Shown here: piece by piece, positions 1-64,000 of the stretch
Numbering within the stretch: the first letter of the stretch is position 1
Layout: each line of letters starts with the position of its first letter
Source: a bacterium HR35
Lineage (GTDB): Bacteria > Patescibacteriota > Minisyncoccia > UBA6257 > HR35
Assembly: GCA_002898235.1 (NCBI GenBank)
Contig: BEIL01000001.1
Coordinates: forward strand, 16,034 to 80,033
Length of the DNA stretch: 64,000 nt
Direction of reading: 5' to 3'
Position numbers and translations under genes: made by a program
Notes under the pieces: generated by a model
The model's database searches: none
The model's input: only the letters and a program-made list of their open reading frames with translations
What the model was told of the DNA's origin: nothing

Positions 1-1072
1 AAATAATTCAAACTTTGTTTTTCCGTTTGAAAAAATTTTAGATTATTTAAAATCTTTCGATTATGTAGTTGCTAATTTAGAAGGACCAATTACAGATAAA
101 GGACAAAAAGTTGGAAGCAAGTATTCTTTTAAAATGAAGCCAGAAGTTGTTGAAGCCTTAATAGAATCTAACATAAACATTTTAAATTTGGCTAATAATC
201 ATATTTTCGATTATGGCAGAACGGGACTTGAAGAAACATTAAAAAATTTGGAAAAGAATAATATAGAATATTTTGGTAATAGTTATGATCCATTGATAAT
301 AGAAATCAATAATACTAAAATAGGTTTTTTAGGTTTTTCTGACTTTTTAAAACATTTAGATGCTGAAAAGAATAATAATGGAATAGCTGTAATAAATGAA
401 AATTTTGAAAATTCTGTTAAAAAAGCAAAAGAAAAAGTTGATATTTTAATTGTAAGTTTTCATTGGGGAGATGAATATAAAAAATTTGCCAATCAAAGAC
501 AACAGAAATTTGCTAGATTGGCAATTGATTCGGGTGTAGATTTAGTTGTAGGCCATCATCCTCATGTTATTCAAAATATAGAAAAATACAAAAATAAATA
601 TATTTTTTATTCTTTAGGTAATTTTATTTTTGATCAAAATTTTTCTGAAGATACAATGATTGGCGGAGGGGTCGAAGTTTATATTAAAAATAAAAAAATA
701 GATAGGATTTCTTTCCGAAAATTTTATTTAAATAATGACTTTCAAATAGAAAAAATAAGCGATCTATTATTACCCTATCAAATAAATAATAAGATTTATC
801 TTTTAAAAATTGCTGATGAACCATTAGAATGGGAAAGAGGTTTAATGTTTGTAAGAAAACCAATTGATTTTGATGGAATGATTTTTATTTTTCCTGATAA
901 ACAAATTAGATCGTTTTGGAATAAAAATACTCTTGTTGATTTAGATATTTATTGGTTAGATGATGATAAAATTATTGGCAAAGATTTTTTACCTTCAATT
1001 GAAAAAACAAAAGGAATTTATACAATTACCTCACCAGTTCCGGTGAATAAAGTGATTGAAATAATAAAATGA
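1..1072 (+). CDS. CapA-family metallophosphoesterase fused to a C-terminal DUF192 domain (5' partial)
   Basis: The reading frame is open from position 2 with no stop before the M at 134, so the gene starts upstream of the window. CapA/PgsA-like motifs FDYVVANLEGPIT, HWGDEY and GHHPHV are present. The C-terminal 100 aa carry DUF192-type motifs ERGLMF..DGMIFIF..FWNKNTLVDLDIYWLD. Confidence 0.6.
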   Translation, partial: NNSNFVFPFEKILDYLKSFDYVVANLEGPITDKGQKVGSKYSFKMKPEVVEALIESNINILNLANNHIFDYGRTGLEETLKNLEKNNIEYFGNSYDPLIIEINNTKIGFLGFSDFLKHLDAEKNNNGIAVINENFENSVKKAKEKVDILIVSFHWGDEYKKFANQRQQKFARLAIDSGVDLVVGHHPHVIQNIEKYKNKYIFYSLGNFIFDQNFSEDTMIGGGVEVYIKNKKIDRISFRKFYLNNDFQIEKISDLLLPYQINNKIYLLKIADEPLEWERGLMFVRKPIDFDGMIFIFPDKQIRSFWNKNTLVDLDIYWLDDDKIIGKDFLPSIEKTKGIYTITSPVPVNKVIEIIK

Positions 1073-1938
1073 ATTTAATAAAAAATAAATTTTTATTAAT
1101 AAGTTTTTCTTTGGTTTTAATCTTTGTGCTATTAATAATTTTGATTATTTATAATAAAAAGAATAATTTTTCTCAAGATATTCTTCAAAATATTTCTCAA
1201 AATTCTTCAGATATATTCATCTTTAGCCCTAAAGAAAATCAAAAAATTAAATCACCTTTGCTGATTCAAGGAAAAGCAAAAGGCAATTGGTTTTTTGAAG
1301 CAGAATTTACTTCTGAGCTTTACGATAGCGAAAATAATTTATTAGGTAAGGCAATTTTAAGAGCAAAGAGCGATTGGATGACAGAAGATTTTGTACCTTT
1401 TGAAGGTAAATTAAATTTTAAACAACCAAAAACTAAAACCGGTAAATTATTGTTTTTATCAGCTAATCCAAGCGGTATAGCAGAACATCAAAAAGTTTAT
1501 TCAGTTCCTGTTAAATTTGAAGAAATCAAATACCAGAAAGTTTTACTTTATTATTATAATCCAGAAAAAGATAAGGATGAAAATGGTAATATAAAATGTT
1601 CTGAAGATGGATTGGTGGCAATTGAAAGAGAAATACCTTTAAGTCAAACTCCTATTCAAGATACAATTAAGTTATTATTAAGAGGAAAAGAAAATTTAAC
1701 TCAAGAAGAAATAAATCAGGGTATTGAAACCGAATTTCCGCTTCGAGGTTTTGAATTAAAATCGGTTAATCTTAAAGAAGATGGAACTTTAATTTTAGGA
1801 TTTAATGATCCTTACTATCAAACTTTAGGTGGTTCTTGTCGGGTTAAAATATTATGGTTACAGATAGAAAAAACTGCACAACAATTTTCTCAAATAAAAG
1901 AAGTAGAATTTAAACCAGAATATCTTTTCCAACCATAG
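1069..1938 (+). CDS. membrane-anchored GerMN/Gmad2-like domain protein
   Basis: N-terminal TM helix. The C-terminal region (LLYYYNPEKD...GLVAIEREIP..QDTIKLLL..LKSVNLKEDGTLILGFN) resembles the GerMN sporulation/germination domain. Start overlaps the previous stop (ATGA). Confidence 0.4.
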   Translation: MNLIKNKFLLISFSLVLIFVLLIILIIYNKKNNFSQDILQNISQNSSDIFIFSPKENQKIKSPLLIQGKAKGNWFFEAEFTSELYDSENNLLGKAILRAKSDWMTEDFVPFEGKLNFKQPKTKTGKLLFLSANPSGIAEHQKVYSVPVKFEEIKYQKVLLYYYNPEKDKDENGNIKCSEDGLVAIEREIPLSQTPIQDTIKLLLRGKENLTQEEINQGIETEFPLRGFELKSVNLKEDGTLILGFNDPYYQTLGGSCRVKILWLQIEKTAQQFSQIKEVEFKPEYLFQP

Positions 1939-1967
1939 TTTTGATTTTGAAATATTAATAATAAAAT

Positions 1968-4610
1968 ATGATTTATCATTCTTGGGAGATAAAACGGGTA
2001 TTAGAAGAGTTTGAAACAGATTTTGTTGGTTTAACTACTGAAGAAGCTAAACAAAGACTTTTAAAATATGGGAAAAATTCTTTGCCAGAAGAAAAGGTTT
2101 CTTTAACCAGGATTTTTCTAAAGCAATTTAAAAATATCTTTAATTTAGTTTTATTTTTTGTTTTAATTTTGACTTTATATTTAGGTAAATTTGCTGACTC
2201 TTTTGTCGTTATTTTAATAATTTTAGTTAATGCTTTTATAGGTTTCTTTTTTGAATTACGAACAGAAAAAACTCTAAAGAAATTAAAAGAACTTTTAAAA
2301 CCCAAAGCTAAAGTTTTGAGAGATAAAGAATTGATTGAGATTAATGCTGAAAATTTAGTCCCGGGTGATATTGTTTTTGTTGAAGAAGGAGACATTATCC
2401 CCTCTGATTTAAGATTTTTTGAAATTGAAAATTTAAAAGTTGATGAATCAATTTTAACTGGAGAATCTTTACCTGTTGAAAAAGATATTAAAATCTTATC
2501 AGAGGATACACCAATATCTGAAATGAAAAATATTGGTTTTATGGGGAGTTATGTTGTTGAAGGAAAGGGGAAAGGAATTGTTGTAGCAACGGGTATTCAA
2601 ACTTATATAGGCTCAATCTACGAAAAATTTAAAAAAATAGAACAATTTGCACCTCATTTTGAAAAACTTTCTAAAGATTTAATTTTGAGAATGATTTTGA
2701 TCGCTGTTTCAACTTCAATCTTGATTTTTTATTTTGCTTTTCGAAAAAATTATAACTGGACAGAGACCTTGCTTTTTGTTTTATCGTCTTTTGTCTCTTC
2801 AATTCCTGAAGGATTGCCCGTGATTATAACTGTTCTTTTAGTAATCAGTGCTTATGCTTTATATAAGAAAAATATTTTAGTTAAAAATTTACAGGCAACT
2901 GAAAATTTATCAGTTATTAATCTTTTGCTTTCAGATAAAACTGGAACCTTAACTGAAAATATTATGACAGTAAGAAAAATATTTGTTAATAATGAAGAGA
3001 TTGAAATTACGGGAGAAGGTTATAATTTAGAAGGAAAATTTTTGAAAGATGGCAAAGAAATAAATATTTTAGAAAACTATCCCTTGATTAAACTTTTAAA
3101 TATTTGCGCTATCGTCAGTGAAGGCTCAATAATTAAAGATGGAGAATTTAAATTTAAAGGTAATCCTCGAGATATTGCTTTACTTATTTTGTTAGAAAAA
3201 TCTGGTTTTAAAAGAGAAGAAATCTTAGAAAAAGAAAAAATAAAGAAAAGAGAACCATTTTCAAGAATTAAAAAACATAAAAGAGTTATTGTTGAACATG
3301 AAAGGATTGAATCTTACTATTTAGGTGCTTTTGAGAAAATAATTAATGATTGCGATTATATTTTGACTTATGAAGGTGTAAAAGAATTTGAAAATAAAGA
3401 AGAAATTTTAAATAAAGCTCTTGAATATGCTAATAATGGTTTTACTATCTTAGCTGCTGCTTATAATGAAGGAGAAAGAGAAGAAAATTTAATTTTTGTT
3501 GGTTTGATTGCTTTGTATGATCCTCCGAAAAGAGGAATTAAAGAAACAATAGCTAAATTAAAATCAGCAGGAATAGATATTAGGATTTTGACAGGTGATC
3601 ATAAAGCAACAGCAGTTTATATTGCTAAAGAAATTGGTTTTGAAAATTTAAATGCAGTTGATGAGGAAGAAATTAAAGGTTTATCTGATGAAAAACTAAA
3701 AGAAGTATTAAAAAATACTTACATATTTGCTCGAATTACTCCTGAAACTAAATTAAAAATTTTAGAACTTTATCAAAAATTGGGTTATTCAGTTGCTTAT
3801 ATCGGTGATGGCGTTAACGATGTTTTAACTTTAAAAAAAGCAGAAGTCGGAGTTTGTATGGGAAAACGTGGTTCAGAAATTGCTAAATCAGCTAGTGATA
3901 TTATTTTAATTGATGATAATTTGGAAAGTTTACTTTCAGGTTTTATTGAGGGAAGAAAAATATTTAACAATCTTAAAAGAGTTGTTTTCTTTTTGGTTAC
4001 CACTAATGTTGCCGAAAGCTTAACGATTTTGGCTTCACTAATCTTAGGTTTTCCATTTATTTTAAAACCAACACATATTTTATTTTTAAATTTTGTAACT
4101 GATACTTTGGTTGGAACAGCTTTAGCTTTTGAAAAAGAACACGGTTATGAACTTCAATCAAAACCAAGAAACCCCAGAGAGTCGTTAATAAGCCTTGATT
4201 TATTGCCTTTTCTTTTAATGATGGCATCAATAATGATGATATTAACTGTTTTAATTTTTAGTGCTGAATATCTGTTTGACCTAAATAAAGCTAGAACTTA
4301 TGCATTTTTAGTTATGAGCTTAACTCAGCTTTATAATGCCTTAAATTTAAGATCATTAAATAGAAGTATATTTAGATTAAGTTTTAAACTAAATCCTTAC
4401 ATAATCGTTGAAATTATTTTATCATTGTTTTTACAATACTTTGTGATTTTTAATTCAACAGCGCGGTCAATTTTAGGCTTTAGTGAAATAAGTTTATTTG
4501 AATTTTTTGTTATTTTAATTTTAAGTTCTCTTGTATTGATAGTAGGTGAGTTATATAAGCTTATTAAAGGCAAATTTATTAAAATAAATAATAAATCTTA
4601 CTTTTCATAA
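1968..4610 (+). CDS. P-type cation-transporting ATPase (type II, Ca2+/Mg2+-like)
   Basis: DKTGTLT phosphorylation motif, PEGLPVII, TGDHKATA, and GDGVNDVLTLKKAEVGVCMG. About 10 TM segments flank the cytoplasmic domains. Confidence 0.85.
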   Translation: MIYHSWEIKRVLEEFETDFVGLTTEEAKQRLLKYGKNSLPEEKVSLTRIFLKQFKNIFNLVLFFVLILTLYLGKFADSFVVILIILVNAFIGFFFELRTEKTLKKLKELLKPKAKVLRDKELIEINAENLVPGDIVFVEEGDIIPSDLRFFEIENLKVDESILTGESLPVEKDIKILSEDTPISEMKNIGFMGSYVVEGKGKGIVVATGIQTYIGSIYEKFKKIEQFAPHFEKLSKDLILRMILIAVSTSILIFYFAFRKNYNWTETLLFVLSSFVSSIPEGLPVIITVLLVISAYALYKKNILVKNLQATENLSVINLLLSDKTGTLTENIMTVRKIFVNNEEIEITGEGYNLEGKFLKDGKEINILENYPLIKLLNICAIVSEGSIIKDGEFKFKGNPRDIALLILLEKSGFKREEILEKEKIKKREPFSRIKKHKRVIVEHERIESYYLGAFEKIINDCDYILTYEGVKEFENKEEILNKALEYANNGFTILAAAYNEGEREENLIFVGLIALYDPPKRGIKETIAKLKSAGIDIRILTGDHKATAVYIAKEIGFENLNAVDEEEIKGLSDEKLKEVLKNTYIFARITPETKLKILELYQKLGYSVAYIGDGVNDVLTLKKAEVGVCMGKRGSEIAKSASDIILIDDNLESLLSGFIEGRKIFNNLKRVVFFLVTTNVAESLTILASLILGFPFILKPTHILFLNFVTDTLVGTALAFEKEHGYELQSKPRNPRESLISLDLLPFLLMMASIMMILTVLIFSAEYLFDLNKARTYAFLVMSLTQLYNALNLRSLNRSIFRLSFKLNPYIIVEIILSLFLQYFVIFNSTARSILGFSEISLFEFFVILILSSLVLIVGELYKLIKGKFIKINNKSYFS

Positions 4611-4630
4611 AAGTATGATATAATGTAACT

Positions 4631-4876
4631 ATGGTTAAGAAAAATTTTAAAAAATTTGAAAAGAAATTCTATGGTTCAACTGTTTTGGGCGAGAAAGGAC
4701 AAGTTGTTATTCCTAAAGAAGCAAGAGATGATTTAAAGATTAAAAAAGGAGAAAAGTTATTGGTTTTTGGTATGAAGGGAATGATTACTTTAATGAAGTT
4801 TTCTGAAGTTAAAAAAATAATGTCGTATTTAGAAAAACAGCTAAAAGGTCTTCAAAAAATTGTGAAACAAAAATGA
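4631..4876 (+). CDS. AbrB/SpoVT-type (looped-hinge helix) small DNA-binding protein
   Basis: KGQVVIPKEARDDLKIKKGEKLLVF matches the SpoVT/AbrB swapped-hairpin motif. 81 aa. Overlaps the start of the downstream adaptor gene. Confidence 0.45.
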   Translation: MVKKNFKKFEKKFYGSTVLGEKGQVVIPKEARDDLKIKKGEKLLVFGMKGMITLMKFSEVKKIMSYLEKQLKGLQKIVKQK

Positions 4877-6540
4877 TTAAAAGAATTTTAAAAAATAAAA
4901 AATTGCTCTTTTTCGCGATCTTGATTTTAGTTGGCATTTTCTATTTTGCTTATTCAAAAATTAAAAATAATCAAATTAGCGAAGGTTATATTTTAGCTAA
5001 AGTTGAAAAGGGGACAATTCAAAAAAGCGTTTCTGGAACTGGTTACGTTACTTCAACTGATGTTTTTGAAATTAAACCTACTATTTCTGGAAAAATTTTA
5101 AATATCTACGTTAAAGAAGGCAATTATGTTAGCAAAGGACAACTTTTATTCGTTTTAGATGATTCAGATATTAAAAAACAAATCCGAGATTTAGAATTAG
5201 ATATTGAAAATTCAAAACTGAATTTAGCTAAAGCCAAAGATGATTATCAAAGGACTTTAAGAGGAGATGATTTGAAAAAAAGTTACGAAGATTTACTTAA
5301 AAATTTAAATGATATTTTTGTAAGTTATCCAGATGATTTAGAAAAAGTAAGAAAGGTTTATTTTGAAAAAGACTTAGATTCTACTATTTATAACATTGAT
5401 TATTATCTTTATTATTTTCCTCAAAGCTCAGTAAATTCTAATGACCTTCAGAAAACATACAATGAATTGAAAAATAATTTTGTTTTAATTTCCCAAAACC
5501 TTCAAACAGCAAAATTTAATACTCAAAATATTGATTATAATTTAGTTAGAGATTCTTATAATTTTCTTTTAAAAACTCAAGATTTTATTAAATCTGGATT
5601 AGATTTAATTAGAAGATTAAAAGAAGATCTAAGTTTAAGTCAGGCCTATCATACAAAACAAGAAATTATTGATAGACATTATAATGATTTAAATTCTATT
5701 TATGGAAAGTATAGTAATTATCTCGATTCTTTATCTTCATTAGTAAATAGTCTAAATAACTATCAAGATACACTTAGACAAAAAGAATATGATATTAAAT
5801 CTTTAGAGCTTGCTCTTCAACAAAAGGAAAATAAACTTAATGATTTAAAAGAAGATTTAAAAGACTATTATATTTATGCTCCAATAAATGGAATAATACA
5901 AGATGTAAATGTAAAAATAAATGATTATGTATCTTCTAATTCTGTTTTAGCCAAATTAGTTTCTAACGAAAAAATTGTTGAAGTTTCATTAAATGAAATT
6001 GATGCTGCTGAAGTTAAGATCGGGCAAAAGGCAATTATAACTTTCGATGCTTTACCTAATATTAAATTAAAAGGTAAGGTATTTTATATTTCACCAATCG
6101 GAGAAATCAACCAAGGAGTTGTTAATTATTTAGTTAAAGTAAGTATGGAAAATAATTCACAAGTGAAGATTGGAATGACTGCTAATGTTGAGATAATTAC
6201 TCAAACAAAAAATAATGTTTTAACAATACCCAATTCAGCAATTAAAAGTATAAATAATAGAAATTATGTTGAGGTTCCAGATGAAAGAGAAAATATAACC
6301 CAAGTAACCAATAGACCAATAAAATTAAATTATCCTCCCAAAAGAGTTTTTGTTAAGATAGGTCTCTCTGATAGTAATAATACAGAAATTTTGGAGGGCT
6401 TAAAAGAAAGAGATGTTGTGATAATTAAAAAGATTGAAAATAATAATAATAACCGACAATCTCAAGGTTTATTCCAAAGATTATTACCTAACCCGAGACA
6501 ATTTGCTCCTCAATCAAGACCTCAAAATATTCAAAGATAA
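4873..6540 (+). CDS. HlyD-family membrane-fusion/periplasmic adaptor protein (MacA-like)
   Basis: N-terminal TM anchor, a long coiled-coil region, and a C-terminal beta-barrel region (GQKAIITFDALPN..GKVFYISP). Located immediately upstream of the MacB-like ATPase and permease. Confidence 0.7.
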   Translation: MIKRILKNKKLLFFAILILVGIFYFAYSKIKNNQISEGYILAKVEKGTIQKSVSGTGYVTSTDVFEIKPTISGKILNIYVKEGNYVSKGQLLFVLDDSDIKKQIRDLELDIENSKLNLAKAKDDYQRTLRGDDLKKSYEDLLKNLNDIFVSYPDDLEKVRKVYFEKDLDSTIYNIDYYLYYFPQSSVNSNDLQKTYNELKNNFVLISQNLQTAKFNTQNIDYNLVRDSYNFLLKTQDFIKSGLDLIRRLKEDLSLSQAYHTKQEIIDRHYNDLNSIYGKYSNYLDSLSSLVNSLNNYQDTLRQKEYDIKSLELALQQKENKLNDLKEDLKDYYIYAPINGIIQDVNVKINDYVSSNSVLAKLVSNEKIVEVSLNEIDAAEVKIGQKAIITFDALPNIKLKGKVFYISPIGEINQGVVNYLVKVSMENNSQVKIGMTANVEIITQTKNNVLTIPNSAIKSINNRNYVEVPDERENITQVTNRPIKLNYPPKRVFVKIGLSDSNNTEILEGLKERDVVIIKKIENNNNNRQSQGLFQRLLPNPRQFAPQSRPQNIQR

Positions 6541-6551
6541 TTTCAAAGCCA

Positions 6552-7271
6552 ATGATTGAACTTCAAAATATTTCCAAGATTTATAAAAATGGAGAAATAG
6601 AAACTGTTGCTTTAAAGAATATTAATTTAAAGATTAATAAGGGAGAATTTATTTCAATTATGGGTCCATCTGGTTCAGGAAAATCTACCTTAATGCATAT
6701 TATTGGACTTTTAGACAGACCAACAAGCGGAACTTATATTTTAGATGGACAAGATGTTTCGAAATTAAAAGATGAAGAATTAGCTAAATTAAGAAATAAA
6801 AAGATTGGTTTTGTTTTTCAAGCCTTCTTTTTACTACCAAGAAAAAATGTTTTAGAAAATGTTATTTTGCCTTCGATTTATTCTGATTTAAATCCATCTC
6901 AAAAAAAAGAAAAAGCAATTGAATGCTTAAAAGAATCTGCCTTTCCTTTAGATTTTATTTATCATTATCCTAATCAACTTTCTGGTGGAATGATGCAAAG
7001 AGTGGCTATTGCTCGAGCTTTAATGAATGATCCAGAAATTATTTTAGCTGACGAACCTACTGGCAATTTAGATACTAAAACTGGAGAAGTGGTTTTACAT
7101 ACTTTTCAAAAATTAAACATTGAAAAAGGAATAACTGTTGTTTTAATTACTCATGAAGAGTATGTTGCCGAACATGCAGAGAAAATAATTAGAATTAGAG
7201 ATGGAGAATTAATTAGCGAAGAAAAAGTTAAAAATAGGAAGATTTTATATCATAACAATGAGAATAAATGA
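6552..7271 (+). CDS. ABC transporter ATP-binding protein (MacB/LolD-like)
   Basis: Walker [13 protein letters not shown] signature [15 protein letters not shown], Walker [12 protein letters not shown]. Confidence 0.85.
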
Positions 7272-8469
7272 TTTAATTCAAGAATCAATTGATTCATTAA
7301 AAAGTAATAAATTAAGAACAGGACTTACAATTTTAGGAATTATTATTGGTATTGCTGCTGTTATTTCGATGATTTCTTTAGGTGAAGGTTCAAAAGTTAG
7401 CATTCAAAGAAGCATTGAAAGCTTAGGTTCAAATAATTTAATTGTTTTTCCGGGTATTGTTCAGCCAGGAAGAGGCTTTGTTTCAAGTGGAAGAGGAGAG
7501 GCGCAAGTTTTGAAAAGAGATGATGTTGAAGAAATTAAAAAAATTGATAATATTGTTGCTATTTCTCCTGAAGTCCAAAGAAGATTTCAAGTTGTAGCAG
7601 AAACAGGAAATAATAGAAATACAACTGTTTTAGGGGTTGATATTGGTTTTTTTACGGTAAGAAATATGGAAATTGAAAATGGAAATTTATTTACCGATGA
7701 ACAAATAAGAAGTTATTCAAAAGTTGCTATTTTAGGAAATCAAATTGCTAAAGATTTATTTGGCGATGTTGATCCAATTGGTAAAAAGATTAAGATTAGA
7801 AATTTGACTTTTCGAGTTATTGGTATTTTAAAGGCTAAAGGCTCGACTGGTTTTGTAAGTTATGATGATTTTGTTATTATTCCTTATACTGTTATGCAAA
7901 AACAATTAGCGGGAACAGAATATTTTAATTCTATTGCTGTGAAAGTCGATTCAAAAGAAAATATTGAAAAAGTTAGAGAGGAAATTACAAATAGATTAAC
8001 GGTTTTACATCGAGTTGATGAACCTGATTTTACTGTTTTTTCTCAAGAAGATATTTTAAGTACTTTAACTTCAATTATTAATACTTTTACAATTTTTCTT
8101 TCCTTTATCGCTGGAGTTTCACTTTTGGTTGGTGGAATAGGGATTATGAACATGATGTTAACCAGCGTTACTGAAAGAACAAAAGAAATTGGACTTCGAA
8201 AGGCTGTTGGAGCAAGAAATAGTGATATTTTGAATCAAATATTATTAGAATCAGTTTTTATAACTTTGTTAGGTGGAATTTTCGGAATTTTATTAGGAAT
8301 TTTAATTTCTTATGGAGTAAGTAAGATTGCTAATATTACAACTTATATTTCATTAAAAGCAATCTTAATTTCAGTTATTGTTTCAACGGCTATTGGTTTA
8401 ATATTTGGCTATTATCCAGCAAAAAGAGCAAGTAATTTAGATCCTATTGTTGCTTTAAGATATGAGTAG
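7258..8469 (+). CDS. ABC transporter permease, FtsX/MacB family
   Basis: MacB_PCD-like N-terminal periplasmic domain followed by a 4-TM FtsX domain with a C-terminal DPIVALRYE-like tail. Confidence 0.8.
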   Translation: MRINDLIQESIDSLKSNKLRTGLTILGIIIGIAAVISMISLGEGSKVSIQRSIESLGSNNLIVFPGIVQPGRGFVSSGRGEAQVLKRDDVEEIKKIDNIVAISPEVQRRFQVVAETGNNRNTTVLGVDIGFFTVRNMEIENGNLFTDEQIRSYSKVAILGNQIAKDLFGDVDPIGKKIKIRNLTFRVIGILKAKGSTGFVSYDDFVIIPYTVMQKQLAGTEYFNSIAVKVDSKENIEKVREEITNRLTVLHRVDEPDFTVFSQEDILSTLTSIINTFTIFLSFIAGVSLLVGGIGIMNMMLTSVTERTKEIGLRKAVGARNSDILNQILLESVFITLLGGIFGILLGILISYGVSKIANITTYISLKAILISVIVSTAIGLIFGYYPAKRASNLDPIVALRYE

Positions 8470-8510
8470 GTTATAATTAATTTAAGGTCGCATTGGTTTT
8501 TAATTTTTAA

Positions 8511-8825
8511 ATGGCAGGCTTTGATCAATACCACGAACCACCAGAGGAATTGTCTCCAGAATTAAGAGATTTTGCTAGAATTATTGCTTCATTAGTTGAA
8601 GAAGCTGAGGCAATTAATTGGTATCAACAAAGAATAGCTGTCACTAAAGACCCAGAAGTCAGAGCTATTATGGAGCATGCTCAAGAAGAAGAATTTGAAC
8701 ATTTTGCTATTGATTTAGAGTGGCTAACAAGAAAATTACCTAAATGGCGAGAAGTTTTAAAAGCTATTCTTTTTAAAGAGGGCGACATTTTGGAAAATGC
8801 TGAAAAATGGGAGGAGGGGAAATAG
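8511..8825 (+). CDS. small ferritin-like (EncFtn-like) di-iron carboxylate protein
   Basis: 104 aa helical protein with a Glu cluster (EEAEAINWY) and an ExxH site (EEEFEHF) spaced as in encapsulated-ferritin-like proteins. No encapsulin shell gene is nearby. Slightly elevated GC3. Confidence 0.35.
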   Translation: MAGFDQYHEPPEELSPELRDFARIIASLVEEAEAINWYQQRIAVTKDPEVRAIMEHAQEEEFEHFAIDLEWLTRKLPKWREVLKAILFKEGDILENAEKWEEGK

Positions 8826-9250
8826 CAAAATTTAATTGGATAATTTTTGCTTTGCTTTCAGCTATTAGTGCAGCTTTAGTAGCTATTTTTGGTAAACTTG
8901 GTGTTTCTAATATTGATTCTACTTTAGCTACTACAGTAAGAGCAATTATTATGACATTGTTTTTGGTTATTGTTTCTTTAGTTTTGGGTAAATTTCAGTT
9001 ATTAAAAACAATAGATAATAAAGCATTATTATTTATCATTTTGGCTGGTGTTTCTGGAGCTTTATCTTGGTTTTTTTATTTTTTAGCTTTAAAATTAGGA
9101 CCAGCTTCAGGAGTTGCTGCTTTAGATAGATTAAGTGTTGTTTTTGTTTTAATTTTGTCAGTTTTATTTTTGGCTGAGAAATTAACTTTAAAATCAGCTT
9201 TAGGAGTAATTTTTATTACTCTGGGAGCTATTTTAATGGTTGTAAAATAA
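8807..9250 (+). CDS. EamA-like (DMT superfamily) small membrane transporter
   Basis: 147 aa with 4-5 TM helices and EamA-like spacing. The true start may be an internal Met; overlaps the previous gene by 19 nt. Confidence 0.45.
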   Translation: MGGGEIAKFNWIIFALLSAISAALVAIFGKLGVSNIDSTLATTVRAIIMTLFLVIVSLVLGKFQLLKTIDNKALLFIILAGVSGALSWFFYFLALKLGPASGVAALDRLSVVFVLILSVLFLAEKLTLKSALGVIFITLGAILMVVK

Positions 9251-9283
9251 AGTTGAAATTTTTAAATATATTTTTATAAAATA

Positions 9284-9757
9284 ATGGGAAAAAAATCAAT
9301 TTATATAGGTTTGATAACTGTTATGATAATTGTTGTTGGAGGTTTAGTTTTTTTTAAATTTACCAATAAAAAATCTCAAATTAATCATAATCAAGTATCT
9401 AATCAATTTTCGCTTCCATCTGCTATTTCTAATAATGATTTATTAGAAACTTTTGGTTCGACCTCAACTGAAATTTTAAATAATCAACAATTAGAGCAAA
9501 ATTCAGCTCAACCACAAGAAAAGCTTTATACGTTAGAAGAAGTAGCTCAACATAATTCTAAGGAAAGTTGCTGGACTGTTATTCGAGACAGAGTTTATGA
9601 TTTAACTCAGTGGATTGATAAACATCCAGGTGGTTCAGATAAAATTTCAGCTTTATGTGGCAAGGATGGTACTCAAGCATTTGAAAATAAACATGGAGGC
9701 GAAGAAAAACCAGAAAAAACTTTAGAACAATTTGAAATAGGTAAACTAAAACAATAA
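9284..9757 (+). CDS. membrane-anchored cytochrome b5-like heme-binding protein
   Basis: N-terminal TM helix. The C-terminal b5 domain carries EEVAQHNSKESCWTVIRDRVYDLTQWIDKHPGG...ALCGKDGTQAF with the HPGG heme-ligand motif. Confidence 0.7.
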   Translation: MGKKSIYIGLITVMIIVVGGLVFFKFTNKKSQINHNQVSNQFSLPSAISNNDLLETFGSTSTEILNNQQLEQNSAQPQEKLYTLEEVAQHNSKESCWTVIRDRVYDLTQWIDKHPGGSDKISALCGKDGTQAFENKHGGEEKPEKTLEQFEIGKLKQ

Positions 9758-10131
9758 TGGAAGATTACGGTAAATTAATTTTAAGAATAGGTTTAGGAAT
9801 TGTTTTTCTTTATTTTGGCATTAGCCAGTTAATTTTTCCTCAAAGATGGGTTGATTTAATTCCTGAAGTTAAGTTTGTTTATATGAATGATATTTTTAAG
9901 CAGAAGATAGTTTTGCTGAATGGTTTTTTAGATTGTTTAATTGGCATTTGTTTTATTTTGGGTATATTTGTTAAAATAGTTTCTCTTTTAGCCACTTTAC
10001 ATCTTATTTCAATTTTTCTTTTTTCTTTGGGCTTTACTCCTTCAGGTTTTCGTGATTTAGGTTTAGCTTTAGCTTCATTGTCTTTATATTTTTTAAGAGA
10101 AGGCAAGTTTAAAATAGGAATAAAAATATAA
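9757..10131 (+). CDS. DoxX-family membrane protein
   Basis: 4 TM helices with a DoxX-like N-terminus (LLRIGLGIVFLYFGISQL). Confidence 0.45.
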   Translation: MEDYGKLILRIGLGIVFLYFGISQLIFPQRWVDLIPEVKFVYMNDIFKQKIVLLNGFLDCLIGICFILGIFVKIVSLLATLHLISIFLFSLGFTPSGFRDLGLALASLSLYFLREGKFKIGIKI

Positions 10132-10137
10132 TAGTTA

Positions 10138-10470
10138 ATGATAAAAATTAGTAAAAGATTTATTAAACGTAGAGCAATTAAATTTGAGGTTTTTGATGGT
10201 AGAAAGAAGATTGGCAGGGCTTATCTATATTTAATTAAAAATGATTTACACAAAAAACCATACGGGTTATTAGAAGATATTTATATAGATGAAAAATATA
10301 GAGGACAGGGAATAGGCACAAAACTTTTAAATGAAGTCATTAAAAAAGCAAGAAGTTTAAAATGTTATAAGTTAATCGCTACAAGTAGGTTTGAAAGAAA
10401 GAATATTCATAATTGGTACTTAAAATCAGGTTTTAAAAAATATGGTTATGAATTTCGAATTGATTTATAA
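10138..10470 (+). CDS. GNAT family N-acetyltransferase
   Basis: Acetyl-CoA binding motif YRGQGIGTKLL within IYIDEKYRGQGIGTKLLNEVIKKA. Confidence 0.65.
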   Translation: MIKISKRFIKRRAIKFEVFDGRKKIGRAYLYLIKNDLHKKPYGLLEDIYIDEKYRGQGIGTKLLNEVIKKARSLKCYKLIATSRFERKNIHNWYLKSGFKKYGYEFRIDL

Positions 10471-10479
10471 TTAAACATA

Positions 10480-11700
10480 ATGCTATCAAGATTAAAATAC
10501 ATCATAATTTTTGCTTTGGTTTATTTCTTCTCGCCGAATGGTCTTTCATCTTTACCTAATCTTACTTTAAATTTTCTTTTAAAGGAATCATTAAAATTAA
10601 CTGCTACTCAACTCGCTTATTTTAGTGCTATAACAATTTTAGGTTGGGCGTTAAAACCTTTATGGGGTTTTATTTCTGACTTAATTCCTTTATTTGGTAG
10701 TAAAAGAAAAAATTATTTAATATTATCAAGTTTATTAGCTGCTTTTTGTTGGTTAATTTTAGCTTTAACTTCTAATTATAATGTTTGGTTTTTACTTTTG
10801 ATTTTAACTATTTCATCTTTTGCTTATGCTTTTCAAGATGTAGTTACTGATGCTTTAATGATAGAAATCGGTAAAAAAGAAAATAGATTGTCAGAATTTC
10901 AGTCATTTCAATGGTTAGCAGTTTATATTGCTCAAATAATTACTGGATTTGCTGGAGGTTTAGTAGCAGAAAAATTAAGAGCTCAAACAACTTTTGGAAT
11001 AGCATTTTTATTTCCTTTAATAGTAGCTCTTATTACAATTTTAATTTTAAGAAAAACCGAAGAGGAACCAGTTTTGAGATTTATGGAGTTTAAAAATTCA
11101 TTTAAAGAAGCAGTGTTGAATAAAGAATTTTTATTAGTGAATCTGTTTTTATTTTTATGGAGGTTTTCTCCTTCTTATGGTGCTCCAATGTTCTTTTATC
11201 AAGTAGATGTTTTAAAATTTTCAAAAATATTTTTAGGATCACTTGCCTCACTTAGCGCTATAAGTTCTGCTTTAGGAGCTATTTTCTTTAATTTTATATC
11301 AAAATCAATATCATTAAGAAAACTTTTAATCTTGACCGTAATTTTAGGAGGATTATCTACTTTTTGGAGTTTAATTTATCTCACTTCTTTTGTAAAGAAT
11401 AATTTATTAATTGCAAGAATTTTAGCAATCATTGATAGTTTAGTTTTCGGATTTTTAGGATCCATTTTCTTCTTAACAATGCTAACTTTTGCTGCAGAAA
11501 AAACTAATCCAAAACTTGCAGGTAGCGTTTTTGCTTTTATAACTTCTATTATGAATTTGGGACTTATGGGTTCAGAAGCTTTAGGTGGATATCTTTACTC
11601 AAAAATCGGTTTAGCACCGCTCATTATTGTTTCAGGTTTAACTTCATTAGCAATTTTAATTTTTATCCCCCTTTTAAAGATTGAAAACCAAAAAGCTTAA
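10480..11700 (+). CDS. MFS-type transporter
   Basis: 406 aa with about 12 TM helices and 6+6 organisation; possibly folate-biopterin-transporter-like. Confidence 0.55.
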   Translation: MLSRLKYIIIFALVYFFSPNGLSSLPNLTLNFLLKESLKLTATQLAYFSAITILGWALKPLWGFISDLIPLFGSKRKNYLILSSLLAAFCWLILALTSNYNVWFLLLILTISSFAYAFQDVVTDALMIEIGKKENRLSEFQSFQWLAVYIAQIITGFAGGLVAEKLRAQTTFGIAFLFPLIVALITILILRKTEEEPVLRFMEFKNSFKEAVLNKEFLLVNLFLFLWRFSPSYGAPMFFYQVDVLKFSKIFLGSLASLSAISSALGAIFFNFISKSISLRKLLILTVILGGLSTFWSLIYLTSFVKNNLLIARILAIIDSLVFGFLGSIFFLTMLTFAAEKTNPKLAGSVFAFITSIMNLGLMGSEALGGYLYSKIGLAPLIIVSGLTSLAILIFIPLLKIENQKA

Positions 11701-11786
11701 AAAATTCAAGTTTTCCACAATTCCAGCTTTTCCACAATTTTATTTTTTTTTAAAAAAATGTCGGTAATAATTTAAATAATTCAAAA

Positions 11787-14700
11787 ATGAAAAGAAAATA
11801 CTTTGGATTAACATTTTTGGTCTTAATTCCTTTGTTTTTTTCCATTTCTCAATCATCTCCTGTTTCTTTAATTAGTTCTTTTCCTAGTTCTGTTAGAGTT
11901 TACGAAAAATTTGAAATTAAATTTAATGTTAATACTGCAGCAGAAAATTATTTTTTTTCTTATGATGAAAATCCTCCTGCTGGAGTAAAACCTAAAATAG
12001 GTGTTAGTGTAGATGGTATTTTTTATCATGTAGAATCTGGAAAAACATATACTCAACCAGCCTTTTGGACAGTTGAAGTTATTCGAAGTGGATCGGGTAG
12101 AAATATGATTTTTGAGGAAACAAATAAATCTTATTGGGTTTTAAGATTTTCTCCACAAAAAACAGGAACTTATAAAGTGTCTATTAGAGTAAAGGATAAA
12201 AATCAAGATGTGACCACTTACATTGGTCAATTTACAGCTTTAACGCCGATTAGAAAAGGATTTATTGGTGTAAGCAAATCAGATCCAAGATACTTTGAAT
12301 TTTCTAACGGAGAATTATACTTTCCTATTGGGCCAGCTTGGTATGATAATAAATCTAGTAATCCGAATGCAAGTTTTGGTTATTCCCAATACATTGGAAC
12401 AGGATTGAATTATGAAAGAATATGGTTAGCTGGCATTGGAGCTTACTCTACTAATTTTGCTCGTTGGATAAGTTCAGCTGAAAGAATGGGTAATGAAGGT
12501 TATATGACTTTATTTGCTTATGATAATGGAACTGGAGAAAAAGTCCCCACCTATGGAGAGCTTTCTTATCCTCTTTTTTATCCAGATGGTTTTAGGTTTT
12601 GGCTAACAACTTGGGGCAATGAAATGTTAGGACCAAGATTGAAAGCTGGTCAAAAATATCGAGTAGAAATTGTTTATAAAACTTCTAATATTTCTGGTCC
12701 AAGAGTTTCTGGTTATCCTTATGGTTTTGTTGTAAAAGCAGGAACTCCTGATATTATGTGGCGCCAACACACGATTAGTGAATTTGAATCTTTTATGAGA
12801 AATTCTCCTAATCAAATTCTCTTTCCTTACGATAATCAAAATCATACTTGGCGAACTGCTACCTATGAATTTACGGCTACTCAAGGCTGGCAAAATATTT
12901 ATCTTTATTTAGATAATGTTTCGAATGGTCAAGTCTATATTTATAAATTTTCAATTAAACCAGTTTTGAGCGATGGTAGTTTAGGCGGTGAAGTTATTAG
13001 AAATCCAATAGCCGACCAACATACTTATGTTGATCCTCGGGGAGCAGCTTTTATTGATTGGTTAGTAGAAGAAGCAGAAAAGGCAGGAGTCTATCTTCAA
13101 TTAGTTGTTCATGATAAAAATGATGCTATTCAAAATAGACTCAAGATGGATGGCACTTGGACAGATATTTTTAAAGGAGATGGATATTACCAACCTGAAA
13201 ATACTAAAGCTAGGTGGCTCTTAAGACAATGGTATAGATATTTAGCAGCTAGGTGGGGATATTCACCAAATATTTTTGCTTGGGAATTAAACAACGAAGG
13301 ACCACCCGATGAAGATCCGCCAGGAAGCGGAACATCCCCTCACTGGAGAACAGCTCAAGCTTTTGCTCAGTTTATGCATACTGTTGATTCTCACCCTCAT
13401 TTAGCTTCTACTTCATTCTGGTGTTGTTGGCGACCTCAATTTTGGGGTAATAATACTTATTTCCCAGATATTAATTATGCCGATGTTCATGAATATACTA
13501 ACAATCCTCAAGTAGCTCCTCAAAATTATACTTATGATGAAGTTTCCTTTATTTACTCTTTAGGAGTTAATACTGCTAAAGATAATGTTGGCAAGCCAGT
13601 TCTTATAGGGGAGCATGGAATTAGTGGAAGCAATTGGATGCCTGTTTCTGAACTTCAACAACCTAATTCTGGTGTTTATTATCACAATATGCTTTGGGCT
13701 CAACTTAATTCTGCTCAAATTTTTGCTCCGGATTATTGGTATTCTGACCATTTGAGATATATTAATCGAGAAGAAATAAGTAAACCATTTGCTAAATTCG
13801 TAAGTAACCTTGATGTAAATAAAGGAGGTTATGTTAATTTGCAAGCCTCTGTTTCTAATTCTAAACTTAGAGTTTTAGGGCAAAAAAATCTTTACCTTAA
13901 TAAAGCTTATGGTTGGATTCAAAATACTGATTATACCTGGTACAACGCTTATCGAAATTACTATACTTATCAATCAGGTCAAGTTAGGATTAAATTAAAT
14001 CCAAATTATGATTATCTAATTGAATGGTGGGATACTTACACTGGAGTTACTTCGACTCAAACTCAAAGAAGCGATTACCAAGGATATGTCACTTTAAATA
14101 TTAATAATCTTAAAACCGATGTTGCTTTCAAAATTTATCCTCTTTCAGGTTCTACTCCTTCTTATCCTCCACTTTCTGTTTCTTGTTCAGCTTCTCCTAA
14201 TCCAGCTAATATCAATCAAACAGTAACCTTTACTGCTTCAGTTTCTGGAGGTACAGGTTCTTATACTTATTCTTGGTCAGGAGCTTGTTCTGGTTCTTCT
14301 TCAACTTGTTCAACTTCCTTCTCTTCAGCTGGAACTTATACTGCTAACTTAACTGTTACTTCAGGTTCAGAAACAAAATCAACTTCTTGTTCAGTAAATG
14401 TTCAAGTTCCTCAACCAGCACCTCTACCAACTGTTGATCTTAAAGTCAATAACTCTGATGGTCCAATTTCGATTACAGTTCCAACTTCAATTACTCTTAG
14501 CTGGACTTCTCAAAATGCTTCCTCTTGTACTGCTTCAGGTTCTTGGTCTGGTTCAAAATCAACTTCAGGTTCTCAATCAATCTCTCTTTCTTCAGCTGGA
14601 ACTTACAATTATACTTTAACTTGCACTAATTCTTCTGGTTCTGCTTCTGATTCAGTAACCGTTAATGCTCAATCAGCATCAATCATAATTAATCAAACAA

Positions 14701-17700
14701 CAACCACTGTTACTAAAGCTTATACGATTTCTAATACTAATCGAGATGCAGAATCAATTGGAACCAGAATCTATACTCTTCCTTCGTCAGCTCCTTGGGG
14801 CCAAATGTATTTAGGTTATGATAGATATACTTCCGGTAAAGTTTACGATGGCGGTTGGATTTTTGAAACTGATATACCCAAAGGAGCTAAAATTGTTTCT
14901 TCAACTTTAACTTTAACAGCTAATTCAGACAACTACGGACCAATTAAACTCACAGGTTATTGGTATGGTTATGCTACTAGTAATCCTCCTGATTTTGTTA
15001 ATGGTTATTCTGGAAAAAGAATCTCCACCATTTATCCTCGAACATCTAATTATGTTTACCAATCGTTTTATGTAGTTAGTCAAGGACAAAAAATTATCTC
15101 CTCTAATTTAGCTAAAATTGTTCAAGAAATAGTAAATAGACCAGACTTTAAGGGAAAAATAGGATTAACTTTTAGAACTACAAATTCAAGCAACGTTTGG
15201 CAATCCTGGATAGATTATTCAGATGATCCAGCAAATTCAGCTATTCTCACAGTAGTTTATGAGGTTACTTCTACTCCTTCTTATCCTCCACTTTCTGTTT
15301 CTTGTTCAGCTTCTCCTAATCCAGCTAATATCAATCAAACAGTAACCTTTACTTCTTCAGTTTCTGGAGGTACAGGTTCTTATACTTATTCTTGGTCAGG
15401 AGCTTGTTCTGGTTCTTCTTCAACTTGTTCAACTTCCTTCTCTTCAGCTGGAACTTATACTGCTAACTTAACTGTTACTTCAGGTTCAGAAACAAAATCA
15501 ACTTCTTGTTCAGTAAATGTTCAAGTTCCTCAACCAGCACCTCTACCAACTGTTGATCTTAAAGTCAATAACTCTGATGGTCCAATTTCGATTACAGTTC
15601 CAACTTCAATTACTCTTAGCTGGACTTCTCAAAATGCTTCCTCTTGTACTGCTTCAGGTTCTTGGTCTGGTTCAAAATCAACTTCAGGTTCTCAATCAAT
15701 CTCTCTTTCTTCAGCTGGAACTTACACCTATACTTTAACTTGCACTAATTCTTCTGGTTCTGCTTCTGATTCAGTGACTGTTAATGCTCAATCAGCACCT
15801 ACACCAACAACGACAACTTTTGAGGAATGGACTCAATTTGCTCATGATCCTATGAGAACCTCCTATACTCCTCAGTTTGTCTCACCTCCTTGGAAATGGA
15901 AATGGAGTTGGAATGGTCCAGATGCTAATGGTAATCCTGTACCAGGTAAATTTAGATTGCCAAGAAACTCTCAACCAATTACTGGAGGGGGAAGAGTTTA
16001 TATAGCTGCTGGTTCAAGAGGAGTTTATGCTCTTAATAATTCAAATGGTTCTGTTATTTGGAATGTAAATCCAGGTGGAGCTCGAATTGATTCAACTCCA
16101 GCTTATGACCCTCAAACAGATGCTCTTTTTGTTCTTTCTTCTAATGGAACACTTTATAAACTTAATGCTAGTAATGGCTCTATTTTAGCTTCTTATTCTT
16201 CAGGACAAACAATTCCTAAAGGAGAAACAAATTTTCAAGACCCTAATCAAACCCTTCCTTTGCCTCCTCTTCTTTACGGAAATAGAGTTTACTTTGTAGC
16301 TGGTACTAAAATGTTTGCTCTTGATAAAAATAATCTTTCGGTTGTTTGGTCCTATGATTCCGGTGGTTCTCCATTTGTTACTCCAGTTGCCTATTCTCCT
16401 TCCTATAATAGATTAGTAGCTGTTACTCGAGATTTATATGTCAATGCTGTTGATGCTAATAGTGGTTCGCTTGTTTGGAGAACTAAACCGACAATAAGAA
16501 ATTATGGTGATCCAGGAGAGAATAATCAAACTTTAGCTCAAGCTGAATATGGCTGGCCTGTTATTGCTGAAAGAACCGGTTTAGTACTAATCAAATATAG
16601 ATTAGATTGGAATGCTCTTTTTAATCCTTTTAGTCCCTGGCCAACTGATAATGCTACCATAAGAGCTGGTTTAGAACAAAATCCTCAATATCAAGCTTTG
16701 TTTGCTTTAAGACTTTCTGATGGTTCAAAAGCTTTTACTGCTAATATTGGTCACGGAGGTTGGGGAGATGGCGGTTATCTACCAATGGGAAATATTCCAG
16801 CAGTTAAAAGCTTTCCCGATGGCTCTGAAGTTGCTTATCTTGTTATCAGAGGTCATCAAGCAATGGATGGTCGTTGGGATTCACTTTACGGAGAATTAGT
16901 CTTAGACAATAGCAATTCCAACTTTCAACCAGGTTATGTTAGATGGATTCAATATGGAAATTATGGTTGGTATAATCCTCCATTAAGCAATATTATGGTA
17001 CCGCCTACTGACGAACAACCTTATGTCATTATAGCTGGTAATTATTTATTCGGAGGTCACTGGATATTAGGTCAAGCTTTAGAAATAAAAGACCGCTCTT
17101 CTAATCTTGGCACTTATACTAACCCAATTAAATCAGCACCTCTTCCACATATTGTTGAATCAACTAATTTAGTACCTTACAATAGTTCTCATTATTCAGA
17201 TAGTATGATTGCTGCTACTGCTGGAGGAACTGAGTGGCGAGCTGTTCCTTATGGTTTTTACATTTATAACGATTCAGTTGGAAAAATTTATGATCAATAT
17301 TGGTCTGGTTATGCTACTTGGATAGTTAGCAATAATACTATTTACTTTCTTTCTACTGATGGAGCTTTAGTAGCTTTGGAGCAAGGTAATCCCACCCAAT
17401 TAACCGAAACAAGAAAAATCGTAATAAACGAAAATCTAATAAAAAACATTTCTTCTCTTGCTTCCCGTTTATTAGCACAAATTTCTCCTTCTAAACCTAT
17501 AGAAATTCAACCAGAAGATATATCTAAAAATTTTACTGAACTTTTAAATAAAGAAGTACTTTTAAGAGGAAAAATAATAAAAGTGGTTGCTAACCATCAT
17601 GGAACATTTATAAAACTCCACCAAACTCCGTATTCACCAACAATAATCATCAAACCTGATGTTTATTCTGAATTTTCAAAACCACCTTTTGAAATTTTCA

Positions 17701-17798
17701 AACCAGGAATGAATATTAAAGTAAAAGGAATATTGACTTATTATCGCGGAGATCCAGCAATTTATATAACCAATCCATCTCAAATTCTTTCCGAATAA
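11787..17798 (+). CDS. giant secreted multidomain protein: N-terminal beta-sandwich, GH clan-A-like catalytic domain, two PKD/Ig-like module pairs, PQQ-like beta-propeller, C-terminal OB-like domain
   Basis: Signal peptide. Clan GH-A-like acid/base and nucleophile motifs (FAWELNNEGPP and VLIGEHG). Two copies of a PKD-like pair (SCSASPNPANINQTVTFT..GGTGSYTYSW). Repeated propeller blades (RVYIAAGSRGVYALNNSNGSVIW; NRVYFVAGTKMFALDKNNLSVVW; LYVNAVDANSGSLVW). 2003 aa. Confidence 0.6.
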   Translation: MKRKYFGLTFLVLIPLFFSISQSSPVSLISSFPSSVRVYEKFEIKFNVNTAAENYFFSYDENPPAGVKPKIGVSVDGIFYHVESGKTYTQPAFWTVEVIRSGSGRNMIFEETNKSYWVLRFSPQKTGTYKVSIRVKDKNQDVTTYIGQFTALTPIRKGFIGVSKSDPRYFEFSNGELYFPIGPAWYDNKSSNPNASFGYSQYIGTGLNYERIWLAGIGAYSTNFARWISSAERMGNEGYMTLFAYDNGTGEKVPTYGELSYPLFYPDGFRFWLTTWGNEMLGPRLKAGQKYRVEIVYKTSNISGPRVSGYPYGFVVKAGTPDIMWRQHTISEFESFMRNSPNQILFPYDNQNHTWRTATYEFTATQGWQNIYLYLDNVSNGQVYIYKFSIKPVLSDGSLGGEVIRNPIADQHTYVDPRGAAFIDWLVEEAEKAGVYLQLVVHDKNDAIQNRLKMDGTWTDIFKGDGYYQPENTKARWLLRQWYRYLAARWGYSPNIFAWELNNEGPPDEDPPGSGTSPHWRTAQAFAQFMHTVDSHPHLASTSFWCCWRPQFWGNNTYFPDINYADVHEYTNNPQVAPQNYTYDEVSFIYSLGVNTAKDNVGKPVLIGEHGISGSNWMPVSELQQPNSGVYYHNMLWAQLNSAQIFAPDYWYSDHLRYINREEISKPFAKFVSNLDVNKGGYVNLQASVSNSKLRVLGQKNLYLNKAYGWIQNTDYTWYNAYRNYYTYQSGQVRIKLNPNYDYLIEWWDTYTGVTSTQTQRSDYQGYVTLNINNLKTDVAFKIYPLSGSTPSYPPLSVSCSASPNPANINQTVTFTASVSGGTGSYTYSWSGACSGSSSTCSTSFSSAGTYTANLTVTSGSETKSTSCSVNVQVPQPAPLPTVDLKVNNSDGPISITVPTSITLSWTSQNASSCTASGSWSGSKSTSGSQSISLSSAGTYNYTLTCTNSSGSASDSVTVNAQSASIIINQTTTTVTKAYTISNTNRDAESIGTRIYTLPSSAPWGQMYLGYDRYTSGKVYDGGWIFETDIPKGAKIVSSTLTLTANSDNYGPIKLTGYWYGYATSNPPDFVNGYSGKRISTIYPRTSNYVYQSFYVVSQGQKIISSNLAKIVQEIVNRPDFKGKIGLTFRTTNSSNVWQSWIDYSDDPANSAILTVVYEVTSTPSYPPLSVSCSASPNPANINQTVTFTSSVSGGTGSYTYSWSGACSGSSSTCSTSFSSAGTYTANLTVTSGSETKSTSCSVNVQVPQPAPLPTVDLKVNNSDGPISITVPTSITLSWTSQNASSCTASGSWSGSKSTSGSQSISLSSAGTYTYTLTCTNSSGSASDSVTVNAQSAPTPTTTTFEEWTQFAHDPMRTSYTPQFVSPPWKWKWSWNGPDANGNPVPGKFRLPRNSQPITGGGRVYIAAGSRGVYALNNSNGSVIWNVNPGGARIDSTPAYDPQTDALFVLSSNGTLYKLNASNGSILASYSSGQTIPKGETNFQDPNQTLPLPPLLYGNRVYFVAGTKMFALDKNNLSVVWSYDSGGSPFVTPVAYSPSYNRLVAVTRDLYVNAVDANSGSLVWRTKPTIRNYGDPGENNQTLAQAEYGWPVIAERTGLVLIKYRLDWNALFNPFSPWPTDNATIRAGLEQNPQYQALFALRLSDGSKAFTANIGHGGWGDGGYLPMGNIPAVKSFPDGSEVAYLVIRGHQAMDGRWDSLYGELVLDNSNSNFQPGYVRWIQYGNYGWYNPPLSNIMVPPTDEQPYVIIAGNYLFGGHWILGQALEIKDRSSNLGTYTNPIKSAPLPHIVESTNLVPYNSSHYSDSMIAATAGGTEWRAVPYGFYIYNDSVGKIYDQYWSGYATWIVSNNTIYFLSTDGALVALEQGNPTQLTETRKIVINENLIKNISSLASRLLAQISPSKPIEIQPEDISKNFTELLNKEVLLRGKIIKVVANHHGTFIKLHQTPYSPTIIIKPDVYSEFSKPPFEIFKPGMNIKVKGILTYYRGDPAIYITNPSQILSE
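14155..14676 (+). repeat. copy 1 of a roughly 520 bp direct repeat (PKD/Ig module pair) inside the 2003 aa gene
   Basis: Near-identical to 15272-15793, with only about 5 substitutions. The copies are 1117 nt apart. The six-frame track shows the same minor ORF twice (14398-14619 and 15517-15738), differing by 1 aa. Confidence 0.85.
15272..15793 (+). repeat. copy 2 of the roughly 520 bp direct repeat
   Basis: See copy 1. Confidence 0.85.
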
Positions 17799-17880
17799 AA
17801 AAATAGTTGTACTCTAAAAATCAAAATTTTGATTGATATTATATTATTCATTTAAAATTTGTTAAAATTTAATTGAACAA

Positions 17881-20322
17881 ATGCCTCAAAATTATAAGGA
17901 AAAATTTTATGGGATATTAGAGGATATGTTTGTGGGAGATGCTGAGATAGAAGGTGGCGGAGGTTTTATTAATCTTTTAAAAATTAAGAAAAATTACTAT
18001 CAAAAAGCTTTTAAACCAAAACTTGAAGAAAAAGTAAATGAGGTTTTAAACAAATATCCAAATTTTGAAACAGAGCTTTTCGAAAAATTTTATACTTTCT
18101 TCTCTCGTTATTTTTCAGAATCAGGCTCAATTTATTTTGTTAATACTCCAGTATATCATCAAATTTATGAAAAAATTTACACCGACAAAGAAGATGTTAT
18201 TTTGTTCTGGAAGACAAGAGATCTTTATTACATTAAAACAGATAGAATCTTCAAAACTTTAGAAATTGAAATAGATAATTATAAATTTTATTTTGATGTC
18301 TCTAAACTTGAATACAAAAAAGCAAACGAAAAAAGAGAAGTAATTTATAAACTTGATGAAGAAAAAACAACAAAGGATAAAATTTATTTTTATGTTTATT
18401 ATTCAGAAAAAGGAAAAACAACAAAAATTGATGAGATATTAAAAGCACTCAAAAAGAAAAACATAAAAATTAATGAAGATATTTTAGAAAAAGCATTTAG
18501 AAGATTTGAACAACAATCAGAAGTAGATTATTTTATTCATAAAAACGCAAAAACCTTCTTAACAGAACAATTAAAACTTTACATTTATAACTATCTCTTT
18601 AAAGAAACTCAAGAATGGACAAGTGAAAGAATTGACCAAATAAATAAATTCAAAGAAACCGCTGAACTTATAATTGACTTTGTTTCAAAATTTGAAGATG
18701 AATTAGTTAAAATCTGGAATAAACCGAGATTTGTTTTAAATTCAAATTATGTAATAACTCTTGATAGAATAGTTAAACAAAATAAACAAAAAGGAATTGA
18801 AATTATAGAAAAAATAATTAATCATAAAAACTTTAATGAACAAGTGAAAGAATGGAAAGAACTTGGAATTATTGATGAAAATTTTAATAAAAATGAAATT
18901 ATTAAAAATGACTTAACAGGAGAAAATTTAAATCCAAAATATCAATTCTTACCAATTGATACAAAATACTTTAAAGATTTAGAAATTGAAATTTTAGAAC
19001 TTTTTGATGATTTAGATAATTCTCTTGATGGCTGGTTAATAAAAAGTGAAAATTATCAAGCATTAAATACAATCCTTCCAAAATTTAAAGAAAAAGTCCA
19101 AACAATTTATATCGATCCACCATTTAACAAAGAGCAAGATGCTGATTATCTATATAATGTCAAATACAAAGATTCTACCTGGATAACATTACTTGAAAAC
19201 AGATTAACATTAGCAAAAGATATATTAAAAGATACAGGAAGCATTTTTGTAAGATGTGATTATAACGGCAATATGTATGTAAGATTGTTGATGAATGAAA
19301 TTTTTGGAGAAGAGAATTTTAGAAATGAGATAGTGATAGCAAAAACTAAAGAGTTTTTTAAAACTATGACGCATATAAACAAGTTTTCTGAAGAATCTGA
19401 AAGCCTATTTTTCTTTTCAAAAACTTCTAATTTGCTATTTAATCTTGTTTACAGACAAAAAGAAGTACCTTCTAAATATGAACCTTTTCTGCCTGTAGGA
19501 GATAAAACATATCAAGATTCTAGAATTATTGATGGAAAAGAATATTATTCTCCTAAAGGAAGAAAATGGGGAGTGAAACAGGAAGATATTGATGAGTTAG
19601 TTAAAAGTGGGAGATTAATTTTTGAAAATGGTAAATGGTATTTAATTACATATGAAGAACCTCTAAAAAATGTTTGGACTGACAAACAAGGATATTCAAG
19701 ATATTGGAAATTTCCTACCGAAAACTCCGAAATCCTCCTCAAGCGTGTAATTGAATCCACTTCTAACGAAGGCGATTTAGTTATGGATTTCTTTTTAGGA
19801 AGTGGTACAACAACAGCAGTAGCACATAAACTTAAAAGAAAATGGATTGGTGTTGAGATGGGAGAGCATTTTTATAGTGTAGCTTTGCCAAGAATGAAAA
19901 AAGTTTTGGCTTATGATAAATCAGGAATTTCAAAAGAAAAAGATGTTAAAGAAAAATACAATGAAAATAATGCTGGAGGATTTTTCAAGTATTATGAACT
20001 TGAACAATATGAAGAAATTTTAAGAAAAGCAAAATATCAAGATATAAATGAGCCTAAAACATTATTTGATAAAGATTTTAATTACATTTTTATGCCTGAT
20101 GAAAAAATGTTATCAGCATTAGAAATTGATTACCAGAATAATAAAGTAAAAATTGATTTAAATAAAATTTATCCAAACATTGACATTGCTGAAACATTAT
20201 CAAACTTAAAAGGGAAATGGATAAAGAAAATTGCGAAAGATTATGTTGAATTTGAAGATGGAGAGAAGATAGATTTAAATAATTTAGATTTAAGGTCAAT
20301 TAAAAAATTAATATGGTGGTGA
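17881..20322 (+). CDS. mod: Type III restriction-modification methyltransferase (Mod), beta-class amino-methyltransferase with a roughly 400 aa N-terminal extension
   Basis: Motif IV IYIDPPFN precedes motif I FFLGSGTTTAVAHKL, the beta-class order. A DEAH-helicase Res gene lies downstream. Confidence 0.7.
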   Translation: MPQNYKEKFYGILEDMFVGDAEIEGGGGFINLLKIKKNYYQKAFKPKLEEKVNEVLNKYPNFETELFEKFYTFFSRYFSESGSIYFVNTPVYHQIYEKIYTDKEDVILFWKTRDLYYIKTDRIFKTLEIEIDNYKFYFDVSKLEYKKANEKREVIYKLDEEKTTKDKIYFYVYYSEKGKTTKIDEILKALKKKNIKINEDILEKAFRRFEQQSEVDYFIHKNAKTFLTEQLKLYIYNYLFKETQEWTSERIDQINKFKETAELIIDFVSKFEDELVKIWNKPRFVLNSNYVITLDRIVKQNKQKGIEIIEKIINHKNFNEQVKEWKELGIIDENFNKNEIIKNDLTGENLNPKYQFLPIDTKYFKDLEIEILELFDDLDNSLDGWLIKSENYQALNTILPKFKEKVQTIYIDPPFNKEQDADYLYNVKYKDSTWITLLENRLTLAKDILKDTGSIFVRCDYNGNMYVRLLMNEIFGEENFRNEIVIAKTKEFFKTMTHINKFSEESESLFFFSKTSNLLFNLVYRQKEVPSKYEPFLPVGDKTYQDSRIIDGKEYYSPKGRKWGVKQEDIDELVKSGRLIFENGKWYLITYEEPLKNVWTDKQGYSRYWKFPTENSEILLKRVIESTSNEGDLVMDFFLGSGTTTAVAHKLKRKWIGVEMGEHFYSVALPRMKKVLAYDKSGISKEKDVKEKYNENNAGGFFKYYELEQYEEILRKAKYQDINEPKTLFDKDFNYIFMPDEKMLSALEIDYQNNKVKIDLNKIYPNIDIAETLSNLKGKWIKKIAKDYVEFEDGEKIDLNNLDLRSIKKLIWW

Positions 20323-20326
20323 GAGG

Positions 20327-20791
20327 ATGAGCGAGGTTTTAAAAATAATTTTAAATAGTATCTTGCCATCTGTTTTGCTTTTTATATTATATAAATTTTT
20401 TGAAGAATTTATTTTAAAACCGTATCTAGAATATAAAAAAATACTAGCTAAAGTTGATCATTATTTAAAGTTTTATAATAATATAATTTTTAATATTAAT
20501 CCTCCTAACAGAATTAAAGCATATGAACCATTGCCTGAAGATTGGATAAAAGCAAAAGAAACATTTAGAAATTTATCGTGTGAGTTAGAATCTCATTATA
20601 AATCTATGATATGTAAATTATTTTTACCTAAAAAGGAGAATATATATACTTCAATAAAAGACTTGATGATATTATCAAATATAATCGGCATAGCCAATGA
20701 TTACAAAGGAAATTACCAAGAAAAAGCAATTCGATTAGAAGAGGAAATTAGGCGTTGTTTAAAAATACCTCAAATAAATAATGAAAAATAA
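20327..20791 (+). CDS. hypothetical small membrane-anchored protein within the R-M locus
   Basis: 154 aa with an N-terminal TM helix and no recognisable motifs. Confidence 0.25.
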   Translation: MSEVLKIILNSILPSVLLFILYKFFEEFILKPYLEYKKILAKVDHYLKFYNNIIFNINPPNRIKAYEPLPEDWIKAKETFRNLSCELESHYKSMICKLFLPKKENIYTSIKDLMILSNIIGIANDYKGNYQEKAIRLEEEIRRCLKIPQINNEK

Positions 20792-21554
20792 AAATTTATC
20801 ACATAGACAAAAACAAGAATTGATAAGAAAGAAAGCCTTGGAAATATTAGAAGAGCATAAAGAAGGAATAAAATATATGGATTTGGTTAGAAAAGTTAAG
20901 GAAAAATGTCCAGAAGTTAATCTAAATATAGTTAGATGGGAAGTATGGTATTTACCGAGAATATTCGAAGATGTAATAAAACCCGAAAGAGGACTTTTTA
21001 TTTTAAAAAAATATTATAAAGAAATTTCAAAAGGAGAAATAGATTTAAAAGAAAGGAGGATTTATAAAATAGATGAATCTGTTTTTTATCAATATTTTGC
21101 TGATTATTTAATGAATGAATTAGAAGAATGTACAAAAGCTATACCATTGGGAGGAAGTAGATTTCAAGATAAATGGGGAACACCAGATGTATTAGGAATA
21201 TATAAAATTTCTGAAACTGAGCCAATAAGACCTTTACCAGAAATAATAAGTGCCGAGATAAAAATTGATACTAATCAATTAATAACAGCTTTTGGCCAAG
21301 CTTGTGCTTATAAATTATTTAGCCATAAAGTTTATTTAGTTATACCTAAAAATGCTTCACCATTGGATTTGGGGAGATTAGAATCTTTATGTTTAAGATT
21401 TGGCATCGGTTTAATTACTTTTGATAGAAATAATTCTGAAAATCCAGATTTTAGAATAATAACAAGAGCAGTTAAAAGTGAACCAGATTATTTTTATGTT
21501 AATGAATATTTAAAAAGATTAGATAAAAAAGATTTAAAAGAGTTATTTGGATGA
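20781..21554 (+). CDS. putative winged-helix plus PD-(D/E)xK nuclease-like protein
   Basis: N-terminal wH-like region. The C-terminal region has a GTPDVLG....SAEIK arrangement compatible with a PD-(D/E)xK catalytic motif. Confidence 0.3.
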   Translation: MKNKNLSHRQKQELIRKKALEILEEHKEGIKYMDLVRKVKEKCPEVNLNIVRWEVWYLPRIFEDVIKPERGLFILKKYYKEISKGEIDLKERRIYKIDESVFYQYFADYLMNELEECTKAIPLGGSRFQDKWGTPDVLGIYKISETEPIRPLPEIISAEIKIDTNQLITAFGQACAYKLFSHKVYLVIPKNASPLDLGRLESLCLRFGIGLITFDRNNSENPDFRIITRAVKSEPDYFYVNEYLKRLDKKDLKELFG

Positions 21555-21558
21555 AATT

Positions 21559-21662
21559 ATGAATATAAAACTTATTTTAAAAAACATAGCAGAAAATATT
21601 GATTTTAATAATCTTCCATCTAATTGGCAGGGTTTTGATTTTGAGAGATTTTCTAATAATTA
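21559..21662 (+). pseudogene. duplicated 5' fragment of the res gene (34-codon relic ORF)
   Basis: Encodes MNIKLILKNIAENIDFNNLPSNWQGFDFERF, versus the Res N-terminus MNLRLILKNIAENIDFNNLPSNWQSFDFEGF. About 58 consecutive identical nt and 90 nt of overall similarity to 23177-23266. Confidence 0.7.
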
Positions 21663-21702
21663 AAAAATAAAAAGATTCAAGCCCTTGTGTTAAAATTAAA
21701 AT

Positions 21703-22695
21703 ATGATTAAGAATTTAAAGATTGAAAATTTTAAATCTATAAAAAGTGTTGAAATTGATTGTAAAAAAATTAATGTTTTTATAGGAGAACCTAATACTGG
21801 TAAGTCAAATATTTTAGAAGCTTTGGGGTTGATTTCTTTTGTACAATATTTTGGTAAATATATTGGGGGCAATAGTTCTGATGTGTTGAAAAAATTTGTA
21901 AGGTTTAAGTATATACAGGATTTATTTTTTAATAAAGATGTTTCGAAGGAAGTTATAGTTTCATTTCCGGAAGAAGTTTTTAAAATTAATCAAGTTTCAA
22001 TTTCATCTTTTGCTTTAACATTTAATAATCAAAATTTAGTTAGCTTTGATAATGTTGGAAACTTAAACTCACCTTTTCAACAATTTCAATCTAAATATGA
22101 TATTAAATTCTTCAGATATTTTTATAGAATAAATTTTCCTTCAAAGCTTTCAGGCGGACTTTTACCTCCGGATGGAGAAAATTTAGTTGAAGCTATTAGA
22201 ACAAATCCGGAACTTATGGATCTTATAGGGGAACTGTTAAGAGATTTTGGATATGAACTTTTATTAAGAGAGACAGAAGGAGAAATTGAAATAGTAAGAA
22301 AATTTAGAGCAACTTTATTAAGTTATCCATATAATTCAATTTCTGATACACTCCAAAGATTAATTTTTTATTTAACTGCTATAAAAACTAATAAAAATTC
22401 TGTTTTAGTTTTTGAAGAACCAGAAGCACATTCTTTTCCTTATTATGTAAGTAGTCTTTCAGAAATAATAGCCAACGACACAAATAACAATCAATATTTT
22501 ATTAGCACCCATAATCCATATTTTTTGATTTCTTTATTAGAAAAAACAGCTTATGAGGATATAAATGTATTTATCACAAAATTAGAGGAATATGAAACTA
22601 AATTGTTTAAAGTATCTGAAAAGGGTATAAAAGAAATGTTATCATTAGACAAAGATTTATTTTTAAATTTAGATGAATTTATAAATAAAAAATGA
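21703..22695 (+). CDS. AbiLi/RloA-like P-loop ATPase (AAA_21/OLD-family ABC-type ATPase)
   Basis: Walker A IGEPNTGKSN, Walker B/D-loop VLVFEEPEAHSFP, and H-loop ISTHNPYF. Confidence 0.6.
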   Translation: MIKNLKIENFKSIKSVEIDCKKINVFIGEPNTGKSNILEALGLISFVQYFGKYIGGNSSDVLKKFVRFKYIQDLFFNKDVSKEVIVSFPEEVFKINQVSISSFALTFNNQNLVSFDNVGNLNSPFQQFQSKYDIKFFRYFYRINFPSKLSGGLLPPDGENLVEAIRTNPELMDLIGELLRDFGYELLLRETEGEIEIVRKFRATLLSYPYNSISDTLQRLIFYLTAIKTNKNSVLVFEEPEAHSFPYYVSSLSEIIANDTNNNQYFISTHNPYFLISLLEKTAYEDINVFITKLEEYETKLFKVSEKGIKEMLSLDKDLFLNLDEFINKK

Positions 22696-23162
22696 TAACC
22701 TACGGCGAATGTAATACTGAATGTTTATTTTCTAAAGTTATTTTGGGACAAAAAGCAAAACATTTACAAGGTAAAGATAGAGTTGTTAAAAGGATAATGG
22801 ATGAGAATGGTGTATTGGGGATAATTGATTTAGATCCATCTAAACCTACAGGAAAATACTTAGAACAAATAAAGCGAATAGAACCTGTGTTTAATGAGAT
22901 TGATATAATTTTAAGAAAATTTAAATCTTCTTATTTGATTGAAATTTCTCCTTATTTTGAAGAATGGCTTGTAAATTTGTCAAGGAAAAGTAATGTGAGT
23001 CCAAAAGATTTTAATTTACCCGAAAATCCTAAAAAACTACACGAATTAATAAGCATTAAAGGAAGATTTGATAAATTAGAAGAAAGAATAGGAGGTCTTT
23101 TGGAAGCTATAATAAGCAAAAATAAAGAACACTTTAATAAATTAAAAAATAATATTAAATAA
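22692..23162 (+). CDS. AbiLii/RloB-like small protein (Toprim-like)
   Basis: N-terminus YGECNTECLF resembles the RloB cEGekTEpnYF motif, and GIIDLDP supplies a DxD. Translationally coupled to the ATPase (ATGA overlap). Confidence 0.4.
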   Translation: MITYGECNTECLFSKVILGQKAKHLQGKDRVVKRIMDENGVLGIIDLDPSKPTGKYLEQIKRIEPVFNEIDIILRKFKSSYLIEISPYFEEWLVNLSRKSNVSPKDFNLPENPKKLHELISIKGRFDKLEERIGGLLEAIISKNKEHFNKLKNNIK

Positions 23163-23176
23163 ATAAAATTTAATAA

Positions 23177-26044
23177 ATGAATTTAAGATTAATTTTAAAA
23201 AACATAGCAGAAAATATTGATTTTAATAATCTTCCATCTAATTGGCAGAGTTTTGATTTTGAAGGTTTTTCAAGGAGCAAAAAACTTTATGATTTTCAAA
23301 TTGAGGCTTTAGAAAACTTTTTAAAAGTTTTGTGGTTTTATTATGAGAAAGATTTTGATTATAGAGAAGGAGAAGGTTTAAATATTAATGACAAAAGGAA
23401 AGAAAAGTTATTTAAAGAATATTTAGATTATGATTTAAATCCAGAAGAGGTTTCTCTTAAATACAAAAAAGAAAAGAAAAATAAATTTATTTTTGAGTAT
23501 TATTTTTTAGAAAATGAAGAGATAAGTTTTAAACATTTTGTAAATAGAGCTGGATTTTGGATGGCAACAGGAAGCGGAAAAACATTAGTGATTATTAAAA
23601 TAATTGAATTTTTGAAAGAATTAATGAAGAGAAAGGAAATTCCTAATTTTGATATTTTATTTTTAACTCATAGAGAGGATTTAATAACACAATTTAAAAA
23701 ACATTTAGAGGAATTTAATGAGGGAAGGGAAAATAAAATTCAAGTTTATGATTTAAAAGATTATGAAAAACAAAAGCGGGGATTACTGAATGAAAATTTT
23801 ATTTTTTATTACCGAGCAGATTTATTTTCAGATGAAGAAAAAGAAAAAATTGTAGATTTTAAAAATTATTTTAATGATGGAAAGTGGTTTGTTATTTTAG
23901 ATGAAGCTCATAAAGGAGATACTGAAGAATCTGAAAGGCAACATATATTTTCTATTCTTTCGAAAAATGGATTTCTTTTTAATTTTTCAGCAACTTTTAG
24001 CGATGCTATTGATTTAATTACAACTTGCTTTGAATATAACCTATCAACATTTATTGAAAATGGTTATGGAAAGAAAATTTATATTTCTGATTATGAAGCA
24101 AAAGCTTTTAAAGAAGAATTTAAGCAAAAAGACAAACAAAAAATTATTTTAAAAGGGTTAATTCTTTTAACTTATATTAAAAAGGAGTTAAATAAAGTTA
24201 GAGAAAAAATCTCGAATGCTTATCATAATCCTTTACTTCTTGTTTTAGTAAATTCAGTAAATAAAGAAGATGCTGACTTGAAATTATTTTTTGAAGAAAT
24301 CAGAAATATAGCTGAAGGGAATTTTGATAAAAGTTTAATTGAAGAAGCAAAGGAAGAAATAAAAAAAGAATTTCAAGAAAAAGAAAATTTTGATATTCCA
24401 GGAGATGATAAATTAAAAATAGATTTTAATTTAGTCTCAAAAGTAACTTATAATGATATTTTGAAAAATGTTTTTAATTCTGATAGGCCGGGAAAGATAG
24501 AAATTTCTTATAGTCCTAAAGAAAAAGGAGAAGTGGCTTTTAAATTAAAAATCTCTGATTCACATTTTGCTTTAATGAAAACAGGAGATATGCCAGGTTG
24601 GCTTAAAGATTCTTTAAGTCAGTTTGAGGTTAATCATCTTTATGAAAATGAAAAATTTTTTGAAGAAATAAATAGTGATAGTTCTAAAATAAATATTTTA
24701 TTGGGATCAAGAGTTTTTTATGAAGGATGGGATTCAAATAGGCCAAATATTATTATGTTTATAAATATTGGAACACAAAAGGAAGCTAAAAAATTTGTTT
24801 TACAATCTGTAGGGAGAGGGATAAGAATTGAACCAATAAAAAATGAAAGAAAGAGGATTTTATATATTAAAGAAAAAATAGGAAAAGTTTTTGATGAGAT
24901 TAAAGATTATGTTTCTTCAATAGAAAGCTTGTTTATCTTTGGAACTAATAAAAGTGCCATTGAGACTATAATTACCGAAGTTAATGCAATTAAAGAAAAA
25001 ACATTTAAGGGTACAAAAATTTCTCTTTTCAAAAATATTGAAGCAATTAAAGAAAATGTCTTGTTAGTACCAAAATATAAAGAAGGAGAAAAAAGGATTT
25101 TTGAAGAAGAAGTTAGATATGGAATTTCTGAAGACGATTTTAAAAAGTTAAAGGAATTTAATGAATTTGTTAAAGATGATAGGGTTTTACTAGTAAATCT
25201 TGATACTGAACCTAAATTAGTTAAATATTTTAGAGAATCTTTACTTTATCAAAAACAATTAGTTAGTGGAAACTATTATAAAAAATCTGATTCAGAGAGA
25301 AACAATGTCGAGGTGATTTTAAGCGACCTTTTTAAGTTTTGGGGAACTAAGTTTCAAGATTTTGAAAAATTTAAGGAATTAGAGGATGAAATAAAGCATT
25401 TCGAAAATATTGTTATTGAAGAAGCTAAATTTAATGATTTTGAATCAATAAAAGAAGCAGTTATGGGTACAAAAAGGAGTTTGCCTTTTGAAAATTTGAA
25501 ATTAGAATATATAACTAATCATTATTATTTACCTCTTATTTTAAGTAAAGATGAAAAAATTGACTATATTAAGCACATAATTAAGACTAAAAGCGAAGTT
25601 GAATTCATAGAAAGGTTAGAAAATTATATAAATTTAAATAATAATAAATTTAAAAATTTTGATTGGTGGATGTTTAGCAAAATTGATGAAAGTTTAGATG
25701 AAGTTTATATTCCTTATTATGATGTTGAAAAAGGAGGTATAAGAGGGTTTAAACCAGATTTTATATTTTGGTTAAAGAAAGATAATAACTATTTTATTGT
25801 TTTTATTGATCCAAAATCAACAAAATTTACTGATTATGAAAATAAAATTTCTTGGTACAAAAGGTTATTTGAAGAGAATAACAAGCCGAGATTATTTAAA
25901 TATAAAAATTTAAATTGTTTTGTTTATTGCTTTTTATATACAGAAGATAAAGATAAAGTTATAAATTCTTCTTACAAAGATTACTGGTTTGAAAACATAG
26001 ATAAAGTGCTTGAAAAATTTGTCAATAAAAATAGGGGGCATTGA
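23177..26044 (+). CDS. res: Type III restriction enzyme Res subunit (SF2 DEAH helicase plus C-terminal nuclease)
   Basis: Walker A ATGSGKT, DEAH box ILDEAHKG, helicase motif VI-like QSVGRGIR, and a C-terminal PD..D/ExK-like region KPDFIFW...FIDPKS. Confidence 0.75.
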   Translation: MNLRLILKNIAENIDFNNLPSNWQSFDFEGFSRSKKLYDFQIEALENFLKVLWFYYEKDFDYREGEGLNINDKRKEKLFKEYLDYDLNPEEVSLKYKKEKKNKFIFEYYFLENEEISFKHFVNRAGFWMATGSGKTLVIIKIIEFLKELMKRKEIPNFDILFLTHREDLITQFKKHLEEFNEGRENKIQVYDLKDYEKQKRGLLNENFIFYYRADLFSDEEKEKIVDFKNYFNDGKWFVILDEAHKGDTEESERQHIFSILSKNGFLFNFSATFSDAIDLITTCFEYNLSTFIENGYGKKIYISDYEAKAFKEEFKQKDKQKIILKGLILLTYIKKELNKVREKISNAYHNPLLLVLVNSVNKEDADLKLFFEEIRNIAEGNFDKSLIEEAKEEIKKEFQEKENFDIPGDDKLKIDFNLVSKVTYNDILKNVFNSDRPGKIEISYSPKEKGEVAFKLKISDSHFALMKTGDMPGWLKDSLSQFEVNHLYENEKFFEEINSDSSKINILLGSRVFYEGWDSNRPNIIMFINIGTQKEAKKFVLQSVGRGIRIEPIKNERKRILYIKEKIGKVFDEIKDYVSSIESLFIFGTNKSAIETIITEVNAIKEKTFKGTKISLFKNIEAIKENVLLVPKYKEGEKRIFEEEVRYGISEDDFKKLKEFNEFVKDDRVLLVNLDTEPKLVKYFRESLLYQKQLVSGNYYKKSDSERNNVEVILSDLFKFWGTKFQDFEKFKELEDEIKHFENIVIEEAKFNDFESIKEAVMGTKRSLPFENLKLEYITNHYYLPLILSKDEKIDYIKHIIKTKSEVEFIERLENYINLNNNKFKNFDWWMFSKIDESLDEVYIPYYDVEKGGIRGFKPDFIFWLKKDNNYFIVFIDPKSTKFTDYENKISWYKRLFEENNKPRLFKYKNLNCFVYCFLYTEDKDKVINSSYKDYWFENIDKVLEKFVNKNRGH

Positions 26045-26074
26045 CGTGGGAGGAAACTTTTTGATAGTTTTTCG

Positions 26075-26103
26075 TTGACTGTTTATTATTTATTGCTATA
26101 ACA
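26075..26103 (+). promoter_or_regulatory. candidate sigma70-like promoter for the downstream phosphatase gene
   Basis: TTGACT at 26075-80, a 16 nt spacer, TATAAC at 26097-102, then ATG at 26109. Confidence 0.3.
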
Positions 26104-26108
26104 GAATA

Positions 26109-26633
26109 ATGAAAATTTATTTTGTTACACATTCGACAACGGTTGATAATGAGAAAAATATTGTTTCTGGATGGAATGATGTTGAGTTATCTGAAACTGG
26201 TAAAAAACAAGCAAAAGAAATTGCGAAAAGATTTGAAAATTTTAATTTGGATTTGATTTGCTGTTCTGATTTAAAAAGAGCAGTGGAGACAGTGAAAATT
26301 GCTTTCAATGATAAATACCCTGTTATTATTGATAAAAGATTAAGAGAAATAAATTATGGTGATTTTAGTGGTAAAGAAAAAACTTTCATTGATTCGATAA
26401 AACTCAATTATATAGAAAAACCATTTCCTAATGGAGAAAGTTTTAAAGACGCAATTGAAAGGGTGATTAATTTTTATAAAGAATTAAAAGAGAAATATAA
26501 TGATAAAGTTATTTTGATTGTTGGTCATCGAGCAACTCATTATGCTTTTGAAGTATTAATAAACAAGAAATTAATTGAAGAATGTTTAAAAATACCGTTT
26601 CAATGGCAGCCCTATTGGGACTATGAATTTTAA
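26109..26633 (+). CDS. histidine phosphatase (phosphoglycerate mutase-like) family protein
   Basis: N-terminus IYFVTHSTT...GW.D..LSETGKKQA and a later LIVGHRATH. The canonical Arg of RHG is replaced by Thr. Confidence 0.55.
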   Translation: MKIYFVTHSTTVDNEKNIVSGWNDVELSETGKKQAKEIAKRFENFNLDLICCSDLKRAVETVKIAFNDKYPVIIDKRLREINYGDFSGKEKTFIDSIKLNYIEKPFPNGESFKDAIERVINFYKELKEKYNDKVILIVGHRATHYAFEVLINKKLIEECLKIPFQWQPYWDYEF

Positions 26634-26641
26634 TAAAAGTT

Positions 26642-27178
26642 ATGTTAGATAAGTTTAAAGTGATTAAACGAAAAGTAAAGTATATTCGATTGGAAATTAA
26701 AGATTTTGGGGTGAGGGTGGTTGTGCCGGAGGGTTTTAATGGAGATGTTGAGAAAGTTATTGAGAGGCATAGAAGATGGTTGGAGAAAAAGCTTGCTTTG
26801 TTGAATGAGATAAAAAGCTTGAGTGAGAGATTGGAAATTTATAATCATAAAAATTTAGAAGAAATTGTTAGTGAATATATAAATGAAATTAGTCAGATTT
26901 TGAAGGTAAAACCAAAAGGAATTTATTTTAGGAATATGAAGGTAAGATGGGGAAGTTGTACTTTTGATGGAAGGTTGATTTTTAATAAAAAGTTAAAGTT
27001 TTTGCCAAAAGAATTAATAAGATATGTTGCTGTTCATGAAATGTGTCATTTGTTAATTAAAAATCATCGAAAAGAATTTTGGTTATTAGTTAAAAAATTA
27101 TGTCCAGAGTTTAAAAATTATCAAAAATTGTTGGCTTCCTATAGAATTAAAATATATAGCGATTATTCACTTAACTGA
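26642..27178 (+). CDS. YgjP-like metal-dependent hydrolase (DUF45/M48-like)
   Basis: RWGSCT motif and HEMCHLLIKNHRKEFW (HExxH...NH..FW). Confidence 0.65.
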   Translation: MLDKFKVIKRKVKYIRLEIKDFGVRVVVPEGFNGDVEKVIERHRRWLEKKLALLNEIKSLSERLEIYNHKNLEEIVSEYINEISQILKVKPKGIYFRNMKVRWGSCTFDGRLIFNKKLKFLPKELIRYVAVHEMCHLLIKNHRKEFWLLVKKLCPEFKNYQKLLASYRIKIYSDYSLN

Positions 27179-27187
27179 TAAGATGTA

Positions 27188-29182
27188 ATGAAAAAGAAAG
27201 TGTTTTTGCCTTTAATAATTTTATTAGGAATATTTGTTTTATTAATATTACAGAATTATGAAAATTTAAGTATCAAAGAAAAGTTGAATATTAAATTAAA
27301 AACAAGAGAAGCTCTTAAGATTTGCGATAATCTTTCAGAAGAACAAAAAGAAAGCTGTTATTGGAATCTTGCTAAATCTAAACAAAATTTATCGATTTGT
27401 GACAAGATTCAAAGAGAATGGATAAAAAATATCTGTTATTTGGATGTTGCTGAAGAAAAACAAGATTTATCTATTTGCGATAGAATACAGGATAAGACTA
27501 AAAAGGACTATTGTTATTTAAAAATTGCTGAGATGAAAAGGGACCCATCTATCTGTAACAAAATTCAAAATGAGGAAGAGGAAAGCTATGACGGAGATAA
27601 TAAGTATTTTAAAGATAATTGTTATTTAAAAATTGCACAAGCTAAACAAGATTTATCCATTTGTGATAGAATAAAGAATTCTTCCGTAAAAGATGATTGT
27701 TATAAATTACTTGCTATAATTAAACAAGATTTATCCATTTGTGATAAGTTATATTATTCAAATGAAAAAGACTATTGTTATTCAAGAGTTGCGCAAGTTA
27801 AACAAGATCCATCTATTTGCAATAAGATTGTTTGTAGTGAAATAAGTTCGTGGGATTGGTGTTTTAAAGATTTTTGTTATCAAAATATTGCTCAAACTAA
27901 AAAAGATGTATCTTTTTGTGAAAATATTAGAAATTTTTTATATGGAAAAAGTTTTTGCTATCAGGTAATAGGCGAAATTACTCAGAATTTATCTATTTGT
28001 GACAAAATTAGGGATGAAGAAAGAAGAGGATGGTGTTATCGATCAATTGCTGTTCTTCAACAAAATGCCTCTCTTTGCGAAAAGATAAACAATGAATACA
28101 TAAGAGATTATTGTTATTGGGACATTGCTTTAAATAATCAGAATCCACTTTTTTGTGAAAAATTGCACAATGAGAAAAATAAAAATCTTTGTTATTTAAA
28201 TGTTACCGAAGCTAAAAAAGAGACAAATTTATCAGAATATTCTAAGATAATTCAAAATTCGTTAGCAGATCAATTTATTGAAATAAGATTGGAAGATTTA
28301 AAAGAAGGGAAAAATAAGATAGGAGGTTTAACGATTGAACGAAAATTTATAACTACTTTAAGAGATGGATATAAGTTTATTATAAATAATTTAAAATATA
28401 TTATTAATTCAACAGGTTTAAACTGCGGTGCCTATCAATGTGGTGAAAGTTTTGAATTAAATATAGTAAAAAATGAAAACGATGATCAATCTCGAGTATT
28501 AAATTTCTGGATATCTGATTATGGAGGAGAAGTTTATTTTTTTAAATATCTAGATTTTATATATTTTATTGGAAGCACCATTGCAAAACCGAGAGGGCTT
28601 TGTTATCCTATTGAAGAGTCTATAATTTATTCAGCTTACAAAGATATGGTCGAAGATGAACAAGGTTTAAGACATACCCCATTATTAATAAAAAAGAATG
28701 GTAAGTTGTATCTTAAAGCAGAGAAAAATTTTTGTTATGAAGATTTTTGCGATTCAGTTTTAGAAAATATTGAGTCTTTAAAAAAAGAAGAGGATTTCTA
28801 TACACCTAAAAATCAGCGTTTTAGATGTTTTTGTTATGATTTTGACGAAACAGCACCCTGTGTTGATGAATATTATTTAATAGACAATGGCAAATTTATA
28901 GAAAGAAATCAAGATTTTAAATCAGAATATCTTGAAAAAGCAGAAAAATTTAAAAAAGAACTTCAGGAAAAACATTGGCAAAATGGTGATTGGATTTTGA
29001 CATTATTAAATAAAACACTAAACTTAATCTTTGCTGGTGAAGAAGAAAAGGCCTGGAGAGAATTTTTTGAAGATTTCCAGAGTCTTTCTCAAGCCTATCC
29101 TTTTGAAGGTATTGAAAAAATAAATCCTGATAAAATAAAAGAAGAAATTCAAAAAAATATAGCTAGAGAAAGTGGGTTTTGA
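27188..29182 (+). CDS. secreted protein with about 11 tandem roughly 30 aa Cys-containing repeats (LSICDKI...DYCY...A..KQD) plus a Cys-rich C-terminal domain
   Basis: Signal peptide. Repeats of the pattern KQ(D/N)LSICD(K/R)I(x7-9)(D/N)xCYxx(I/V)Axx between aa 40 and 330. Confidence 0.5.
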   Translation: MKKKVFLPLIILLGIFVLLILQNYENLSIKEKLNIKLKTREALKICDNLSEEQKESCYWNLAKSKQNLSICDKIQREWIKNICYLDVAEEKQDLSICDRIQDKTKKDYCYLKIAEMKRDPSICNKIQNEEEESYDGDNKYFKDNCYLKIAQAKQDLSICDRIKNSSVKDDCYKLLAIIKQDLSICDKLYYSNEKDYCYSRVAQVKQDPSICNKIVCSEISSWDWCFKDFCYQNIAQTKKDVSFCENIRNFLYGKSFCYQVIGEITQNLSICDKIRDEERRGWCYRSIAVLQQNASLCEKINNEYIRDYCYWDIALNNQNPLFCEKLHNEKNKNLCYLNVTEAKKETNLSEYSKIIQNSLADQFIEIRLEDLKEGKNKIGGLTIERKFITTLRDGYKFIINNLKYIINSTGLNCGAYQCGESFELNIVKNENDDQSRVLNFWISDYGGEVYFFKYLDFIYFIGSTIAKPRGLCYPIEESIIYSAYKDMVEDEQGLRHTPLLIKKNGKLYLKAEKNFCYEDFCDSVLENIESLKKEEDFYTPKNQRFRCFCYDFDETAPCVDEYYLIDNGKFIERNQDFKSEYLEKAEKFKKELQEKHWQNGDWILTLLNKTLNLIFAGEEEKAWREFFEDFQSLSQAYPFEGIEKINPDKIKEEIQKNIARESGF

Positions 29183-29244
29183 AGATGATATTTTTATGTT
29201 TAAGAGTGCGTTTTTTATTTTCAAAAATTATTATTTGATTTTTT

Positions 29245-29300
29245 TTCCAATACAAAACATTCTAACATTCTATAGAATGTTAGAATATTGTTTGGTATTA
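29245..29300. other. long palindrome (26 nt perfect core 29259-29285, TTCTAACATTCTA|TAGAATGTTAGAA, with imperfect extensions)
   Basis: Reverse-complement symmetry read directly. Lies between two plus-strand genes, preceded by a T-run and followed by an A-run. Could be a terminator-like hairpin or a protein-binding site. Confidence 0.4.
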
Positions 29301-29413
29301 AAAAAGATAAATAAAACGAGAATCAATGTAGTGATGCAGGATGTTTTGAGATTTTGATAATGTGCTTAATTAAAATTAATTTAATATGATATAATATAAT
29401 AGTTAATAATAGC

Positions 29414-29737
29414 ATGAAATTTTTTAGGATTTTGCGTAGGTTATTTAGTTTTCTTTCTTTAGCAAGTCTAGTTGTTTCTATTTTTCTTTTCTTTGGTGTT
29501 GGAATAAAGATTTCGCAAACTGAAAGTACAGGAACTTTGGATTTAAGAGGATTGGCTTATATTTTGCCATTTCTTTTTGTTGCTTTAAGTGTTGTCTTTT
29601 TAATACTTACTCTTATTTTTAGTTTAATAAAAAAGGATTCAAAATGGTCATTTGGAAAATTTTTCATTCGTTGGCTAATTCTTTTTATAGTTTCTTTAAT
29701 TAGTTTTGGTTTGTCTATATTAATAGCAAAAAGTTAG
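29414..29737 (+). CDS. small membrane protein (3 TM)
   Basis: 107 aa, hydrophobic, no motifs. Confidence 0.3.
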   Translation: MKFFRILRRLFSFLSLASLVVSIFLFFGVGIKISQTESTGTLDLRGLAYILPFLFVALSVVFLILTLIFSLIKKDSKWSFGKFFIRWLILFIVSLISFGLSILIAKS

Positions 29738-29746
29738 AAACATATT

Positions 29747-29818
29747 TGGGCGCAGGAGGATTTGAACCTCCGACCTCCTCGATGTGAACGAGGCGTTCTG
29801 CCACTGAACTATGCGCCC
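29747..29818 (-). tRNA. tRNA-Val (anticodon CAC)
   Basis: Reverse complement folds as a cloverleaf: acceptor GGGCGCA/TGCGCCC, D-stem GTTC/GAAC, anticodon stem CCTCG/CGAGG with loop TTCACAT, T-arm GGAGGTTCAAATCCTCC. Confidence 0.8.
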
Positions 29819-29866
29819 CTAAACATTTTTGTTTTTTTTGAATATCATTTAAAATATAAAATTGAA

Positions 29867-30556
29867 ATGATTACTTTAAAACCAGAAATAATTTTTGAAA
29901 ACGAATTTTTTAAACTATCTAATACTCTTTTAGCCGGTTTTATTACTGTTTTAATTTTAACAGCTTTTTCTTTGTTTTTTAAAGATAAACTAAAAGAAGA
30001 ACCATCAAAAATTCAGGTAATTATAGAAACTATTTTTGAATCAATTTATAATTTTTGGTACAATCTTACTGAGATTAAAAATCTTAAAATTTTTGCTTTT
30101 TGTTTTGCTTTCTTTATTTATATTCTATTGAGTAACTGGCTAGGTATTTTCCCTGGTTTTGGAAGCGTTTATCTTAAACACCATGAAGAAAAAATTCACC
30201 TTTTAAGGACTGCTTATTCTGATTTAAACATGACCTTAGCTTTATCTTTTATTTCAGTAGTTGGAATTAATTTAATAGCCTTATTTAAACAAGGCTTTCA
30301 TTATCTTAAAAAATTTCTAAACCCTATTGGAATCTTGGAATTAGTTTCTGAATTTTCTAAAATTATTTCTTTTAGTTTCAGACTTTTTGGCAATATTTTA
30401 GCTGGTGAGATTTTGATTTTAATTATTAATTTTATTTTACCCCTTTTAGCACCATTGCCTTTTATGTTTTTAGAAATTTTTGTTGGATTTGTTCAAGCTT
30501 TAATCTTCTTTACTTTAACTAGTATATTTTTGAAGGTCGCTTTAAGTGAACATTAA
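29867..30556 (+). CDS. atpB: F0F1 ATP synthase subunit a
   Basis: Multi-TM protein with FRLFGNILAGEILI (conserved Arg-containing helix). The start is taken at the Met downstream of the tRNA, because the track ORF at 29762 overlaps tRNA-Val. Confidence 0.8.
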   Translation: MITLKPEIIFENEFFKLSNTLLAGFITVLILTAFSLFFKDKLKEEPSKIQVIIETIFESIYNFWYNLTEIKNLKIFAFCFAFFIYILLSNWLGIFPGFGSVYLKHHEEKIHLLRTAYSDLNMTLALSFISVVGINLIALFKQGFHYLKKFLNPIGILELVSEFSKIISFSFRLFGNILAGEILILIINFILPLLAPLPFMFLEIFVGFVQALIFFTLTSIFLKVALSEH

Positions 30557-30562
30557 TTAAAA

Positions 30563-30790
30563 ATGAATCCTGAAATTTTAAAAACTATTGTTCCTTCACT
30601 AACTATTGTTTTGGGCGTAATTTTTCCAGCTTTAATGATTGGTAAAATCGGAACCGAAGCAATGAAAGCTATTGGTCGAAATCCTGAAGCAGCCTCTAAA
30701 ATCCAGACAGCTATGATTTTAGCTATTGCTTTTGCTGAAGCTATAGCTATTTATGTTTTAGTTATGTCATTAATTATTAAATTTACCTAA
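30563..30790 (+). CDS. atpE: F0F1 ATP synthase subunit c
   Basis: 75 aa, two TM helices, AIAFAEAIAIY with the conserved carboxylate. Confidence 0.85.
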   Translation: MNPEILKTIVPSLTIVLGVIFPALMIGKIGTEAMKAIGRNPEAASKIQTAMILAIAFAEAIAIYVLVMSLIIKFT

Positions 30791-31278
30791 TGGAAAAGCT
30801 ATTTGAAGCTTTTGGAATTGATTTAAAGATTTTAATTTCTCAAGCTATTAATTTTTTTATAGTTTTCTTTGTTATTTATAAATTTTTTGTTAAACCATTA
30901 AATCAAGTTATTGAAGAAAGAAAGAGAAAAATTGAAGAAGGTTTAAAACTTCGAAAAGAAGCCGAAAAATTATTAAAAAAAATTAAACTTATAAGAAAGA
31001 AAAACCAAGAAAAAATTTTTGAGGAAAAAAGACAAGCTAAGGAAGAAATTGAAAATTTTAGAAAAGAAAAAATTGCTGAAATTTTAAAAGAAACAGAAGA
31101 ATTAAGAAATAAAATGATGATGGAAATTGAAGAAGAAAGAAAAAGAAAAAGAGAAGAATTTTACCAACAACTTGAAAGAGAAACTCCTCAAATTATGCTT
31201 AATTTAGCCAAAAAAATTTTTGGTAAAGAGGAATTAAACGAAAAATTTATTATTAATAGTTTAAAAAATGACAGATAA
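30790..31278 (+). CDS. atpF: F0F1 ATP synthase subunit b
   Basis: N-terminal TM helix then a long charged coiled coil, positioned between the c and delta subunit genes. Confidence 0.7.
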   Translation: MEKLFEAFGIDLKILISQAINFFIVFFVIYKFFVKPLNQVIEERKRKIEEGLKLRKEAEKLLKKIKLIRKKNQEKIFEEKRQAKEEIENFRKEKIAEILKETEELRNKMMMEIEEERKRKREEFYQQLERETPQIMLNLAKKIFGKEELNEKFIINSLKNDR

Positions 31279-31639
31279 AGTTAAAGTTTTGGGTGAAGCT
31301 ATGATAAATTTAGCTAAAAAGAATAAATGGCGATTAATTGATTTGTTTTTAGAAAGAATTCAAGAAGAGAAAAATCCTTATCTTTTACTTGAATTAAAAG
31401 AATATCTTAAAAAAAGAAAAATTCAATTAGCTAATTATGAACCAGCAAAACTCTTTTTGGCTTTTGATTTTGATGAAAAAAAAATTGAAGAGTTGATTGA
31501 AAAGAAATTCAAATTAAAAATAAAAATTGAAGAGAAAAAATTTGATAAAGATTTAATTTTGGGCGGTAAAATAAAAACCGAAGATTTTTTAATTGATTTC
31601 TCTTTGAGGCAATTAATTTTGGAAATTTTTAAAGACTAA
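31268..31639 (+). CDS. atpH: F0F1 ATP synthase subunit delta (short form)
   Basis: Position in the operon; 123 aa OSCP-like helical protein. Confidence 0.5.
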   Translation: MTDKVKVLGEAMINLAKKNKWRLIDLFLERIQEEKNPYLLLELKEYLKKRKIQLANYEPAKLFLAFDFDEKKIEELIEKKFKLKIKIEEKKFDKDLILGGKIKTEDFLIDFSLRQLILEIFKD

Positions 31640-33143
31640 TGGAAGATTTAAGCTTTTTGATTGAAAAATTAGAAAAAGAAATTGAAAATTTAGAAGTTAC
31701 TCCAGAACTTGAAGAAGTTGGAGAAGTAATAAGGGTTGGTGATGGAGCTGCTTGGATTAGCGGGTTGAAGAATACTTTTGTTTCTGAAATATTATTTATT
31801 GAAGAGAAAAATATTTTACTTTTAGCTTTGAATTTGGAAGAAGGTTTAGTTGGAGCAGTTGCTTTGAATGATTTTGATAAAATTAAACAGAGTGATTTAG
31901 TTAAAAGAACAAAAAAAATTATTCAAGTGCCAGTTGGTGAGGAATTAATAGGTAGGGTTATTGATCCTTTGGGTAGACCTTTAGATGATTTACCTCCAAT
32001 CAAAGCTAATTCTTATTTACCTTTAGAAAGAAAAGCTCCGAATGTATTTGAAAGAGAACCAGTTAATACTCCTTTACATACAGGAATTAAAATTATTGAT
32101 GCTTTAATTCCTATTGGTCGAGGCCAAAGAGAGCTTATTTTGGGTGATAGACAAACAGGTAAAACCTCAATAGCTTTAGATGTCATTTTAAATCAAAAAA
32201 ATGATACTTATCGGACTCCTATTTGTATTTATGTAGCTATTGGTCAAAAAATGTCAAAAATTAGGAGAATGTATGAGATTTTAAAAAAAGAAGGAGCTTT
32301 AGATTATACCATTATTGTGGCTACGACTCCTGAAGATCCGCCTATTTTACTTTACTTAGCTCCTTATGCTGGTTGTAGTATCGGTGAATATTTTCGAGAT
32401 AAAGGAAGGGATGCTTTAGTAATCTATGATGATTTAACTAAACATGCTTGGTCTTGGCGAGAAATTTCTTTGCTTTTAAAAAGGCCAGTAGGACGAGAAG
32501 CTTATCCAGGTGATATTTTCTATACTCATTCACGACTTTTGGAAAGAGCAGCTAAGCTTAAAAATGGAGGTAGTTTGACAGCTTTACCTATTTGCGAAAC
32601 TCAATTAGGAGATGTTTCAGCTTATATTCCAACTAATTTAATTTCTATTACTGATGGTCAAATTTATTTATCTAACGATCTCTTCAAAGCCAATTTTCGA
32701 CCAGCAATTAATATTGGACTTTCAGTTTCTCGTGTTGGTTCAAAAGCACAAACAAAGATAATGAAAAAAGTTGCTGGTAAATTAAAACTTGATTTAGCTC
32801 AATATAGGGAATTGGAAGAATTTGCTAAATTGTCAGCTGAACTTCCAGAAGATATTGCTAAAAAATTAAAAAGAGGAAAAATATTAATGGAAATTCTTAA
32901 ACAGGAAAATTTAAGACCGTTAACCTTTGAGAAAATTGCAATTTTAATTTATGCTGCTAATAATGGTTTTTTTGATGATTTTGAAATTGAAAAAATAAAA
33001 GAAATTGAAATAAAACTTTTGGAATATTTTGAATTAGAAAAAAAAGAAGTTTTAACTGAAATTATAAATCAAAAAGATTTAACTGATGAAGTTGAAGCAA
33101 AATTAAAAGAGGCACTTATTTACTTTTTCGAAAATTATAAAAA

Positions 33144-33147
<4 letters not shown>
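31639..33147 (+). CDS. atpA: F0F1 ATP synthase subunit alpha
   Basis: GDRQTGKTSIAL P-loop and the ...YPGDIFYTHSRLLERAAK region. Confidence 0.9.
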
Positions 33148-35639
<2,492 letters not shown>

Positions 35640-36170
35640 ATGAAAATATCTATTTCCGGATTAGCAGCTTCAGGAAAATCAAGTTTAGCTAAAGAGCTAG
35701 CTAAATTTTTTGAATTGGAGTTTTATTCAGCTGGTAAAATTTTTAGGGAAATAGCTGAAGAAAAAAATTTAGATTTGGAAACTTTAAGCAAAATTGCTGA
35801 TCCGGCTATTGATGAATTGGTTGATAAAAAAACTCAAGAAATTTGTTTAATTAAAGAAAAATTTGTAATTGAAGGTAGATTAGCTATTTATTTTTGTCCT
35901 AACTCATATAAAATCTTTCTAACTGCTTCTCAAGAAGTGAGAGCTCAAAGGTTAGCTTTTAGAGAAAATTTAAATTTTTCTCAAGCTTTAGAGATGATAA
36001 TAGAAAGAGATAAAAATGATTTAGAAAGATATAAAAAAATTTATGGAATAGAGAATTATGATGAAGAAATGAAAAAATTGGCTGATTTGGTAATTGACAA
36101 CTCTTTAATAACTTTAGAAGAAACATTTGAATTGGCTAAAAAGAAAATATTGGCTGTTTATAAAAAATAA
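35640..36170 (+). CDS. P-loop nucleotide kinase, archaeal-type cytidylate kinase-like
   Basis: N-terminus MKISISGLAASGKSSLAKELA (Walker A); 176 aa. Confidence 0.5.
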   Translation: MKISISGLAASGKSSLAKELAKFFELEFYSAGKIFREIAEEKNLDLETLSKIADPAIDELVDKKTQEICLIKEKFVIEGRLAIYFCPNSYKIFLTASQEVRAQRLAFRENLNFSQALEMIIERDKNDLERYKKIYGIENYDEEMKKLADLVIDNSLITLEETFELAKKKILAVYKK

Positions 36171-36230
36171 GACAAAAATTTATGGTAAAATAAAATTATA
36201 TATTATTTGAAGTTTTTTAATAAATAACAT

Positions 36231-36301
36231 TGCGGGGTGGTGGAGTAGGACCACGCGGGTCTCATAAGCCCGAGACGTCGGTGCAAATCCGACCCCCGCA
36301 A
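36231..36301 (+). tRNA. tRNA-Met (anticodon CAT; elongator Met or lysidine Ile2)
   Basis: Acceptor TGCGGGG/CCCCGCA, D-stem GTGG/CCAC, anticodon stem CGGGT/GCCCG with loop CTCATAA, T-arm GTCGGTGCAAATCCGAC. The T-loop has G at position 55, which is atypical. Confidence 0.6.
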
Positions 36302-36323
36302 CAAATTTTTATTTTTTAAACAA

Positions 36324-37604
36324 ATGAAAAAACAAATAGTAATTTTAGGAGGAGGATTTGGTGGTGTTTATACTTTAAAATATTTGCATAAATTTTTTCA
36401 TAAACGCGGACTAAGGCAGACTGAACGCGGACTTACGCAGACAAGTATTAAATTAGTATTGGTGAATAGAAAAAATTATTTTATTTTTACGCCCTTGCTT
36501 CATGAAGTTGTTACTGGTGGAGTTTCAATTGATAATGCTTTAGAACCAATAAGAGAAATTATTAAATGCTGTGATTTTGATTTTATTCATGGAGAAGTTG
36601 AGAAAATTAATTTAGAAAATAAAATTGTTTATATTAATAAAGAAAAAGAAAATTATAAAGTTAATTATGATTATTTAGTTATTGCTTTAGGTTCAAAAAC
36701 AAATTATTATAATATTCCCGGTGCTAAAGAATATACTTTTTCGTTAAAAACAATTGATGATGCTATCAGATTGAAAAATCATTTTGTTCATATGTTTGAA
36801 TTAGCGAGTATATCGCAGAGTGAAGCAGCGATTAATAAATATTTAACTTTTGTAATCGTTGGGGGAGGAGCAACTGGAGTTGAGCTTGCTGGTGAAATGA
36901 GTGATTTGTTTTATAAAACTTTTAGCAAATTTTACCCACCAGCTTTAATTTCTCAAGTTAAAATCATCTTAGTTGAAAAGGGTAAAGAATTGATTCCTCA
37001 ATTTTCTCCCAAATTAAGACAAAAAGCATTAGAAAGATTAAAAAAATTAAAAGTTGATGTTAGATTAGAAAGAGGAGTTGTTGAAGTTGGTGAAGATTTT
37101 ATTAAACTTGATGATGGTAATATTATTGAAACAAAAACAGTTATTTGGGCAGCAGGAGTTGAACCAAATTTACCAGAAATCATTGGCAATGTTGAAAAAG
37201 ACAGTAGAGGGAGATTGGTTTTGAATGAATATTTACAAGTAAAAAATTATAATGATGTTTTTGCTATTGGTGATGTTTGTTGTTTTATTCAGGATCAAAA
37301 ACCTTTACCTCAATTAGCTCAAGTTGCAGTTAGACAAGCAAAAACAGTTGCTTTAAATATTAAAAACTCAATTGAAAATAAACCATTAGAAAAGTTTATC
37401 TACAAGCACACAGGCGACTTAATTTCAGTTGGTAGATTTTATGCTCTGGGTGAAATTAAAGGAATTGAATTTTCAGGTTTAATCAGTTGGTTTATTTGGA
37501 AAGGAGTTTATTTAACTAAAATGATTTCCTTTAGGGATCAAGTAAAAACATTTATTGATTGGTTTTTAAACCTATTTTTACCAAGAGATATAACTGAACT
37601 CTAA
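36324..37604 (+). CDS. ndh: type II NADH dehydrogenase / FAD-dependent pyridine-nucleotide-disulfide oxidoreductase
   Basis: Two Rossmann motifs, VILGGGFGGVY and IVGGGATGVELAGE. Contains a roughly 14 aa atypical insert RGLRQTERGLTQTS just after the first motif. Confidence 0.75.
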   Translation: MKKQIVILGGGFGGVYTLKYLHKFFHKRGLRQTERGLTQTSIKLVLVNRKNYFIFTPLLHEVVTGGVSIDNALEPIREIIKCCDFDFIHGEVEKINLENKIVYINKEKENYKVNYDYLVIALGSKTNYYNIPGAKEYTFSLKTIDDAIRLKNHFVHMFELASISQSEAAINKYLTFVIVGGGATGVELAGEMSDLFYKTFSKFYPPALISQVKIILVEKGKELIPQFSPKLRQKALERLKKLKVDVRLERGVVEVGEDFIKLDDGNIIETKTVIWAAGVEPNLPEIIGNVEKDSRGRLVLNEYLQVKNYNDVFAIGDVCCFIQDQKPLPQLAQVAVRQAKTVALNIKNSIENKPLEKFIYKHTGDLISVGRFYALGEIKGIEFSGLISWFIWKGVYLTKMISFRDQVKTFIDWFLNLFLPRDITEL

Positions 37605-37629
37605 ATGAATTATTGATTTTCAATTAATA

Positions 37630-38430
37630 ATGCCAGAACTACCTGAGGTTGAAACAATTAAAAAATATTTAGAAAGAAAAATTGTCAAGCAAAAAATTCA
37701 AGATATCAAAATTTTTGACCGCAAAGGATTTAAAGGTGAAAAAAATAAAGTCATTGGAACAAAAATTTTAAAAATTAAACGAAAAGGTAAATTTTTAATT
37801 TTTATTTTAAATAACAGTTATAATTTACTTTTTCATTTAAAAATGACAGGACAAATTTTATTTTTCAATTTCTTGAGAAATTCAGAAATTAATAAAGCAA
37901 CAAAAGTTATTTTTGTTTTGAATAATGGTTATCTAATTTTTAATGATGTTAGAAGATTTGGTTGGGTAAAAGTTGTTGCCGAAAAAAATCTAAAAGAAGA
38001 GATAAAAAATTTGGGAATTGATGCTTTAAATTTAACTTTTGACGATTTAAAAGAAATTTTAAGTAAGACTAAAAGACCAATAAAACTCGTTTTAATGGAT
38101 CAAAGGAGAATTGCTGGTATAGGGAATATTTATGCAAACGAAGCTTTATTTTTAGCAAAAATTAATCCTTTAAAGCCAGCCAATTCTCTTAAAAATGAAG
38201 AAATAAAAGAACTTCTTGAAGCAATAAAAATTGTTTTAAAAAAAGCAATTAATTATGGTGGTTCAAGTATTAGTTCTTATGTTAAACCAGATAAAAGAAA
38301 AGGAAAATATCAAGAAAAATTTTTGGTTTATCGAAGAGAAGGGGAAAAATGTAAAAATTGTAAAACAGTTATAGAAAAAATAAAATTAGGAGGAAGAAGC
38401 ACTTTTTATTGTAAAAATTGCCAAAAGTAA
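37630..38430 (+). CDS. mutM: formamidopyrimidine-DNA glycosylase
   Basis: N-terminal MPELPEVE, H2TH region, C-terminal zinc finger CKNCKTV...YCKNCQ. Confidence 0.8.
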   Translation: MPELPEVETIKKYLERKIVKQKIQDIKIFDRKGFKGEKNKVIGTKILKIKRKGKFLIFILNNSYNLLFHLKMTGQILFFNFLRNSEINKATKVIFVLNNGYLIFNDVRRFGWVKVVAEKNLKEEIKNLGIDALNLTFDDLKEILSKTKRPIKLVLMDQRRIAGIGNIYANEALFLAKINPLKPANSLKNEEIKELLEAIKIVLKKAINYGGSSISSYVKPDKRKGKYQEKFLVYRREGEKCKNCKTVIEKIKLGGRSTFYCKNCQK

Positions 38431-38457
38431 ATTAAAATACAATCTATCATTTGAAAA

Positions 38458-39363
38458 ATGGAGGGGTTAGTTCTCTTTAATAAACCAAGTGGTTTAACTT
38501 CAACACAAATTGTAAATTATTTTAAGAAAATAACCAAAAAGAAAGTAGGACATGGAGGGACCTTAGATCCTTTGGCTAATGGGCTTTTAATACTAGGAAT
38601 AGGAGAATTTACTAAAGAATTAACGAAGTTTTTAAAAGAAAGTACCAAAACCTATATAGCTGAGATTGTTTTAGGAGCAAAATCAAATACATATGATAAA
38701 GAAGGAAAAATTGAAGTTGTAAGCTCAAAAAAAGTAGAATTAGAAGAAATAGAAAAAACCTTAAATGAATTTTTAGGAGAAATAGAACAAAGCCCGCCGC
38801 CATTTTCAGCTGTTAAGATTAAAGGTAAGCCGGCTTATCAATATGCTCGCTTAAGAGAAAAGATTGATTTAAAACCAAGAAAAGTAAAGATTTATGAAAT
38901 TAGAATTATAAATTACAATTGGCCTAATCTTAAACTTGAATTAACAGTCTCTTCTGGAGCTTATATTAGGTCATTGGCTAATGATTTAGGAGAAAAATTG
39001 GGTGTTGGAGCTTATTTGAATGGTTTAGTTAGAACAAAAATCGATGAATTTAACTTAGACGAAGCTCTTACTTTTGAAGATTTGAAAAATAATTATCTGG
39101 AATTTTTAGCTAAAGTTTATGGACGAGTTCAGGGTGTTGGTTTTAGATTTTTTTGTTATAACTGGGCTAAAAATTTAAAAATTTTTGGTTATGCAAAAAA
39201 TTTAAATGATGGTAGCGTTGAAATTTTAGCTCAAGGCAGAGAAGAGAATTTGCAAAAATTTTTAGAAAAGATAAAACAAGGACCAAAATTAGCTAAAATT
39301 GAAAAACTCGAAGTTGTCTGGAGAAAAGCAAAAAATAAAGTTTTTAACTTTGAAACTCTTTAA
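38458..39363 (+). CDS. truB: tRNA pseudouridine(55) synthase TruB fused to a C-terminal acylphosphatase domain
   Basis: TruB motif GHGGTLDPLANGLLILGIG. The C-terminal 90 aa carry acylphosphatase signatures VYGRVQGVGFRFF and GYAKNLNDGSVEI. Confidence 0.8.
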   Translation: MEGLVLFNKPSGLTSTQIVNYFKKITKKKVGHGGTLDPLANGLLILGIGEFTKELTKFLKESTKTYIAEIVLGAKSNTYDKEGKIEVVSSKKVELEEIEKTLNEFLGEIEQSPPPFSAVKIKGKPAYQYARLREKIDLKPRKVKIYEIRIINYNWPNLKLELTVSSGAYIRSLANDLGEKLGVGAYLNGLVRTKIDEFNLDEALTFEDLKNNYLEFLAKVYGRVQGVGFRFFCYNWAKNLKIFGYAKNLNDGSVEILAQGREENLQKFLEKIKQGPKLAKIEKLEVVWRKAKNKVFNFETL

Positions 39364-39390
39364 AATAGTTTTATAATTTAATCAAGAAAA

Positions 39391-40254
39391 ATGATTGAGG
39401 AGTTACACGATAAAAAAGTAAAATTTTTAGAGGAAAAAGCAAACGAAATCCGACAATTAATTATTGATATGCTTTTAGAAGCAGGCTCTGGGCATTCTGC
39501 TGGACCATTGGGAATGGCTGATATTTTTTCAGCTTTTTATTTTCATATTTTGCGTCATGATCCCCAAAATCCTGATTGGCCTGATCGAGATAGATTAATT
39601 TTATCTAATGGTCATATTTGTCCTGTTCGTTATGCTGCTATGGCGCTTGCTGGTTATTTTCCAGTTGAAGAATTAAAAACATTAAGAAAAATTAATACTC
39701 GTCTTCAAGGCCATCCTCATCGAACAACACTTCCAGGAGTTGAAACTTCTTCTGGCCCTTTAGGTGAAGGAATTTCTCAAGCAATCGGCATTGCTTATGC
39801 TGGAATTTTAGATAAAAAAGATTATCATGTTTATTGTATTACTTCTGATGGCGAGCATCAAGAAGGAAATACTTGGGAAGCTTATATGTGGCTTGGTAAA
39901 AATCCTTTACCGAATTTAACAATTATTATTGATCGAAATTACATTCAAATTGATGGAGTAACAGAAGACGTTATGCCCCTTGAACCATTAAAACAAAAAT
40001 TAGAAGCTTTTGGTCTTCATGTTTTAGAAGTTGATGGTCATAATATCAGAGCTTTTGTTGATGCAGTTAGAACAGCAAGGTCAGAATGGAGAAGGACCTC
40101 GGTTATTATTGCTTATACAATTCCAGGTAAAGGAGTAAGTTTTATGGAAAAGAAATTTGAATGGCACGGCAAACCACCAAACAAAGAAGAAGCCAAAAAA
40201 GCCTTAGATGAACTAAGAACATTAGGAGGAAAAATAACTAGTGAGCATCAATAA
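39391..40254 (+). CDS. transketolase, N-terminal (TPP-binding) subunit of a split enzyme
   Basis: SGHSAGPLGMADIF, GPLGEGIS, and HQEGNTWEAY. 287 aa. Confidence 0.8.
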   Translation: MIEELHDKKVKFLEEKANEIRQLIIDMLLEAGSGHSAGPLGMADIFSAFYFHILRHDPQNPDWPDRDRLILSNGHICPVRYAAMALAGYFPVEELKTLRKINTRLQGHPHRTTLPGVETSSGPLGEGISQAIGIAYAGILDKKDYHVYCITSDGEHQEGNTWEAYMWLGKNPLPNLTIIIDRNYIQIDGVTEDVMPLEPLKQKLEAFGLHVLEVDGHNIRAFVDAVRTARSEWRRTSVIIAYTIPGKGVSFMEKKFEWHGKPPNKEEAKKALDELRTLGGKITSEHQ

Positions 40255-40267
40255 TTCAATAACATTA

Positions 40268-40311
40268 TAGTAATTCAATAGTAATACAATAGTAATACAG
40301 TAGTAATCAAA
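40268..40311. repeat. 11 bp tandem repeat, four copies (TAGTAAT[T/A]CA[A/G])
   Basis: tagtaattcaa tagtaatacaa tagtaatacag tagtaatcaaaa, directly after the tktN stop. Confidence 0.8.
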
Positions 40312-40342
40312 ATATTTTTTAGAAGTGGTAAAATTAAAATAA

Positions 40343-41632
40343 ATGAGTTGGCTTATGGAAAAAAAGTATATTTTGATAGTATTATTTTTGCTTTTCTTGG
40401 GGCTAGTTTTAATTAAGCAAACAAAAATTAGAGCAGAAATCGCTTATTTTTATCCTCAAAGTTGTTTAGGAAGTTTTATTAATCCTGAAAAAGCCCAAGG
40501 AAAGCCCGAAGTTGATAATCCTGATTTAATAAATGAATCAAATTCTGCTGTTTATTTAGGCGGTTTTAAAGAAATTTATTGTGGAAATTTTCAAGGACCA
40601 GAAGTACAAGGCGAAATAAAGAAAATAACATTACATTTTAATTGGATTGTTACTAAAGAAAGGAGAGAAGCAGTTCTAACTGAACCAACCTCAACAAACG
40701 ATTCAAATATTTTAGAAAAAATTATTCCTCCGAAAACAATAGAAATAATACCAGCAACTCCAACAACTGAAACAGCACCTTTACCAAATACCACTCCAAC
40801 ACCAGAAGCAACCTCGACACCTCAGTCATCTTTTAACACGGATTCACGCGGATTATTATTACACGGATATACACGGAAATTATTTAACCTAGATAAAAAT
40901 TATCTAGATATCTTATTTTGGTGGAAAACAACTTTTGCTGAAGAAATGGCAACACCAATAGAATCGACAACACCTACAACCTTAACAACAACTCCATCAG
41001 AAGCTCAAAATCAATCAACTGAAACTCAATCAATAATAATTACAACAACTCCTACATCTACAGAAAATCAAACCGAAACAACCTCTTCTACTACAAGTAC
41101 TGAAGCATTGACTACTCCAACAACCTCAGAAACAACTTCATTAACAACCTCAACTCCTCCTAAAACTCTATTTGAAGTCCATTACACTTTGGATGGTGAA
41201 AATTGGACTTATCTTGGAGATATTAAAACGCAGACTAACGCAGACAACACGCAGACTAACGCAGACAACTATTTTATTCCCGATGTTTCTTTTGAAATAC
41301 CAGTAAATAATTGGCTTGATATTTCAAAAATTCAAATAAAAATCAATTCTTTACCTGATACTGACTACTATCTTTATTTAGAATCAATGTGGTTTGAAGT
41401 TGAATATGAACTTCCGCAAGCAACATCAACTATTTCAGAAATAACAAATTTTGTTGGTGGCACTATAAGTTCTTTAACAGAAAATTTTTCTAATGATACT
41501 TCTACATTGTCAGAAACCTCAACATCTTATGGCGAAGATGATGAAGAAATTTTAACTCCAACAAATTTAGAAAATGCTACTCCTACTCCTCATTACCTCC
41601 TCTTAAACAAAGAAAATATACTAAAGAAATAA
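40343..41632 (+). CDS. secreted Thr/Ser/Pro-rich (mucin-like) surface protein
   Basis: N-terminal signal anchor and long T/S/P low-complexity linkers. Contains in-frame short repeats (40836-40878 and 41228-41269). Confidence 0.4.
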   Translation: MSWLMEKKYILIVLFLLFLGLVLIKQTKIRAEIAYFYPQSCLGSFINPEKAQGKPEVDNPDLINESNSAVYLGGFKEIYCGNFQGPEVQGEIKKITLHFNWIVTKERREAVLTEPTSTNDSNILEKIIPPKTIEIIPATPTTETAPLPNTTPTPEATSTPQSSFNTDSRGLLLHGYTRKLFNLDKNYLDILFWWKTTFAEEMATPIESTTPTTLTTTPSEAQNQSTETQSIIITTTPTSTENQTETTSSTTSTEALTTPTTSETTSLTTSTPPKTLFEVHYTLDGENWTYLGDIKTQTNADNTQTNADNYFIPDVSFEIPVNNWLDISKIQIKINSLPDTDYYLYLESMWFEVEYELPQATSTISEITNFVGGTISSLTENFSNDTSTLSETSTSYGEDDEEILTPTNLENATPTPHYLLLNKENILKK

Positions 41633-41988
41633 AAATTCAAAATCCTGACAATATTTCTTGTAAAATAGAGCCATTTTCAATTGAAGTTAAAGAAGAAGAA
41701 ACAAAAACAGCCAATTTAATAATTTCAGCAAATAACACAAAAAACATTGAAATCGGAAGCTTGCCTTCAGGAATAGACATTCAATTAGAAAATAATAATT
41801 ACGAAATGCAAACATCAAATAATTCAATTCAACTAAAAATATATCGTCAACAAGGTTCAGACAAAGGCAACTTCAATATTCCAATAATCCTTTCCTCAGG
41901 CAATTCAACAATAATTTGTCAAATGAATATCATAGCATTTTAGTAGCTAGTAGCTAGTAATTAGTATCTAGTAGCTAGTAGTAGTAAG

Positions 41989-42336
41989 ATGAAAACAAAA
42001 TCTTTTAAGGAATTAATAGTTTGGCAAAGAGCAAAAGAATTAGCAATAGAAGTATATAAATTAACATCAAAATTTCCAAAGTCAGAGCTTTTTGGATTAA
42101 CAAACCAAATGAGAAGAGCTTCAATTTCTATTTCTTCAAATATTGCTGAAAGTTATCATCGCTTCCATTCTAAAGAGAAAAAACAATTTTTAGCAGTTGC
42201 CTTTGGCTCTGGAGCAGAATTAGAAAGCCAAATTGAAATTGCTAAATCACTTTTTCCAAATTTAGATTATTCAAAAGTAGAAACATTACTTGCAGATATA
42301 ATGAAAATTTTAAATAAAATTATTAATAAAAAATGA
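41989..42336 (+). CDS. four-helix-bundle protein of the 23S rRNA intervening-sequence protein / Avd family
   Basis: WQRAKELAIEVYKLTSKFPKSELFGLTNQMRRASISISSNIAEG is the characteristic motif of this family. The stop overlaps the next start (ATGA). Confidence 0.7.
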   Translation: MKTKSFKELIVWQRAKELAIEVYKLTSKFPKSELFGLTNQMRRASISISSNIAESYHRFHSKEKKQFLAVAFGSGAELESQIEIAKSLFPNLDYSKVETLLADIMKILNKIINKK

Positions 42337-45300
42337 AAAAAAATCATCCAAAATTATCTACTAGATTCTACTTACTATCTACTAGATTCTTAGTTTTATT
42401 ACTTTTAATTTCAATGTTCTTTTTCGGTTATCCTGTTATTTGGAAAAATCCAAGAATACCACCAAAGATTAAGGAAGCACAGGCGGCAATTAGTTTTATT
42501 GGAAGCGTTGAAGGATCAGCAGCAAACGGCGGCGATGTCACGCTTAGCCTTTCCGGTCTTGGACTCCAAGAAGGCGACCTCGTCATCGTGGCCTATGCCA
42601 TTGGAGATAATGATAACGTGAATTTCAACATGGCAATACTATCGCCAGCTGGTTATACCGAGGTTGCCGACTTACATTCCGATGATACACAAGATGTTGA
42701 TCTCGGTGTTTACTGGAAAGTTATGGGAGCCACACCAGACACATCTGTTACGGTAGATGGTTTAGGAGGAACTGATGCTTCAGTGGCAGCAGTGGCAATG
42801 GCTTTCCGGGGTGTTGATCCCGCAACTCCAATGGATGTGATTCCAACTACGGCAACTGGCATTAATACTATGCATCCCAATCCCCCAGCAATAGACTATG
42901 TAAGCACCGGTGTCTGGACAGTTATTGCGGGAGCAAGTGGGCATGCGCTTAATTTAGCTAATACTAACAATCCCTATACTTTCCCATCAGGATATACAAC
43001 AGATAATGTTCAACGACCTGAAAATGATACAAGCGATGTGACAGTTGGATTGGGATACAGAACAAATCCCGCTGATCCCGAGGATCCTGGCGTTATGACA
43101 CACAGCGGAACTGACAGCACAAGTTACTCGTGGGCTGCAGTTACAATTGCTTTAAGACCCAAACCACCTTCTACTTTTAATCAATCAGCTTATAGATTTT
43201 TTAATAATCTTGATTCAACTGATGTTGGTTCTCCTTTAGCCAATCAAAATACTCCAGCAAGCTTAACTTCAGCTGGTCAAGCATTTAGATTGAGATTACT
43301 TATTCATGTAGGAACATCAAATCTGTTGGAAAATGAACAAAGTTTCAAACTTCAATTTGGTACCTCTACTGGTTCATCTTGTACTTCTTCACCACCTGCT
43401 TCTTGGGCTGATGTTACAACTTCAACACCAATAGCTTTTAATGACAACCCAACACCAGCTGATGGTGCTACTTTAACTGCTAATACTAATGACCCAACTC
43501 ATGGAGCTGATATTATTGTCAATCAAACCTATGAAGAATTAAATAATTTTACAAACTCTGTCTCTTCAATTAACGCTGGCGAAGATGGTAAATGGGACTT
43601 TTCATTAAAAGATAATGGTGCTCCAGCTGGTACTACTTATTGTTTAAGAGTTGTAAAAGCTGATGGAACTTTATTAGATACTTATTCAGTTATTCCTCAA
43701 ATTACAACCGCCGCAGCTCCAATTTTATCAGCTTATAGATTTTTTAATAATTTAGATTCAACTGATGTTGGTTCTCCTTTAGCTAATCAAGATACAGCTG
43801 CAACTTTAACTTCAGCTGGTCAAGCTTTTAGATTAAGACTTTTACTTCATTTACCCTCGGGTTTAAATTTCAATTCTCCCACTTCTTCAAATAATTTAAT
43901 AGAATCTGGATTAATTCCAGCTGGCTCTGGTGGTGGTAGAATTAGAATAGCTGCGCCTACTCCCAATAGATTATACTTGGTTTATTATGATATGACTAAT
44001 CTAGATTTAAGATTCTGTCGAAGTACTAATGGTGGAGTGAGTTGGAGTTGTAATGCAATTGAATCGACTGGTGATGTAGGCGTAACTCCGGATATTTATG
44101 CTCTTGATGAAAACAATATATTTATTACTCATAGAGATGCAACAAATGGTAATTTAAGATTTTGTAAAAGTAGTAATGGTGGTTTAAATTTTTCTTGTTC
44201 TATTCTTGAAGCTGGTTGGCAGGGGTTTGATTCTTCTATTAAAGCTATTTCAACTTCAACAATTTTTGTTTCTTACGCTCCAGCTCCAGCAAATTTTAGC
44301 TATTCAATTTTGAGATTTTGCCGAACAACTGATGGTGGTAACACCTGGAATTGCTCAGATGTTGAAGGAAATACAACAACTCAATATGGTTGGTATTCAT
44401 CTTTAGATGCAGTTGATTCTAATAATATTTATATTGCCCACTATGATGGGATCAATTTAGATTTAAGATTTTGTCGGACTTCAAACGGTGGAACAACTTG
44501 GAATTGTGGTGTAATTGAAACTACAGGTGATATAGGAAGAAAACCATCTATAAAAGCTTTTAACAATAATTATATTTATATAGCACATCGAGACGAAACA
44601 AATAATCAATTAAGATTTTGTCGAACTACAGATGGAGGAACTAGTTGGAATTGTAATGCAATAGAAATCGGAGGTTTTTCTTCTTCTTTAAAAATAGTTG
44701 ATAAAGATGTAGTTTATATAGCCCATTTTGATTTTACAAATGCTTCTATAAGACTTTGTAATACTAATAATGGTGGACAAACTTGGAGCTGTTCTACAAT
44801 TGCTAATGCTCCCCCTACTCTTACTTCTGGTGAAAATTTAAGTCTTTCTTTAGATTTACTTGATCCTTATATGATTTATGTAGCTTATGGTTTTACTACT
44901 GATTCTTCTAATGAGGTAAGATTGTATAAATATACAGGGAATGATTTTTTTAAACTTCAATATTCAGTTATGTCTGGAACTTGTGATACTTCATTTTCTG
45001 GTGAAGTTTATAATGATGTAGGTTTCGATACCCCTATTGCTTTTTATAATAATAACACTACAAGTGATGCCTCGACTCCAACTACTAACACCAATGATCC
45101 AACTCATGGTACTGATACAATTGTTTATCAAACTTATAAAGAAAAAAAATTTTTTACAAATAGAACGAACATTTTTTCGGGAAGTGATGGTTTATGGGAT
45201 TTTGTTTTGAGAGATAATAACGCTCCTTCAAATACAACTTATTGTTTAAGAGTTGTAAAAGCAGATGGAAGCTTACTTCAGGGTTACAATGTTATCCCTC

Positions 45301-45797
45301 AAATTACAACTGCAGCAGCTGCACCGATTACTTGTACTTTTTCAGCAACTTCAACTTCATTTTCAAGTTTATCTCCTTCAGCTGTTTCAACTTCTTCTCC
45401 TGATATAACTATTACTGTTACTTCTTCAGCTGGTTTTATAATTTCTGTAAATGATGCAGGTAATGGAACTAACCCAGGTCTTTATAAATCAACCTCGCCA
45501 ACATATCTAATTCCTTCTCCAAATTCTTCTTATACAGCAACTGCTACTTTAGTGGCTGGGGTAGATGGTTATGGAATTCAAGCAACAACTACAAATTCAA
45601 ATATAAGTATTAATCCAAGATACAATGTTAGTGGAGATACTGTTGGAGGACTAACTACAACAACTATTACTTTGGCAAGTTCTTCAGTTGCTGTTTCTTC
45701 GGCTCAAATTACAATTAAACATAAAGCAGCAGTTTCAAGTTTAGCACCAACAGGCAATTATCAAGATACAATAACATATAGCTGTACAAGTCCATAG
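42333..45797 (+). CDS. large surface protein with N-terminal signal anchor, a compositionally atypical N-terminal domain, duplicated YRFFNNLDSTDVGSPLANQ segments, a BNR/Asp-box beta-propeller and a C-terminal domain shared with the next gene
   Basis: Six BNR-like blades (LRFCRSTNGGVSWSC, LRFCKSSNGGLNFSC, LRFCRTTDGGNTWNC, LRFCRTSNGGTTWNC, LRFCRTTDGGTSWNC, IRLCNTNNGGQTWSC). 1154 aa. Confidence 0.55.
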   Translation: MKKNHPKLSTRFYLLSTRFLVLLLLISMFFFGYPVIWKNPRIPPKIKEAQAAISFIGSVEGSAANGGDVTLSLSGLGLQEGDLVIVAYAIGDNDNVNFNMAILSPAGYTEVADLHSDDTQDVDLGVYWKVMGATPDTSVTVDGLGGTDASVAAVAMAFRGVDPATPMDVIPTTATGINTMHPNPPAIDYVSTGVWTVIAGASGHALNLANTNNPYTFPSGYTTDNVQRPENDTSDVTVGLGYRTNPADPEDPGVMTHSGTDSTSYSWAAVTIALRPKPPSTFNQSAYRFFNNLDSTDVGSPLANQNTPASLTSAGQAFRLRLLIHVGTSNLLENEQSFKLQFGTSTGSSCTSSPPASWADVTTSTPIAFNDNPTPADGATLTANTNDPTHGADIIVNQTYEELNNFTNSVSSINAGEDGKWDFSLKDNGAPAGTTYCLRVVKADGTLLDTYSVIPQITTAAAPILSAYRFFNNLDSTDVGSPLANQDTAATLTSAGQAFRLRLLLHLPSGLNFNSPTSSNNLIESGLIPAGSGGGRIRIAAPTPNRLYLVYYDMTNLDLRFCRSTNGGVSWSCNAIESTGDVGVTPDIYALDENNIFITHRDATNGNLRFCKSSNGGLNFSCSILEAGWQGFDSSIKAISTSTIFVSYAPAPANFSYSILRFCRTTDGGNTWNCSDVEGNTTTQYGWYSSLDAVDSNNIYIAHYDGINLDLRFCRTSNGGTTWNCGVIETTGDIGRKPSIKAFNNNYIYIAHRDETNNQLRFCRTTDGGTSWNCNAIEIGGFSSSLKIVDKDVVYIAHFDFTNASIRLCNTNNGGQTWSCSTIANAPPTLTSGENLSLSLDLLDPYMIYVAYGFTTDSSNEVRLYKYTGNDFFKLQYSVMSGTCDTSFSGEVYNDVGFDTPIAFYNNNTTSDASTPTTNTNDPTHGTDTIVYQTYKEKKFFTNRTNIFSGSDGLWDFVLRDNNAPSNTTYCLRVVKADGSLLQGYNVIPQITTAAAAPITCTFSATSTSFSSLSPSAVSTSSPDITITVTSSAGFIISVNDAGNGTNPGLYKSTSPTYLIPSPNSSYTATATLVAGVDGYGIQATTTNSNISINPRYNVSGDTVGGLTTTTITLASSSVAVSSAQITIKHKAAVSSLAPTGNYQDTITYSCTSP

Positions 45798-45957
45798 TTA
45801 GTAGCTAGTAATTAGTAATTAGTAACTAATAGTAATGCAATAAAAAAATTTTTTTGACAAAATATGATATAATTTTAGTAAAATAAGCTCGCCCTGTAGT
45901 GAAACGAATTTTCTACTACAGGGGTAGAAGGGTCGAAAATTAAATAAAAAAAATCAA

Positions 45958-46593
45958 ATGGAAAAGGAAAATCAAACACAAAATTTAATTCTTTTGATAG
46001 GCATATTTTTAACTATTTATTTTGTTTATGAACTTTTTATTCTACCATCAGGACTTTTAAGAGCACAAACTAATGTGACGGTTACAGCAACCGTAACAAC
46101 AACTGTAACTTGTAATCCTGCAACAACTACTACTAATTTTGGCACTATTGATGCAAGTGCTGTTTATACTTCTTCTCCTAATGTAATTACCACTGTTTCT
46201 TGTAATCCTGCAGCAGGATGTAATGTTACTATTAGGGATCAAGGTTCAGGAACTCAACCAGGTTTATGGAATTCAACAGCTTCTTATCTAATTCCTTCAC
46301 CAAATGCTTCTTTTTCAGCAACAGCAACTTTAGTAGCTGGAACAGAAGGTTATGGAATTCAAGCAACAACAACTTCAGCTGGCTCAGGAGGAACTCTTTC
46401 TTTAAATTCAAGATATGTTCAAACAGGAAATACTGTCGGAGGATTGACAACAACCACAATTCAATTAGCTTCTTCAACCGAGCCAGTAGCAAATAGAGAA
46501 ATTGTTGTTACTCATAAAGTAGCAATCTCAGGTTTAACCAGAGCAGGTAATTATCAAGACATAATTACATATAGCTGTGCAAGTAATTTTTAG
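45958..46593 (+). CDS. secreted paralog of the C-terminal domain of the preceding 1154 aa protein
   Basis: Signal anchor. About 60% aa identity to the last roughly 170 aa of ORF 42333-45797 (shared PGLWNST..YLIPSPN..ATATLVAG..GYGIQATTT..TVGGLTTTTI..GNYQDxITYSC). Confidence 0.45.
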   Translation: MEKENQTQNLILLIGIFLTIYFVYELFILPSGLLRAQTNVTVTATVTTTVTCNPATTTTNFGTIDASAVYTSSPNVITTVSCNPAAGCNVTIRDQGSGTQPGLWNSTASYLIPSPNASFSATATLVAGTEGYGIQATTTSAGSGGTLSLNSRYVQTGNTVGGLTTTTIQLASSTEPVANREIVVTHKVAISGLTRAGNYQDIITYSCASNF

Positions 46594-46655
46594 TATCTAG
46601 TAGTTAGAATTTAGTAAATAGCAATGAATCAAAAAAGTAAAGAAAAAAATTAAAA

Positions 46656-47534
46656 ATGAAAAAATATCTCTTATTTATTTTTTTACTAGCTTCTATTTTA
46701 TATTTACTAGTTACTAATTCTGTTTTTGCTTTAACTGTTGGACCTGCTAAATTAGAATTTACAACTGATCCGGGGCAAGTTTTAGAATTTAGTTTGTTTG
46801 TTAGAAATGATAGTGATTATGATTCTAAGTATCAAATTATTGTTGAAGGGTTTACTGAAGAAAATGGAGAAAGAAAATATATTACCAATCCGCCTGAAGC
46901 AAGTTGGGTTGAAGCACCAAAGGATATTTTTATTAAAGCCAAAGAAGATACAAATGTTCCTATAAAAATTAATGTTCCTAAAGATGCTCCGCCAGGAGGT
47001 CATTTTTTAGTTTTATGGGTAAGCACTAAACCTGAGGGAGGTCAGGTTGCAATTGTTACCAGAGTTGGAGCTTTAGTTTTTATTAATGTTTCAGGAAAGG
47101 CTATTTATAAGGCTTATATTAGTGAGCTAAAAGCACCAAAAATTGCTTTTGATTTTCCAGTAAAATTTTCTTATGTAATCAAAAATGAAGGCAACACCTA
47201 TATAACACCTAAAGGCAATATTGAAATTAAAAATATTTTCGGAAGATTAATTGCTGATTTGCCTATAAATCCAAGGGAATTACAGCTTTTACCCAATACC
47301 TCAAAAAATTTTGAACAAGAATGGAAAGCACCGTTTGCTTTTGGAATTTATAAAGCTATTTTTAATTTAGAATATGCCAATTCAAGAAACTCTTTGAATT
47401 ATTGGTTTGTTTTTATTCATCTTAAAGCATTAATTATTTTGATGATTATCTTTGTTTTTGTTGTTTTTGTTTTACCAAGATTAATTAAAAAATATAATGA
47501 ATGGGTAATTAAAAGATATATGCAAAATAAATGA
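46656..47534 (+). CDS. secreted beta-sandwich protein with C-terminal TM anchor
   Basis: Signal peptide, predicted beta-rich ectodomain, C-terminal hydrophobic helix followed by basic residues (LPRLIKKYNEW). Confidence 0.35.
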   Translation: MKKYLLFIFLLASILYLLVTNSVFALTVGPAKLEFTTDPGQVLEFSLFVRNDSDYDSKYQIIVEGFTEENGERKYITNPPEASWVEAPKDIFIKAKEDTNVPIKINVPKDAPPGGHFLVLWVSTKPEGGQVAIVTRVGALVFINVSGKAIYKAYISELKAPKIAFDFPVKFSYVIKNEGNTYITPKGNIEIKNIFGRLIADLPINPRELQLLPNTSKNFEQEWKAPFAFGIYKAIFNLEYANSRNSLNYWFVFIHLKALIILMIIFVFVVFVLPRLIKKYNEWVIKRYMQNK

Positions 47535-48581
47535 ATGAATTTAAAAAATTTTTTCAATGTTGTTTTAATAATTTTCTTCTCGTTTTTATTACTTTATGCT
47601 TTTAATTATTTAAAATCTGCAGGTGTAACTATTAAAGCTTTTGTGCCTGGAGTTTGTGGCAATAATCTTAAAGAACCAGGAGAAGAATGTGATGGTCCTG
47701 ATTTAGGAGGTCAAAGCTGCGTTTCTTTAGGTTATTCAGGAGGAACTTTGTCTTGTAATTCTAATTGTACTTTTAATGCTTCACAATGCACTATCTCCCC
47801 GCCAAGTGGAGGAGGCGGAGGCGGTGGAGCATATATACCTCCTTATGGAACAGTTATTCTTTCAGGAAGAGCCCAACCAAATTCTGATGTTACTTTAATT
47901 TCAGATGGCCAAATAAGAACAATTATCAAAGCTGATACTGATGGAAAATTTAAATTTACTCTTTCCAACCTAACCCCAGGCAATTATATTTTTACTTTAT
48001 ATGCTGAAGATACTGAGGGAAGAAGGACAAGCTTACATTCAGTTCCAGCAGTAGTTACCGCAGGTCTTACAATTGAAATAGGTAATATTTTTCTTTCACC
48101 AACAATTGATATTGATAAAATACAAGTTAAGCGTGGAGATATTTTAAGAATTTTTGGTCAAACAGCTCCTGATTCTAATGTTTTGATTGTTGTTTCTTCT
48201 GAAGAAGAATTATATTTTCAAACTCAAGCAGAAAAAGATGGAAGTTATTTATATGCCTTAGATACTACAATTTTAGATTATGGCCAGCATTTTACAAAAT
48301 CAAGATCAATTTTAGCCAATCAATTAGTTAGTTCTTTTTCAAAAGCTTTAGCATTTCAGGTTTCAACAACTTCGGTAGTTAAAAAACCAACAAAATGTCC
48401 ATTAAAAGGTGATTTAAACAATGATTGCAGAGTAAATTTGATTGATTTTTCAATTGCTGCTTATTGGTATAAAAGAAAATTAAGTCCAAATTTTGCTAAA
48501 ATTGAAAAAGAGAAATTAAACGGAGATGGAAAGGTCGATTTGGTTGATTTTAGTATTATGGCGTATTGGTGGACGGGATAA
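47535..48581 (+). CDS. dockerin-containing surface protein (N-terminal signal anchor, Cys-rich repeat, Gly linker, Ig-like region, C-terminal dockerin)
   Basis: Two dockerin-type Ca-binding segments, DLNNDCRVNLIDFSIAAYW and LNGDGKVDLVDFSIMAYW. A CGNNLKEPGEECDGPDLGGQSC Cys-rich repeat. Confidence 0.55.
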   Translation: MNLKNFFNVVLIIFFSFLLLYAFNYLKSAGVTIKAFVPGVCGNNLKEPGEECDGPDLGGQSCVSLGYSGGTLSCNSNCTFNASQCTISPPSGGGGGGGAYIPPYGTVILSGRAQPNSDVTLISDGQIRTIIKADTDGKFKFTLSNLTPGNYIFTLYAEDTEGRRTSLHSVPAVVTAGLTIEIGNIFLSPTIDIDKIQVKRGDILRIFGQTAPDSNVLIVVSSEEELYFQTQAEKDGSYLYALDTTILDYGQHFTKSRSILANQLVSSFSKALAFQVSTTSVVKKPTKCPLKGDLNNDCRVNLIDFSIAAYWYKRKLSPNFAKIEKEKLNGDGKVDLVDFSIMAYWWTG

Positions 48582-48584
48582 TAG

Positions 48585-48800
48585 ATGTTTCGCGAGTTGG
48601 CTTTTATATATCGCACACACGCCTATGAGCACCGGCACTCAACTTCCTCCAGCGGCAAGTTGGTGCCTCGTGGTCTCGGCTCAAAAACTTTGCCATCTGC
48701 TGAAAGCAGACTGGCAAAGACCAAGCTTTTTAAGCCTCCGACACGTGCTCTACGGCGTGGTGCTCGACAAAATGTCTGCGTCAGTCTGCGTTTTATACAA
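48585..48800. other. 220 bp GC-rich (about 50% GC) intergenic element with internal inverted repeats
   Basis: Sharp composition jump versus flanks. Hairpin potential in GGCACTCAACTT...AAGTTGGTGCC and GCAGACTG...CAGTCTGC. Ends with GTCTGCGTCAGTCTGCGTT, the reverse complement of the ACGCAGAC motif seen in in-frame insertions elsewhere. Confidence 0.5.
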
Positions 48801-48802
48801 AA

Positions 48803-49621
48803 ATGGCAAAAATTTATTTACAAATAGATAAGGAAGTGAATACTAATTATTTCACAGTTCCTATTTATCTTGACACCGAAGGTGAATCAGTTAATGCTTT
48901 TGAAGTGAAGATAAAAACATCTAACAATTTGATTTTTAGAGATTATTTAGAAAAAGATTCAATTATTAGTTATTGGATTGAAAAACCTTCAATTAAAGAA
49001 AATATTTTGTCATTTTCAGGAATTACTCCAGGTGGTTATATTGGTAAAAAGGGTTTGTTGGTAAATTTAATTTTTGAAGCTAAACAAAACGGACAAGCTT
49101 TTATTGAAATTTTACCTTCATCACAAATTTTACTAAACGATGGTTTAGGAACTAAGGCAGGATTAAAAACAGATAGATATGAATTTTTGTTAAATATTAC
49201 TCAAACTCAAAAAATAAGCATTGAAGACCGTTATCCTCCAGAACCATTTAAAATTTATCCTCAAAGAAATAAGGAAATTTTTAACAATAAGTATTACATT
49301 ATTTTTGAGGCTAAAGATAAACAATCAGGTATAGCTTATTATGAAGCTGCTGAAGTTCCTATCTGTATAAATCTAGGTTTAACCTGCGAAAATCCTCGTT
49401 TTGAAAAAGTCTCATCTCCATATCTTTTAAAAGATCAATCTTTAAGAAGCTATATTTATGTTAAAGCAGTTGATCGAGCAGGAAATGAAAGAATTGAAAT
49501 TTTAAAACCACAAAGATTGTTTTTAGCTGAAGAAATTTTGTTTTTCTTTATTTTTAGTAGTTTGTTTATTTTAGGAATCATTTTTTATAATAAAATTAAA
49601 TGGCATTTAAGAATAAAATAA
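48803..49621 (+). CDS. cohesin-like domain protein with C-terminal TM anchor; N-terminal signal peptide apparently missing
   Basis: Cohesin-like N-domain aligns with that of the next gene (AKIYLQIDKEVNTNYFTVPIYLDT vs ASIYLSPAQKTVNVGDSFSIVVYVES, then LVNLIFEAKQNGQAFIEIL...LLNDGLG). An Ig-like ...SGIAYY...VDRAGN domain. The ORF begins exactly at the mature-domain boundary, immediately after the GC-rich element. Confidence 0.45.
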   Translation: MAKIYLQIDKEVNTNYFTVPIYLDTEGESVNAFEVKIKTSNNLIFRDYLEKDSIISYWIEKPSIKENILSFSGITPGGYIGKKGLLVNLIFEAKQNGQAFIEILPSSQILLNDGLGTKAGLKTDRYEFLLNITQTQKISIEDRYPPEPFKIYPQRNKEIFNNKYYIIFEAKDKQSGIAYYEAAEVPICINLGLTCENPRFEKVSSPYLLKDQSLRSYIYVKAVDRAGNERIEILKPQRLFLAEEILFFFIFSSLFILGIIFYNKIKWHLRIK

Positions 49622-51303
49622 TTTTATTTTTAGGGATATTAAACTTTTTAGTTTTTAAAGGAGTTTTCGCTGCCTCAATTTATCTTTCTCCAGCACAAAA
49701 AACAGTTAATGTCGGTGATAGTTTTAGTATTGTTGTTTATGTTGAATCTTCTGATCAAGCAATGAATGCTGTTTCTTTTAGATTAAGCTTTCCTAAGGAT
49801 TTACTTAAGGTTAATAATGTTTCTAAGGCTGGAAGTATTATTAATTTTTGGGTTCAAGAACCTCAAGTTTCAGCTGAAGAAATTTTTACTGAAGGAGTAG
49901 TTTTAAATCCTGGTTATCAAGGAAGTGCTGGAAAAATTTTAACAATTAATTTTAAAGCTTTAAAAGAGGGAACTGCTGATTTAAATTTTATTTCTGGTAG
50001 CGTTTTAGCTAATGATGGGCAGGGAACAAATATTTTAAAAAGTTTAAATTCAGCAACAATTAAAATTAGACCTAAAGTAAAAGAAGAAAAAACAAAAGAT
50101 GTTTTTCAACAAACTTCTTTTATCCCAGCTCCAATAATTATTTCTCCAACGCATCCTAGCCAAAATAAATGGTATAACATAAAAGAAGCCAAGTTAGTAT
50201 GGAATTTACCAGAAAATATTAACGAAGTAAGAACCTTACTTGGACAAAATCCAAATGCTTATCCTCAAGTAAGTTATATTCCACCAATAAATTCGAAAGA
50301 TGTTACTACCCCCTATGATGGTGTTTGGTATTTTTCTCTTCAATTTTGTAATGAAACTAGTTGTTCAGATATAGGAAGATATAAACTCCAAATAGATACA
50401 ACACCTCCAACTGTAAATTTGAAAGAAATTCAGAGAGAAGATTTAACTGACCCAAGAGTAAAAATTTATATTGATGCTAAAGACGATCTTTCTGGAATTG
50501 ATTATTATTTAATAAATATAAATGGAAAAACTGAAAAATGGATTGATGATGGTACTCATATTTATCAACTAAAAGATTTAAAACCTGGTCAATATGAAAT
50601 TTCAGTTAAAGTTTTTGACAAAGCAGGGAATAATAATGAGGCTAAATTAAGTTTTGAAATAAAACCATTAGAACCACCAGAAATTACTGATTATCCAAAA
50701 GAAGTTGTTTTGGGTGAACCAGTTATTATTAAAGGAAGAACAAAGTATCCAAATGTCGATGTTTATGTTTATTTAGAGCATCAAAAGGGCGCAAAAGTTG
50801 TTAATAATACTAAAACAAAAGAAAATGGTGAATTTGAAATAATGGTTAATAATTTATCAGCTGGAGTTTATAAAGCTTATGCTCAATTTAGGGATGAAAT
50901 AGGTCGAGAGTCTTTGCCGAGTGATTATGTAAATATTGTTGTAAGAGTGCCTTATCTTATTGAAGTTTTTGGCTTGAAAATAAATATATTTAATGTTCTT
51001 ATTCTGTTTATTAGTTTAATCATAGTTTTAATCCTAGGAATCACATATTATCTTAGAAAACTTAATCAAATAAGAGAAAGAGTAGAAAAAGAAACAAAAG
51101 ATTTGCATAATGCAATCCATAATTTTATAAAATATCTTCATTCAAGATTTGAAGAACAAATAAAACTTTTACAAGAAACAAAGAATAAAAGAGAATTAAC
51201 CGAAGAAGAAAACAAAATTCTACATGAGCTTGAAGAAAAATTAGATAAATTAAATAAGTATTTACATAAAGAAATTAAAGATATTGAAGAGATTTTTAAG
51301 TAA
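49600..51303 (+). CDS. cohesin-like domain surface protein with signal peptide, Ig-like domains, C-terminal TM anchor and cytoplasmic coiled coil
   Basis: Cohesin pattern TVNVGDSFSIVVYVES..AVSFRLSFPKDLLKV..GKILTINFKALKEGTADLNFISGSVLANDGQG. A later LSGIDYY...FDKAGN Ig-like motif. TM helix ILFISLIIVLILGI near the C-terminus. Confidence 0.55.
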   Translation: MAFKNKIILFLGILNFLVFKGVFAASIYLSPAQKTVNVGDSFSIVVYVESSDQAMNAVSFRLSFPKDLLKVNNVSKAGSIINFWVQEPQVSAEEIFTEGVVLNPGYQGSAGKILTINFKALKEGTADLNFISGSVLANDGQGTNILKSLNSATIKIRPKVKEEKTKDVFQQTSFIPAPIIISPTHPSQNKWYNIKEAKLVWNLPENINEVRTLLGQNPNAYPQVSYIPPINSKDVTTPYDGVWYFSLQFCNETSCSDIGRYKLQIDTTPPTVNLKEIQREDLTDPRVKIYIDAKDDLSGIDYYLININGKTEKWIDDGTHIYQLKDLKPGQYEISVKVFDKAGNNNEAKLSFEIKPLEPPEITDYPKEVVLGEPVIIKGRTKYPNVDVYVYLEHQKGAKVVNNTKTKENGEFEIMVNNLSAGVYKAYAQFRDEIGRESLPSDYVNIVVRVPYLIEVFGLKINIFNVLILFISLIIVLILGITYYLRKLNQIRERVEKETKDLHNAIHNFIKYLHSRFEEQIKLLQETKNKRELTEEENKILHELEEKLDKLNKYLHKEIKDIEEIFK

Positions 51304-51322
51304 TTAATTTATAATATAAATA

Positions 51323-52480
51323 ATGCTTAATCCAGAATTAAAATTGAATCCAAAAATTTTTGATGAAGATATTGAGCAAAAGCCAATTAGAGATGGTTAT
51401 AGTGATGCTTTGGTTGAGCTTGGAGAAAAAAATCCTGATGTTGTTGTTTTAACTGCTGATTTAGCTGAATCAACCAGAGCTCATAAATTTGCCGAAAAAT
51501 TTCCTGAAAGATTTATTGAATGCGGAGTGGCTGAACAAAATATGGCTGGTATTGCTGCTGGTTTAGGTGTAAGTGGTAAAATTGCTTTTATTTCCTCTTA
51601 TGCAACTTTTTCTCCTGGCAAAAATTGGGAAACAATTAGAACAACAATAATTTATAATGATTCAAATGTAAAAATTGCCGGTCATCATTCAGGAATTGTT
51701 ACTGGTCCTGATGGTGCCACTCATCAAGCAACCGAAGATATAGCTATTATGAGATGCTTACCGAATGTTAGAATAATTTCTCCTTGTGACTTTTGGGAAG
51801 CAAAAAAAGCAACTTTATATTCAGCAGAAGTTTATGGTCCTTTTTATATTAGATATGTAAGAGATAAAACACCTATAATAACAACAGAAGAAACACCTTT
51901 TAGATTTGGAAAAATTGAAGAATTCTGGATACCAAACACAGACCATACACGGACTATACACGGACAGAACAGACAAAATAATAAGTCCGAACAGTCTGAG
52001 TCTAGTCCGAATCAGTCCGTGTTAAGTCCAAACAAGTCCGTGTCTAGTCCGAACAAGTCCGTGAGTATGCAGAATAACGCAGATAAAAATATAGTTGCTA
52101 TTTTTGCAACTGGACATCTAGTTTATCAGGCACTTTTGGCTGCTAAAGAATTAGAAGAGGAGGGAATAGATGTTTATGTTTTGAATGTTCATACAATAAA
52201 ACCACTTGATGTTGAAAAAATTTTTGAAATTGCAAAAAAAGTTAGAGGAATAGTTACTTTAGAAGACCACCAAGTTCAAGGAGGAATGGGAAGCGCAATT
52301 AGTGAAGCTTTAATGAATATTGATTTTCAAAAACAATATGGCCTTTTTTCTGTTCCTCCGATTAAATTTTTAGGACTTCAAAATACTTTTGGTGAATCGG
52401 GCAAACCCAATGAATTAATTCAAAAATATGGAATGGATAAAGAGGCAGTAAAAAAGGCGGTTTATGAGTTTCTTAAATGA
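51323..52480 (+). CDS. transketolase, C-terminal subunit of a split enzyme, with a roughly 50 aa low-complexity in-frame insertion
   Basis: Pyrimidine-binding and C-terminal transketolase domains (FIECGVAEQNMAGIAAG, GPDGATHQATEDIAIMR). Insertion PNTDHTRTIHGQNRQNNKSEQSESSPNQSVLSPNKSVSSPNKSVSMQNNADKN at nt 51935-52090. Confidence 0.8.
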   Translation: MLNPELKLNPKIFDEDIEQKPIRDGYSDALVELGEKNPDVVVLTADLAESTRAHKFAEKFPERFIECGVAEQNMAGIAAGLGVSGKIAFISSYATFSPGKNWETIRTTIIYNDSNVKIAGHHSGIVTGPDGATHQATEDIAIMRCLPNVRIISPCDFWEAKKATLYSAEVYGPFYIRYVRDKTPIITTEETPFRFGKIEEFWIPNTDHTRTIHGQNRQNNKSEQSESSPNQSVLSPNKSVSSPNKSVSMQNNADKNIVAIFATGHLVYQALLAAKELEEEGIDVYVLNVHTIKPLDVEKIFEIAKKVRGIVTLEDHQVQGGMGSAISEALMNIDFQKQYGLFSVPPIKFLGLQNTFGESGKPNELIQKYGMDKEAVKKAVYEFLK

Positions 52481-53172
52481 AAATTGACGAAAAAACTAAA
52501 ATTATTCTGCTTAATATTGACAAAAAATTCAAATTTTTAAAAGCAAACCTTAAAGATAATGTTTTAGTTATTTTACCTCTAAAAAAAATTCTAAGCTATT
52601 TTGATCAAAAGGAAAAAATAATCTTAAAAAAATTCTTAAAATTAAAACCTAAAAATAAATTAACTTATTTAGGTGATGTTAGAAAAAAATATAAGTTTAT
52701 TATTCTTAAAAACGAAACATATTATCGAGACGGAAAAAGGATTAAACTTTATGCTCGCTATTTACCAACTCATGTTTACAGAGCTTTTAATTTAATGAGA
52801 AAAGCAATTAAAAAAGAAATTGGAAAAGAAATTGTTTTAGAATCAGGCTATCGATCGTTAGGTTACCAACTTTTAATTTTAATTCAAGAATTAATTAAGG
52901 ATAACTTTAATTTGAAAAAAACTTTAAAGAAAATAGCTCTACCTGGTTATAGTGAGCATAATGATTATTTTAAAACTGCCATTGATGTTATTACTAAAAA
53001 TGGAATTCCTTTAAACGAAAAAGAAACAAAAATTTTTATTAAAACAGATGAATATAATTGGTTAATTAAAAATGCTGAAAAGTTTGGTTTTTATCAAAGT
53101 TTTTCAATTAATAACAAACATTACATTTTCGAACCTTGGCATTGGCGTTATTTAGGTAATGGAAACAATTAA
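52477..53172 (+). CDS. D-alanyl-D-alanine carboxypeptidase-like peptidase (M15B/VanY family)
   Basis: SGYRSLGYQ and ALPGYSEHNDYFKTAIDV (SxHxxGxAxD-like Zn-binding) motifs, followed by a later EPWHW. Confidence 0.6.
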   Translation: MKIDEKTKIILLNIDKKFKFLKANLKDNVLVILPLKKILSYFDQKEKIILKKFLKLKPKNKLTYLGDVRKKYKFIILKNETYYRDGKRIKLYARYLPTHVYRAFNLMRKAIKKEIGKEIVLESGYRSLGYQLLILIQELIKDNFNLKKTLKKIALPGYSEHNDYFKTAIDVITKNGIPLNEKETKIFIKTDEYNWLIKNAEKFGFYQSFSINNKHYIFEPWHWRYLGNGNN

Positions 53173-54430
53173 AATAACCTTTGAAAAAATAGGACATAAC
53201 GGCGTAAGTATAGGAAAATTCGAAAATAAAATCGTTTTTGCTTATGGGATTTTACCAGGTGAAGAAGCTTTAGTTAAAGTAATTAAAAATAAAAAAAATT
53301 TTATTGAAGCAGAAGTTTTGGAAATTTTAAATAAATCACCTTATAGAGTTGAAGCTAAAGAAAATCATTATCTTTCTTGCTCTCCCTGGCAAACTTTTTC
53401 TTATGATTGGCAAGTAAAAATTAAAAAAGACCTTCTTAAAGAAATTTATTTAAAGTTTGCTAATATTGAAATTGAACTAAAAAATTTTAATAGAGCAAAA
53501 GAAATCTTTGGTTATCGAACTAAAATTGAATATAGCTTTTTAGAAGAAAATGAGAAAAACTGGTTTGCTTTTTATAAGAGAGGAAGTTTTAAAGAAAAGA
53601 TAAAATTAGAAAATGGTTGTTTATTAATGGATGAACAAGCTAATTATTTAGCTTTAGAGGTTTTAAAAGAAATAAACAAGAAAAGATTAAAAAATCTTAA
53701 AAGTTTAATTATTAGAAAAGCTAAAAGAACTTCTGATATTCATATTTCTGTACTGACAAAAGACAAAGATCAATCATTTGTTTATAAAAATGATAAACTT
53801 TCTGGTTTTGTATTTGCTTTTTCTAATCCTAAAAGTCCGGCTAGTCGGTTTGATAAAGTTTTAAATTCTTGGGGCAGAGAATATTTAAAAGAAAAAATAT
53901 TAAATCTTGAAATTCTCTATCCTTATAATTCTTTTTTTCAAAACAATATTGAACTATTTGAAGAAGCTTTAAGAGTGATGATTGAAAATAGTGAGGATTT
54001 TAAAAAAGTAGTTGATTTGTATTCTGGAGTTGGAGTTATTGGTTTAAGTTTAAAAGAAAAGGCAAAAGAAATTTTAGCTGTTGATATTGACAAAAGTTCT
54101 ATTAGTTATGCTAAACTAAATGCTGAAATTAATGGTATTAATAACTTTAAAGCTTTGGTTTTGCCTTCTGAAAAAATTTCATCTGAATTATTAGAAAAAG
54201 TTGATTTATTAATTTTAGATCCGCCACGAGCTGGCCTCCATAAAAAATTAATTGATTTAATTTTAAAAACTAAACCAGAAAATATCTTTTATCTTTCTTG
54301 TAATCCAATAACCCAAGCTCGAGATTTTAATTTTTTAAAAAATGAGTATAAAATTAAAGGAGTTTATGGTTTTGATTTTTATCCCAATACTCCTCATTTA
54401 GAATGCCTTCTTATTTTAAAAAGGAAATGA
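53159..54430 (+). CDS. RNA (uracil-5-)-methyltransferase, RumA/RlmD/TrmA family
   Basis: N-terminal TRAM-like domain. SAM motifs VVDLYSGVGVIGL and ILDPPRAGL. Confidence 0.75.
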   Translation: METIKITFEKIGHNGVSIGKFENKIVFAYGILPGEEALVKVIKNKKNFIEAEVLEILNKSPYRVEAKENHYLSCSPWQTFSYDWQVKIKKDLLKEIYLKFANIEIELKNFNRAKEIFGYRTKIEYSFLEENEKNWFAFYKRGSFKEKIKLENGCLLMDEQANYLALEVLKEINKKRLKNLKSLIIRKAKRTSDIHISVLTKDKDQSFVYKNDKLSGFVFAFSNPKSPASRFDKVLNSWGREYLKEKILNLEILYPYNSFFQNNIELFEEALRVMIENSEDFKKVVDLYSGVGVIGLSLKEKAKEILAVDIDKSSISYAKLNAEINGINNFKALVLPSEKISSELLEKVDLLILDPPRAGLHKKLIDLILKTKPENIFYLSCNPITQARDFNFLKNEYKIKGVYGFDFYPNTPHLECLLILKRK

Positions 54431-55104
54431 AACCAATAAAAATTTCTCGGTCAAAAATAGAATTATTTTTAGATTGTCCAAGATGTTTTTGGTTAGAAGT
54501 AAAGAAGAAAATTAAAAGACCAGAAAAATTTACGGCTACTCATCTAGGCAATAAATATGATCCATTTCTCAAAAAAGTTTTTGATGAATATCGAAGACAA
54601 AATAAAAAACCAAAAGAGTTGGAAGAATTCGATTTCGAACTTTATAAAGATTATCAGAAATTGGAAATTTGGCGGAAGAAAGGAGTTGAATATTTCCATC
54701 CTAAGCATAAAATAATTTACTATGGCGAAATTGATGATTTGCTTATAAAAGAAAATAAATATTTAATTCCTTTTGATTTTAAAACAACTCTTAGTAAAGA
54801 ATTTCAGGTTTATGAGAGTTATAAAAGGCAGCTAGAGATTTATGGTTATCTCTTAAAAAAACAAGGAGAAGAAGTTTTAAATTTAGGAGTCTTTTATGTA
54901 GTTAGGGTTGATATTAATGAAAATTTTGAAAAAATAGAAGAAAGAAAAATAGTTATCTTAGAAAATTTGAATTACGAAATTTACGACGAGGTTTTAGAAA
55001 AATTAAAAGAGACCTATTTTAGCCTTCAAGAGCCAGAACCAAGCGAAAACTGTCCTTTTTGTTTAAGAGATTTTCAAATTAAAAACTTATATAAAAATGA
55101 ATAA
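54403..55104 (+). CDS. PD-(D/E)xK nuclease superfamily protein, Cas4/RecB-like (standalone)
   Basis: N-terminal LFLDCPRCFW, RecB-type motif GEIDDLLIKENKYLIPFDFKTT, and C-terminal Cys pair ENCPFC. Confidence 0.5.
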   Translation: MPSYFKKEMKPIKISRSKIELFLDCPRCFWLEVKKKIKRPEKFTATHLGNKYDPFLKKVFDEYRRQNKKPKELEEFDFELYKDYQKLEIWRKKGVEYFHPKHKIIYYGEIDDLLIKENKYLIPFDFKTTLSKEFQVYESYKRQLEIYGYLLKKQGEEVLNLGVFYVVRVDINENFEKIEERKIVILENLNYEIYDEVLEKLKETYFSLQEPEPSENCPFCLRDFQIKNLYKNE

Positions 55105-55423
55105 TTTTTTAGAAGAATTTTTGAATAATTTTAAATTTGAGGAATTAATTAATGAAATTTTTAAATTTAAATTTAGTTTATTTAATTTTCAAAGCCTTCC
55201 TTATCAGCTTAAATTTATAATTAATTACGCTTCTTCAACTAATATTATTTTCTTTCTAATTGTTTTTTTCTTCCTTTTCTTTTTGGTAAGAATATTTTTG
55301 AAAGTTGTCCAACATATTTTAAATTTAATTGTTACTTTTTGGCTAACAATTTTAGTTTTTTATTTTTTAATCAGAACTGGTTTGGTAGATGAATTTTTCA
55401 AACTTTTCCAGCGGTTCTTTTAA
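55097..55423 (+). CDS. small hydrophobic protein (hypothetical)
   Basis: Two TM helices; its 3' end overlaps the NUDIX gene on the opposite strand. Confidence 0.2.
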   Translation: MNNFLEEFLNNFKFEELINEIFKFKFSLFNFQSLPYQLKFIINYASSTNIIFFLIVFFFLFFLVRIFLKVVQHILNLIVTFWLTILVFYFLIRTGLVDEFFKLFQRFF

Positions 55424-55858
55424 CCAAGGAAAAACTTTTTCTTTTGCTTCTTCCAAGTTAAAATAACTCATTTTGTCAACTTCAGGAATTTTTATAAAAT
55501 TTTTACTTTTATGAGGAAATTCAATCTCAATTAAATTGCTTTGAGGAATTAGATTATCTCCAAAATCTTTCTCAATGACGAAAAAATAAATTGTTTTTTT
55601 ATCACTCTTTCTAGTAAAACTTTCAAAAAATTTTATTTTTTCTAAATCATTTGAGGAGAATTTTAAACCTGTTTCTTCTTCGAATTCCCTTAAAGCTGCT
55701 TGAAGAGGACTTTCATTTTCTTTAAATTCACCTTTAGGAATATCCCAGAAACCCTTATCTTTGTTTTTGTAAAACGGTCCGCCAGGATGAACTAATAGAA
55801 TTTCAATAAAATTATTCTTTTTTCTATAGACAATAAAACCGGCGCTTCTTTTTTTCAT
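55367..55858 (-). CDS. NUDIX hydrolase
   Basis: Nudix box GEFKENESPLQAALREFEEETGL. Confidence 0.75.
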   Translation of the reverse strand: MKKRSAGFIVYRKKNNFIEILLVHPGGPFYKNKDKGFWDIPKGEFKENESPLQAALREFEEETGLKFSSNDLEKIKFFESFTRKSDKKTIYFFVIEKDFGDNLIPQSNLIEIEFPHKSKNFIKIPEVDKMSYFNLEEAKEKVFPWLKEPLEKFEKFIYQTSSD

Positions 55859-56008
55859 TTTTTTATTTTAAAATATTTTAAAGAAATGATTAAGAAAATT
55901 AAAGACCTGTTAATAAATAAACTTAAAGAAATTAGAAAAAAAGGAATAATTTTAAGACCAGCAAGATTAAAACCTATTGTTCAGAAGTTAAAAATTAAAA
56001 AAAGATAA

Positions 56009-56272
56009 ATGGCTTTAGCTGAAAAGATAAAAGAATTGACCCAAGAAACAATCGAAGATCTTGGTTATAAAATAAAAAAAATTGAAATAGGCAGAGAAGG
56101 AAGTAAAAGAACGGTGACTATTTATATCACTAAAGATGAAGGCTATATAAGCATTAATGATTGTGTTATCGTTTCCCGAGCTGTTGATCCTATTTTAGAA
56201 AAAGCTGACCTTATTAAAGAAAAATGGATTTTAATCGTTTCTTCTCCTGGAGAAGATGAAAAAGAAAGTTAA
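56009..56272 (+). CDS. RimP-like ribosome maturation factor (N-terminal domain only)
   Basis: 87 aa ending ...WILIVSSPGEDE, like the RimP EVSSPG motif. Confidence 0.4.
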   Translation: MALAEKIKELTQETIEDLGYKIKKIEIGREGSKRTVTIYITKDEGYISINDCVIVSRAVDPILEKADLIKEKWILIVSSPGEDEKES

Positions 56273-56930
56273 AGAAACAAAAAATTTGGAAAAAAGAAAA
56301 AAAATATTTGAAATTATCAATAAAGAACTTAAAAGACTTTTTCCTCAAGCTAAAATTGCTTTAAATTTTTCCAATCCGTGGGAACTTTTAGTTGCTGTAA
56401 TTTTATCAGCTCAAACAACTGACAAGAAAGTAAATGAAATTACTGAAAAACTTTTTAAAAAATATAAAACACTCGAAGATTATGCTAAAGCTAATTTAAA
56501 AGAATTTCAAGAGGATATTAGGGGAGTTAATTATTATAAAAATAAAGCTAAGTTCATTTTAGAAAATGCAAAAATAATTAAAGAAAAATTTAATGGTCAA
56601 GTACCAAAAACAATGGAGGAATTGCTGCAACTTAAAGGAGTTGCTCGCAAAACTGCTAATATTGTTCTTTCAGTTGCTTATAATATTTATGAAGGCATTG
56701 CTGTAGATACTCATGTTAAAAGACTTTCGAAACTTTTAGGATTAACTAAAGAAACTAAACCTGAAAAAATAGAAAAAGATTTGATGGCAATTATTCCAAA
56801 AGGACCAGAATGGCGCGATTTTCCTTTGAGATTAATTCAATATGGAAGAGAATATTGTCCAGCGAGAAAACACAATCATAATAATTGCCCTCTTAATTTA
56901 GCTTTAAAAAGAGCCAGAATAAAAATTTAG
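56256..56930 (+). CDS. nth: endonuclease III-like HhH-GPD DNA glycosylase
   Basis: HhH LLQLKGVARKTANIVL with the catalytic Lys, and VDTHVKRL with the Asp. Only a partial Cys cluster at the C-terminus. Confidence 0.7.
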   Translation: MKKKVKETKNLEKRKKIFEIINKELKRLFPQAKIALNFSNPWELLVAVILSAQTTDKKVNEITEKLFKKYKTLEDYAKANLKEFQEDIRGVNYYKNKAKFILENAKIIKEKFNGQVPKTMEELLQLKGVARKTANIVLSVAYNIYEGIAVDTHVKRLSKLLGLTKETKPEKIEKDLMAIIPKGPEWRDFPLRLIQYGREYCPARKHNHNNCPLNLALKRARIKI

Positions 56931-57199
56931 AGATTTTGAGATAGTTTTTGAGAAATTTGAGTCAAAAAAGAATTAAGCTCCTCCTCAGGGAAAAGTGTTT
57001 TTAATTTTTCATAATAATAAATAATGATTTCTTGAAGCTGACTAAAGTCTTGAAGATTTTTACTTTCAGCTAATTTCAAAACTTCCTCTTTTATTTTAGC
57101 TAAGTTTTGTATATTATCTGGATTAGGAAATTTTTCATTTAATTCTTTATTAACCATATCCAAAAATTCATTCAAATAACCAATTAAAATTTTATTCAT
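56927..57199 (-). CDS. hypothetical small helical protein
   Basis: 90 aa, no motifs. Confidence 0.2.
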   Translation of the reverse strand: MNKILIGYLNEFLDMVNKELNEKFPNPDNIQNLAKIKEEVLKLAESKNLQDFSQLQEIIIYYYEKLKTLFPEEELNSFLTQISQKLSQNL

Positions 57200-57207
57200 T
57201 TTAATTA

Positions 57208-59196
57208 CTATCTAAATTCGACCTTTAATTTATTTTCTAATATATTTTTTATTTTTTCAATTTCTGAATTAACTTCTTCTTCGGTTAAAGTTCTTTCTTT
57301 ACTTTGAAAAATAAATCTAAAAGTGAATGATTTCTTTTGAGGATTGAGAAAATAAATATCTAAAAGAATTATCTCTTTTAAAAAACTAATTGACAGCGAA
57401 GCAAATATATTTTTAATTTCTTGATATTTGACTTGAGAATCAACAACAAAAGAAAGGTCTCTAATTACTTCTGGAAAATCTCCCCAAAAAACAAATTTTT
57501 TGTAATCATTAGTTAGTTCTTTAATAGATTGAAGATTAATCTCTAAGATTCCTATTTCTTTTTCAAGGTCGTAAAAAGTTTTTATTTTTTCATTTAATAA
57601 ACCCAAAAATCCTATTTCTTTATTATCCAAAACAATTTTAGCTCCTTTGGCTAAAAAGCTAAGATTAATCTCTTCAAACTTGTCTTCAATATCTATTTTT
57701 AAACCTTTTTTTATAATTTGCCAAATGGTTTTTAGTTCAATAAGGAGATTGGTTTTATCTTTTTGAGTAAGAGTTAAGGCTAAATTATAATTTTCTTTTA
57801 TTTTTTCATTTTCCAAAAAAGCAACCCGCTCAATTCTAAAAATTTTTAAATCTTTAATAATTTTTTGATTTAAACTTAAACCTTTTAATAAATTAGGTAA
57901 AAGAGAAAATTCATAAAATTTTAAATTTTCACTTAAGGGGTTAGCTAATTCAATTGGTTGCTGATTTTCTTTCAACACATCTTTAAATAATTCTTCATCT
58001 TTTTGGCTAAAAAGAGAGTAAGAATAAATTTCAGAAAAGCCAAAATTTTTTAAAATTTCCCTTAAACGAAAATTAAAAAGGAAATTTTCATCAATTAAAG
58101 AAGGATGATAAGCCGACTCAAAATTTTCCTTGACATTATTAACTCCATAAATTCTTAAAATTTCTTCGTAAATATCTTCCTTTATTTGTAAATCATTCCG
58201 ATCAAGAGGTGGATAAACTTCAAGAATACCACTTTTTTCTTTAAAATTAAAATTCAATTTTTTCAAGAAAAATTTTATTTGACTGAAATTAAAATTCGTT
58301 CCTAAAAATTTATTCATTTCATCAATTTTTATTTCTATTTTTTTAGTTGATGGTAATTTTCCATAAGCAATTTTTCCTTTTAATACCTCTCCTTTAGCAA
58401 ATTTTTTAATTAAAAAACTAATTCTTTCTAAAGCTTCTAAAGCCCTATAAGGATTAACATTTCTTTCAAATCTTAAGCTCGCTTCTGTTTTCAGATTATG
58501 AATTCTTGAAGTTTGATATATAGTTGTCGGATCAAAAACTGCTGCTTCGATGAAAATATTTTTAGTTTGTAAATTAACTTCAGCTAATTTGCTTCCTTTA
58601 ATTCCAGCTAAAGCTAAAATTTTTTCTCTATCACTAATAACTATTTCTCCTCCTCTTAATTCGTACTCTTTGTCTTCTAAAGAAATAAATTTTTCTCCTT
58701 TCTTAGCTTCTCTAACAATTATTTCTTTTTGAAAAATTTTGTCAAGATCAAAAATATGAAGAGGCGCTCCATATTCAAACATCACTAAATTAGCTAAATC
58801 AACAATTAAGTTAATTGAATTTAAACCATAAAACTCTAATATTTCTTTTAGCCAATCAGGTGAAGGTTGGTTTTTTAGATTTAAAATTACTCTACCAAAA
58901 TAAAAAGGAGTTTTAGGGGTTTTGACTTGAACTTTAATGAATTGAATGATTTTTTTATTACTTTCTTTAAATTTTGTTTGAGGAGCTTTGAATTTTAAAT
59001 TTGAAAGAAGGCTAATTTCTTTGGCAATTCCAATAAAAGAGGCTGAATCAGAAAAACGATTATAAAGAATATCGACATCTAAAATTCCATTTTCGTAGCT
59101 TGATTCAAACGATTTAAGAGTAAGAGTTTCTGCTATTTTTTTGCCGTCTAAATTTCCTTCTAAGTAATTTTTTAAATCTTTTAATCTAAATTTCAT
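57208..59196 (-). CDS. pheT: phenylalanine--tRNA ligase beta subunit (short form lacking the N-terminal tRNA-binding domain)
   Basis: B3/4 and B5 domains plus a C-terminal catalytic-like domain. Overlaps pheS upstream on the same strand. Confidence 0.8.
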   Translation of the reverse strand: MKFRLKDLKNYLEGNLDGKKIAETLTLKSFESSYENGILDVDILYNRFSDSASFIGIAKEISLLSNLKFKAPQTKFKESNKKIIQFIKVQVKTPKTPFYFGRVILNLKNQPSPDWLKEILEFYGLNSINLIVDLANLVMFEYGAPLHIFDLDKIFQKEIIVREAKKGEKFISLEDKEYELRGGEIVISDREKILALAGIKGSKLAEVNLQTKNIFIEAAVFDPTTIYQTSRIHNLKTEASLRFERNVNPYRALEALERISFLIKKFAKGEVLKGKIAYGKLPSTKKIEIKIDEMNKFLGTNFNFSQIKFFLKKLNFNFKEKSGILEVYPPLDRNDLQIKEDIYEEILRIYGVNNVKENFESAYHPSLIDENFLFNFRLREILKNFGFSEIYSYSLFSQKDEELFKDVLKENQQPIELANPLSENLKFYEFSLLPNLLKGLSLNQKIIKDLKIFRIERVAFLENEKIKENYNLALTLTQKDKTNLLIELKTIWQIIKKGLKIDIEDKFEEINLSFLAKGAKIVLDNKEIGFLGLLNEKIKTFYDLEKEIGILEINLQSIKELTNDYKKFVFWGDFPEVIRDLSFVVDSQVKYQEIKNIFASLSISFLKEIILLDIYFLNPQKKSFTFRFIFQSKERTLTEEEVNSEIEKIKNILENKLKVEFR

Positions 59197-60190
59197 TGGT
59201 TCTTAAATCGGCTGAATGAAGAAGACGAATATCGTTAATCTCGTATTTTAGCATAATCAATCTCTCCAAGCCGGTACCAAAAGCATAACCTTGGAACTTA
59301 TTGGGGTCTATTTTGGCTTGTTTTAGAACAAAAGGATGAATCATTCCTGCTCCAGCTACTTCTAACCAGCCAGAAAATTTACAAACCAAACAACCTTTAC
59401 CCTGACAAAGGAGACAGCTTAAATCAACCTCAACGCTTGGTTCAGTGAAAGGAAAATAGCTTGGTCGAAAACGAATTTCTAAGTTCTTCTCAAAGTATCT
59501 TTTAAAAAATTCTTTAAAAATAAATCTTAAATGAGAAAAATTTGAATTTTCACTTACAGAAATTCCTTCAATCTGATAAAACTCAAAATCATGACGAGCA
59601 TCAGTAGCTTCAAATCTAAAAACTTTTCCTGGAACAATTCCTCTAACTGGTGGTTTAAATTTTAAAAGAAAAGGTACTTGAAAAGCGCTAGTATGAGTTC
59701 TTAAGAGATATTTGTTTGGTTTTTTTAACCAGATAGTATCCCACATATCTCTGGCAGGATGATAGGGAGGCATATTTAAGGAATCAAAGTTTTCATATTC
59801 AGAAACTAAATAATTAGAATCAATTACATAAAAACCTAAATCGCGAAAAATATCGATAATTCTTTTTAAATTAGTTTGAATTAAAGGTAAAGAAGGGAAA
59901 GAGAATTTACTGCCCGGATGGTCAAAATCAAATAAAACCTCTATTTTTTGAGATAACTCTTCTTTTTTATTTTGATAAAGAGTTTCAAGTTCAGTTTTTA
60001 TTTGATTATAAAATGAACCAATCCTTACTTTTTCTTCTGGAGAGAGGTTTTTAAATTGCTTAGGAAAATTAGCTAAAAAACTTTTTCTTCCCAAAAAATT
60101 AACTCGCCACTTTTCTAAATCATCCAAATTTTTTACTGAATTTAATTCTTTAAGAGCTGATTTTTTAATTTTCTCCAATTCTTCAATCAT
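59186..60190 (-). CDS. pheS: phenylalanine--tRNA ligase alpha subunit
   Basis: Class II motifs, including ...FRPSYFPFTEPS... and GAGMIHP. Confidence 0.9.
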   Translation of the reverse strand: MIEELEKIKKSALKELNSVKNLDDLEKWRVNFLGRKSFLANFPKQFKNLSPEEKVRIGSFYNQIKTELETLYQNKKEELSQKIEVLFDFDHPGSKFSFPSLPLIQTNLKRIIDIFRDLGFYVIDSNYLVSEYENFDSLNMPPYHPARDMWDTIWLKKPNKYLLRTHTSAFQVPFLLKFKPPVRGIVPGKVFRFEATDARHDFEFYQIEGISVSENSNFSHLRFIFKEFFKRYFEKNLEIRFRPSYFPFTEPSVEVDLSCLLCQGKGCLVCKFSGWLEVAGAGMIHPFVLKQAKIDPNKFQGYAFGTGLERLIMLKYEINDIRLLHSADLRTNEI

Positions 60191-60780
60191 TATTTCCTTT
60201 GTTCTAAAGCTGATTTTAATGTTTCTGGATCAGTAAATTCAATTTCTCCTCCAGCCGGTATTCCTTTGGCTAATTTTGTTATTTTAATTTTACTATATTT
60301 TTTTAAAATGTTTTCTAAAAATTTAATTGTTGGTTCAGCTTCCCTAGTAAAAGGTAAGCCAATTATAACTTCTTTAATTTTATTTTCCTTAAGTCTTGTT
60401 TCTAAAAATTTTATTCTTTCTTTAATTAAGGATTTTTCTTCAAAAGGTAAGATTAAACCACCCAAAATAAAATACTTACCTTTAAAAATTTTAGTAGTTT
60501 CTAAAGTTAAAACATCAGTTTCCCGAGCAACTATCATTAAAATTTCTTCGTTTCTTTTAGGATTAGAACAAATAGAGCATACTTCTTCTAAAGAGGGAAA
60601 GAAACAATATTTACAAAACTTAACACTTTCTATCAAAACTTTCAAACTTTCTAAAAATTCTTTCTTATTTTCCTCCGGTTGTTTAACTAACCAAAAAAAC
60701 AATCTTAAAGCTTGTCGAGGTCCAATTTCTGGAAACCGATTAAAAAAATTAATGATTTTTTTAAATAATGGTGGAAGCAT
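60190..60780 (-). CDS. recR: recombination protein RecR
   Basis: HhH FPEIGPRQALRL, C4 zinc finger CKYC...CSIC, Toprim region VIIGLPFTREAE. Confidence 0.75.
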   Translation of the reverse strand: MLPPLFKKIINFFNRFPEIGPRQALRLFFWLVKQPEENKKEFLESLKVLIESVKFCKYCFFPSLEEVCSICSNPKRNEEILMIVARETDVLTLETTKIFKGKYFILGGLILPFEEKSLIKERIKFLETRLKENKIKEVIIGLPFTREAEPTIKFLENILKKYSKIKITKLAKGIPAGGEIEFTDPETLKSALEQRK

Positions 60781-62132
60781 TAGTAAAATTCAATTTCTTG
60801 AAGAGATTCTTCAATCGAATAAAAACTGACAGTTTCAGGATCAAATAGAAGTTCGATTGCTCCTATAGGACCATTTCGATGTTTAGCAATAATTATTTGA
60901 ACTTGATTGGATGGTAAGGAAACTCCTGCTTCTTTTGGTCGATGAATAAACAAAACAACATCTGCATCTTGCTCTAAACTTCCGCTTTCTCTTAAATCAC
61001 TCAGTTTAGGGATTGAAGAAACTCTCTTTTCTGGTTCTCGAGAAAGTTGAGAGATAGCTAAAACCGGGATTTCTAACTCTCTAGCTAATTCTTTTAAGCT
61101 TTTTGAAATTTCTGTTACTTCCTGAACTCGACTTTCATAATTTCGACTACCTTTAACTAATTGAAGATAGTCAATAATTAAAAGTCCCAATTCTCCGATT
61201 TCGTGTTTTAATTTACGAGCCATTGTTCTTATTTGAATATTATTCAAACTAGGAGTATCATCAATAAATATAGGAGATTTTTTAAGCCTTTCAGCTGCTT
61301 CATAAATTAATGCCATTTCATCAACATCTCCTTCGCTCATCAACTTTCCTGTTCTCAATTTCCAAAGACTTACCCCTGCTTCAGCCGCTAAAAGTCTGTC
61401 AATAATTTGATCTTTAGACATTTCCAGGGAAAAAATACCAACAGGAATTTTTTCTCTCACAGCCACATAACGAGCAATTGACAAAGCCAAAGCTGTTTTT
61501 CCTTGAGAAGGTCTAGAAGCTAAAATTATTAAATCTGATTTTTGAAGACCTCCTAAATATTCATCAAGCTTTTCAAAACCCGTTGGAATACCCCTGATAA
61601 TTTTACCTGCTTGAAGGTCTTCAATTCTTTTTAAGTTTTCCTCAATTAAAGTATCAATTGAAGAAAATTCGTAGGGATAAACACGATCAGCTATTTTGAA
61701 AATATTTTTTTCTACTTCATCAATCAGTTTTTCAGCATCATATCCAGGATTTTGAATTAAATCCTTAATTCTCACTGAAAGTTCTAAAAGATCGAGTTTA
61801 GCTTTATTAGTTTTGATAATTTTGGCATAACTTAAAACATTGGTAATAGTTGGCGCTCGATGAATAAGATAAATCAATTTTTCTTGGCCACCAATTTTTT
61901 CTAATAAGCTCTTTTCTCGAAGAATATTTGATAAAGTAATAAGATCAATGCCTATTCTTTTTTCAAAGAGTTCATAAATATTTTCGTAAATTATTCTATT
62001 TTCGGGAAAATAAAAATCTTCTGGTTTTAGAAAATCAATAACTTTCAAAATAGCTTCATCATCAATGATTAAAGCCCCTAAAAGAGATTCTTCTATTTCT
62101 TTAATATTGGAATTAATAAATGTCTCTTCCAT
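60780..62132 (-). CDS. dnaB: replicative DNA helicase DnaB
   Basis: Walker A ASRPSQGKTALAL, Walker B LIIDYLQL, and the N-terminal DnaB domain. Confidence 0.9.
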   Translation of the reverse strand: MEETFINSNIKEIEESLLGALIIDDEAILKVIDFLKPEDFYFPENRIIYENIYELFEKRIGIDLITLSNILREKSLLEKIGGQEKLIYLIHRAPTITNVLSYAKIIKTNKAKLDLLELSVRIKDLIQNPGYDAEKLIDEVEKNIFKIADRVYPYEFSSIDTLIEENLKRIEDLQAGKIIRGIPTGFEKLDEYLGGLQKSDLIILASRPSQGKTALALSIARYVAVREKIPVGIFSLEMSKDQIIDRLLAAEAGVSLWKLRTGKLMSEGDVDEMALIYEAAERLKKSPIFIDDTPSLNNIQIRTMARKLKHEIGELGLLIIDYLQLVKGSRNYESRVQEVTEISKSLKELARELEIPVLAISQLSREPEKRVSSIPKLSDLRESGSLEQDADVVLFIHRPKEAGVSLPSNQVQIIIAKHRNGPIGAIELLFDPETVSFYSIEESLQEIEFY

Positions 62133-62239
62133 GTCTCAAAATAATTATAAATTGTCTTTGGTAAAGAAGTAAATAATAAAAAGTTGTTAATCAGTTGTGA
62201 AAAATTTTAAAATTGGTTAAAATTATTAAAAAGGATCAA

Positions 62240-62311
62240 GGCCCCGTCGTCTAACGGCTAGGACACCGCTCTTTCAAGGCGGAAATACGGGTTCGACTCC
62301 CGTCGGGGCCA
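62240..62311 (+). tRNA. tRNA-Glu (anticodon TTC)
   Basis: Acceptor GGCCCCG/CGGGGCC, anticodon stem CCGCT/GGCGG with loop CTTTCAA, T-arm ACGGGTTCGACTCCCGT. Confidence 0.8.
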
Positions 62312-62315
62312 AATA

Positions 62316-62389
62316 GGGCCCGTAGCTCAGTTGGCCAGAGCGCCGGTTTTGCACACCGGAGGTCAGGGGTTCGACTCCCCTCGGGTCCA
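62316..62389 (+). tRNA. tRNA-Ala (anticodon TGC)
   Basis: Acceptor GGGCCCG/CGGGTCC with the G3:U70 Ala identity pair, anticodon loop TTTGCAC, T-arm AGGGGTTCGACTCCCCT. Confidence 0.8.
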
Positions 62390-62400
62390 AAAACTTATCA

Positions 62401-62471
62401 GCCCCCATAGCTCAACGGAAGAGCGTGGCCCTGCGGAGGCCAAGATGGAGGTTCGATTCCTCCTGGGGGCA
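62401..62471 (+). tRNA. tRNA-Arg (anticodon read as GCG)
   Basis: Acceptor GCCCCCA/TGGGGGC, D-stem GCTC/GAGC, anticodon stem TGGCC/GGCCA with loop CTGCGGA, T-arm GGAGGTTCGATTCCTCC. Confidence 0.65.
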
Positions 62472-62475
62472 AAAA

Positions 62476-63300
62476 ATGAATCTTAAAGAATTAATTTATT
62501 TTTTAACTAAAAACCAAGCAATTCTCCACTATAATATTTCAACCTTGGAGCAGATAAAAGCAGGAATTTTAGCAGTTAAAGAAACTAAAATTCCTTTGAT
62601 TTTTGGTGTTTCTGAAGGTGAAAGAAATTATTTAGATCCTGCTTTGGTTAAAGATATAATTGATTTTTATAAAAAAGAGCTGCCAATATTTTTAAATGCT
62701 GACCATTCAAAAAGTTTAGAGACAGCTAAACAAGCAATCGATTTAAATTATGATGCAGTTTTATTTGATGGCAGTGAGCTTGATTTGACTGAAAATATAA
62801 AAATGACAAAAGAATTAATTAATTATCGAGGAGATAGAAATATTTTGATTGAAGGTGAGGTTGGTAAAATTGAAGGCAAATCAGAAATTCAAAAAGAAGT
62901 TGAAATTAAGAAAGAAAATTTAACTAAAGTTGAAGAAGCAGTAAAATTTGTTGAGGAAACAAAAGTTGATTTATTAGCAGTTTCCATTGGTAATATTCAT
63001 GGGATAACTGAACAAGAACCGGAACTTGATTTTGAAAGGGGTAGGGAAATAGCTCGAGCAGTAAAGATTCCTTTGGTTTTACATGGCGCTTCAGGATTAT
63101 CGTTAGAAAAAATAAAAAAATGTGTTGAAATTGGTTTTAAAATTATTCATTTTAATACTGAATTTCGAAAAATTTGGAAAGAAAAATTAACAGAAGAATT
63201 GAAAAAGGAAACTGTTACTCCTTATAAGATTTTGGAACCAGTTGTTGAAGAAATAAAAAAGAAAATTGTTTATTATCAATTTCAATTTTTTGAAAAATAA
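62476..63300 (+). CDS. class II fructose/tagatose-bisphosphate aldolase family protein
   Basis: NADHSKS (His-containing), PLVLHGASG, and IHFNTEF motifs. The start is taken at MNLKEL, downstream of tRNA-Arg, because the track ORF start at 62425 overlaps the tRNA. Confidence 0.65.
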   Translation: MNLKELIYFLTKNQAILHYNISTLEQIKAGILAVKETKIPLIFGVSEGERNYLDPALVKDIIDFYKKELPIFLNADHSKSLETAKQAIDLNYDAVLFDGSELDLTENIKMTKELINYRGDRNILIEGEVGKIEGKSEIQKEVEIKKENLTKVEEAVKFVEETKVDLLAVSIGNIHGITEQEPELDFERGREIARAVKIPLVLHGASGLSLEKIKKCVEIGFKIIHFNTEFRKIWKEKLTEELKKETVTPYKILEPVVEEIKKKIVYYQFQFFEK

Positions 63301-63339
63301 AATCAAAAGATTATTAATTAGGACTTAAAGTTTTATTAT

Positions 63340-64000
63340 TTAGTCAAACTTTCTTTTTATTATACCTCCACCTAAAACTAAATCATCTTTATAAAAGACA
63401 ATTGATTGGCCAGGGGCTATCATTTTTTGAGGTTCAAGAAATTCTACATACGCAGACTTAACTGAACTATTCTGTAAGTTTTGTTTTAGTTCTATAAATT
63501 CTGTATTATTTGTTAGAATAAGCTTTGCTTTGACTAGTGGTTGACGATAACGAAACCGAACATCAAAAATTTCTTCTTTTTCTAAAATTTCTTTTTCCAA
63601 AATATTAATTTCAGTAATTTCAATTCTTTTAGTATAAAGTACTGGTTCTCCTTCTTTAGCAACAACAATTAAATTCTCTTCTGGTATTTTTTTTACTACA
63701 TAATAAGGCCCTCCGCCAATTTTTATGTTTAATCCATGTCTTTGTCCTTCAGTAAAATAAAAATAACCAGGATGTTTGCCTAAAATATTCCCTTTAGTAT
63801 CAATAATCAAACCCTCTTTAGGTTTTAAATAGTTGTTTAAAAATTCTCTTAATTTAACTGGACCAACAAAACAAATTCCAGAACTTCCTTTTTTAAAAGC
63901 GTTAGGAAAATTATTTTCTGAAGCAATTTTTCTTACTTCCTCTTTGGTTAATTCTCCTATAGGAAAAATTATTTTTTCCAATTTATCTTTTTTAATTTTC
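63340..64000 (-). CDS. mnmA: tRNA-specific 2-thiouridylase MnmA (C-terminal part; N-terminus lies beyond the window end)
   Basis: Central and C-terminal MnmA domains, including ...GICFVGP... and PGQSIVFYKDDLVLGGGII. The ORF runs open to the window edge. Confidence 0.7.
   Translation of the reverse strand, partial: KIKKDKLEKIIFPIGELTKEEVRKIASENNFPNAFKKGSSGICFVGPVKLREFLNNYLKPKEGLIIDTKGNILGKHPGYFYFTEGQRHGLNIKIGGGPYYVVKKIPEENLIVVAKEGEPVLYTKRIEITEINILEKEILEKEEIFDVRFRYRQPLVKAKLILTNNTEFIELKQNLQNSSVKSAYVEFLEPQKMIAPGQSIVFYKDDLVLGGGIIKRKFD

What the first reader, a model, noticed from the sequence alone, without database searches (positions are those of the whole stretch)
21559..23266. AbiL/RloAB-like ATPase + Toprim cassette inserted between mod and res of a Type III R-M system, flanked by a duplicated res 5' end
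The roughly 1.6 kb segment carrying a P-loop ATPase (21703-22695) and an overlapping small Toprim-like gene (22692-23162) is bracketed by two copies of the first roughly 90 nt of res. The upstream copy (21559-21648) has a 58 nt perfect core, diverged flanks, and survives as a 34-codon relic ORF. The downstream copy (23177-23266) is the live start of res. This is the footprint of cassette insertion by duplication or recombination at the res start. It echoes the R-linked ORFs (rloA/rloB) of Campylobacter type I loci and AbiLi/AbiLii, but here in a Type III context in a reduced genome. The pairing may function as a second-line abortive-infection module physically and transcriptionally nested in an R-M operon.
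Basis: partly seen in the sequence, partly recalled or inferred. Interest (0 to 1): 0.8.

Follow-up and report, generated by a model that had tools for sequence, protein, structure and literature searches.

The report
ATPase–Toprim cassette inside Type III restriction operon
A two-gene module (a small ABC-type ATPase plus a miniature Toprim-fold nuclease, of the kind known from PARIS, AbiL and RloAB phage-defence systems) sits just upstream of the restriction gene of a Type III restriction-modification operon, flanked by a duplicated copy of that gene's first ~100 bases, and a related genome shows the same site without the module.

Summary
Window 21559-21666 repeats the res start (23177-23284) at 87% identity. 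The perfect core is 57 nt, not 58. Simulated sequence gives exact repeats of at most 20 nt.

The insertion reading is supported. A Parcubacteria MAG (L003) has mod-orf154-orf257-res and aligns continuously through the relic to window 21656, then resumes at the live res start. L007 is a second empty site.

The cassette lies between a 257-aa R-M-linked gene and res, not directly after mod. Three other cassette-bearing lineages lack the long repeat.

The pair is adjacent in 8 of 8 unrelated contexts examined and in an archaeal virus, so it is an autonomous mobile module.

The space between mod and res in this lineage carries varied defence-like cargo, including DUF4238 and Schlafen/AlbA_2 proteins.

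Verdict: a new variant of the known ABC-ATPase + Toprim kind, in a new (Type III) setting. Its function is inferred, not tested.

The parts
17881..20322 (+). Type III mod (813 aa)
   Evidence: Pfam N6_N4_Mtase 1.2e-41. PADLOC MTase_III PDLC03638 matches full length, 1015 bits.
20327..20791 (+). orf154, variable 'slot 1' cargo with a hydrophobic N-terminus
   Evidence: No family hit. An ortholog is present in L003. The same position holds a 378-aa, 336-aa (Schlafen AlbA_2), 319-aa or DUF4238 gene in related loci.
20781..21554 (+). orf257, an R-M-linked gene of unknown function, the left neighbour of the insertion site
   Evidence: Identical to HRbin35_00035 of 'bacterium HR35'. 3359 homologues at E<=1e-5, none with a confident Pfam domain. 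Only weak winged-helix hits. Found between mod and res in L001, L003, L007, L008, L016 and L026/27, and after an AlwI-type R-M in L028/29.
21559..21663 (+). res 5' relic, an open 34-codon ORF; homology to the res start spans about 21551-21666
   Evidence: 87% identity over 108 nt to 23177-23284. The L003 empty-site alignment runs continuously from orf257 to window 21656.
21574..21630 (+). 57-nt perfect core of the repeat, upstream copy
21667..21687 (+). 21-nt spacer between the end of the relic and the conserved leader; no match in the related loci compared (origin unknown)
   Evidence: Homology to L001, L008 and L016 resumes at 21688-21690.
21688..21702 (+). Conserved leader upstream of the ATPase (GTTAAAATTAAAAT)
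   Evidence: Shared with L001.
21703..22695 (+). ABC-type ATPase, 330 aa (AAA_15/AAA_21)
   Evidence: Pfam AAA_15 4.2e-18 and AAA_21 7.1e-12. PADLOC AbiLi 8.1e-17 over residues 1-300. G28/G33-K34-S35 (Walker A), E239-P240 (Walker B region) and T269-H270 (H-loop) are invariant in 8 family members.
22692..23162 (+). Mini-Toprim protein, 156 aa, overlapping the ATPase stop by 4 nt (ATGA)
23177..26044 (+). Type III res (955 aa), the live copy
   Evidence: Pfam ResIII 7.3e-19. 81% aa identity to res of L003-L005 and 76% to L006.
23192..23248 (+). 57-nt perfect core of the repeat, downstream copy inside res

Best explanation
The segment 21657-23176 is a mobile two-gene module that entered the 5' end of res in a Type III R-M operon. 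It encodes a ~330-aa ABC-type (AAA_15/AAA_21) ATPase, translationally coupled to a ~155-aa Toprim-fold protein.

Entry was by recombination that duplicated the first ~100 nt of res. The left copy was cut off from the rest of the gene and survives as a 34-codon relic. The right copy is the working res start. The two copies have since exchanged sequence, or the crossover lay in the core, which explains a clean 57-nt core between diverged flanks. That core is long enough to support homologous deletion of the cassette, which would restore the orf257-res junction seen in L003 and L007.

Function is inferred. By analogy with PARIS, AbiL, RloAB, Mad3/4 and OLD, the ATPase would be the sensor or regulator and the Toprim protein a metal-dependent nuclease effector held in check until infection. 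Co-transcription with mod and res would make it a second layer of defence, possibly triggered when the R-M enzyme is inhibited.

Shown: the repeat, the empty sites, the ATPase family, the Toprim fold and motif, and the strict pairing of the two genes. Inferred: the recombination mechanism, nuclease activity, any defence phenotype, and any link to anti-restriction.
For: Repeat and core.

Empty site: L003 blastn is continuous from window 19711-21656 to L003 8150-10098, then window 23177 onward matches L003 10001 onward. The same pattern holds for L007.

Locus series: 5 loci have mod followed directly by res, 3 have orf257 (a fragment in L010) followed by res, and 5 have orf257-ATPase-small-res.

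ATPase.

Pairing: an AAA_15/AAA_21 ATPase of 325-353 aa lies immediately upstream in 8 of 8 unrelated contexts. The same holds in Geoglobus ahangari pleomorphic virus 1, gp15/gp16; gp16 matches the family profile at E 2.5e-60.

Operon: all genes are on the same strand, with gaps of 39 nt or less or overlaps, and no + strand terminator between mod and res.

Literature: ABC ATPase + Toprim pairs are established defence modules, and RloAB lies inside Type I R-M loci (PMC11464382, PMC10802264, PMC13064643, PMC12065111).
Against: - The window's small protein has no curated HMM hit (Pfam, PADLOC, NCBIfam). No family member hits Pfam RloB, DUF4276, DUF4435 or Toprim_Old.
- Foldseek found nothing significant in PDB or BFVD.
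- None of the 8 stand-alone contexts is next to an R-M system, so functional coupling to restriction is not a property of the family.
- The other cassette-bearing Type III loci lack a long relic.
- Gain versus loss cannot be polarised.
- There is no experimental evidence for defence or nuclease activity.
Confidence: 0.65

Rival explanations
1. Loss rather than gain. The ATPase-Toprim pair is ancestral to this Type III lineage. The cassette-free loci (L003, L007, L010) arose by deletion between res-start repeats or by allelic replacement. The window's repeat would then be a maintained excision substrate rather than a fresh insertion scar.
For: Both locus clades contain cassette-plus and cassette-minus members that are very close: L007 and L008 share 93% Res identity, L010 and L016 98%. 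The four Type III-linked ATPases group together in an NJ tree. Short res-start repeats flank the cassette in L008/9 (12 nt) and L001 (10 nt). The 57-nt core shows the two copies still interact.
Against: The ATPase grouping rests on a short branch. The small-protein tree does not group the four. The window ATPase is as close to stand-alone ATPases and the archaeal-virus ATPase (46-48%) as to clade B (48-49%). An initial insertion with duplication is still needed to create the repeats. The short vestiges are not statistically significant.
Confidence: 0.3
2. The pair is an integral accessory of the restriction enzyme, as Mad3/Mad4 are in MADS, and modulates or extends Type III restriction rather than acting on its own.
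For: It is co-oriented with mod and res and apparently co-transcribed. The ATPase N-terminus hits NCBIfam MAD3 at 7.2e-10, and 5 of 95 small-protein relatives hit MAD4 weakly. mad3 and mad4 deletions reduce MADS defence (10.1101/2023.03.30.534895).
Against: The pair occurs alone among housekeeping genes in 8 of 8 other contexts and in a virus. Close relatives of the same R-M system lack it (L003, L007, L004-6). MAD3 and MAD4 scores are far below the curated cut-offs (38.6 against 420 bits).
Confidence: 0.12
3. The pair is a selfish toxin-antitoxin-like addiction module that lodged in the operon, with no defence role.
For: It is a small, translationally coupled two-gene unit scattered singly across unrelated genomes. 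PARIS itself behaves as a type II TA system (PMC10802264).
Against: All characterised AAA_15/21 + Toprim pairs are antiphage systems. Here the pair sits in a slot that elsewhere holds known defence genes, for example DUF4238. TA behaviour and defence do not exclude each other.
Confidence: 0.12
4. The duplication is an artefact of metagenome assembly, from co-assembling strains with and without the cassette across a shared repeat.
For: The source is a MAG ('bacterium HR35'). A near-identical variant exists in another sample (L002, 95% identity).
Against: The relic continues about 30 nt past the shared core as res-like sequence, then into unique DNA and the cassette leader. At least one real molecule must carry that junction. 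The flanks of the two copies differ, which a collapsed-repeat artefact would not produce.
Confidence: 0.03

Closest known systems
AbiL (AbiLi/AbiLii) of Lactococcus
   Same: Two adjacent genes: an ABC-type ATPase followed by a Toprim/OLD-like protein. The window ATPase's best end-to-end PADLOC match is AbiLi (E 8.1e-17, residues 1-300 on model positions 1-318 of 340).
   Different: The window's small protein does not hit the AbiLii model, and only 2 of 95 relatives do so weakly. It is about 155 aa, a bare Toprim plus a short helical tail. AbiL is plasmid-borne, not inside an R-M operon.
RloA/RloB of Campylobacter Type I R-M loci
   Same: An ATPase + Toprim pair physically embedded in a restriction-modification locus (Miller 2005, as cited in PMC10802264 and PMC13064643).
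   Different: The host system is Type III, not Type I. Pfam RloB (PF13707) is not hit by any of 95 family members. Here the insertion has a visible repeat scar and an empty site.
PARIS (AriA/AriB), class 4 OLD-like
   Different: AriA is about 55 kDa with coiled-coil insertions and AriB about 35 kDa with DUF4435. Here the proteins are about 38 and 18 kDa, there is no DUF4435 hit, and the AriA match covers only the N-terminal ~46 residues.
Mad3/Mad4 of the methylation-associated defence system (MADS)
   Same: An AAA_15/21 ATPase plus a small Toprim (DUF4276-type) protein acting as a modular accessory inside a methylation-based defence operon. MAD4 is the only curated family hit by several small-protein relatives.
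   Different: Scores are far below the curated cut-offs. Pfam DUF4276 is not hit. MADS is an eight-gene system, and none of its mandatory components (Mad6-8) were looked for or seen here.
Class 1 and 2 OLD nucleases (Thermus scotoductus OLD 6P74; Burkholderia OLD C-terminal region 6NK8)
   Different: In OLD proteins the ATPase and Toprim are fused in one polypeptide. Here they are separate genes and both much smaller.

Membership tests
Type III restriction-modification system | Mod subunit: N6/N4 DNA methyltransferase of the Type III family | tested here: met
   Pfam N6_N4_Mtase 1.2e-41. PADLOC MTase_III PDLC03638 matches end to end, 1015 bits.
Type III restriction-modification system | Res subunit: SF2 helicase-type ATPase (ResIII) with a C-terminal endonuclease, encoded downstream of mod | tested here: inconclusive
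   The ResIII domain is met (7.3e-19). The C-terminal PD-(D/E)xK motif (PDFIFW...FIDPK) was seen only by eye. PADLOC gave no REase_III hit.
ABC ATPase + Toprim (OLD-like) two-gene defence modules | AAA_15/AAA_21 ABC-type ATPase with intact Walker A, Walker B and H-loop | tested here: met
   AAA_15 66.6 bits (cut-off 32.1) and AAA_21 46.4 bits (cut-off 27). G28/G33-K34-S35, E239-P240 and T269-H270 are invariant in 8 sequences.
ABC ATPase + Toprim (OLD-like) two-gene defence modules | Partner with a Toprim fold: conserved Glu after strand 1 and DxD after strand 3 | tested here: met
ABC ATPase + Toprim (OLD-like) two-gene defence modules | The two genes are conserved neighbours | tested here: met
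   Adjacent in 8 of 8 unrelated contexts, 5 Type III loci and 1 archaeal virus.
ABC ATPase + Toprim (OLD-like) two-gene defence modules | Antiphage phenotype and nuclease activity | not testable with these tools
   Needs cloning, phage challenge and biochemistry.
AbiL | Second gene matches AbiLii | tested here: not met
   The window protein has no PADLOC hit. 2 of 95 relatives hit AbiLii, best E 3.1e-4.
RloAB | Second gene belongs to Pfam RloB (PF13707) | tested here: not met
   0 of 95 family members at E<=0.01.
PARIS | AriB-type effector with DUF4435 (PF14491); AriA with coiled-coil trigger-binding insertions | tested here: not met
MADS Mad3/Mad4 | Scores above the NCBIfam equivalog cut-offs for MAD3 and MAD4 | tested here: not met
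   MAD3 scores 38.6 bits against a cut-off of 420. MAD4 is hit by only 5 of 95 relatives, at E>=0.012.
Insertion with flanking duplication (insertion scar) | Direct repeats bracket the insert, and a related locus has one uninterrupted copy (empty site) | tested here: met
   Repeat. Empty sites in L003 and L007 with continuous alignment across the junction.

The most novel reading that the evidence does not exclude
The mod-res interval of this Type III lineage is an integrase-free cargo slot. Defence cassettes are swapped in and out by homologous recombination, anchored on conserved operon sequence (the res start and orf257).

The window's ATPase-Toprim cassette, bracketed by res-start repeats with a 57-nt perfect core, would be a reversibly excisable unit that integrates and excises in the Campbell manner. 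Its mini-Toprim/ATPase pair would be an unnamed, widespread defence system (513 clusters at 50% identity, bacteria, archaea and an archaeal virus). When nested in the operon it would guard the Type III enzyme against anti-restriction.
Probability: 0.2. Interest if true: 0.75.

Novelty: new variant of a known kind. Interest (0 to 1): 0.55.

Why it matters
ABC-ATPase + Toprim pairs (OLD, Gabija, PARIS, AbiL, RloAB, Mad3/4) are a major but poorly understood class of antiphage modules. Authors of the PARIS structures asked whether R-M-embedded versions cooperate with restriction.

This locus adds three things:
- A miniature, unannotated Toprim partner family that is broadly distributed and strictly paired with a ~330-aa ATPase. 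It is a small, tractable system for testing how the ATPase controls the nuclease.
- The first case seen here of such a pair inside a Type III operon, with natural 'with' and 'without' alleles of the same R-M system for comparison.
- A readable recombination scar and an exact empty site, showing how defence genes are layered into an existing operon without a dedicated recombinase. Related loci carry other cargo in the same interval.

It is not a new principle. The concept (RloAB in Type I loci, PrrC, PARIS sensing anti-restriction) is already established.

Tried and rejected
- AF2 on the 3-sequence alignment gave an unusable model (pLDDT 52). It was replaced by the 95-sequence run.
- Foldseek against PDB and BFVD found nothing at E<=0.001. 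The afdb50 library was unavailable.
- A profile of the small-protein family against PDB sequences gave nothing.
- Pfam, PADLOC and NCBIfam scans of 95 family members gave only weak MAD4 and AbiLii hits. I therefore rejected filing the protein under RloB, DUF4276 or DUF4435.
- I looked for eroded res relics upstream of the ATPase in L001, L008 and L016. Local alignments were not better than shuffles (P 0.21, 0.14, 0.44). Only the 6-12-nt res-start matches remain, and I treat them as suggestive.
- I tried to polarise gain versus loss with identity matrices and NJ trees. The result was inconclusive.
- The promoter scan is uninformative in this AT-rich DNA: 70 sites found against 59.6 expected.
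- The plasmid search found only a truncated ATPase with no partner.
- No tRNA lies within 3.7 kb of the locus; the nearest is at 29747, past res. None of the Pfam-scanned genes in or beside the locus is an integrase or transposase, so a classical integrative element is unlikely.
- I considered a transposon-style target-site duplication and rejected it. About 100 nt is far too long, and the repeat is the coding start of the neighbouring gene.


Full report
**1. The observation**

All genes from 17881 to 26044 lie on the + strand with very short gaps or overlaps:
- mod, 17881-20322
- orf154, 20327-20791
- orf257, 20781-21554
- a 34-codon ORF, 21559-21663
- a 330-aa gene, 21703-22695
- a 156-aa gene, 22692-23162, overlapping the previous stop in ATGA
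- res, 23177-26044

The repeat finder reports 21559-21666 against 23177-23284: 108 nt, 87% identity, spacing 1618 nt. It is much the largest repeat in 19-27 kb, and the alignment is shown.

It occurs exactly twice in the window. Markov-simulated sequence of the same composition gives exact repeats of at most 20 nt.

The 14 mismatches lie only in the flanks. A 57-nt clean run has P about 0.0008 if mismatches were uniform. So either the two copies have exchanged sequence or they are mosaics.

One omission: two further genes separate mod from the relic.

**2. What the genes are**

Mod is a Type III methyltransferase: Pfam N6_N4_Mtase 1.2e-41, and PADLOC MTase_III end to end at 1015 bits. Res carries the ResIII helicase domain.

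The 330-aa protein passes the Pfam thresholds for AAA_15 and AAA_21. In PADLOC its N-terminus matches many OLD-type ATPases (AriA, GajA, HEC-01A). The best end-to-end match is AbiLi, E 8.1e-17, residues 1-300 on model positions 1-318 of 340. In an alignment of eight family members, G28/G33-K34-S35 (Walker A), E239-P240 in the Walker B region, and T269-H270 (H-loop) are invariant.

The 156-aa protein hits nothing in Pfam, PADLOC or NCBIfam. The word-indexed search found only two relatives. The exhaustive profile search found 513 cluster representatives at E<=0.001, and the 150 best listed are almost all 120-200 aa. In a 95-sequence alignment, D46 and E90 are invariant. E6, C7, H24, D48, P49, P87, W92, L109, P110, L116 and H117 are at least 90% conserved.

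With that alignment AlphaFold2 gives pLDDT 94.4 and pTM 0.87. The order of elements is b1(2-5), a1, b2, a2, b3(41-46), then a b-hairpin and a helical tail. E6 follows b1 and D46-x-D48 follows b3. That is the Toprim signature as restated in PMC12065111.

None of the 95 members hits Pfam RloB, DUF4276, DUF4435 or Toprim_Old. A few hit MAD4 or AbiLii weakly. So the protein works like those families but was not shown to belong to any of them.

**3. The pair is an autonomous module**

In eight unrelated genomic contexts, an AAA_15/AAA_21 ATPase of 325-353 aa lies immediately upstream of a family member. The two often overlap by 1-4 nt, and the neighbours are ordinary housekeeping genes. The pair is also gp15/gp16 of Geoglobus ahangari pleomorphic virus 1; gp16 matches the family profile at E 2.5e-60. 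None of these contexts is an R-M locus, so the link to restriction is specific to the lineage studied here.

**4. Comparative anatomy of the locus**

Fourteen loci encoding close Res relatives were recovered, plus L001 and L002 through the small protein. tblastn, blastn and ORF maps give a series:

| Arrangement | Loci |
|---|---|
| mod followed directly by res (11-24 nt) | L004, L005, L006, L011, L013 |
| mod-orf155-orf257-res | L003 (Parcubacteria MAG KatS3mg094) |
| mod-orf336-orf269-res | L007 |
| mod-orf319-(47-aa orf257 fragment)-res | L010 |
| mod-DUF4238-res | L015 |
| mod-several small ORFs-res | L014 |
| ...orf257-ATPase-small-res | window, L001, L008/L009, L016 |

L002 is too short to place.

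L003 is the exact empty site. Its alignment to the window is continuous from 19711 through orf154, orf257 and the relic to 21656 (L003 8150-10098). It then resumes at window 23177 = L003 10001. L007 behaves the same way.

The other cassette-bearing loci do not have a long relic. After the orf257 stop they keep only:
- AAATTATGAA in L001
- ATGAAATTAATT in L008/9, identical to the first 12 nt of res in L007
- ATGAAA in L016

The cassette leader follows. These vestiges are consistent with eroded relics but are not individually significant.

**5. History**

Res, orf257, ATPase and small-protein identities define two clades:
- clade A: window, L001, L003, L004-6
- clade B: L007, L008, L010, L011, L015, L016

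Each clade contains close pairs with and without the cassette: L007 and L008 share 93% Res identity, L010 and L016 98%. An NJ tree groups the four Type III-linked ATPases, but on a short branch. The small-protein tree does not group them. The window ATPase is about as close to stand-alone and viral ATPases (46-48%) as to clade B (48-49%).

I therefore cannot decide between one old insertion followed by repeated loss and two or more insertions at the same point.

Within the repeat:
- The relic's first 15 nt are closest to the res start of L003 (1 mismatch). The live copy's are identical to L002.
- The relic's 3' flank is closest to L002 and L001.
- The live copy's 3' flank shares GTTTTTC with L003.

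This reciprocal mosaic is what a single crossover inside the core would leave. Such a crossover could come from Campbell-type integration of a circle carrying the cassette plus a res-start segment, or from later exchange between the two copies. It rests on only a handful of sites. Homology-facilitated illegitimate recombination of linear donor DNA is an alternative route to the same structure.

No tRNA lies within 3.7 kb of the locus, and none of the Pfam-scanned genes in or beside it is an integrase or transposase.

**6. Mechanism (inferred)**

The literature shows that AAA_15/21 ATPase + Toprim combinations are antiphage systems:
- OLD, Gabija, retron-associated OLD and PARIS, with AbiL and Mad3/4 added in PMC11464382.
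- In PARIS the ATPase sequesters the Toprim toxin and releases it when it binds the anti-restriction protein Ocr.
- RloAB lies inside Type I R-M loci, which has been read as support for synergy between such systems and restriction (PMC10802264).

By analogy, I propose that the window's ATPase holds the mini-Toprim nuclease inactive until an infection cue. I also propose that co-expression with mod and res provides a second layer of defence. The operon reading rests on same-strand genes, gaps of 39 nt or less, ATGA coupling, and no + strand terminator. Nothing here tests activity, trigger or phenotype.

**7. Verdict**

- the Toprim partner is not a member of RloB, DUF4276 or DUF4435;
- the cassette lies between orf257 and res, in a multi-cargo interval;
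- the long duplication is peculiar to this genome;
- the direction of events is open.

It is a new variant of a known kind: a miniature, unannotated ATPase-Toprim pair, in a Type III setting, with a clear scar and empty site. It is of moderate interest for defence-system biology.

Noticed in passing
window 20781-21554 (orf257); L026 7001-7744; L028 7001-7741: orf257 is identical to HRbin35_00035 of 'bacterium HR35'. Its family is very large (3359 hits at E<=1e-5), well conserved (55-65% identity across CPR bacteria, Actinobacteria and Aenigmatarchaeota), and has no Pfam model. It sits between mod and res in several Type III loci and directly after an AlwI-type Type II R-M in L028/L029. By eye it has an N-terminal winged helix (weak Rok/MCM4 WHD hits) and a PD...E.K-like motif. 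It may be an unrecognised R-M accessory gene.
   Followed up: partly
window 20327-20791; L001 138-1274; L007 4167-5177; L010 8323-9282; L015 2849-3880; L014 2469-5201: The position right after mod holds different genes in related loci:
- a 154-aa protein with a hydrophobic N-terminus (window, L003)
- a 378-aa protein with an RHEIVH (HEPN-like) motif seen by eye (L001)
- a Schlafen AlbA_2 protein (L007/8/9, Pfam 3.1e-12)
- a 319-aa unknown (L010)
- a DUF4238 protein, a known candidate defence gene (L015, Pfam 3.4e-44, PADLOC DUF4238-Pers)
- several small ORFs (L014)
The mod-res interval behaves as a cargo hot spot.
   Followed up: partly
L010 9400-9543: Only the last ~47 codons of orf257 survive upstream of res in L010, preceded by an unrelated 319-aa gene. 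This is a second kind of recombination scar in the same interval.
   Followed up: no
window 19333-19710: The central part of mod does not align at the DNA level with L003, although the flanks are 86-90% identical. This is typical of a swap of the target-recognition domain, which would change specificity.
   Followed up: no
window 23247-23279: The live res differs from the otherwise 95%-identical L002 by a tight cluster of substitutions (EGFSRSK against ERFSKDK). The relic keeps the L002/L001-like version there.
   Followed up: partly
window 26109-27178: A YgjP-like metallopeptidase gene (26642-27178, Pfam 1.1e-38) follows res here, in L003 and in L007. It may belong to the R-M locus. In the window, a histidine-phosphatase gene (26109-26633) is interposed that L003 lacks.
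   Followed up: partly
L031 5364-6805 (BK065157.1, Geoglobus ahangari pleomorphic virus 1 gp15-gp16): An archaeal pleolipovirus carries the same ATPase + mini-Toprim pair (ATPase 43% identical over 99% of the query; gp16 matches the family profile at E 2.5e-60). It is flanked by two winged-helix regulator genes.
   Followed up: partly
L003, L004, L005, L006: Res proteins 76-81% identical to the window's occur in MAGs assigned to Parcubacteria and to candidate division WOR-3. This suggests horizontal transfer of this Type III system between distant lineages, or mis-binning.
   Followed up: no
window 11787-17798: The 2003-aa upstream protein (PKD, PQQ_2/BamB-like and DUF5060 domains) contains two nearly identical internal segments of about 150 aa or more (TPSYPPLSVSCSASPNPANINQTVTFT...). 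Its G+C content is higher (35-40%) than that of the R-M locus (21-27%).
   Followed up: no

What the first reader, a model, noticed from the sequence alone, without database searches (positions are those of the whole stretch)
36400..36445. Same motif family (ACGCGGACT / GCAGAC) inserted in-frame in ndh
The sequence aaacgcggactaaggcagactgaacgcggacttacgcagaca encodes RGLRQTERGLTQTS right after the first FAD-binding motif of NDH-2. This is the third independent gene in the window carrying a member of this GC-rich short-repeat family. The in-frame preservation in essential genes suggests either selection for frame-neutral insertions or a mechanism that inserts multiples of 3.
Basis: seen in the sequence. 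Interest (0 to 1): 0.55.

Follow-up and report, generated by a model that had tools for sequence, protein, structure and literature searches.

The report
Mobile-element repeat arm inside ndh
The GC-rich repeat in the NADH dehydrogenase gene is most likely a leftover end of a tiny, nuclease-carrying selfish DNA element that, in these ultra-small bacteria, sits in-frame inside housekeeping genes and is apparently just translated as an extra surface loop.

Summary
Window 36403-36442 holds four 10/11-bp units (core CGCRGAC, 2 x 21 bp) in ndh, encoding RGLRQTERGLTQT. The motif family is about 12-fold over chance in the window. It is a net +11-codon insertion in a predicted disordered loop, and it is absent from the closest orthologues.

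I think it is one arm of a repeat-armed element. In many genomes, arrays of the same units in inverted orientation flank a ~120-aa GxxExxY (PF13366, PD-(D/E)XK) nuclease ORF. This held for 39/75 such genes against 0/39 controls. ORF-less copies are dispersed within Desulfobacterales genomes.

In Patescibacteria the whole element, nuclease included, sits in-frame and without a stop codon inside RecG, LepA, GatB, LeuRS, RtcB, NDH-2 and transketolase. A relative carries a full element at exactly the site where this window's tkt has an ORF-less palindromic copy. The ndh array matches the left arm of an ORF-bearing copy at 37/44 bases.

In-frame survival fits selection. The cores cannot encode stops, and in-gene arrays are enriched for a 21-bp period (p = 3e-9). 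The mobility mechanism is inferred, not shown. My ten full-text searches found no description of this architecture.

The parts
36403..36442 (+). The flagged array: four forward units (ACGCGGAC-TA, AGGCAGAC-TGA, ACGCGGAC-TT, ACGCAGAC-AA) spaced 10/11/10 bp, giving 2 x 21 bp. It has one arm only, with no inverted partner and no ORF.
   Evidence: No RNA structure (z = +0.30). Ungapped match of 37/44 to the left arm of an ORF-bearing element (L204), and 36/44 to window 41225-41268.
36324..37604 (+). Host gene ndh (type II NADH dehydrogenase, 426 aa). The insert corresponds to residues ~28-41, between helix 12-30 and strand 42-48 of the first Rossmann fold.
   Evidence: AlphaFold model: residues 29-39 have pLDDT below 50 and are coil. 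Orthologue alignment A1.
41228..41269 (+). Four perfect ACGCAGAC units (21-bp period x 2.0) encoding TQTNADNTQTNADN in hypothetical ORF 40343-41632. The core is read in different frames from those used in ndh.
40836..40884 (+). Forward array of CACGGAT/CGCGGAT-type units in the same ORF (peptide NTDSRGLLLHGYTRK).
51936..51974 (+). Left (forward) arm of an ORF-less palindromic insert in the transketolase C-subunit gene: ACACAGAC, ACACGGAC x2, AACAGAC.
   Evidence: The whole insert, 51935-52093, is 159 nt (53 codons). It lies between Pfam Transket_pyr (ends at residue 183) and Transketolase_C (starts at residue 255).
51983..52063 (-). Right arm of the tkt insert: about 8 reverse units (GTCCGTG/GTCCGAA/GTCTGAG), 21-bp period x 3.9. 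It pairs with the left arm.
   Evidence: RNA fold z = -4.5. A relative (L129) has a full GxxExxY element at exactly this site.
52067..52084 (+). Two further forward units (ATGCAGAA, ACGCAGAT) at the end of the tkt insert.
48774..48791 (-). Two reverse units (GTCTGCGTCAGTCTGCGT), intergenic, just 3' of a conserved structured GC-rich stretch. They are absent from the homologous place in L129.
41940..42395 (+). A sister element with the same architecture but a different cargo and unit. It has a four-helix-bundle ('23S rRNA IVS protein', TIGR02436/PF05635) ORF at 41989-42336. A forward TAGTAGC/CTAGTAG array (41940-41988) lies on its left and an inverted CTACTAG array (42357-42395) on its right.

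Best explanation
The ndh repeat is a decayed, one-armed, ORF-less remnant of a small selfish DNA element.

Architecture of the element:
- The complete form is about 0.45-0.7 kb.
- It has two inverted arms, each built of 3 or more tandem units. Each unit has a 6-7-nt core, C[G/A]C[A/G]GA[C/T], and units are phased 9-11 bp apart.
- The arms flank a single ~120-aa GxxExxY PD-(D/E)XK nuclease gene.

Shown:
- This architecture recurs across phyla.
- ORF-less derivatives are dispersed, multi-copy repeats.
- In Patescibacteria both full and ORF-less copies sit in-frame inside housekeeping genes, at loops.
- Insertion states differ between close orthologues.

Inferred:
- The element inserted into the loop after helix alpha-A of NDH-2.
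- Only a length of 3n without stops survived in a needed gene. Stop-free cores and a 21-bp (7-codon) double-unit period make this easy, and the period also keeps later slippage in frame.
- The nuclease ORF and right arm were lost by deletion, or were never present in this copy.
- The remaining 42 nt are translated as a disordered surface loop with no role for the host.

Inferred more weakly:
- The nuclease binds the phased units in the arms and drives spread, either by cleavage followed by repair-mediated copying (homing-like) or by transposition.
For: 1. The family is real and over-represented in the window.

2. The orthologue KatS3mg094 carries, at another ndh loop, forward CGCAGAC units, an in-frame GxxExxY domain (TIGR04256 E = 4e-35; PF13366 E = 1e-33) and reverse GTCTGCG units.

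3. Complete stand-alone copies, with their own start and stop codons and 3+3 inverted units, occur in Desulfobacterales MAGs L099 and L045 and in many metagenome loci.

4. Of 75 GxxExxY genes from metagenomes, 39 have the same 6-mer tandemly repeated upstream and its reverse complement tandemly repeated downstream. Windows displaced by 500 bp give 0/39 (p = 8e-10). Spacing peaks at 10 bp.

5. ORF-less copies recur on several contigs of single MAGs and across species.

6. In-frame life in CPR:
- LepA, RecG and transketolase fusions are found in DNA loci L124-L129.
- Of the 50 best of 7567 relatives of P0121, 44 are 200 aa or longer.
- All 20 long hits examined contain the nuclease domain, and 19 are fusions with RecG, LepA/GTPase, GatB, LeuRS, RtcB, Wzy or glycosyltransferases.
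- Their flanks read TQTNAD/RGLTQ on the left and RKSA/RESA on the right, the same peptides as in ndh.

7. L129, a close relative, has a full element exactly where this window's tkt has the ORF-less palindrome.

8. The ndh array matches the left arm of ORF-bearing element L204 at 37/44 bases in the same 10/11/10 register. It aligns unit by unit with the start of a longer insert at the same ndh site in L003, while three closer orthologues are empty.

9. The 21-bp period is enriched inside genes.

10. The insert lies in a low-confidence coil of the NDH-2 model.

11. Nuclease residues E..D..ExK are invariant in in-frame and stand-alone copies alike. The predicted fold resembles Cas4 and lambda-exonuclease-type nucleases.
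Against: - No GxxExxY gene or remnant is detectable in this 64-kb window, and the rest of the HR35 genome was not available. No autonomous source in this organism is shown.
- The ndh copy has no second arm, no terminal inverted repeat and no recognisable target-site duplication. Its assignment rests on similarity and context.
- Empty-versus-filled comparisons gave no clean boundaries.
- Units differ between sister genomes at the same site (GGAC versus GAAC). Common descent and independent hits on a permissive loop therefore cannot be separated.
- Mobility, nuclease-arm recognition and translation of the insert are all untested.
- A second, unrelated cargo (four-helix-bundle protein) sits between analogous arrays. 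This weakens the idea that the cargo protein is the mobilising enzyme.
- The protein-database sample of fusions is biased toward in-frame cases.
Confidence: 0.7

Rival explanations
1. The arrays come first and the ORFs come second. Inverted tandem arrays spread or arise by some other machinery. Small ORFs (GxxExxY, four-helix-bundle) later invade or home into them. On this view the ndh array never contained a nuclease gene.
For: ORF-less and one-armed arrays greatly outnumber ORF-bearing ones. Two unrelated cargo families sit between analogous arrays. No nuclease gene is found in the window.
Against: ORF-less Desulfobacterales copies keep the hairpins and the 'CCCGAAGGGCA' remnant of the ORF's 3' end, as expected of deletion derivatives. 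Array geometry differs by cargo: 9-11 bp core plus spacer for GxxExxY, contiguous 7-8-mers for four-helix-bundle genes. That fits cis-specific pairing.
Confidence: 0.15
2. This is a local minisatellite. The 21-bp repeat arose in place by replication slippage and has nothing to do with mobile DNA.
For: It is a head-to-tail repeat with a period divisible by three, as in many intragenic VNTRs.
Against: The same core occurs in several unrelated genes of the window on both strands and in different frames. It also occurs in at least 120 stretches of other genomes, including as inverted arms around a nuclease gene. The GC-rich unit is foreign to a 28% GC genome.
Confidence: 0.04
3. The repeat serves the host. 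It could act as phased DNA-binding sites (for example for a nucleoid, uptake or regulatory protein) or as a selected flexible peptide linker in NDH-2.
For: The 10-11 bp phasing equals one helical turn, typical of arrays bound on one face of DNA. The site is occupied in many NDH-2 orthologues.
Against: The peptide is not conserved. The same DNA core is read as RGL/RQT, TQT/NAD or SA/KSA depending on frame and strand. The closest orthologues lack it. The predicted loop is disordered. Positions in genes are scattered, not regulatory.
Confidence: 0.06
4. The insert is removed or skipped and never reaches the protein. This could happen by RNase III-type excision, as for rRNA intervening sequences, or by programmed translational bypass, as for GC-rich 'byp' elements in yeast mitochondria.
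For: Classical 23S rRNA IVSs have the same build (inverted arms with heptameric repeats plus a four-helix-bundle ORF) and are cut out by RNase III (PMC4990558). The paired-arm inserts fold strongly as RNA (z = -4.5 and -7.1).
Against: The ndh insert has no fold (z = +0.30). It is 3n long and free of stops. Full-length in-gene copies have lost the nuclease stop codon and stay in frame with host domains on both sides, which removal would not require. RNase III cutting without ligation would destroy an mRNA.
Confidence: 0.04

Closest known systems
Rickettsia palindromic elements (RPEs)
   Same: Short repeated elements found many times inside unrelated protein-coding genes, in-frame and translated as extra surface peptides, in a reduced AT-rich genome. 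Their mobility mechanism is unknown (MITE review PMC10969869).
   Different: RPEs are ~100-150-bp unique palindromic consensus sequences with no known autonomous partner, and they are confined to Rickettsia. Here the arms are tandem arrays of 9-11-bp units, full copies carry a PD-(D/E)XK nuclease gene, and the family spans Patescibacteria, Desulfobacterota and other phyla. Sequence homology to RPEs was not tested.
Bacterial 23S rRNA intervening sequences (IVS) with the S23p / four-helix-bundle ORF
   Same: A small element (~430-450 nt in Coxiella) with terminal inverted repeats, heptameric direct repeats next to the ORF, and one small ORF. Its origin and mobility are unresolved (PMC4990558). 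The window's own 41940-42395 element has this build. 23S_rRNA_IVP ORFs occur in CPR rRNA insertions (PMC11270868).
   Different: IVSs sit in rRNA helices and are excised by RNase III. The ndh, tkt, RecG and LepA copies sit in mRNA coding sequence, remain in frame, and mostly carry (or derive from copies carrying) a GxxExxY nuclease rather than the four-helix-bundle protein.
Inteins / homing-endonuclease genes in conserved sites of essential proteins
   Same: A nuclease-encoding selfish insert lying in-frame in RecG, LepA, GatB, LeuRS, RtcB and similar genes. The same host site is occupied recurrently in different lineages.
   Different: There is no Hint/splicing domain (Pfam finds only PDDEXK_3 plus host domains). 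The nuclease is PD-(D/E)XK, not LAGLIDADG or HNH. The insert has repeat arms. It is apparently tolerated as a loop domain rather than spliced out.
[quoted passage not shown]
   Same: ORF-less copies of 150-280 bp with inverted ends and internal hairpins, in many copies per genome, related to a longer ORF-bearing form.
   Different: The putative autonomous partner is a ~120-aa nuclease, not a known transposase family. The ends are tandem sub-repeat arrays. A target-site duplication could not be established.
GC clusters and 'byp' elements of yeast mitochondria
   Same: GC-rich short mobile inserts in very AT-rich genomes, sometimes inside coding sequence.
   Different: Byps break the frame and are bypassed by the ribosome. 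These inserts are 3n and stop-free. This comparison rests on my own knowledge of those systems and was not tested here.

Membership tests
   The ndh array has 4 units spaced 10/11/10. The class spacing histogram peaks at 10 bp.
   No reverse units follow 36442 and there is no fold (z = +0.30). The feature is met by the tkt copy at 51936-52063.
   tblastn and blastx find none in the window. It is present in orthologue L002 ndh, in L129 tkt and in L204.
   37/44 ungapped to the L204 left arm; 32/44 to the L002 left arm.
   Site 1 is empty in P0003, P0004 and P0005, carries one arm in HR35, and carries longer or two-armed forms in P0002, P0045 and P0051.
Rickettsia palindromic elements | In-frame insertion in protein-coding genes, translated | tested here: inconclusive
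   In-frame and stop-free is shown. Translation of the insert was not tested.
Rickettsia palindromic elements | Homology to an RPE consensus | not tested
   No RPE sequences were compared. The unit structure is unlike the RPE descriptions in PMC10969869.
23S rRNA intervening sequence | Located in an rRNA helix and excised by RNase III | tested here: not met
   It lies in the ndh coding sequence, and the window contains no rRNA. Excision cannot be tested with these tools.
23S rRNA intervening sequence | Inverted terminal repeats plus an S23p/four-helix-bundle ORF | tested here: not met
   Not met for the ndh array. Met by the neighbouring element at 41940-42395.
MITE | Terminal inverted repeats and a target-site duplication | tested here: inconclusive
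   The family has inverted arms. The ends are often flanked by TTA...TAA, but this is itself palindromic. Filled-versus-empty comparisons gave no clean duplication.
MITE | Multi-copy, dispersed, no transposase of its own | tested here: met
   Several contigs per MAG carry copies: MAG8 (L043, L061, L071, L122) and Bin_272 (L069, L085, L102, L121), with 80-90% identity over 100-250 bp.
Intein | Hint/protein-splicing domain | tested here: not met
   Pfam on P0003 and on 20 fusion proteins finds PDDEXK_3 and host domains only. By contrast, a true intein in L003 PPDK is recognised.
Translational-bypass (byp) elements | The insert disrupts the frame or carries stops that must be bypassed | tested here: not met
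   The array is 42 nt, the net insertion is +33 nt, and there is no stop.
Simple intragenic VNTR | The repeat is confined to and generated at one locus | tested here: not met
   The same units occur at 5 or more window sites and in at least 120 stretches of other genomes.

The most novel reading that the evidence does not exclude
The flagged motif may be the visible trace of a so-far undescribed superfamily of minimal selfish elements. Each has phased tandem-repeat inverted arms around a single ~120-aa PD-(D/E)XK (GxxExxY) ORF or a four-helix-bundle ORF. The superfamily would include the classical rRNA intervening sequences, whose origin has been unresolved for decades. It would also include a Patescibacteria lineage that occupies the intein niche (RecG, LepA, GatB, LeuRS, RtcB, NDH-2, transketolase) without any splicing, being tolerated as translated loop domains. 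The nuclease would recognise its own arms and spread by homing or transposition.
Probability: 0.45. Interest if true: 0.85.

Novelty: new variant of a known kind. Interest (0 to 1): 0.7.

Why it matters
If this reading holds, four things follow.
- The two large 'function unknown' families (GxxExxY/PF13366 and the 23S-IVS four-helix-bundle protein) gain a concrete genomic role as cargo of one class of repeat-armed selfish elements.
- The long-open question of where rRNA intervening sequences come from gets a testable answer.
- The many unexplained length differences and low-complexity loops in Patescibacteria housekeeping proteins are explained. This matters for annotation, alignment and phylogeny of these lineages.
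- It provides a second, mechanistically tractable example, after the Rickettsia RPEs, of selfish DNA reshaping essential proteins. Here there is an identifiable nuclease to test.

A ~120-aa nuclease with short, programmable-looking phased recognition units might also interest tool builders.

Tried and rejected
- Rfam on the whole window and on 48500-48900 gave only tRNAs and nothing for the repeat regions.
- I considered a link to diversity-generating retroelements, because the 41989 ORF hits bAvd weakly. No reverse transcriptase was seen next to it. ORF 42333-45797 has only a weak BNR_2 match below cut-off. I did not pursue this.
- I considered a CRISPR-like array for the 66-bp-period repeat in L017. 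It is a tandem array of the element end plus a constant spacer, not repeats with varied spacers.
- I tried to define a target-site duplication from filled-versus-empty ndh sites and from MAG8 copies. The boundaries are blurred or palindromic.
- Element length modulo 3 for intergenic copies was not informative, because the true ends are uncertain.
- The word-indexed protein search with the nuclease domain returned only 65 stand-alone proteins and none from HR35. The exhaustive search was needed to see the fusions.
- PADLOC gave no defence-system hit beyond weak Cas4 similarity.
- No PDB relative was found by sequence.
- The ten literature searches (one search was rejected for a term-format error) found no description of the architecture. 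'GxxExxY' occurs in 3 papers and 'PDDEXK_3' in 1, with function given as unknown.
- The 18 high-GC actinobacterial hits of the genome scan were not examined and may be unrelated coding repeats.

Full report
**Observation**

The window is a 28% GC stretch of 'bacterium HR35', a Parcubacteria-type MAG. The NDH-2 protein is 100% identical to that record. An independent Logan assembly of run DRR101367 carries the same DNA, differing by one base. At 36403-36442, inside ndh (36324-37604, +), there are four units: ACGCGGAC-TA, AGGCAGAC-TGA, ACGCGGAC-TT and ACGCAGAC-AA. They are spaced 10/11/10 bp, which gives two 21-bp double units, and they encode RGLRQTERGLTQT right after the GGGFGG motif.

The motif is not a chance feature. 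ACGCGGACT with up to one mismatch occurs 11 times against 0.89 expected, and the largest count in 100 shuffles was 3. Other members are:
- 41228-41269: four perfect units, encoding TQTNADN x2.
- 40836-40884, in ORF 40343.
- 51936-52084, in the transketolase C-subunit gene: forward units, then about eight reverse units.
- 48774-48791: two reverse units, intergenic.

The core is read in different frames in different genes, so the conserved object is DNA, not peptide.

**The ndh site in relatives**

I aligned 35 NDH-2 orthologues. The family has about five loops where hypervariable low-complexity inserts occur. Lengths range from 404 to 622 aa. The peptides are those expected from forward units (TQTNAD, RGLTRI, ADLTQT) or reverse units (SAKSA, SAESAF, SQQESA).

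Site 1, the flagged site, has these states:
- Empty in the three orthologues P0003, P0004 and P0005.
- One-armed in HR35.
- Two-armed or longer in others.

At the DNA level the HR35 array aligns unit by unit with the first four units of a 200-nt insert at the same site in GCA_026004515. That genome's units read GAAC instead of GGAC/AGAC. The net gain relative to the empty allele is 33 nt. An AlphaFold model places residues 29-39 in a coil with pLDDT below 50, between helix 12-30 and strand 42-48. The insert has no RNA or DNA fold of its own (z = +0.30).

**What the repeat belongs to**

In KatS3mg094 ndh, another loop carries three things in one open frame: a run of forward GCGCAGAC/ACGCAGAC units, a complete GxxExxY domain, and a run of reverse AGTCTGCG units. 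The domain scores TIGR04256 E = 4e-35 and PF13366 PDDEXK_3 E = 1e-33.

I scanned one genome per species for three phased units. By record title, 54 are Desulfobacterota-type MAGs, at least 13 are named Patescibacteria, and 18 are high-GC actinobacteria that I did not examine.

Desulfobacterales MAGs hold complete stand-alone copies (L099, L045). Their order is: (TTA)GCCGCAGAC-N3-CGCAGAC-N3-CGCAGAC, a GGCCG...CGGCC hairpin, a ~120-aa GxxExxY ORF with its own start and stop, a second hairpin, and then three inverted units. The whole is about 550 bp. The same genomes hold ORF-less copies of 150-280 bp that keep the hairpins and the 3' remnant of the ORF. These copies recur on several contigs of single MAGs at 80-90% identity.

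To test generality I fetched 80 metagenome loci with a GxxExxY profile. In 39 of 75 usable loci, the same 6-mer is tandemly repeated upstream and its reverse complement is tandemly repeated downstream. Windows displaced by 500 bp gave 0 of 39 (p = 8e-10). Units differ between elements (CGCAGAC, CGCGGAC, CACGGAT, CACGAAT, CACAGAT and others). They share the pattern C-R-C-R-G-A, and spacing peaks at 10 bp.

Four-helix-bundle ('23S rRNA IVS protein') genes show the same build with other units, which are contiguous 7-8-mers. This held in 5 of 6 loci, including the window's own copy at 41940-42395. The Coxiella IVS paper describes a 28-bp terminal inverted-repeat stem and a variable number of heptameric repeats next to the S23p ORF. 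It states that the origin of IVSs is unresolved (PMC4990558).

**In-frame life in Patescibacteria**

Among the metagenome loci, the closest relatives of the KatS3mg094 domain are embedded in long ORFs:
- LepA, at the beta-hairpin before DTPGH: L124, L126 and L128, and also L090.
- RecG, between DEQHRFG and the TATPIPRT motif: L125 and L127.
- Transketolase: L129.

L129 comes from a 29% GC organism whose tkt flanks align closely with HR35's. Its full element starts after the same host bases (TTTGGATACCA) and ends before the same bases (GTxGCxATTTTTGC) as the 159-nt ORF-less palindrome in this window's tkt. That is a direct link between a full element and its derivative at one orthologous site.

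An exhaustive search with a stand-alone member (P0121) found 7567 relatives. Of the best 50, 44 are 200 aa or longer and 28 have the domain in the interior. All 20 long hits I scanned contain PDDEXK_3. Nineteen of them are fusions that split RecG (x7), LepA/EF-Tu-type GTPases (x4), GatB (x2), Wzy (x2), LeuRS, RtcB, GT2 or GT4; one has no other recognisable domain. None has a Hint domain. Their flanks read TQTNAD/RGLTQ on the left and RKSA/RESA on the right. The ndh peptide is therefore a typical left-arm peptide.

These in-frame copies form a subfamily (GLGHKE...YDxAR) that lacks a stop codon but keeps E30, E40, D69, E79 and K81. The predicted fold (pLDDT 87) is nearest to Cas4 and lambda-exonuclease-type nucleases. 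A stand-alone copy abutting rbfA (L204) has a left arm reading ACGCGGACCA-ACGCGGACTAA-ACGCTGACTC-ACGCAGACAA. This matches the ndh array at 37/44 bases without gaps.

**Why the insertions are in frame**

The forward core has no T and its complement has no A, so no stop codon can fall within a core in any frame. In genomes below 60% GC, arrays lying in open frames of 200 aa or more have adjacent spacings summing to 21 bp in 28/52 cases. Other arrays do so in 8/94 cases and are mostly 10+10 (p = 2.6e-9). A 7-codon period also keeps later slippage in frame. This favours selection over a mechanism that inserts multiples of three.

**Rivals**

- Local slippage cannot explain the spread across genes and phyla or the inverted arms.
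- A host function is unlikely. The peptides vary, the closest orthologues lack the insert, and the loop is disordered.
- RNA-level removal or ribosomal bypass is not needed for a 3n, stop-free insert. It would also not select for loss of the nuclease stop codon.
- The strongest rival is that the arrays are primary and the ORFs invade them later. I cannot exclude it.

**Limits**

No target-site duplication could be defined. Mobility, binding of the arms and translation of the insert are all inferred. Ten full-text searches found no description of this architecture, but the library is incomplete.

Noticed in passing
window 48613-48766: A GC-rich, strongly folding intergenic stretch (z = -5.6) with no Rfam match. 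A homologue in L129 (4640-4805) shares a consensus structure of 40 pairs, 10 of them with compensatory double changes. It is probably an unannotated structured RNA gene. The two reverse repeat units at 48774-48791 sit just 3' of it and are missing in L129.
   Followed up: partly
window 40262-40307, 41940-41988, 45797-45837, 46589-46625: Forward arrays of TAG/TAA-rich units (TAGTAGC, TAGTAAT, ATAGTAATACA). Three start at or right after an ORF's stop codon; the one at 40262-40307 lies just upstream of ORF 40343. All are in the same orientation, next to successive surface-protein-like ORFs. Only the one at 41940 has an inverted partner (42357-42395), around the four-helix-bundle gene. The role of the solo arrays is unknown.
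   Followed up: partly
window 41591: The window lacks one T relative to the Logan contig L001 (CCT versus CCTT). This truncates ORF 40343 at 41632 (429 aa) instead of 41944 (529 aa). It is either an assembly error or a real frameshift.
   Followed up: yes
window 36810-36833: At ndh 'site 3', where KatS3mg094 carries the full nuclease element, HR35 reads ATATCGCAGAGTGAAGCAGCGATT (ISQSEAAI). This contains CGCAGAG/GCAGCG and is 2 codons longer than in empty orthologues. It may be the footprint of an earlier insert.
   Followed up: no
L003 1-3476: The sister genome's PPDK gene carries a true intein (Intein_splicing plus LAGLIDADG_3) and also a CGCAGAAC-type array at 2536-2564. Spliced and unspliced selfish inserts therefore coexist in one gene.
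   Followed up: no
L017 7626-8000: In a Desulfatiglandales genome, the 3-unit element end plus a constant ~39-bp spacer is itself tandemly repeated with a 66-bp period, at least 5 times. It looks like a satellite built from an element terminus.
   Followed up: no
L067 1900-2400 and 2714-3170: One glycosyltransferase-like ORF appears to carry two GxxExxY inserts with different arm units (CCGAAT/ATTCGG and CGCAGAC/GTCTGCG). This would fit each nuclease travelling with its own unit type. I did not verify that a single open frame spans both.
   Followed up: partly
P0192 (LeuRS representative): Besides the GxxExxY insert, this LeuRS carries a NUDIX domain (residues 301-419) after the editing domain. 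This is another domain-level insertion in a CPR-type housekeeping protein.
   Followed up: no
window 11787-17798 and 42333-45797: Two very large ORFs (2003 and 1154 aa) have clearly higher GC (0.32-0.37, with patches at or above 50% at 42493-43168) than the rest of the window. The first also has internal duplications (14296-14317 matches 15415-15436). I did not examine them.
   Followed up: no

What the first reader, a model, noticed from the sequence alone, without database searches (positions are those of the whole stretch)
39391..52480. Split transketolase genes separated by an 11 kb surface-protein island
N-terminal and C-terminal transketolase subunit genes are normally adjacent and co-transcribed. 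Here they are 11 kb apart, with the intervening DNA carrying only surface proteins, repeats and compositional anomalies. The island therefore looks like an insertion into the tkt operon. Expression of the two subunits becomes uncoupled.
Basis: inference. Interest (0 to 1): 0.5.

Follow-up and report, generated by a model that had tools for sequence, protein, structure and literature searches.

The report
Surface-protein cluster splitting transketolase genes
In this ultra-small hot-spring bacterium, an 11-kb block of cell-surface protein genes sits exactly between the two genes for the halves of transketolase, which overlap in close relatives; this is a real but fairly ordinary rearrangement, and its most interesting feature is the set of small hairpin-flanked selfish genes scattered through it.

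Summary
tktN (39391-40254) and tktC (51323-52480) are intact and under purifying selection. They are separated by 11,065 bp (40256-51320) carrying eight co-directional genes. In the closest relatives with the same flanks (KatS3mg096, KatS3mg094, L007), the tktN stop and tktC start overlap (TAATG), so this is an insertion into the pair.

The block is not a foreign mobile island. It has no recombinase, no target-site duplication and no terminal repeats. It is a copy of a surface-protein cluster that is widespread in Patescibacteria (pilin-like, cohesin and dockerin proteins). Sister genomes keep this cluster at another locus (MOFRL-rpe).

The tktN-island-tktC module occurs in at least two flanking contexts, and homology ends at the outer edges of the tkt genes. 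The window's tktC is a mosaic (P=0.004). I infer a single insertion that was then moved or kept by homologous recombination, with the tkt genes acting as arms.

Translational coupling is lost. Transcriptional uncoupling is unproven.

The junction is not a special hotspot: a control on neighbouring gene pairs gave similar rates of interruption.

Side finding: the island and tktC carry units built like 23S rRNA intervening sequences. These are a four-helix-bundle or GxxExxY nuclease ORF between inverted tandem-motif arms, plus ORF-less hairpin remnants, one of them in frame inside tktC.

The parts
39350..39377 (+). Best promoter-like site of the region (TTGAAA-16-TATAAT), 13 nt upstream of the tktN ATG
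   Evidence: 11 of 12 matches. This is a consensus match only; the total number of promoter-like sites is not above the shuffled expectation.
39391..40254 (+). tktN, the transketolase N-terminal (thiamine-diphosphate-binding) subunit, 287 aa
   Evidence: PF00456 at 193 bits. NF004559 positions 12-281. 95-97% aa identity to relatives. dN/dS 0.04-0.06.
40255..40342 (+). Left junction. The island begins right after the tktN stop. It contains the tandem ATAGTAATACA x3.7 (40267-40307) and an extended -10-like TGGTAAAAT (40326-40334) before gene 1.
   Evidence: Empty-site alignment A1. TRF. The motif is conserved before gene 1 in L003. Promoter function is inferred.
40343..41944 (+). Island gene 1, a Thr/Ser-rich secreted protein. 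In the window the ORF stops at 41632 because of a 1-nt deletion near 41590. The intact version (529 aa) runs to 41944.
   Evidence: Homologues are in L003, L086, L087 and L088. It contains in-frame tandem motifs at 40836-40884 and 41227-41269.
41941..42390 (+). IVS-like unit: a four-helix-bundle ORF (41989-42336) enclosed by 36-nt inverted arms (41942-41977 and 42355-42390) made of TAGTAGC/CTAGTAG tandem motifs. The right arm lies in the first codons of the next ORF.
   Evidence: PF05635 at 110 bits and TIGR02436 at 110.6 bits. Inverted repeat I1. The arms pair in both MFE and centroid folds. The same unit is 87-88% identical in L086, with edges at the arms but at a different position. Arm-score control.
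42333..45797 (+). 1154-aa variable surface protein: a GC-rich N-terminal domain unique to this genome, two copies of an internal repeat, BNR-like propeller repeats and a C-terminal pilin-like domain paralogous to the 211-aa protein
45798..45834 (+). Solo arm remnant (TAGTAGCTAGTA...) at the position where L086 carries the complete IVS-like unit
45958..46593 (+). 211-aa secreted protein with a pilin-like Ig fold, highly conserved in Patescibacteria
   Evidence: More than 250 homologues at 50-80% identity. AF2 model pLDDT 89.8. Best PDB matches are the chaperone-usher pilins CfaB, CsuA/B and FimG.
46656..47534 (+). 292-aa protein with a signal peptide and a C-terminal membrane anchor; weak WxLIP_PGBD/Fn3-like match
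   Evidence: 83-89% identical in L083, L086, L087 and L088.
47535..48581 (+). 348-aa Big_6 plus dockerin-like protein
   Evidence: 1973 homologues.
48582..48802 (.). GC-rich (0.52-0.56) non-coding element that folds as a long imperfect hairpin. It occupies the same intergenic site where L083 and L086 carry a PDDEXK_3 gene unit.
   Evidence: z about -5 on both strands, no Rfam hit. (site comparison). The outer stem is conserved in L088.
48803..49621 (+). 272-aa cohesin-like protein with a C-terminal membrane anchor
   Evidence: 27% identical to the N-terminus of the 567-aa protein.
49600..51303 (+). 567-aa cohesin plus Big_13 protein with a transmembrane segment and a C-terminal coiled coil; the last island gene
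   Evidence: It is HRbin35_00066, with 923 homologues, the listed ones mostly near full length at 38-43% identity.
51304..51322 (+). Right junction, 19 nt between the island and the tktC ATG; homologous in the window, L083 and L088
51323..52480 (+). tktC, the transketolase pyrimidine-binding plus C-terminal subunit, 385 aa
   Evidence: PF02779 and PF02780. NF004559 positions 316-624. dN/dS 0.11-0.13. Mosaic 5' end.
51935..52069 (+). 135-nt in-frame insert in the tktC inter-domain linker, made of tandem motifs (ACACGGAC twice forward, GTCCGTGT twice) that form a hairpin. It sits at the same codon where KatS3mg095 and P0361 carry a complete PDDEXK_3 domain.

Best explanation
An 11,065-bp block of eight co-directional genes (40256-51320) was inserted once, in an ancestor shared with KatS3mg095, JGI Ga0401068_000507 and CAZZNB01. 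It went in exactly at the overlapping stop/start (TAATG) of the split transketolase genes.

The block is not a foreign mobile element. It is a copy of a resident surface-protein cluster that is widely conserved in Patescibacteria. The cluster encodes pilin-like subunits, a large variable adhesin-like protein, membrane-anchored cohesin proteins and a dockerin protein. I infer that it builds a cell-surface fibre or complex.

After the insertion, the highly conserved tktN and tktC genes acted as homology arms. Gene conversion or homologous recombination between tkt loci, within or between closely related genomes, moved or retained the tktN-island-tktC module. That explains why it now sits in different flanking contexts.

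Both tkt halves remain functional. tktN keeps its own promoter-like site. tktC has lost its stop/start overlap with tktN. It is presumably transcribed by read-through of the island or from island-internal promoters.

Shown: the insertion, the empty sites, the paralogous locus, the module boundaries, purifying selection and the tktC mosaic. Inferred: the recombination mechanism, the expression route and the function of the cluster.
For: Empty site:
- Window 38745-40255 and 51321-54441 are colinear with L004 9361-13849.
- L004, L006 and L007 have ...CA(G/A)TAATGCTTAATCC at the junction.

Adjacency in relatives:
- 38 of 69 relatives have a gap under 150 nt.

Same island in other genomes:
- It lies between tktN and tktC in L088, and is seen adjoining one tkt gene in L003 (tktN side) and L083 (tktC side), where the fetched locus stops before the other end.
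- The right junction is homologous.

Resident cluster:
- The 567-, 348- and 211-aa proteins have 923, 1973 and more than 250 homologues.
- The same gene order occurs without tkt in L084 and L085.
- KatS3mg094, which has an empty tkt site, carries the cluster at the MOFRL-rpe locus; KatS3mg095 carries it at both loci.

Not a classical mobile island:
- No recombinase.
- No TSD or TIR.
- No boundary tRNA.

Module boundaries:
- Window/L088 homology runs from 39390, 1 nt before the tktN ATG, to 52455, 25 nt before the tktC stop. The flanks are unrelated.
- KatS3mg096 has two tkt loci that are 99.9-100% identical over exactly the tkt genes.

Incongruence and mosaic:
- tkt dS is 0.44 between the window and L004 (empty site) but 0.67-0.80 between the window and the island-bearing genomes.
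- The first 224 nt or so of the window's tktC are L088-like (17 of 27 informative sites). The rest is L004-like (96 of 128). Permutation P=0.004.

Function retained:
- dN/dS is 0.04-0.13.

Pilin-like fold of the 211-aa protein.
Against: - The mosaic signal is modest. It is the best of six tests, about 0.02 after correction, and there is no corresponding signal at the island-proximal end of tktN.
- The different flanks could instead reflect ordinary rearrangements around an intact module.
- I could not see whole genomes, so I do not know whether HR35 has a second tkt locus or a second copy of the cluster.
- The tkt-locus cluster is not a simple duplicate of the MOFRL-rpe cluster. The cohesin gene there is inverted and only 40% identical, so the direction of copying is unresolved.
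- The promoter and terminator scans are no better than shuffled sequence, so the expression statements are inference only.
- The mechanism of the first insertion is unknown.
Confidence: 0.68

Rival explanations
1. The island between tktN and tktC is ancestral for this group of hot-spring Parcubacteria. The 'empty' sites (KatS3mg096, KatS3mg094, L007) arose secondarily, for example by gene conversion from an island-free paralogous tkt copy that restored the TAATG overlap.
For: - Island presence does not follow tkt similarity. The window is closer to the empty-site genomes than to the other island bearers.
- KatS3mg096 shows active conversion between its two tkt loci.
- Four sampled genomes carry the island.
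Against: - More distant relatives (66-76% tktN identity) overwhelmingly have adjacent genes or small unrelated inserts.
- In distant genomes the cluster lies elsewhere.
- A precise deletion restoring an overlapping stop/start is unlikely unless a template copy was available.
Confidence: 0.15
2. The block is a classical horizontally acquired genomic island or integrative element that targeted the tkt operon.
For: - Sharp boundaries at the stop/start overlap.
- Local GC anomalies.
- Selfish small genes lie inside it.
- It is absent from close relatives at this site.
Against: - No integrase, transposase or relaxase in the window's island.
- No TSD or terminal inverted repeats, and no tRNA at a boundary.
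- The cargo is a core-like cluster present in hundreds of Patescibacteria, and present at another locus in sister genomes at 78-87% aa identity for the three central genes.
- The GC anomalies are confined to one protein domain and one 220-nt hairpin.
Confidence: 0.07
3. The arrangement is selected. The surface cluster was placed inside the tkt operon so that surface-structure synthesis is co-regulated with pentose-phosphate metabolism, and the operon still works as one 13-kb transcription unit.
For: - All ten genes are co-directional with short gaps.
- No + strand terminator is predicted in the island, and tktC has no strong promoter.
- The paralogous cluster in sister genomes also abuts a pentose-phosphate gene, rpe.
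Against: - There is no expression data.
- Other conserved neighbouring gene pairs in the same loci are interrupted about as often (23-46% against 40%), which suggests neutral permissiveness.
- The GC-rich hairpin and the IVS-like arms could break up transcripts.
Confidence: 0.08
4. The separation is an assembly or binning chimera.
For: The source is a metagenome-assembled genome, and repeats are present in the region.
Against: - An independent Logan assembly (L001) is identical from 30001 to 42914 apart from one 1-nt indel, and so spans the left junction.
- L083 and L088 independently show island-tktC.
- L003 and L088 independently show tktN-island.
Confidence: 0.02

Closest known systems
Split transketolase (separate N-terminal and C-terminal subunit genes, as in many archaea, Firmicutes and Patescibacteria)
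   Same: tktN carries the thiamine-diphosphate-binding domain. tktC carries the pyrimidine-binding and C-terminal domains. Together they cover a full-length transketolase model. In most relatives the two genes abut or overlap.
   Different: Here the genes are 11 kb apart. tktC also carries a 46-aa repeat insert in the inter-domain linker.
23S rRNA intervening sequences (IVS) encoding S23p four-helix-bundle proteins (Coxiella, Leptospira, Xanthomonas; PMC4990558)
   Same: An ORF of the same family (PF05635/TIGR02436) lies in the loop of a stem formed by terminal inverted repeats, with tandem heptamer repeats directly upstream of the ATG. GxxExxY/PDDEXK_3 ORFs in relatives have the same layout.
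   Different: These units are not in rRNA. They sit between protein-coding genes, overlap the 5' end of an ORF and, in relatives, lie in frame inside tktC. RNase III excision is untested.
REP/RAYT elements and MITE-like palindromic repeats
   Same: Short GC-rich hairpin-forming repeat units are scattered between and within genes. L003 has an IS200-like Y1 transposase gene flanked by GACGTACGACGTC palindromes at the position of the window's four-helix-bundle unit.
   Different: The window has no Y1 transposase. The arms are built from tandem 7-11-nt motifs that differ between copies, and several copies are translated in frame.
Chaperone-usher (including archaic Csu) pilins and cohesin-dockerin surface assemblies
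   Same: The 211-aa protein and the C-terminus of the 1154-aa protein have a pilin-like Ig fold. Two membrane-anchored proteins have cohesin-like modules and one has a dockerin-like module.
   Different: No usher or PapD-like chaperone was detected. The organism is presumably monoderm. Sequence identity to the pilins is only 12-20%. There are no glycoside hydrolases as in cellulosomes.
Genomic islands / integrative elements inserted into operons
   Same: A discrete multi-gene block that is absent from the same site in close relatives and interrupts an operon.
   Different: No recombinase, att/TSD or tRNA target. The cargo is a resident, lineage-conserved cluster.

Membership tests
Split transketolase (TktN/TktC) | Separate ORF with the thiamine-diphosphate-binding N-terminal domain | tested here: met
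   PF00456 at 193 bits; NF004559 positions 12-281
Split transketolase (TktN/TktC) | Separate ORF with the pyrimidine-binding and C-terminal domains | tested here: met
   PF02779 at 119 bits, PF02780 at 88 bits; NF004559 positions 316-624
Split transketolase (TktN/TktC) | The two genes are adjacent or overlapping in one operon | tested here: not met
   11,065 bp and eight genes lie between them. Relatives L004, L006 and L007 overlap as TAATG.
Integrative genomic island | Integrase, transposase or other recombinase gene | tested here: not met
   No such Pfam family in any of the eight island ORFs
Integrative genomic island | Flanking direct repeats (att/TSD) or terminal inverted repeats | tested here: not met
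   The longest shared word is 7 nt, matched or beaten in 940 of 1000 shuffles. Only AATAAT at the stop/start recurs.
Integrative genomic island | Insertion next to a tRNA/tmRNA gene | tested here: not met
   The nearest tRNA (Met, 36231-36302) is 3 kb upstream, not at a boundary
Integrative genomic island | Foreign composition across the block | tested here: inconclusive
   GC is raised only at 42447-43190 and 48548-48812. The rest is at 0.27-0.34, like the flanks.
23S rRNA IVS element | ORF of the S23p / four-helix-bundle family | tested here: met
   PF05635 at 110 bits (cutoff 33.8); TIGR02436 at 110.6 bits (cutoff 24)
23S rRNA IVS element | Terminal inverted repeats forming a stem that encloses the ORF | tested here: met
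   36-nt arms, 83% complementary, paired in the MFE and centroid folds. All 6 full-length family members in the fetched loci score 33-59, against a background 99th percentile of 27 (n=1476).
23S rRNA IVS element | Tandem short repeats immediately upstream of the ORF start | tested here: met
   TAGTAGC x6.7 at 41941-41986 with the ATG at 41989. Compare GACAGAT x3 in Coxiella.
23S rRNA IVS element | Located in helix 9, 25 or 45 of a 23S rRNA gene | tested here: not met
   No rRNA in the window. The unit lies between two protein-coding genes.
23S rRNA IVS element | Excised from the transcript by RNase III | not testable with these tools
   Needs RNA end mapping or an in vitro cleavage assay
Diversity-generating retroelement | Avd accessory protein | tested here: not met
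   NF033474 at 24.3 bits against a cutoff of 80; PF22296 at 27 bits against a cutoff of 40
Diversity-generating retroelement | Reverse transcriptase and a TR/VR pair with adenine-specific differences | tested here: not met
   No RT domain in the island ORFs. The internal repeat of the 1154-aa gene is 76% identical and its mismatches are not A-biased.
Chaperone-usher pilus | Pilin subunit with an Ig-like fold | tested here: inconclusive
   Foldseek gives CfaB at E=4e-4 and CsuA/B at E=4e-3 to 9e-3, with target-normalised TM 0.45-0.58 and 12-16% identity
Chaperone-usher pilus | Periplasmic chaperone and outer-membrane usher | tested here: not met
   No PapD-like or usher Pfam match among the island proteins
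Cohesin-dockerin assembly | Cohesin module | tested here: met
   PF00963 at 26.3 bits (cutoff 24.1) in the 567-aa protein
Cohesin-dockerin assembly | Dockerin module | tested here: inconclusive
   PF00404 at 21.2 bits, just under the cutoff of 22.9, in the 348-aa protein. Many homologues carry a precomputed PF00404 hit.

The most novel reading that the evidence does not exclude
The small units inside and beside the island form a family of mobile 'IVS-type' elements that are not specific to rRNA. Each has a four-helix-bundle (S23p) or GxxExxY PD-(D/E)XK ORF held in the loop of a stem made of inverted tandem-motif arms.

On this reading, the units insert between genes, onto the 5' ends of ORFs and even in frame into the linker of an essential enzyme. 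tktC of KatS3mg095 and P0361 each carry a complete nuclease domain. The units then decay to ORF-less GC-rich hairpin scars, such as the window's 135-nt tktC insert and the 221-nt element at 48582-48802.

This would bear on the 30-year-old question of where 23S rRNA intervening sequences come from and whether their ORFs serve mobility.
Probability: 0.45. Interest if true: 0.65.

Novelty: new member of a known kind. Interest (0 to 1): 0.4.

Why it matters
The split itself matters little. It shows that the two halves of an essential enzyme tolerate losing their stop/start overlap and 11 kb of separation. It also shows that gene order in Patescibacteria is as permeable inside a two-subunit enzyme pair as between unrelated neighbours.

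Three by-products are more useful:

1. It is a clear case where conserved housekeeping genes appear to serve as portable homology arms for a surface-protein cluster. That would be a route for exchanging host-interaction genes between streamlined genomes that lack classical mobile-element machinery.

2. It points to a widely conserved, uncharacterised Patescibacterial cluster with pilin-like, cohesin and dockerin proteins. This is a candidate attachment structure in organisms thought to live as epibionts.

3. It provides IVS-like hairpin-ORF units outside rRNA, with site polymorphisms that make their mobility testable.

Tried and rejected
- Target-site duplication or terminal repeats at 40255-40342 and 51304-51322: nothing beyond chance.
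- Boundary tRNA or a known RNA family: none.
- Special insertion hotspot at the tktN|tktC junction. 31 of 69 relatives have inserts of 150 nt or more with diverse cargo, which looked striking. A control on other conserved neighbouring pairs in the same loci gave 23-46% against 40%, so I dropped the claim.
- DGR reading of the Avd-like gene next to a variable surface protein: rejected.
- Shine-Dalgarno comparison to judge tktC translation: uninformative, because none of the 17 gene starts examined around the island has an SD.
- Promoter and terminator scans: counts are not above shuffled sequence.
- PDB sequence searches with the 211-, 292- and 1154-aa proteins: no meaningful hits.
- The afdb50 fold library was unavailable.
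- Literature searches found no description of this locus, of the cluster, or of IVS-type units outside rRNA.
- WxL/Csc-cluster idea for the 211/292-aa pair: only a sub-threshold WxLIP_PGBD hit. The fold search pointed to chaperone-usher-type pilins instead.
- L008's 624 nt downstream of tktN could not be interpreted.

Full report
**Source and setting.** The window is from 'bacterium HR35'. Its 567-aa and 348-aa island proteins are HRbin35_00066 and HRbin35_00064, on a 247,965-bp contig. This is a low-GC (about 0.28) member of the Patescibacteria. Its nearest sequenced relatives are the hot-spring Parcubacteria KatS3mg094, 095 and 096.

**Observation.**
- Together they cover positions 12-281 and 316-624 of a 627-position transketolase model.
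- Eight + strand ORFs lie between them.
- Seven are secreted or membrane-anchored proteins with Ig-like, cohesin, dockerin-like or BNR-like matches.
- The eighth (41989-42336) is a four-helix-bundle '23S rRNA IVS protein'.
- No tRNA or Rfam family lies in the region.
- An independent Logan assembly is identical across the left junction apart from one 1-nt indel, so the arrangement is not an artefact.

**It is an insertion.**
- A scan of one genome per species with tktN returned 80 loci.
- In 69 of them tktC is in the fetched flank. The gap is 30 nt or less in 27 and under 150 nt in 38.
- The decisive comparison is L004 (KatS3mg096). Window 38745-40255 and 51321-54441 are colinear with L004 9361-13849, covering truB-tktN-tktC-VanY-like-rumA.
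- In L004, L006 and L007 the tktN stop and tktC start overlap as TAATG.
- The inserted block is therefore 40256-51320, or 11,065 bp.
- A second difference is a 135-nt in-frame segment inside tktC (51935-52069).

**No classical mobile-island features.**
- There is no recombinase.
- There is no target-site duplication. The longest word shared by the two junctions is 7 nt, and 940 of 1000 shuffles do as well. Only AATAAT, which contains the stop/start, recurs.
- There are no terminal inverted repeats.

**What the block is.**
- Its proteins belong to large Patescibacterial families. The 567-aa cohesin/Big_13 protein has 923 homologues, the 348-aa dockerin-like protein has 1973, and the 211-aa protein has more than 250 at 50-80% identity.
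- Distant genomes have the same core gene order in contexts without tkt (L084, L085).
- An AlphaFold model of the 211-aa protein (pLDDT 89.8) most resembles chaperone-usher pilins: CfaB at E=4e-4, and CsuA/B and FimG more weakly.
- The C-terminus of the 1154-aa protein is a paralogue of the 211-aa protein.
- I infer a surface fibre or adhesin complex anchored through cohesin-dockerin contacts. This is inference from folds and domains only.

**Where the cluster sits in sister genomes.**
- KatS3mg094 has an empty tkt site (L006). It carries the cluster between a MOFRL-family gene and rpe (L086).
- KatS3mg095 carries it there (L087) and also directly upstream of tktC (L083).
- A JGI contig (L088) has tktN-[methylase + 280-aa gene]-island-tktC.
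- L003 has tktN followed by a diverged island.
- The central genes are 78-89% identical to the window's at both loci. The terminal cohesin gene is 78% identical at tkt loci but only 40% identical, and inverted, at the MOFRL locus.
- The island-tktC junction is homologous in the window, L083 and L088, which points to a single origin.

**The module travels with the tkt genes.**
- Window/L088 homology starts 1 nt before the tktN ATG and ends 25 nt before the tktC stop. The flanks are unrelated.
- The window's flanks match L004's. The flanks of L083, L088 and L005 (MOFRL upstream and/or an FAD oxidase downstream, as far as each locus extends) form a second context.
- KatS3mg096 holds both contexts, and its tkt genes are 99.9-100% identical over exactly the tkt pair. 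The second copy is interrupted by a 1.2-kb peptidoglycan-binding-protein gene.
- Island presence does not track tkt similarity. dS is 0.44 between the window and L004 but 0.67-0.80 between the window and the island bearers.
- A maximum chi-square scan finds the first 224 nt or so of the window's tktC to be L088-like (17 of 27 informative sites) and the rest L004-like (96 of 128). Permutation P=0.004, the best of six tests. There is no matching signal at the island-proximal end of tktN.
- I therefore favour a single insertion followed by homologous recombination or gene conversion with the tkt genes as arms. Support is moderate.

**Consequences for transketolase.**
- Both halves are under strong purifying selection, with dN/dS of 0.04-0.06 for tktN and 0.11-0.13 for tktC. 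The enzyme is evidently still needed.
- The best promoter-like site of the region lies just upstream of tktN (39350-39377).
- tktC has no convincing promoter, and no + strand terminator is predicted in the island. These scans do not exceed shuffled sequence.
- None of the 17 gene starts examined around the island has a Shine-Dalgarno sequence.
- The stop/start overlap is lost. Whether transcription is uncoupled cannot be decided here.

**Not a special hotspot.**
- 31 of 69 relatives have 150 nt or more between tktN and tktC, with diverse cargo. The cargo includes small membrane proteins, four-helix-bundle, PDDEXK_3, GIY-YIG, PIN, Nudix, glyoxalase and pilin genes.
- Other conserved neighbouring pairs in the same loci are split just as often: 23-46% against 40%.
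- A Wolfebacteria-like group has tktN with no tktC within 7-10 kb.

**IVS-like units (side finding).**
- The four-helix-bundle ORF is enclosed by 36-nt inverted arms (41942-41977 and 42355-42390). The arms are built from TAGTAGC/CTAGTAG tandem motifs, and they pair in the predicted fold.
- This is the layout of the Coxiella 23S rRNA IVS: an S23p ORF in the loop, a 28-bp terminal stem, and tandem heptamers before the ATG (PMC4990558).
- All six full-length family members in the fetched loci have arm scores of 33-59, against a background 99th percentile of 27 (n=1476).
- The window's unit recurs at 87-88% identity in L086, with edges at the arms, but on the other side of the large gene. The window keeps a solo arm at that position (45798-45834).
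- GxxExxY/PDDEXK_3 ORFs in relatives have comparable arms.
- At the site where L083 and L086 carry such a unit, the window has a 221-nt GC-rich hairpin (48582-48802; z about -5; no Rfam hit). Its outer stem is conserved in L088.
- In tktC, KatS3mg095 (495 aa) and P0361 (507 aa) carry a complete PDDEXK_3 domain in frame after 'FWIP'.
- The window has, at the same codon, a 46-aa insert with a related left edge. It is made of inverted tandem motifs that fold as a hairpin (z -4.5).
- The peptide motif of that insert recurs in a different loop of P0361.
- Similar motif arrays lie in frame in island gene 1 and in the NDH2 gene.
- The origin of rRNA IVSs is stated to be unresolved. These non-rRNA copies with site polymorphisms are the most novel lead here, but I followed them only partly.

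**Verdict.** The insertion reading is supported, but the 'foreign island with TSDs' picture is not. Uncoupled expression is undecided. As a rearrangement it is a new instance of a known kind of event and is of modest interest.

Noticed in passing
window 41941-42390 (compare L086 7766-8219; L083 700-1210; L021, L055, L062, L023): A four-helix-bundle (S23p/TIGR02436) ORF is enclosed by 36-nt inverted arms of tandem CTAGTAG motifs, the same layout as 23S rRNA intervening sequences but between protein-coding genes. The unit occurs at a different position in the paralogous cluster of KatS3mg094, with homology ending at the arms.
   Followed up: partly
window 51935-52069; L083 12409-12894; protein P0361: The tktC inter-domain linker carries a 46-aa in-frame insert of hairpin-forming tandem motifs. 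At the same codon, KatS3mg095 and a 507-aa relative carry a complete, apparently intact GxxExxY PD-(D/E)XK nuclease domain in frame. P0361 also has the insert's peptide motif (SEQSVLSPKKSV) in a different loop.
   Followed up: partly
window 48582-48802: A 221-nt GC-rich (0.52-0.56) non-coding element folds as a long hairpin on both strands (z about -5) and has no Rfam match. It lies at the intergenic site where L083 and L086 carry a PDDEXK_3 gene unit. Its outer stem is conserved in L088, and its 3' end is the reverse complement of the tandem repeat in island gene 1 (41224-41246).
   Followed up: partly
window 36400-36440 (NDH2-like gene 36324-37604); 40836-40884 and 41227-41269 (island gene 1): Short GC-rich tandem motif arrays (ACGCGGACT/ACGCAGAC; ACACGGA) lie in frame inside otherwise AT-rich coding sequences. 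They are the same motif family as in the tktC insert and the hairpin element.
   Followed up: no
window ~41590 (gene 1, 40343-41944): A 1-nt deletion relative to the otherwise identical Logan contig L001 frameshifts island gene 1. It is 429 aa in the window against 529 aa intact. This is either an assembly error or a population polymorphism.
   Followed up: yes
L004 9988-11867 vs L005 9988-10864 + 12078-13083 (KatS3mg096, BPJI01000001): The tktN-tktC pair is present twice in one genome, in inverted orientation and about 35 kb apart. The copies are 99.9-100% identical over exactly the two genes. The second copy is split by a 1.2-kb gene for a PG_binding_1 protein.
   Followed up: partly
L003 12573-13380: At the island position where the window has the four-helix-bundle unit, L003 has a 230-aa IS200-like Y1 transposase gene flanked by GACGTACGACGTC palindromes. 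This is a REP/RAYT-like arrangement.
   Followed up: partly
L004 14660-14940 and 15376-15500 (also L005 2127-2400, 3500-3845, 17043-17363): KatS3mg096 intergenic regions hold long arrays of a roughly 12-nt ACCCGGAT/ATCCGGGT motif in both orientations, plus CAGCAGCTGTC-type repeats. This is a dispersed repeat family that I did not analyse further.
   Followed up: no
L088 2271-4532: In the JGI relative, an N6/N4 DNA methylase gene and a 280-aa gene (possibly a restriction-modification pair) are inserted between tktN and the first island gene.
   Followed up: no
window 42447-43190: The N-terminal 280 aa or so of the 1154-aa protein is encoded by DNA of GC 0.48-0.55 and has no counterpart in the homologous proteins of L083, L087, L088 or L003. 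It may be a recently acquired adhesin domain.
   Followed up: no
window 45892-45923: A 9-bp GC-rich stem-loop (CCCTGTAGT...ACTACAGGG) lies in the 160-nt spacer upstream of the pilin-like 211-aa gene, next to TTGACA and TATAAT-like hexamers with non-canonical spacing.
   Followed up: no
window 11787-17798: A 2003-aa secreted protein with duplicated PKD-like Ser/Thr-rich modules and a beta-propeller-like C-terminal region. It is another large surface protein 22 kb upstream of the island.
   Followed up: no
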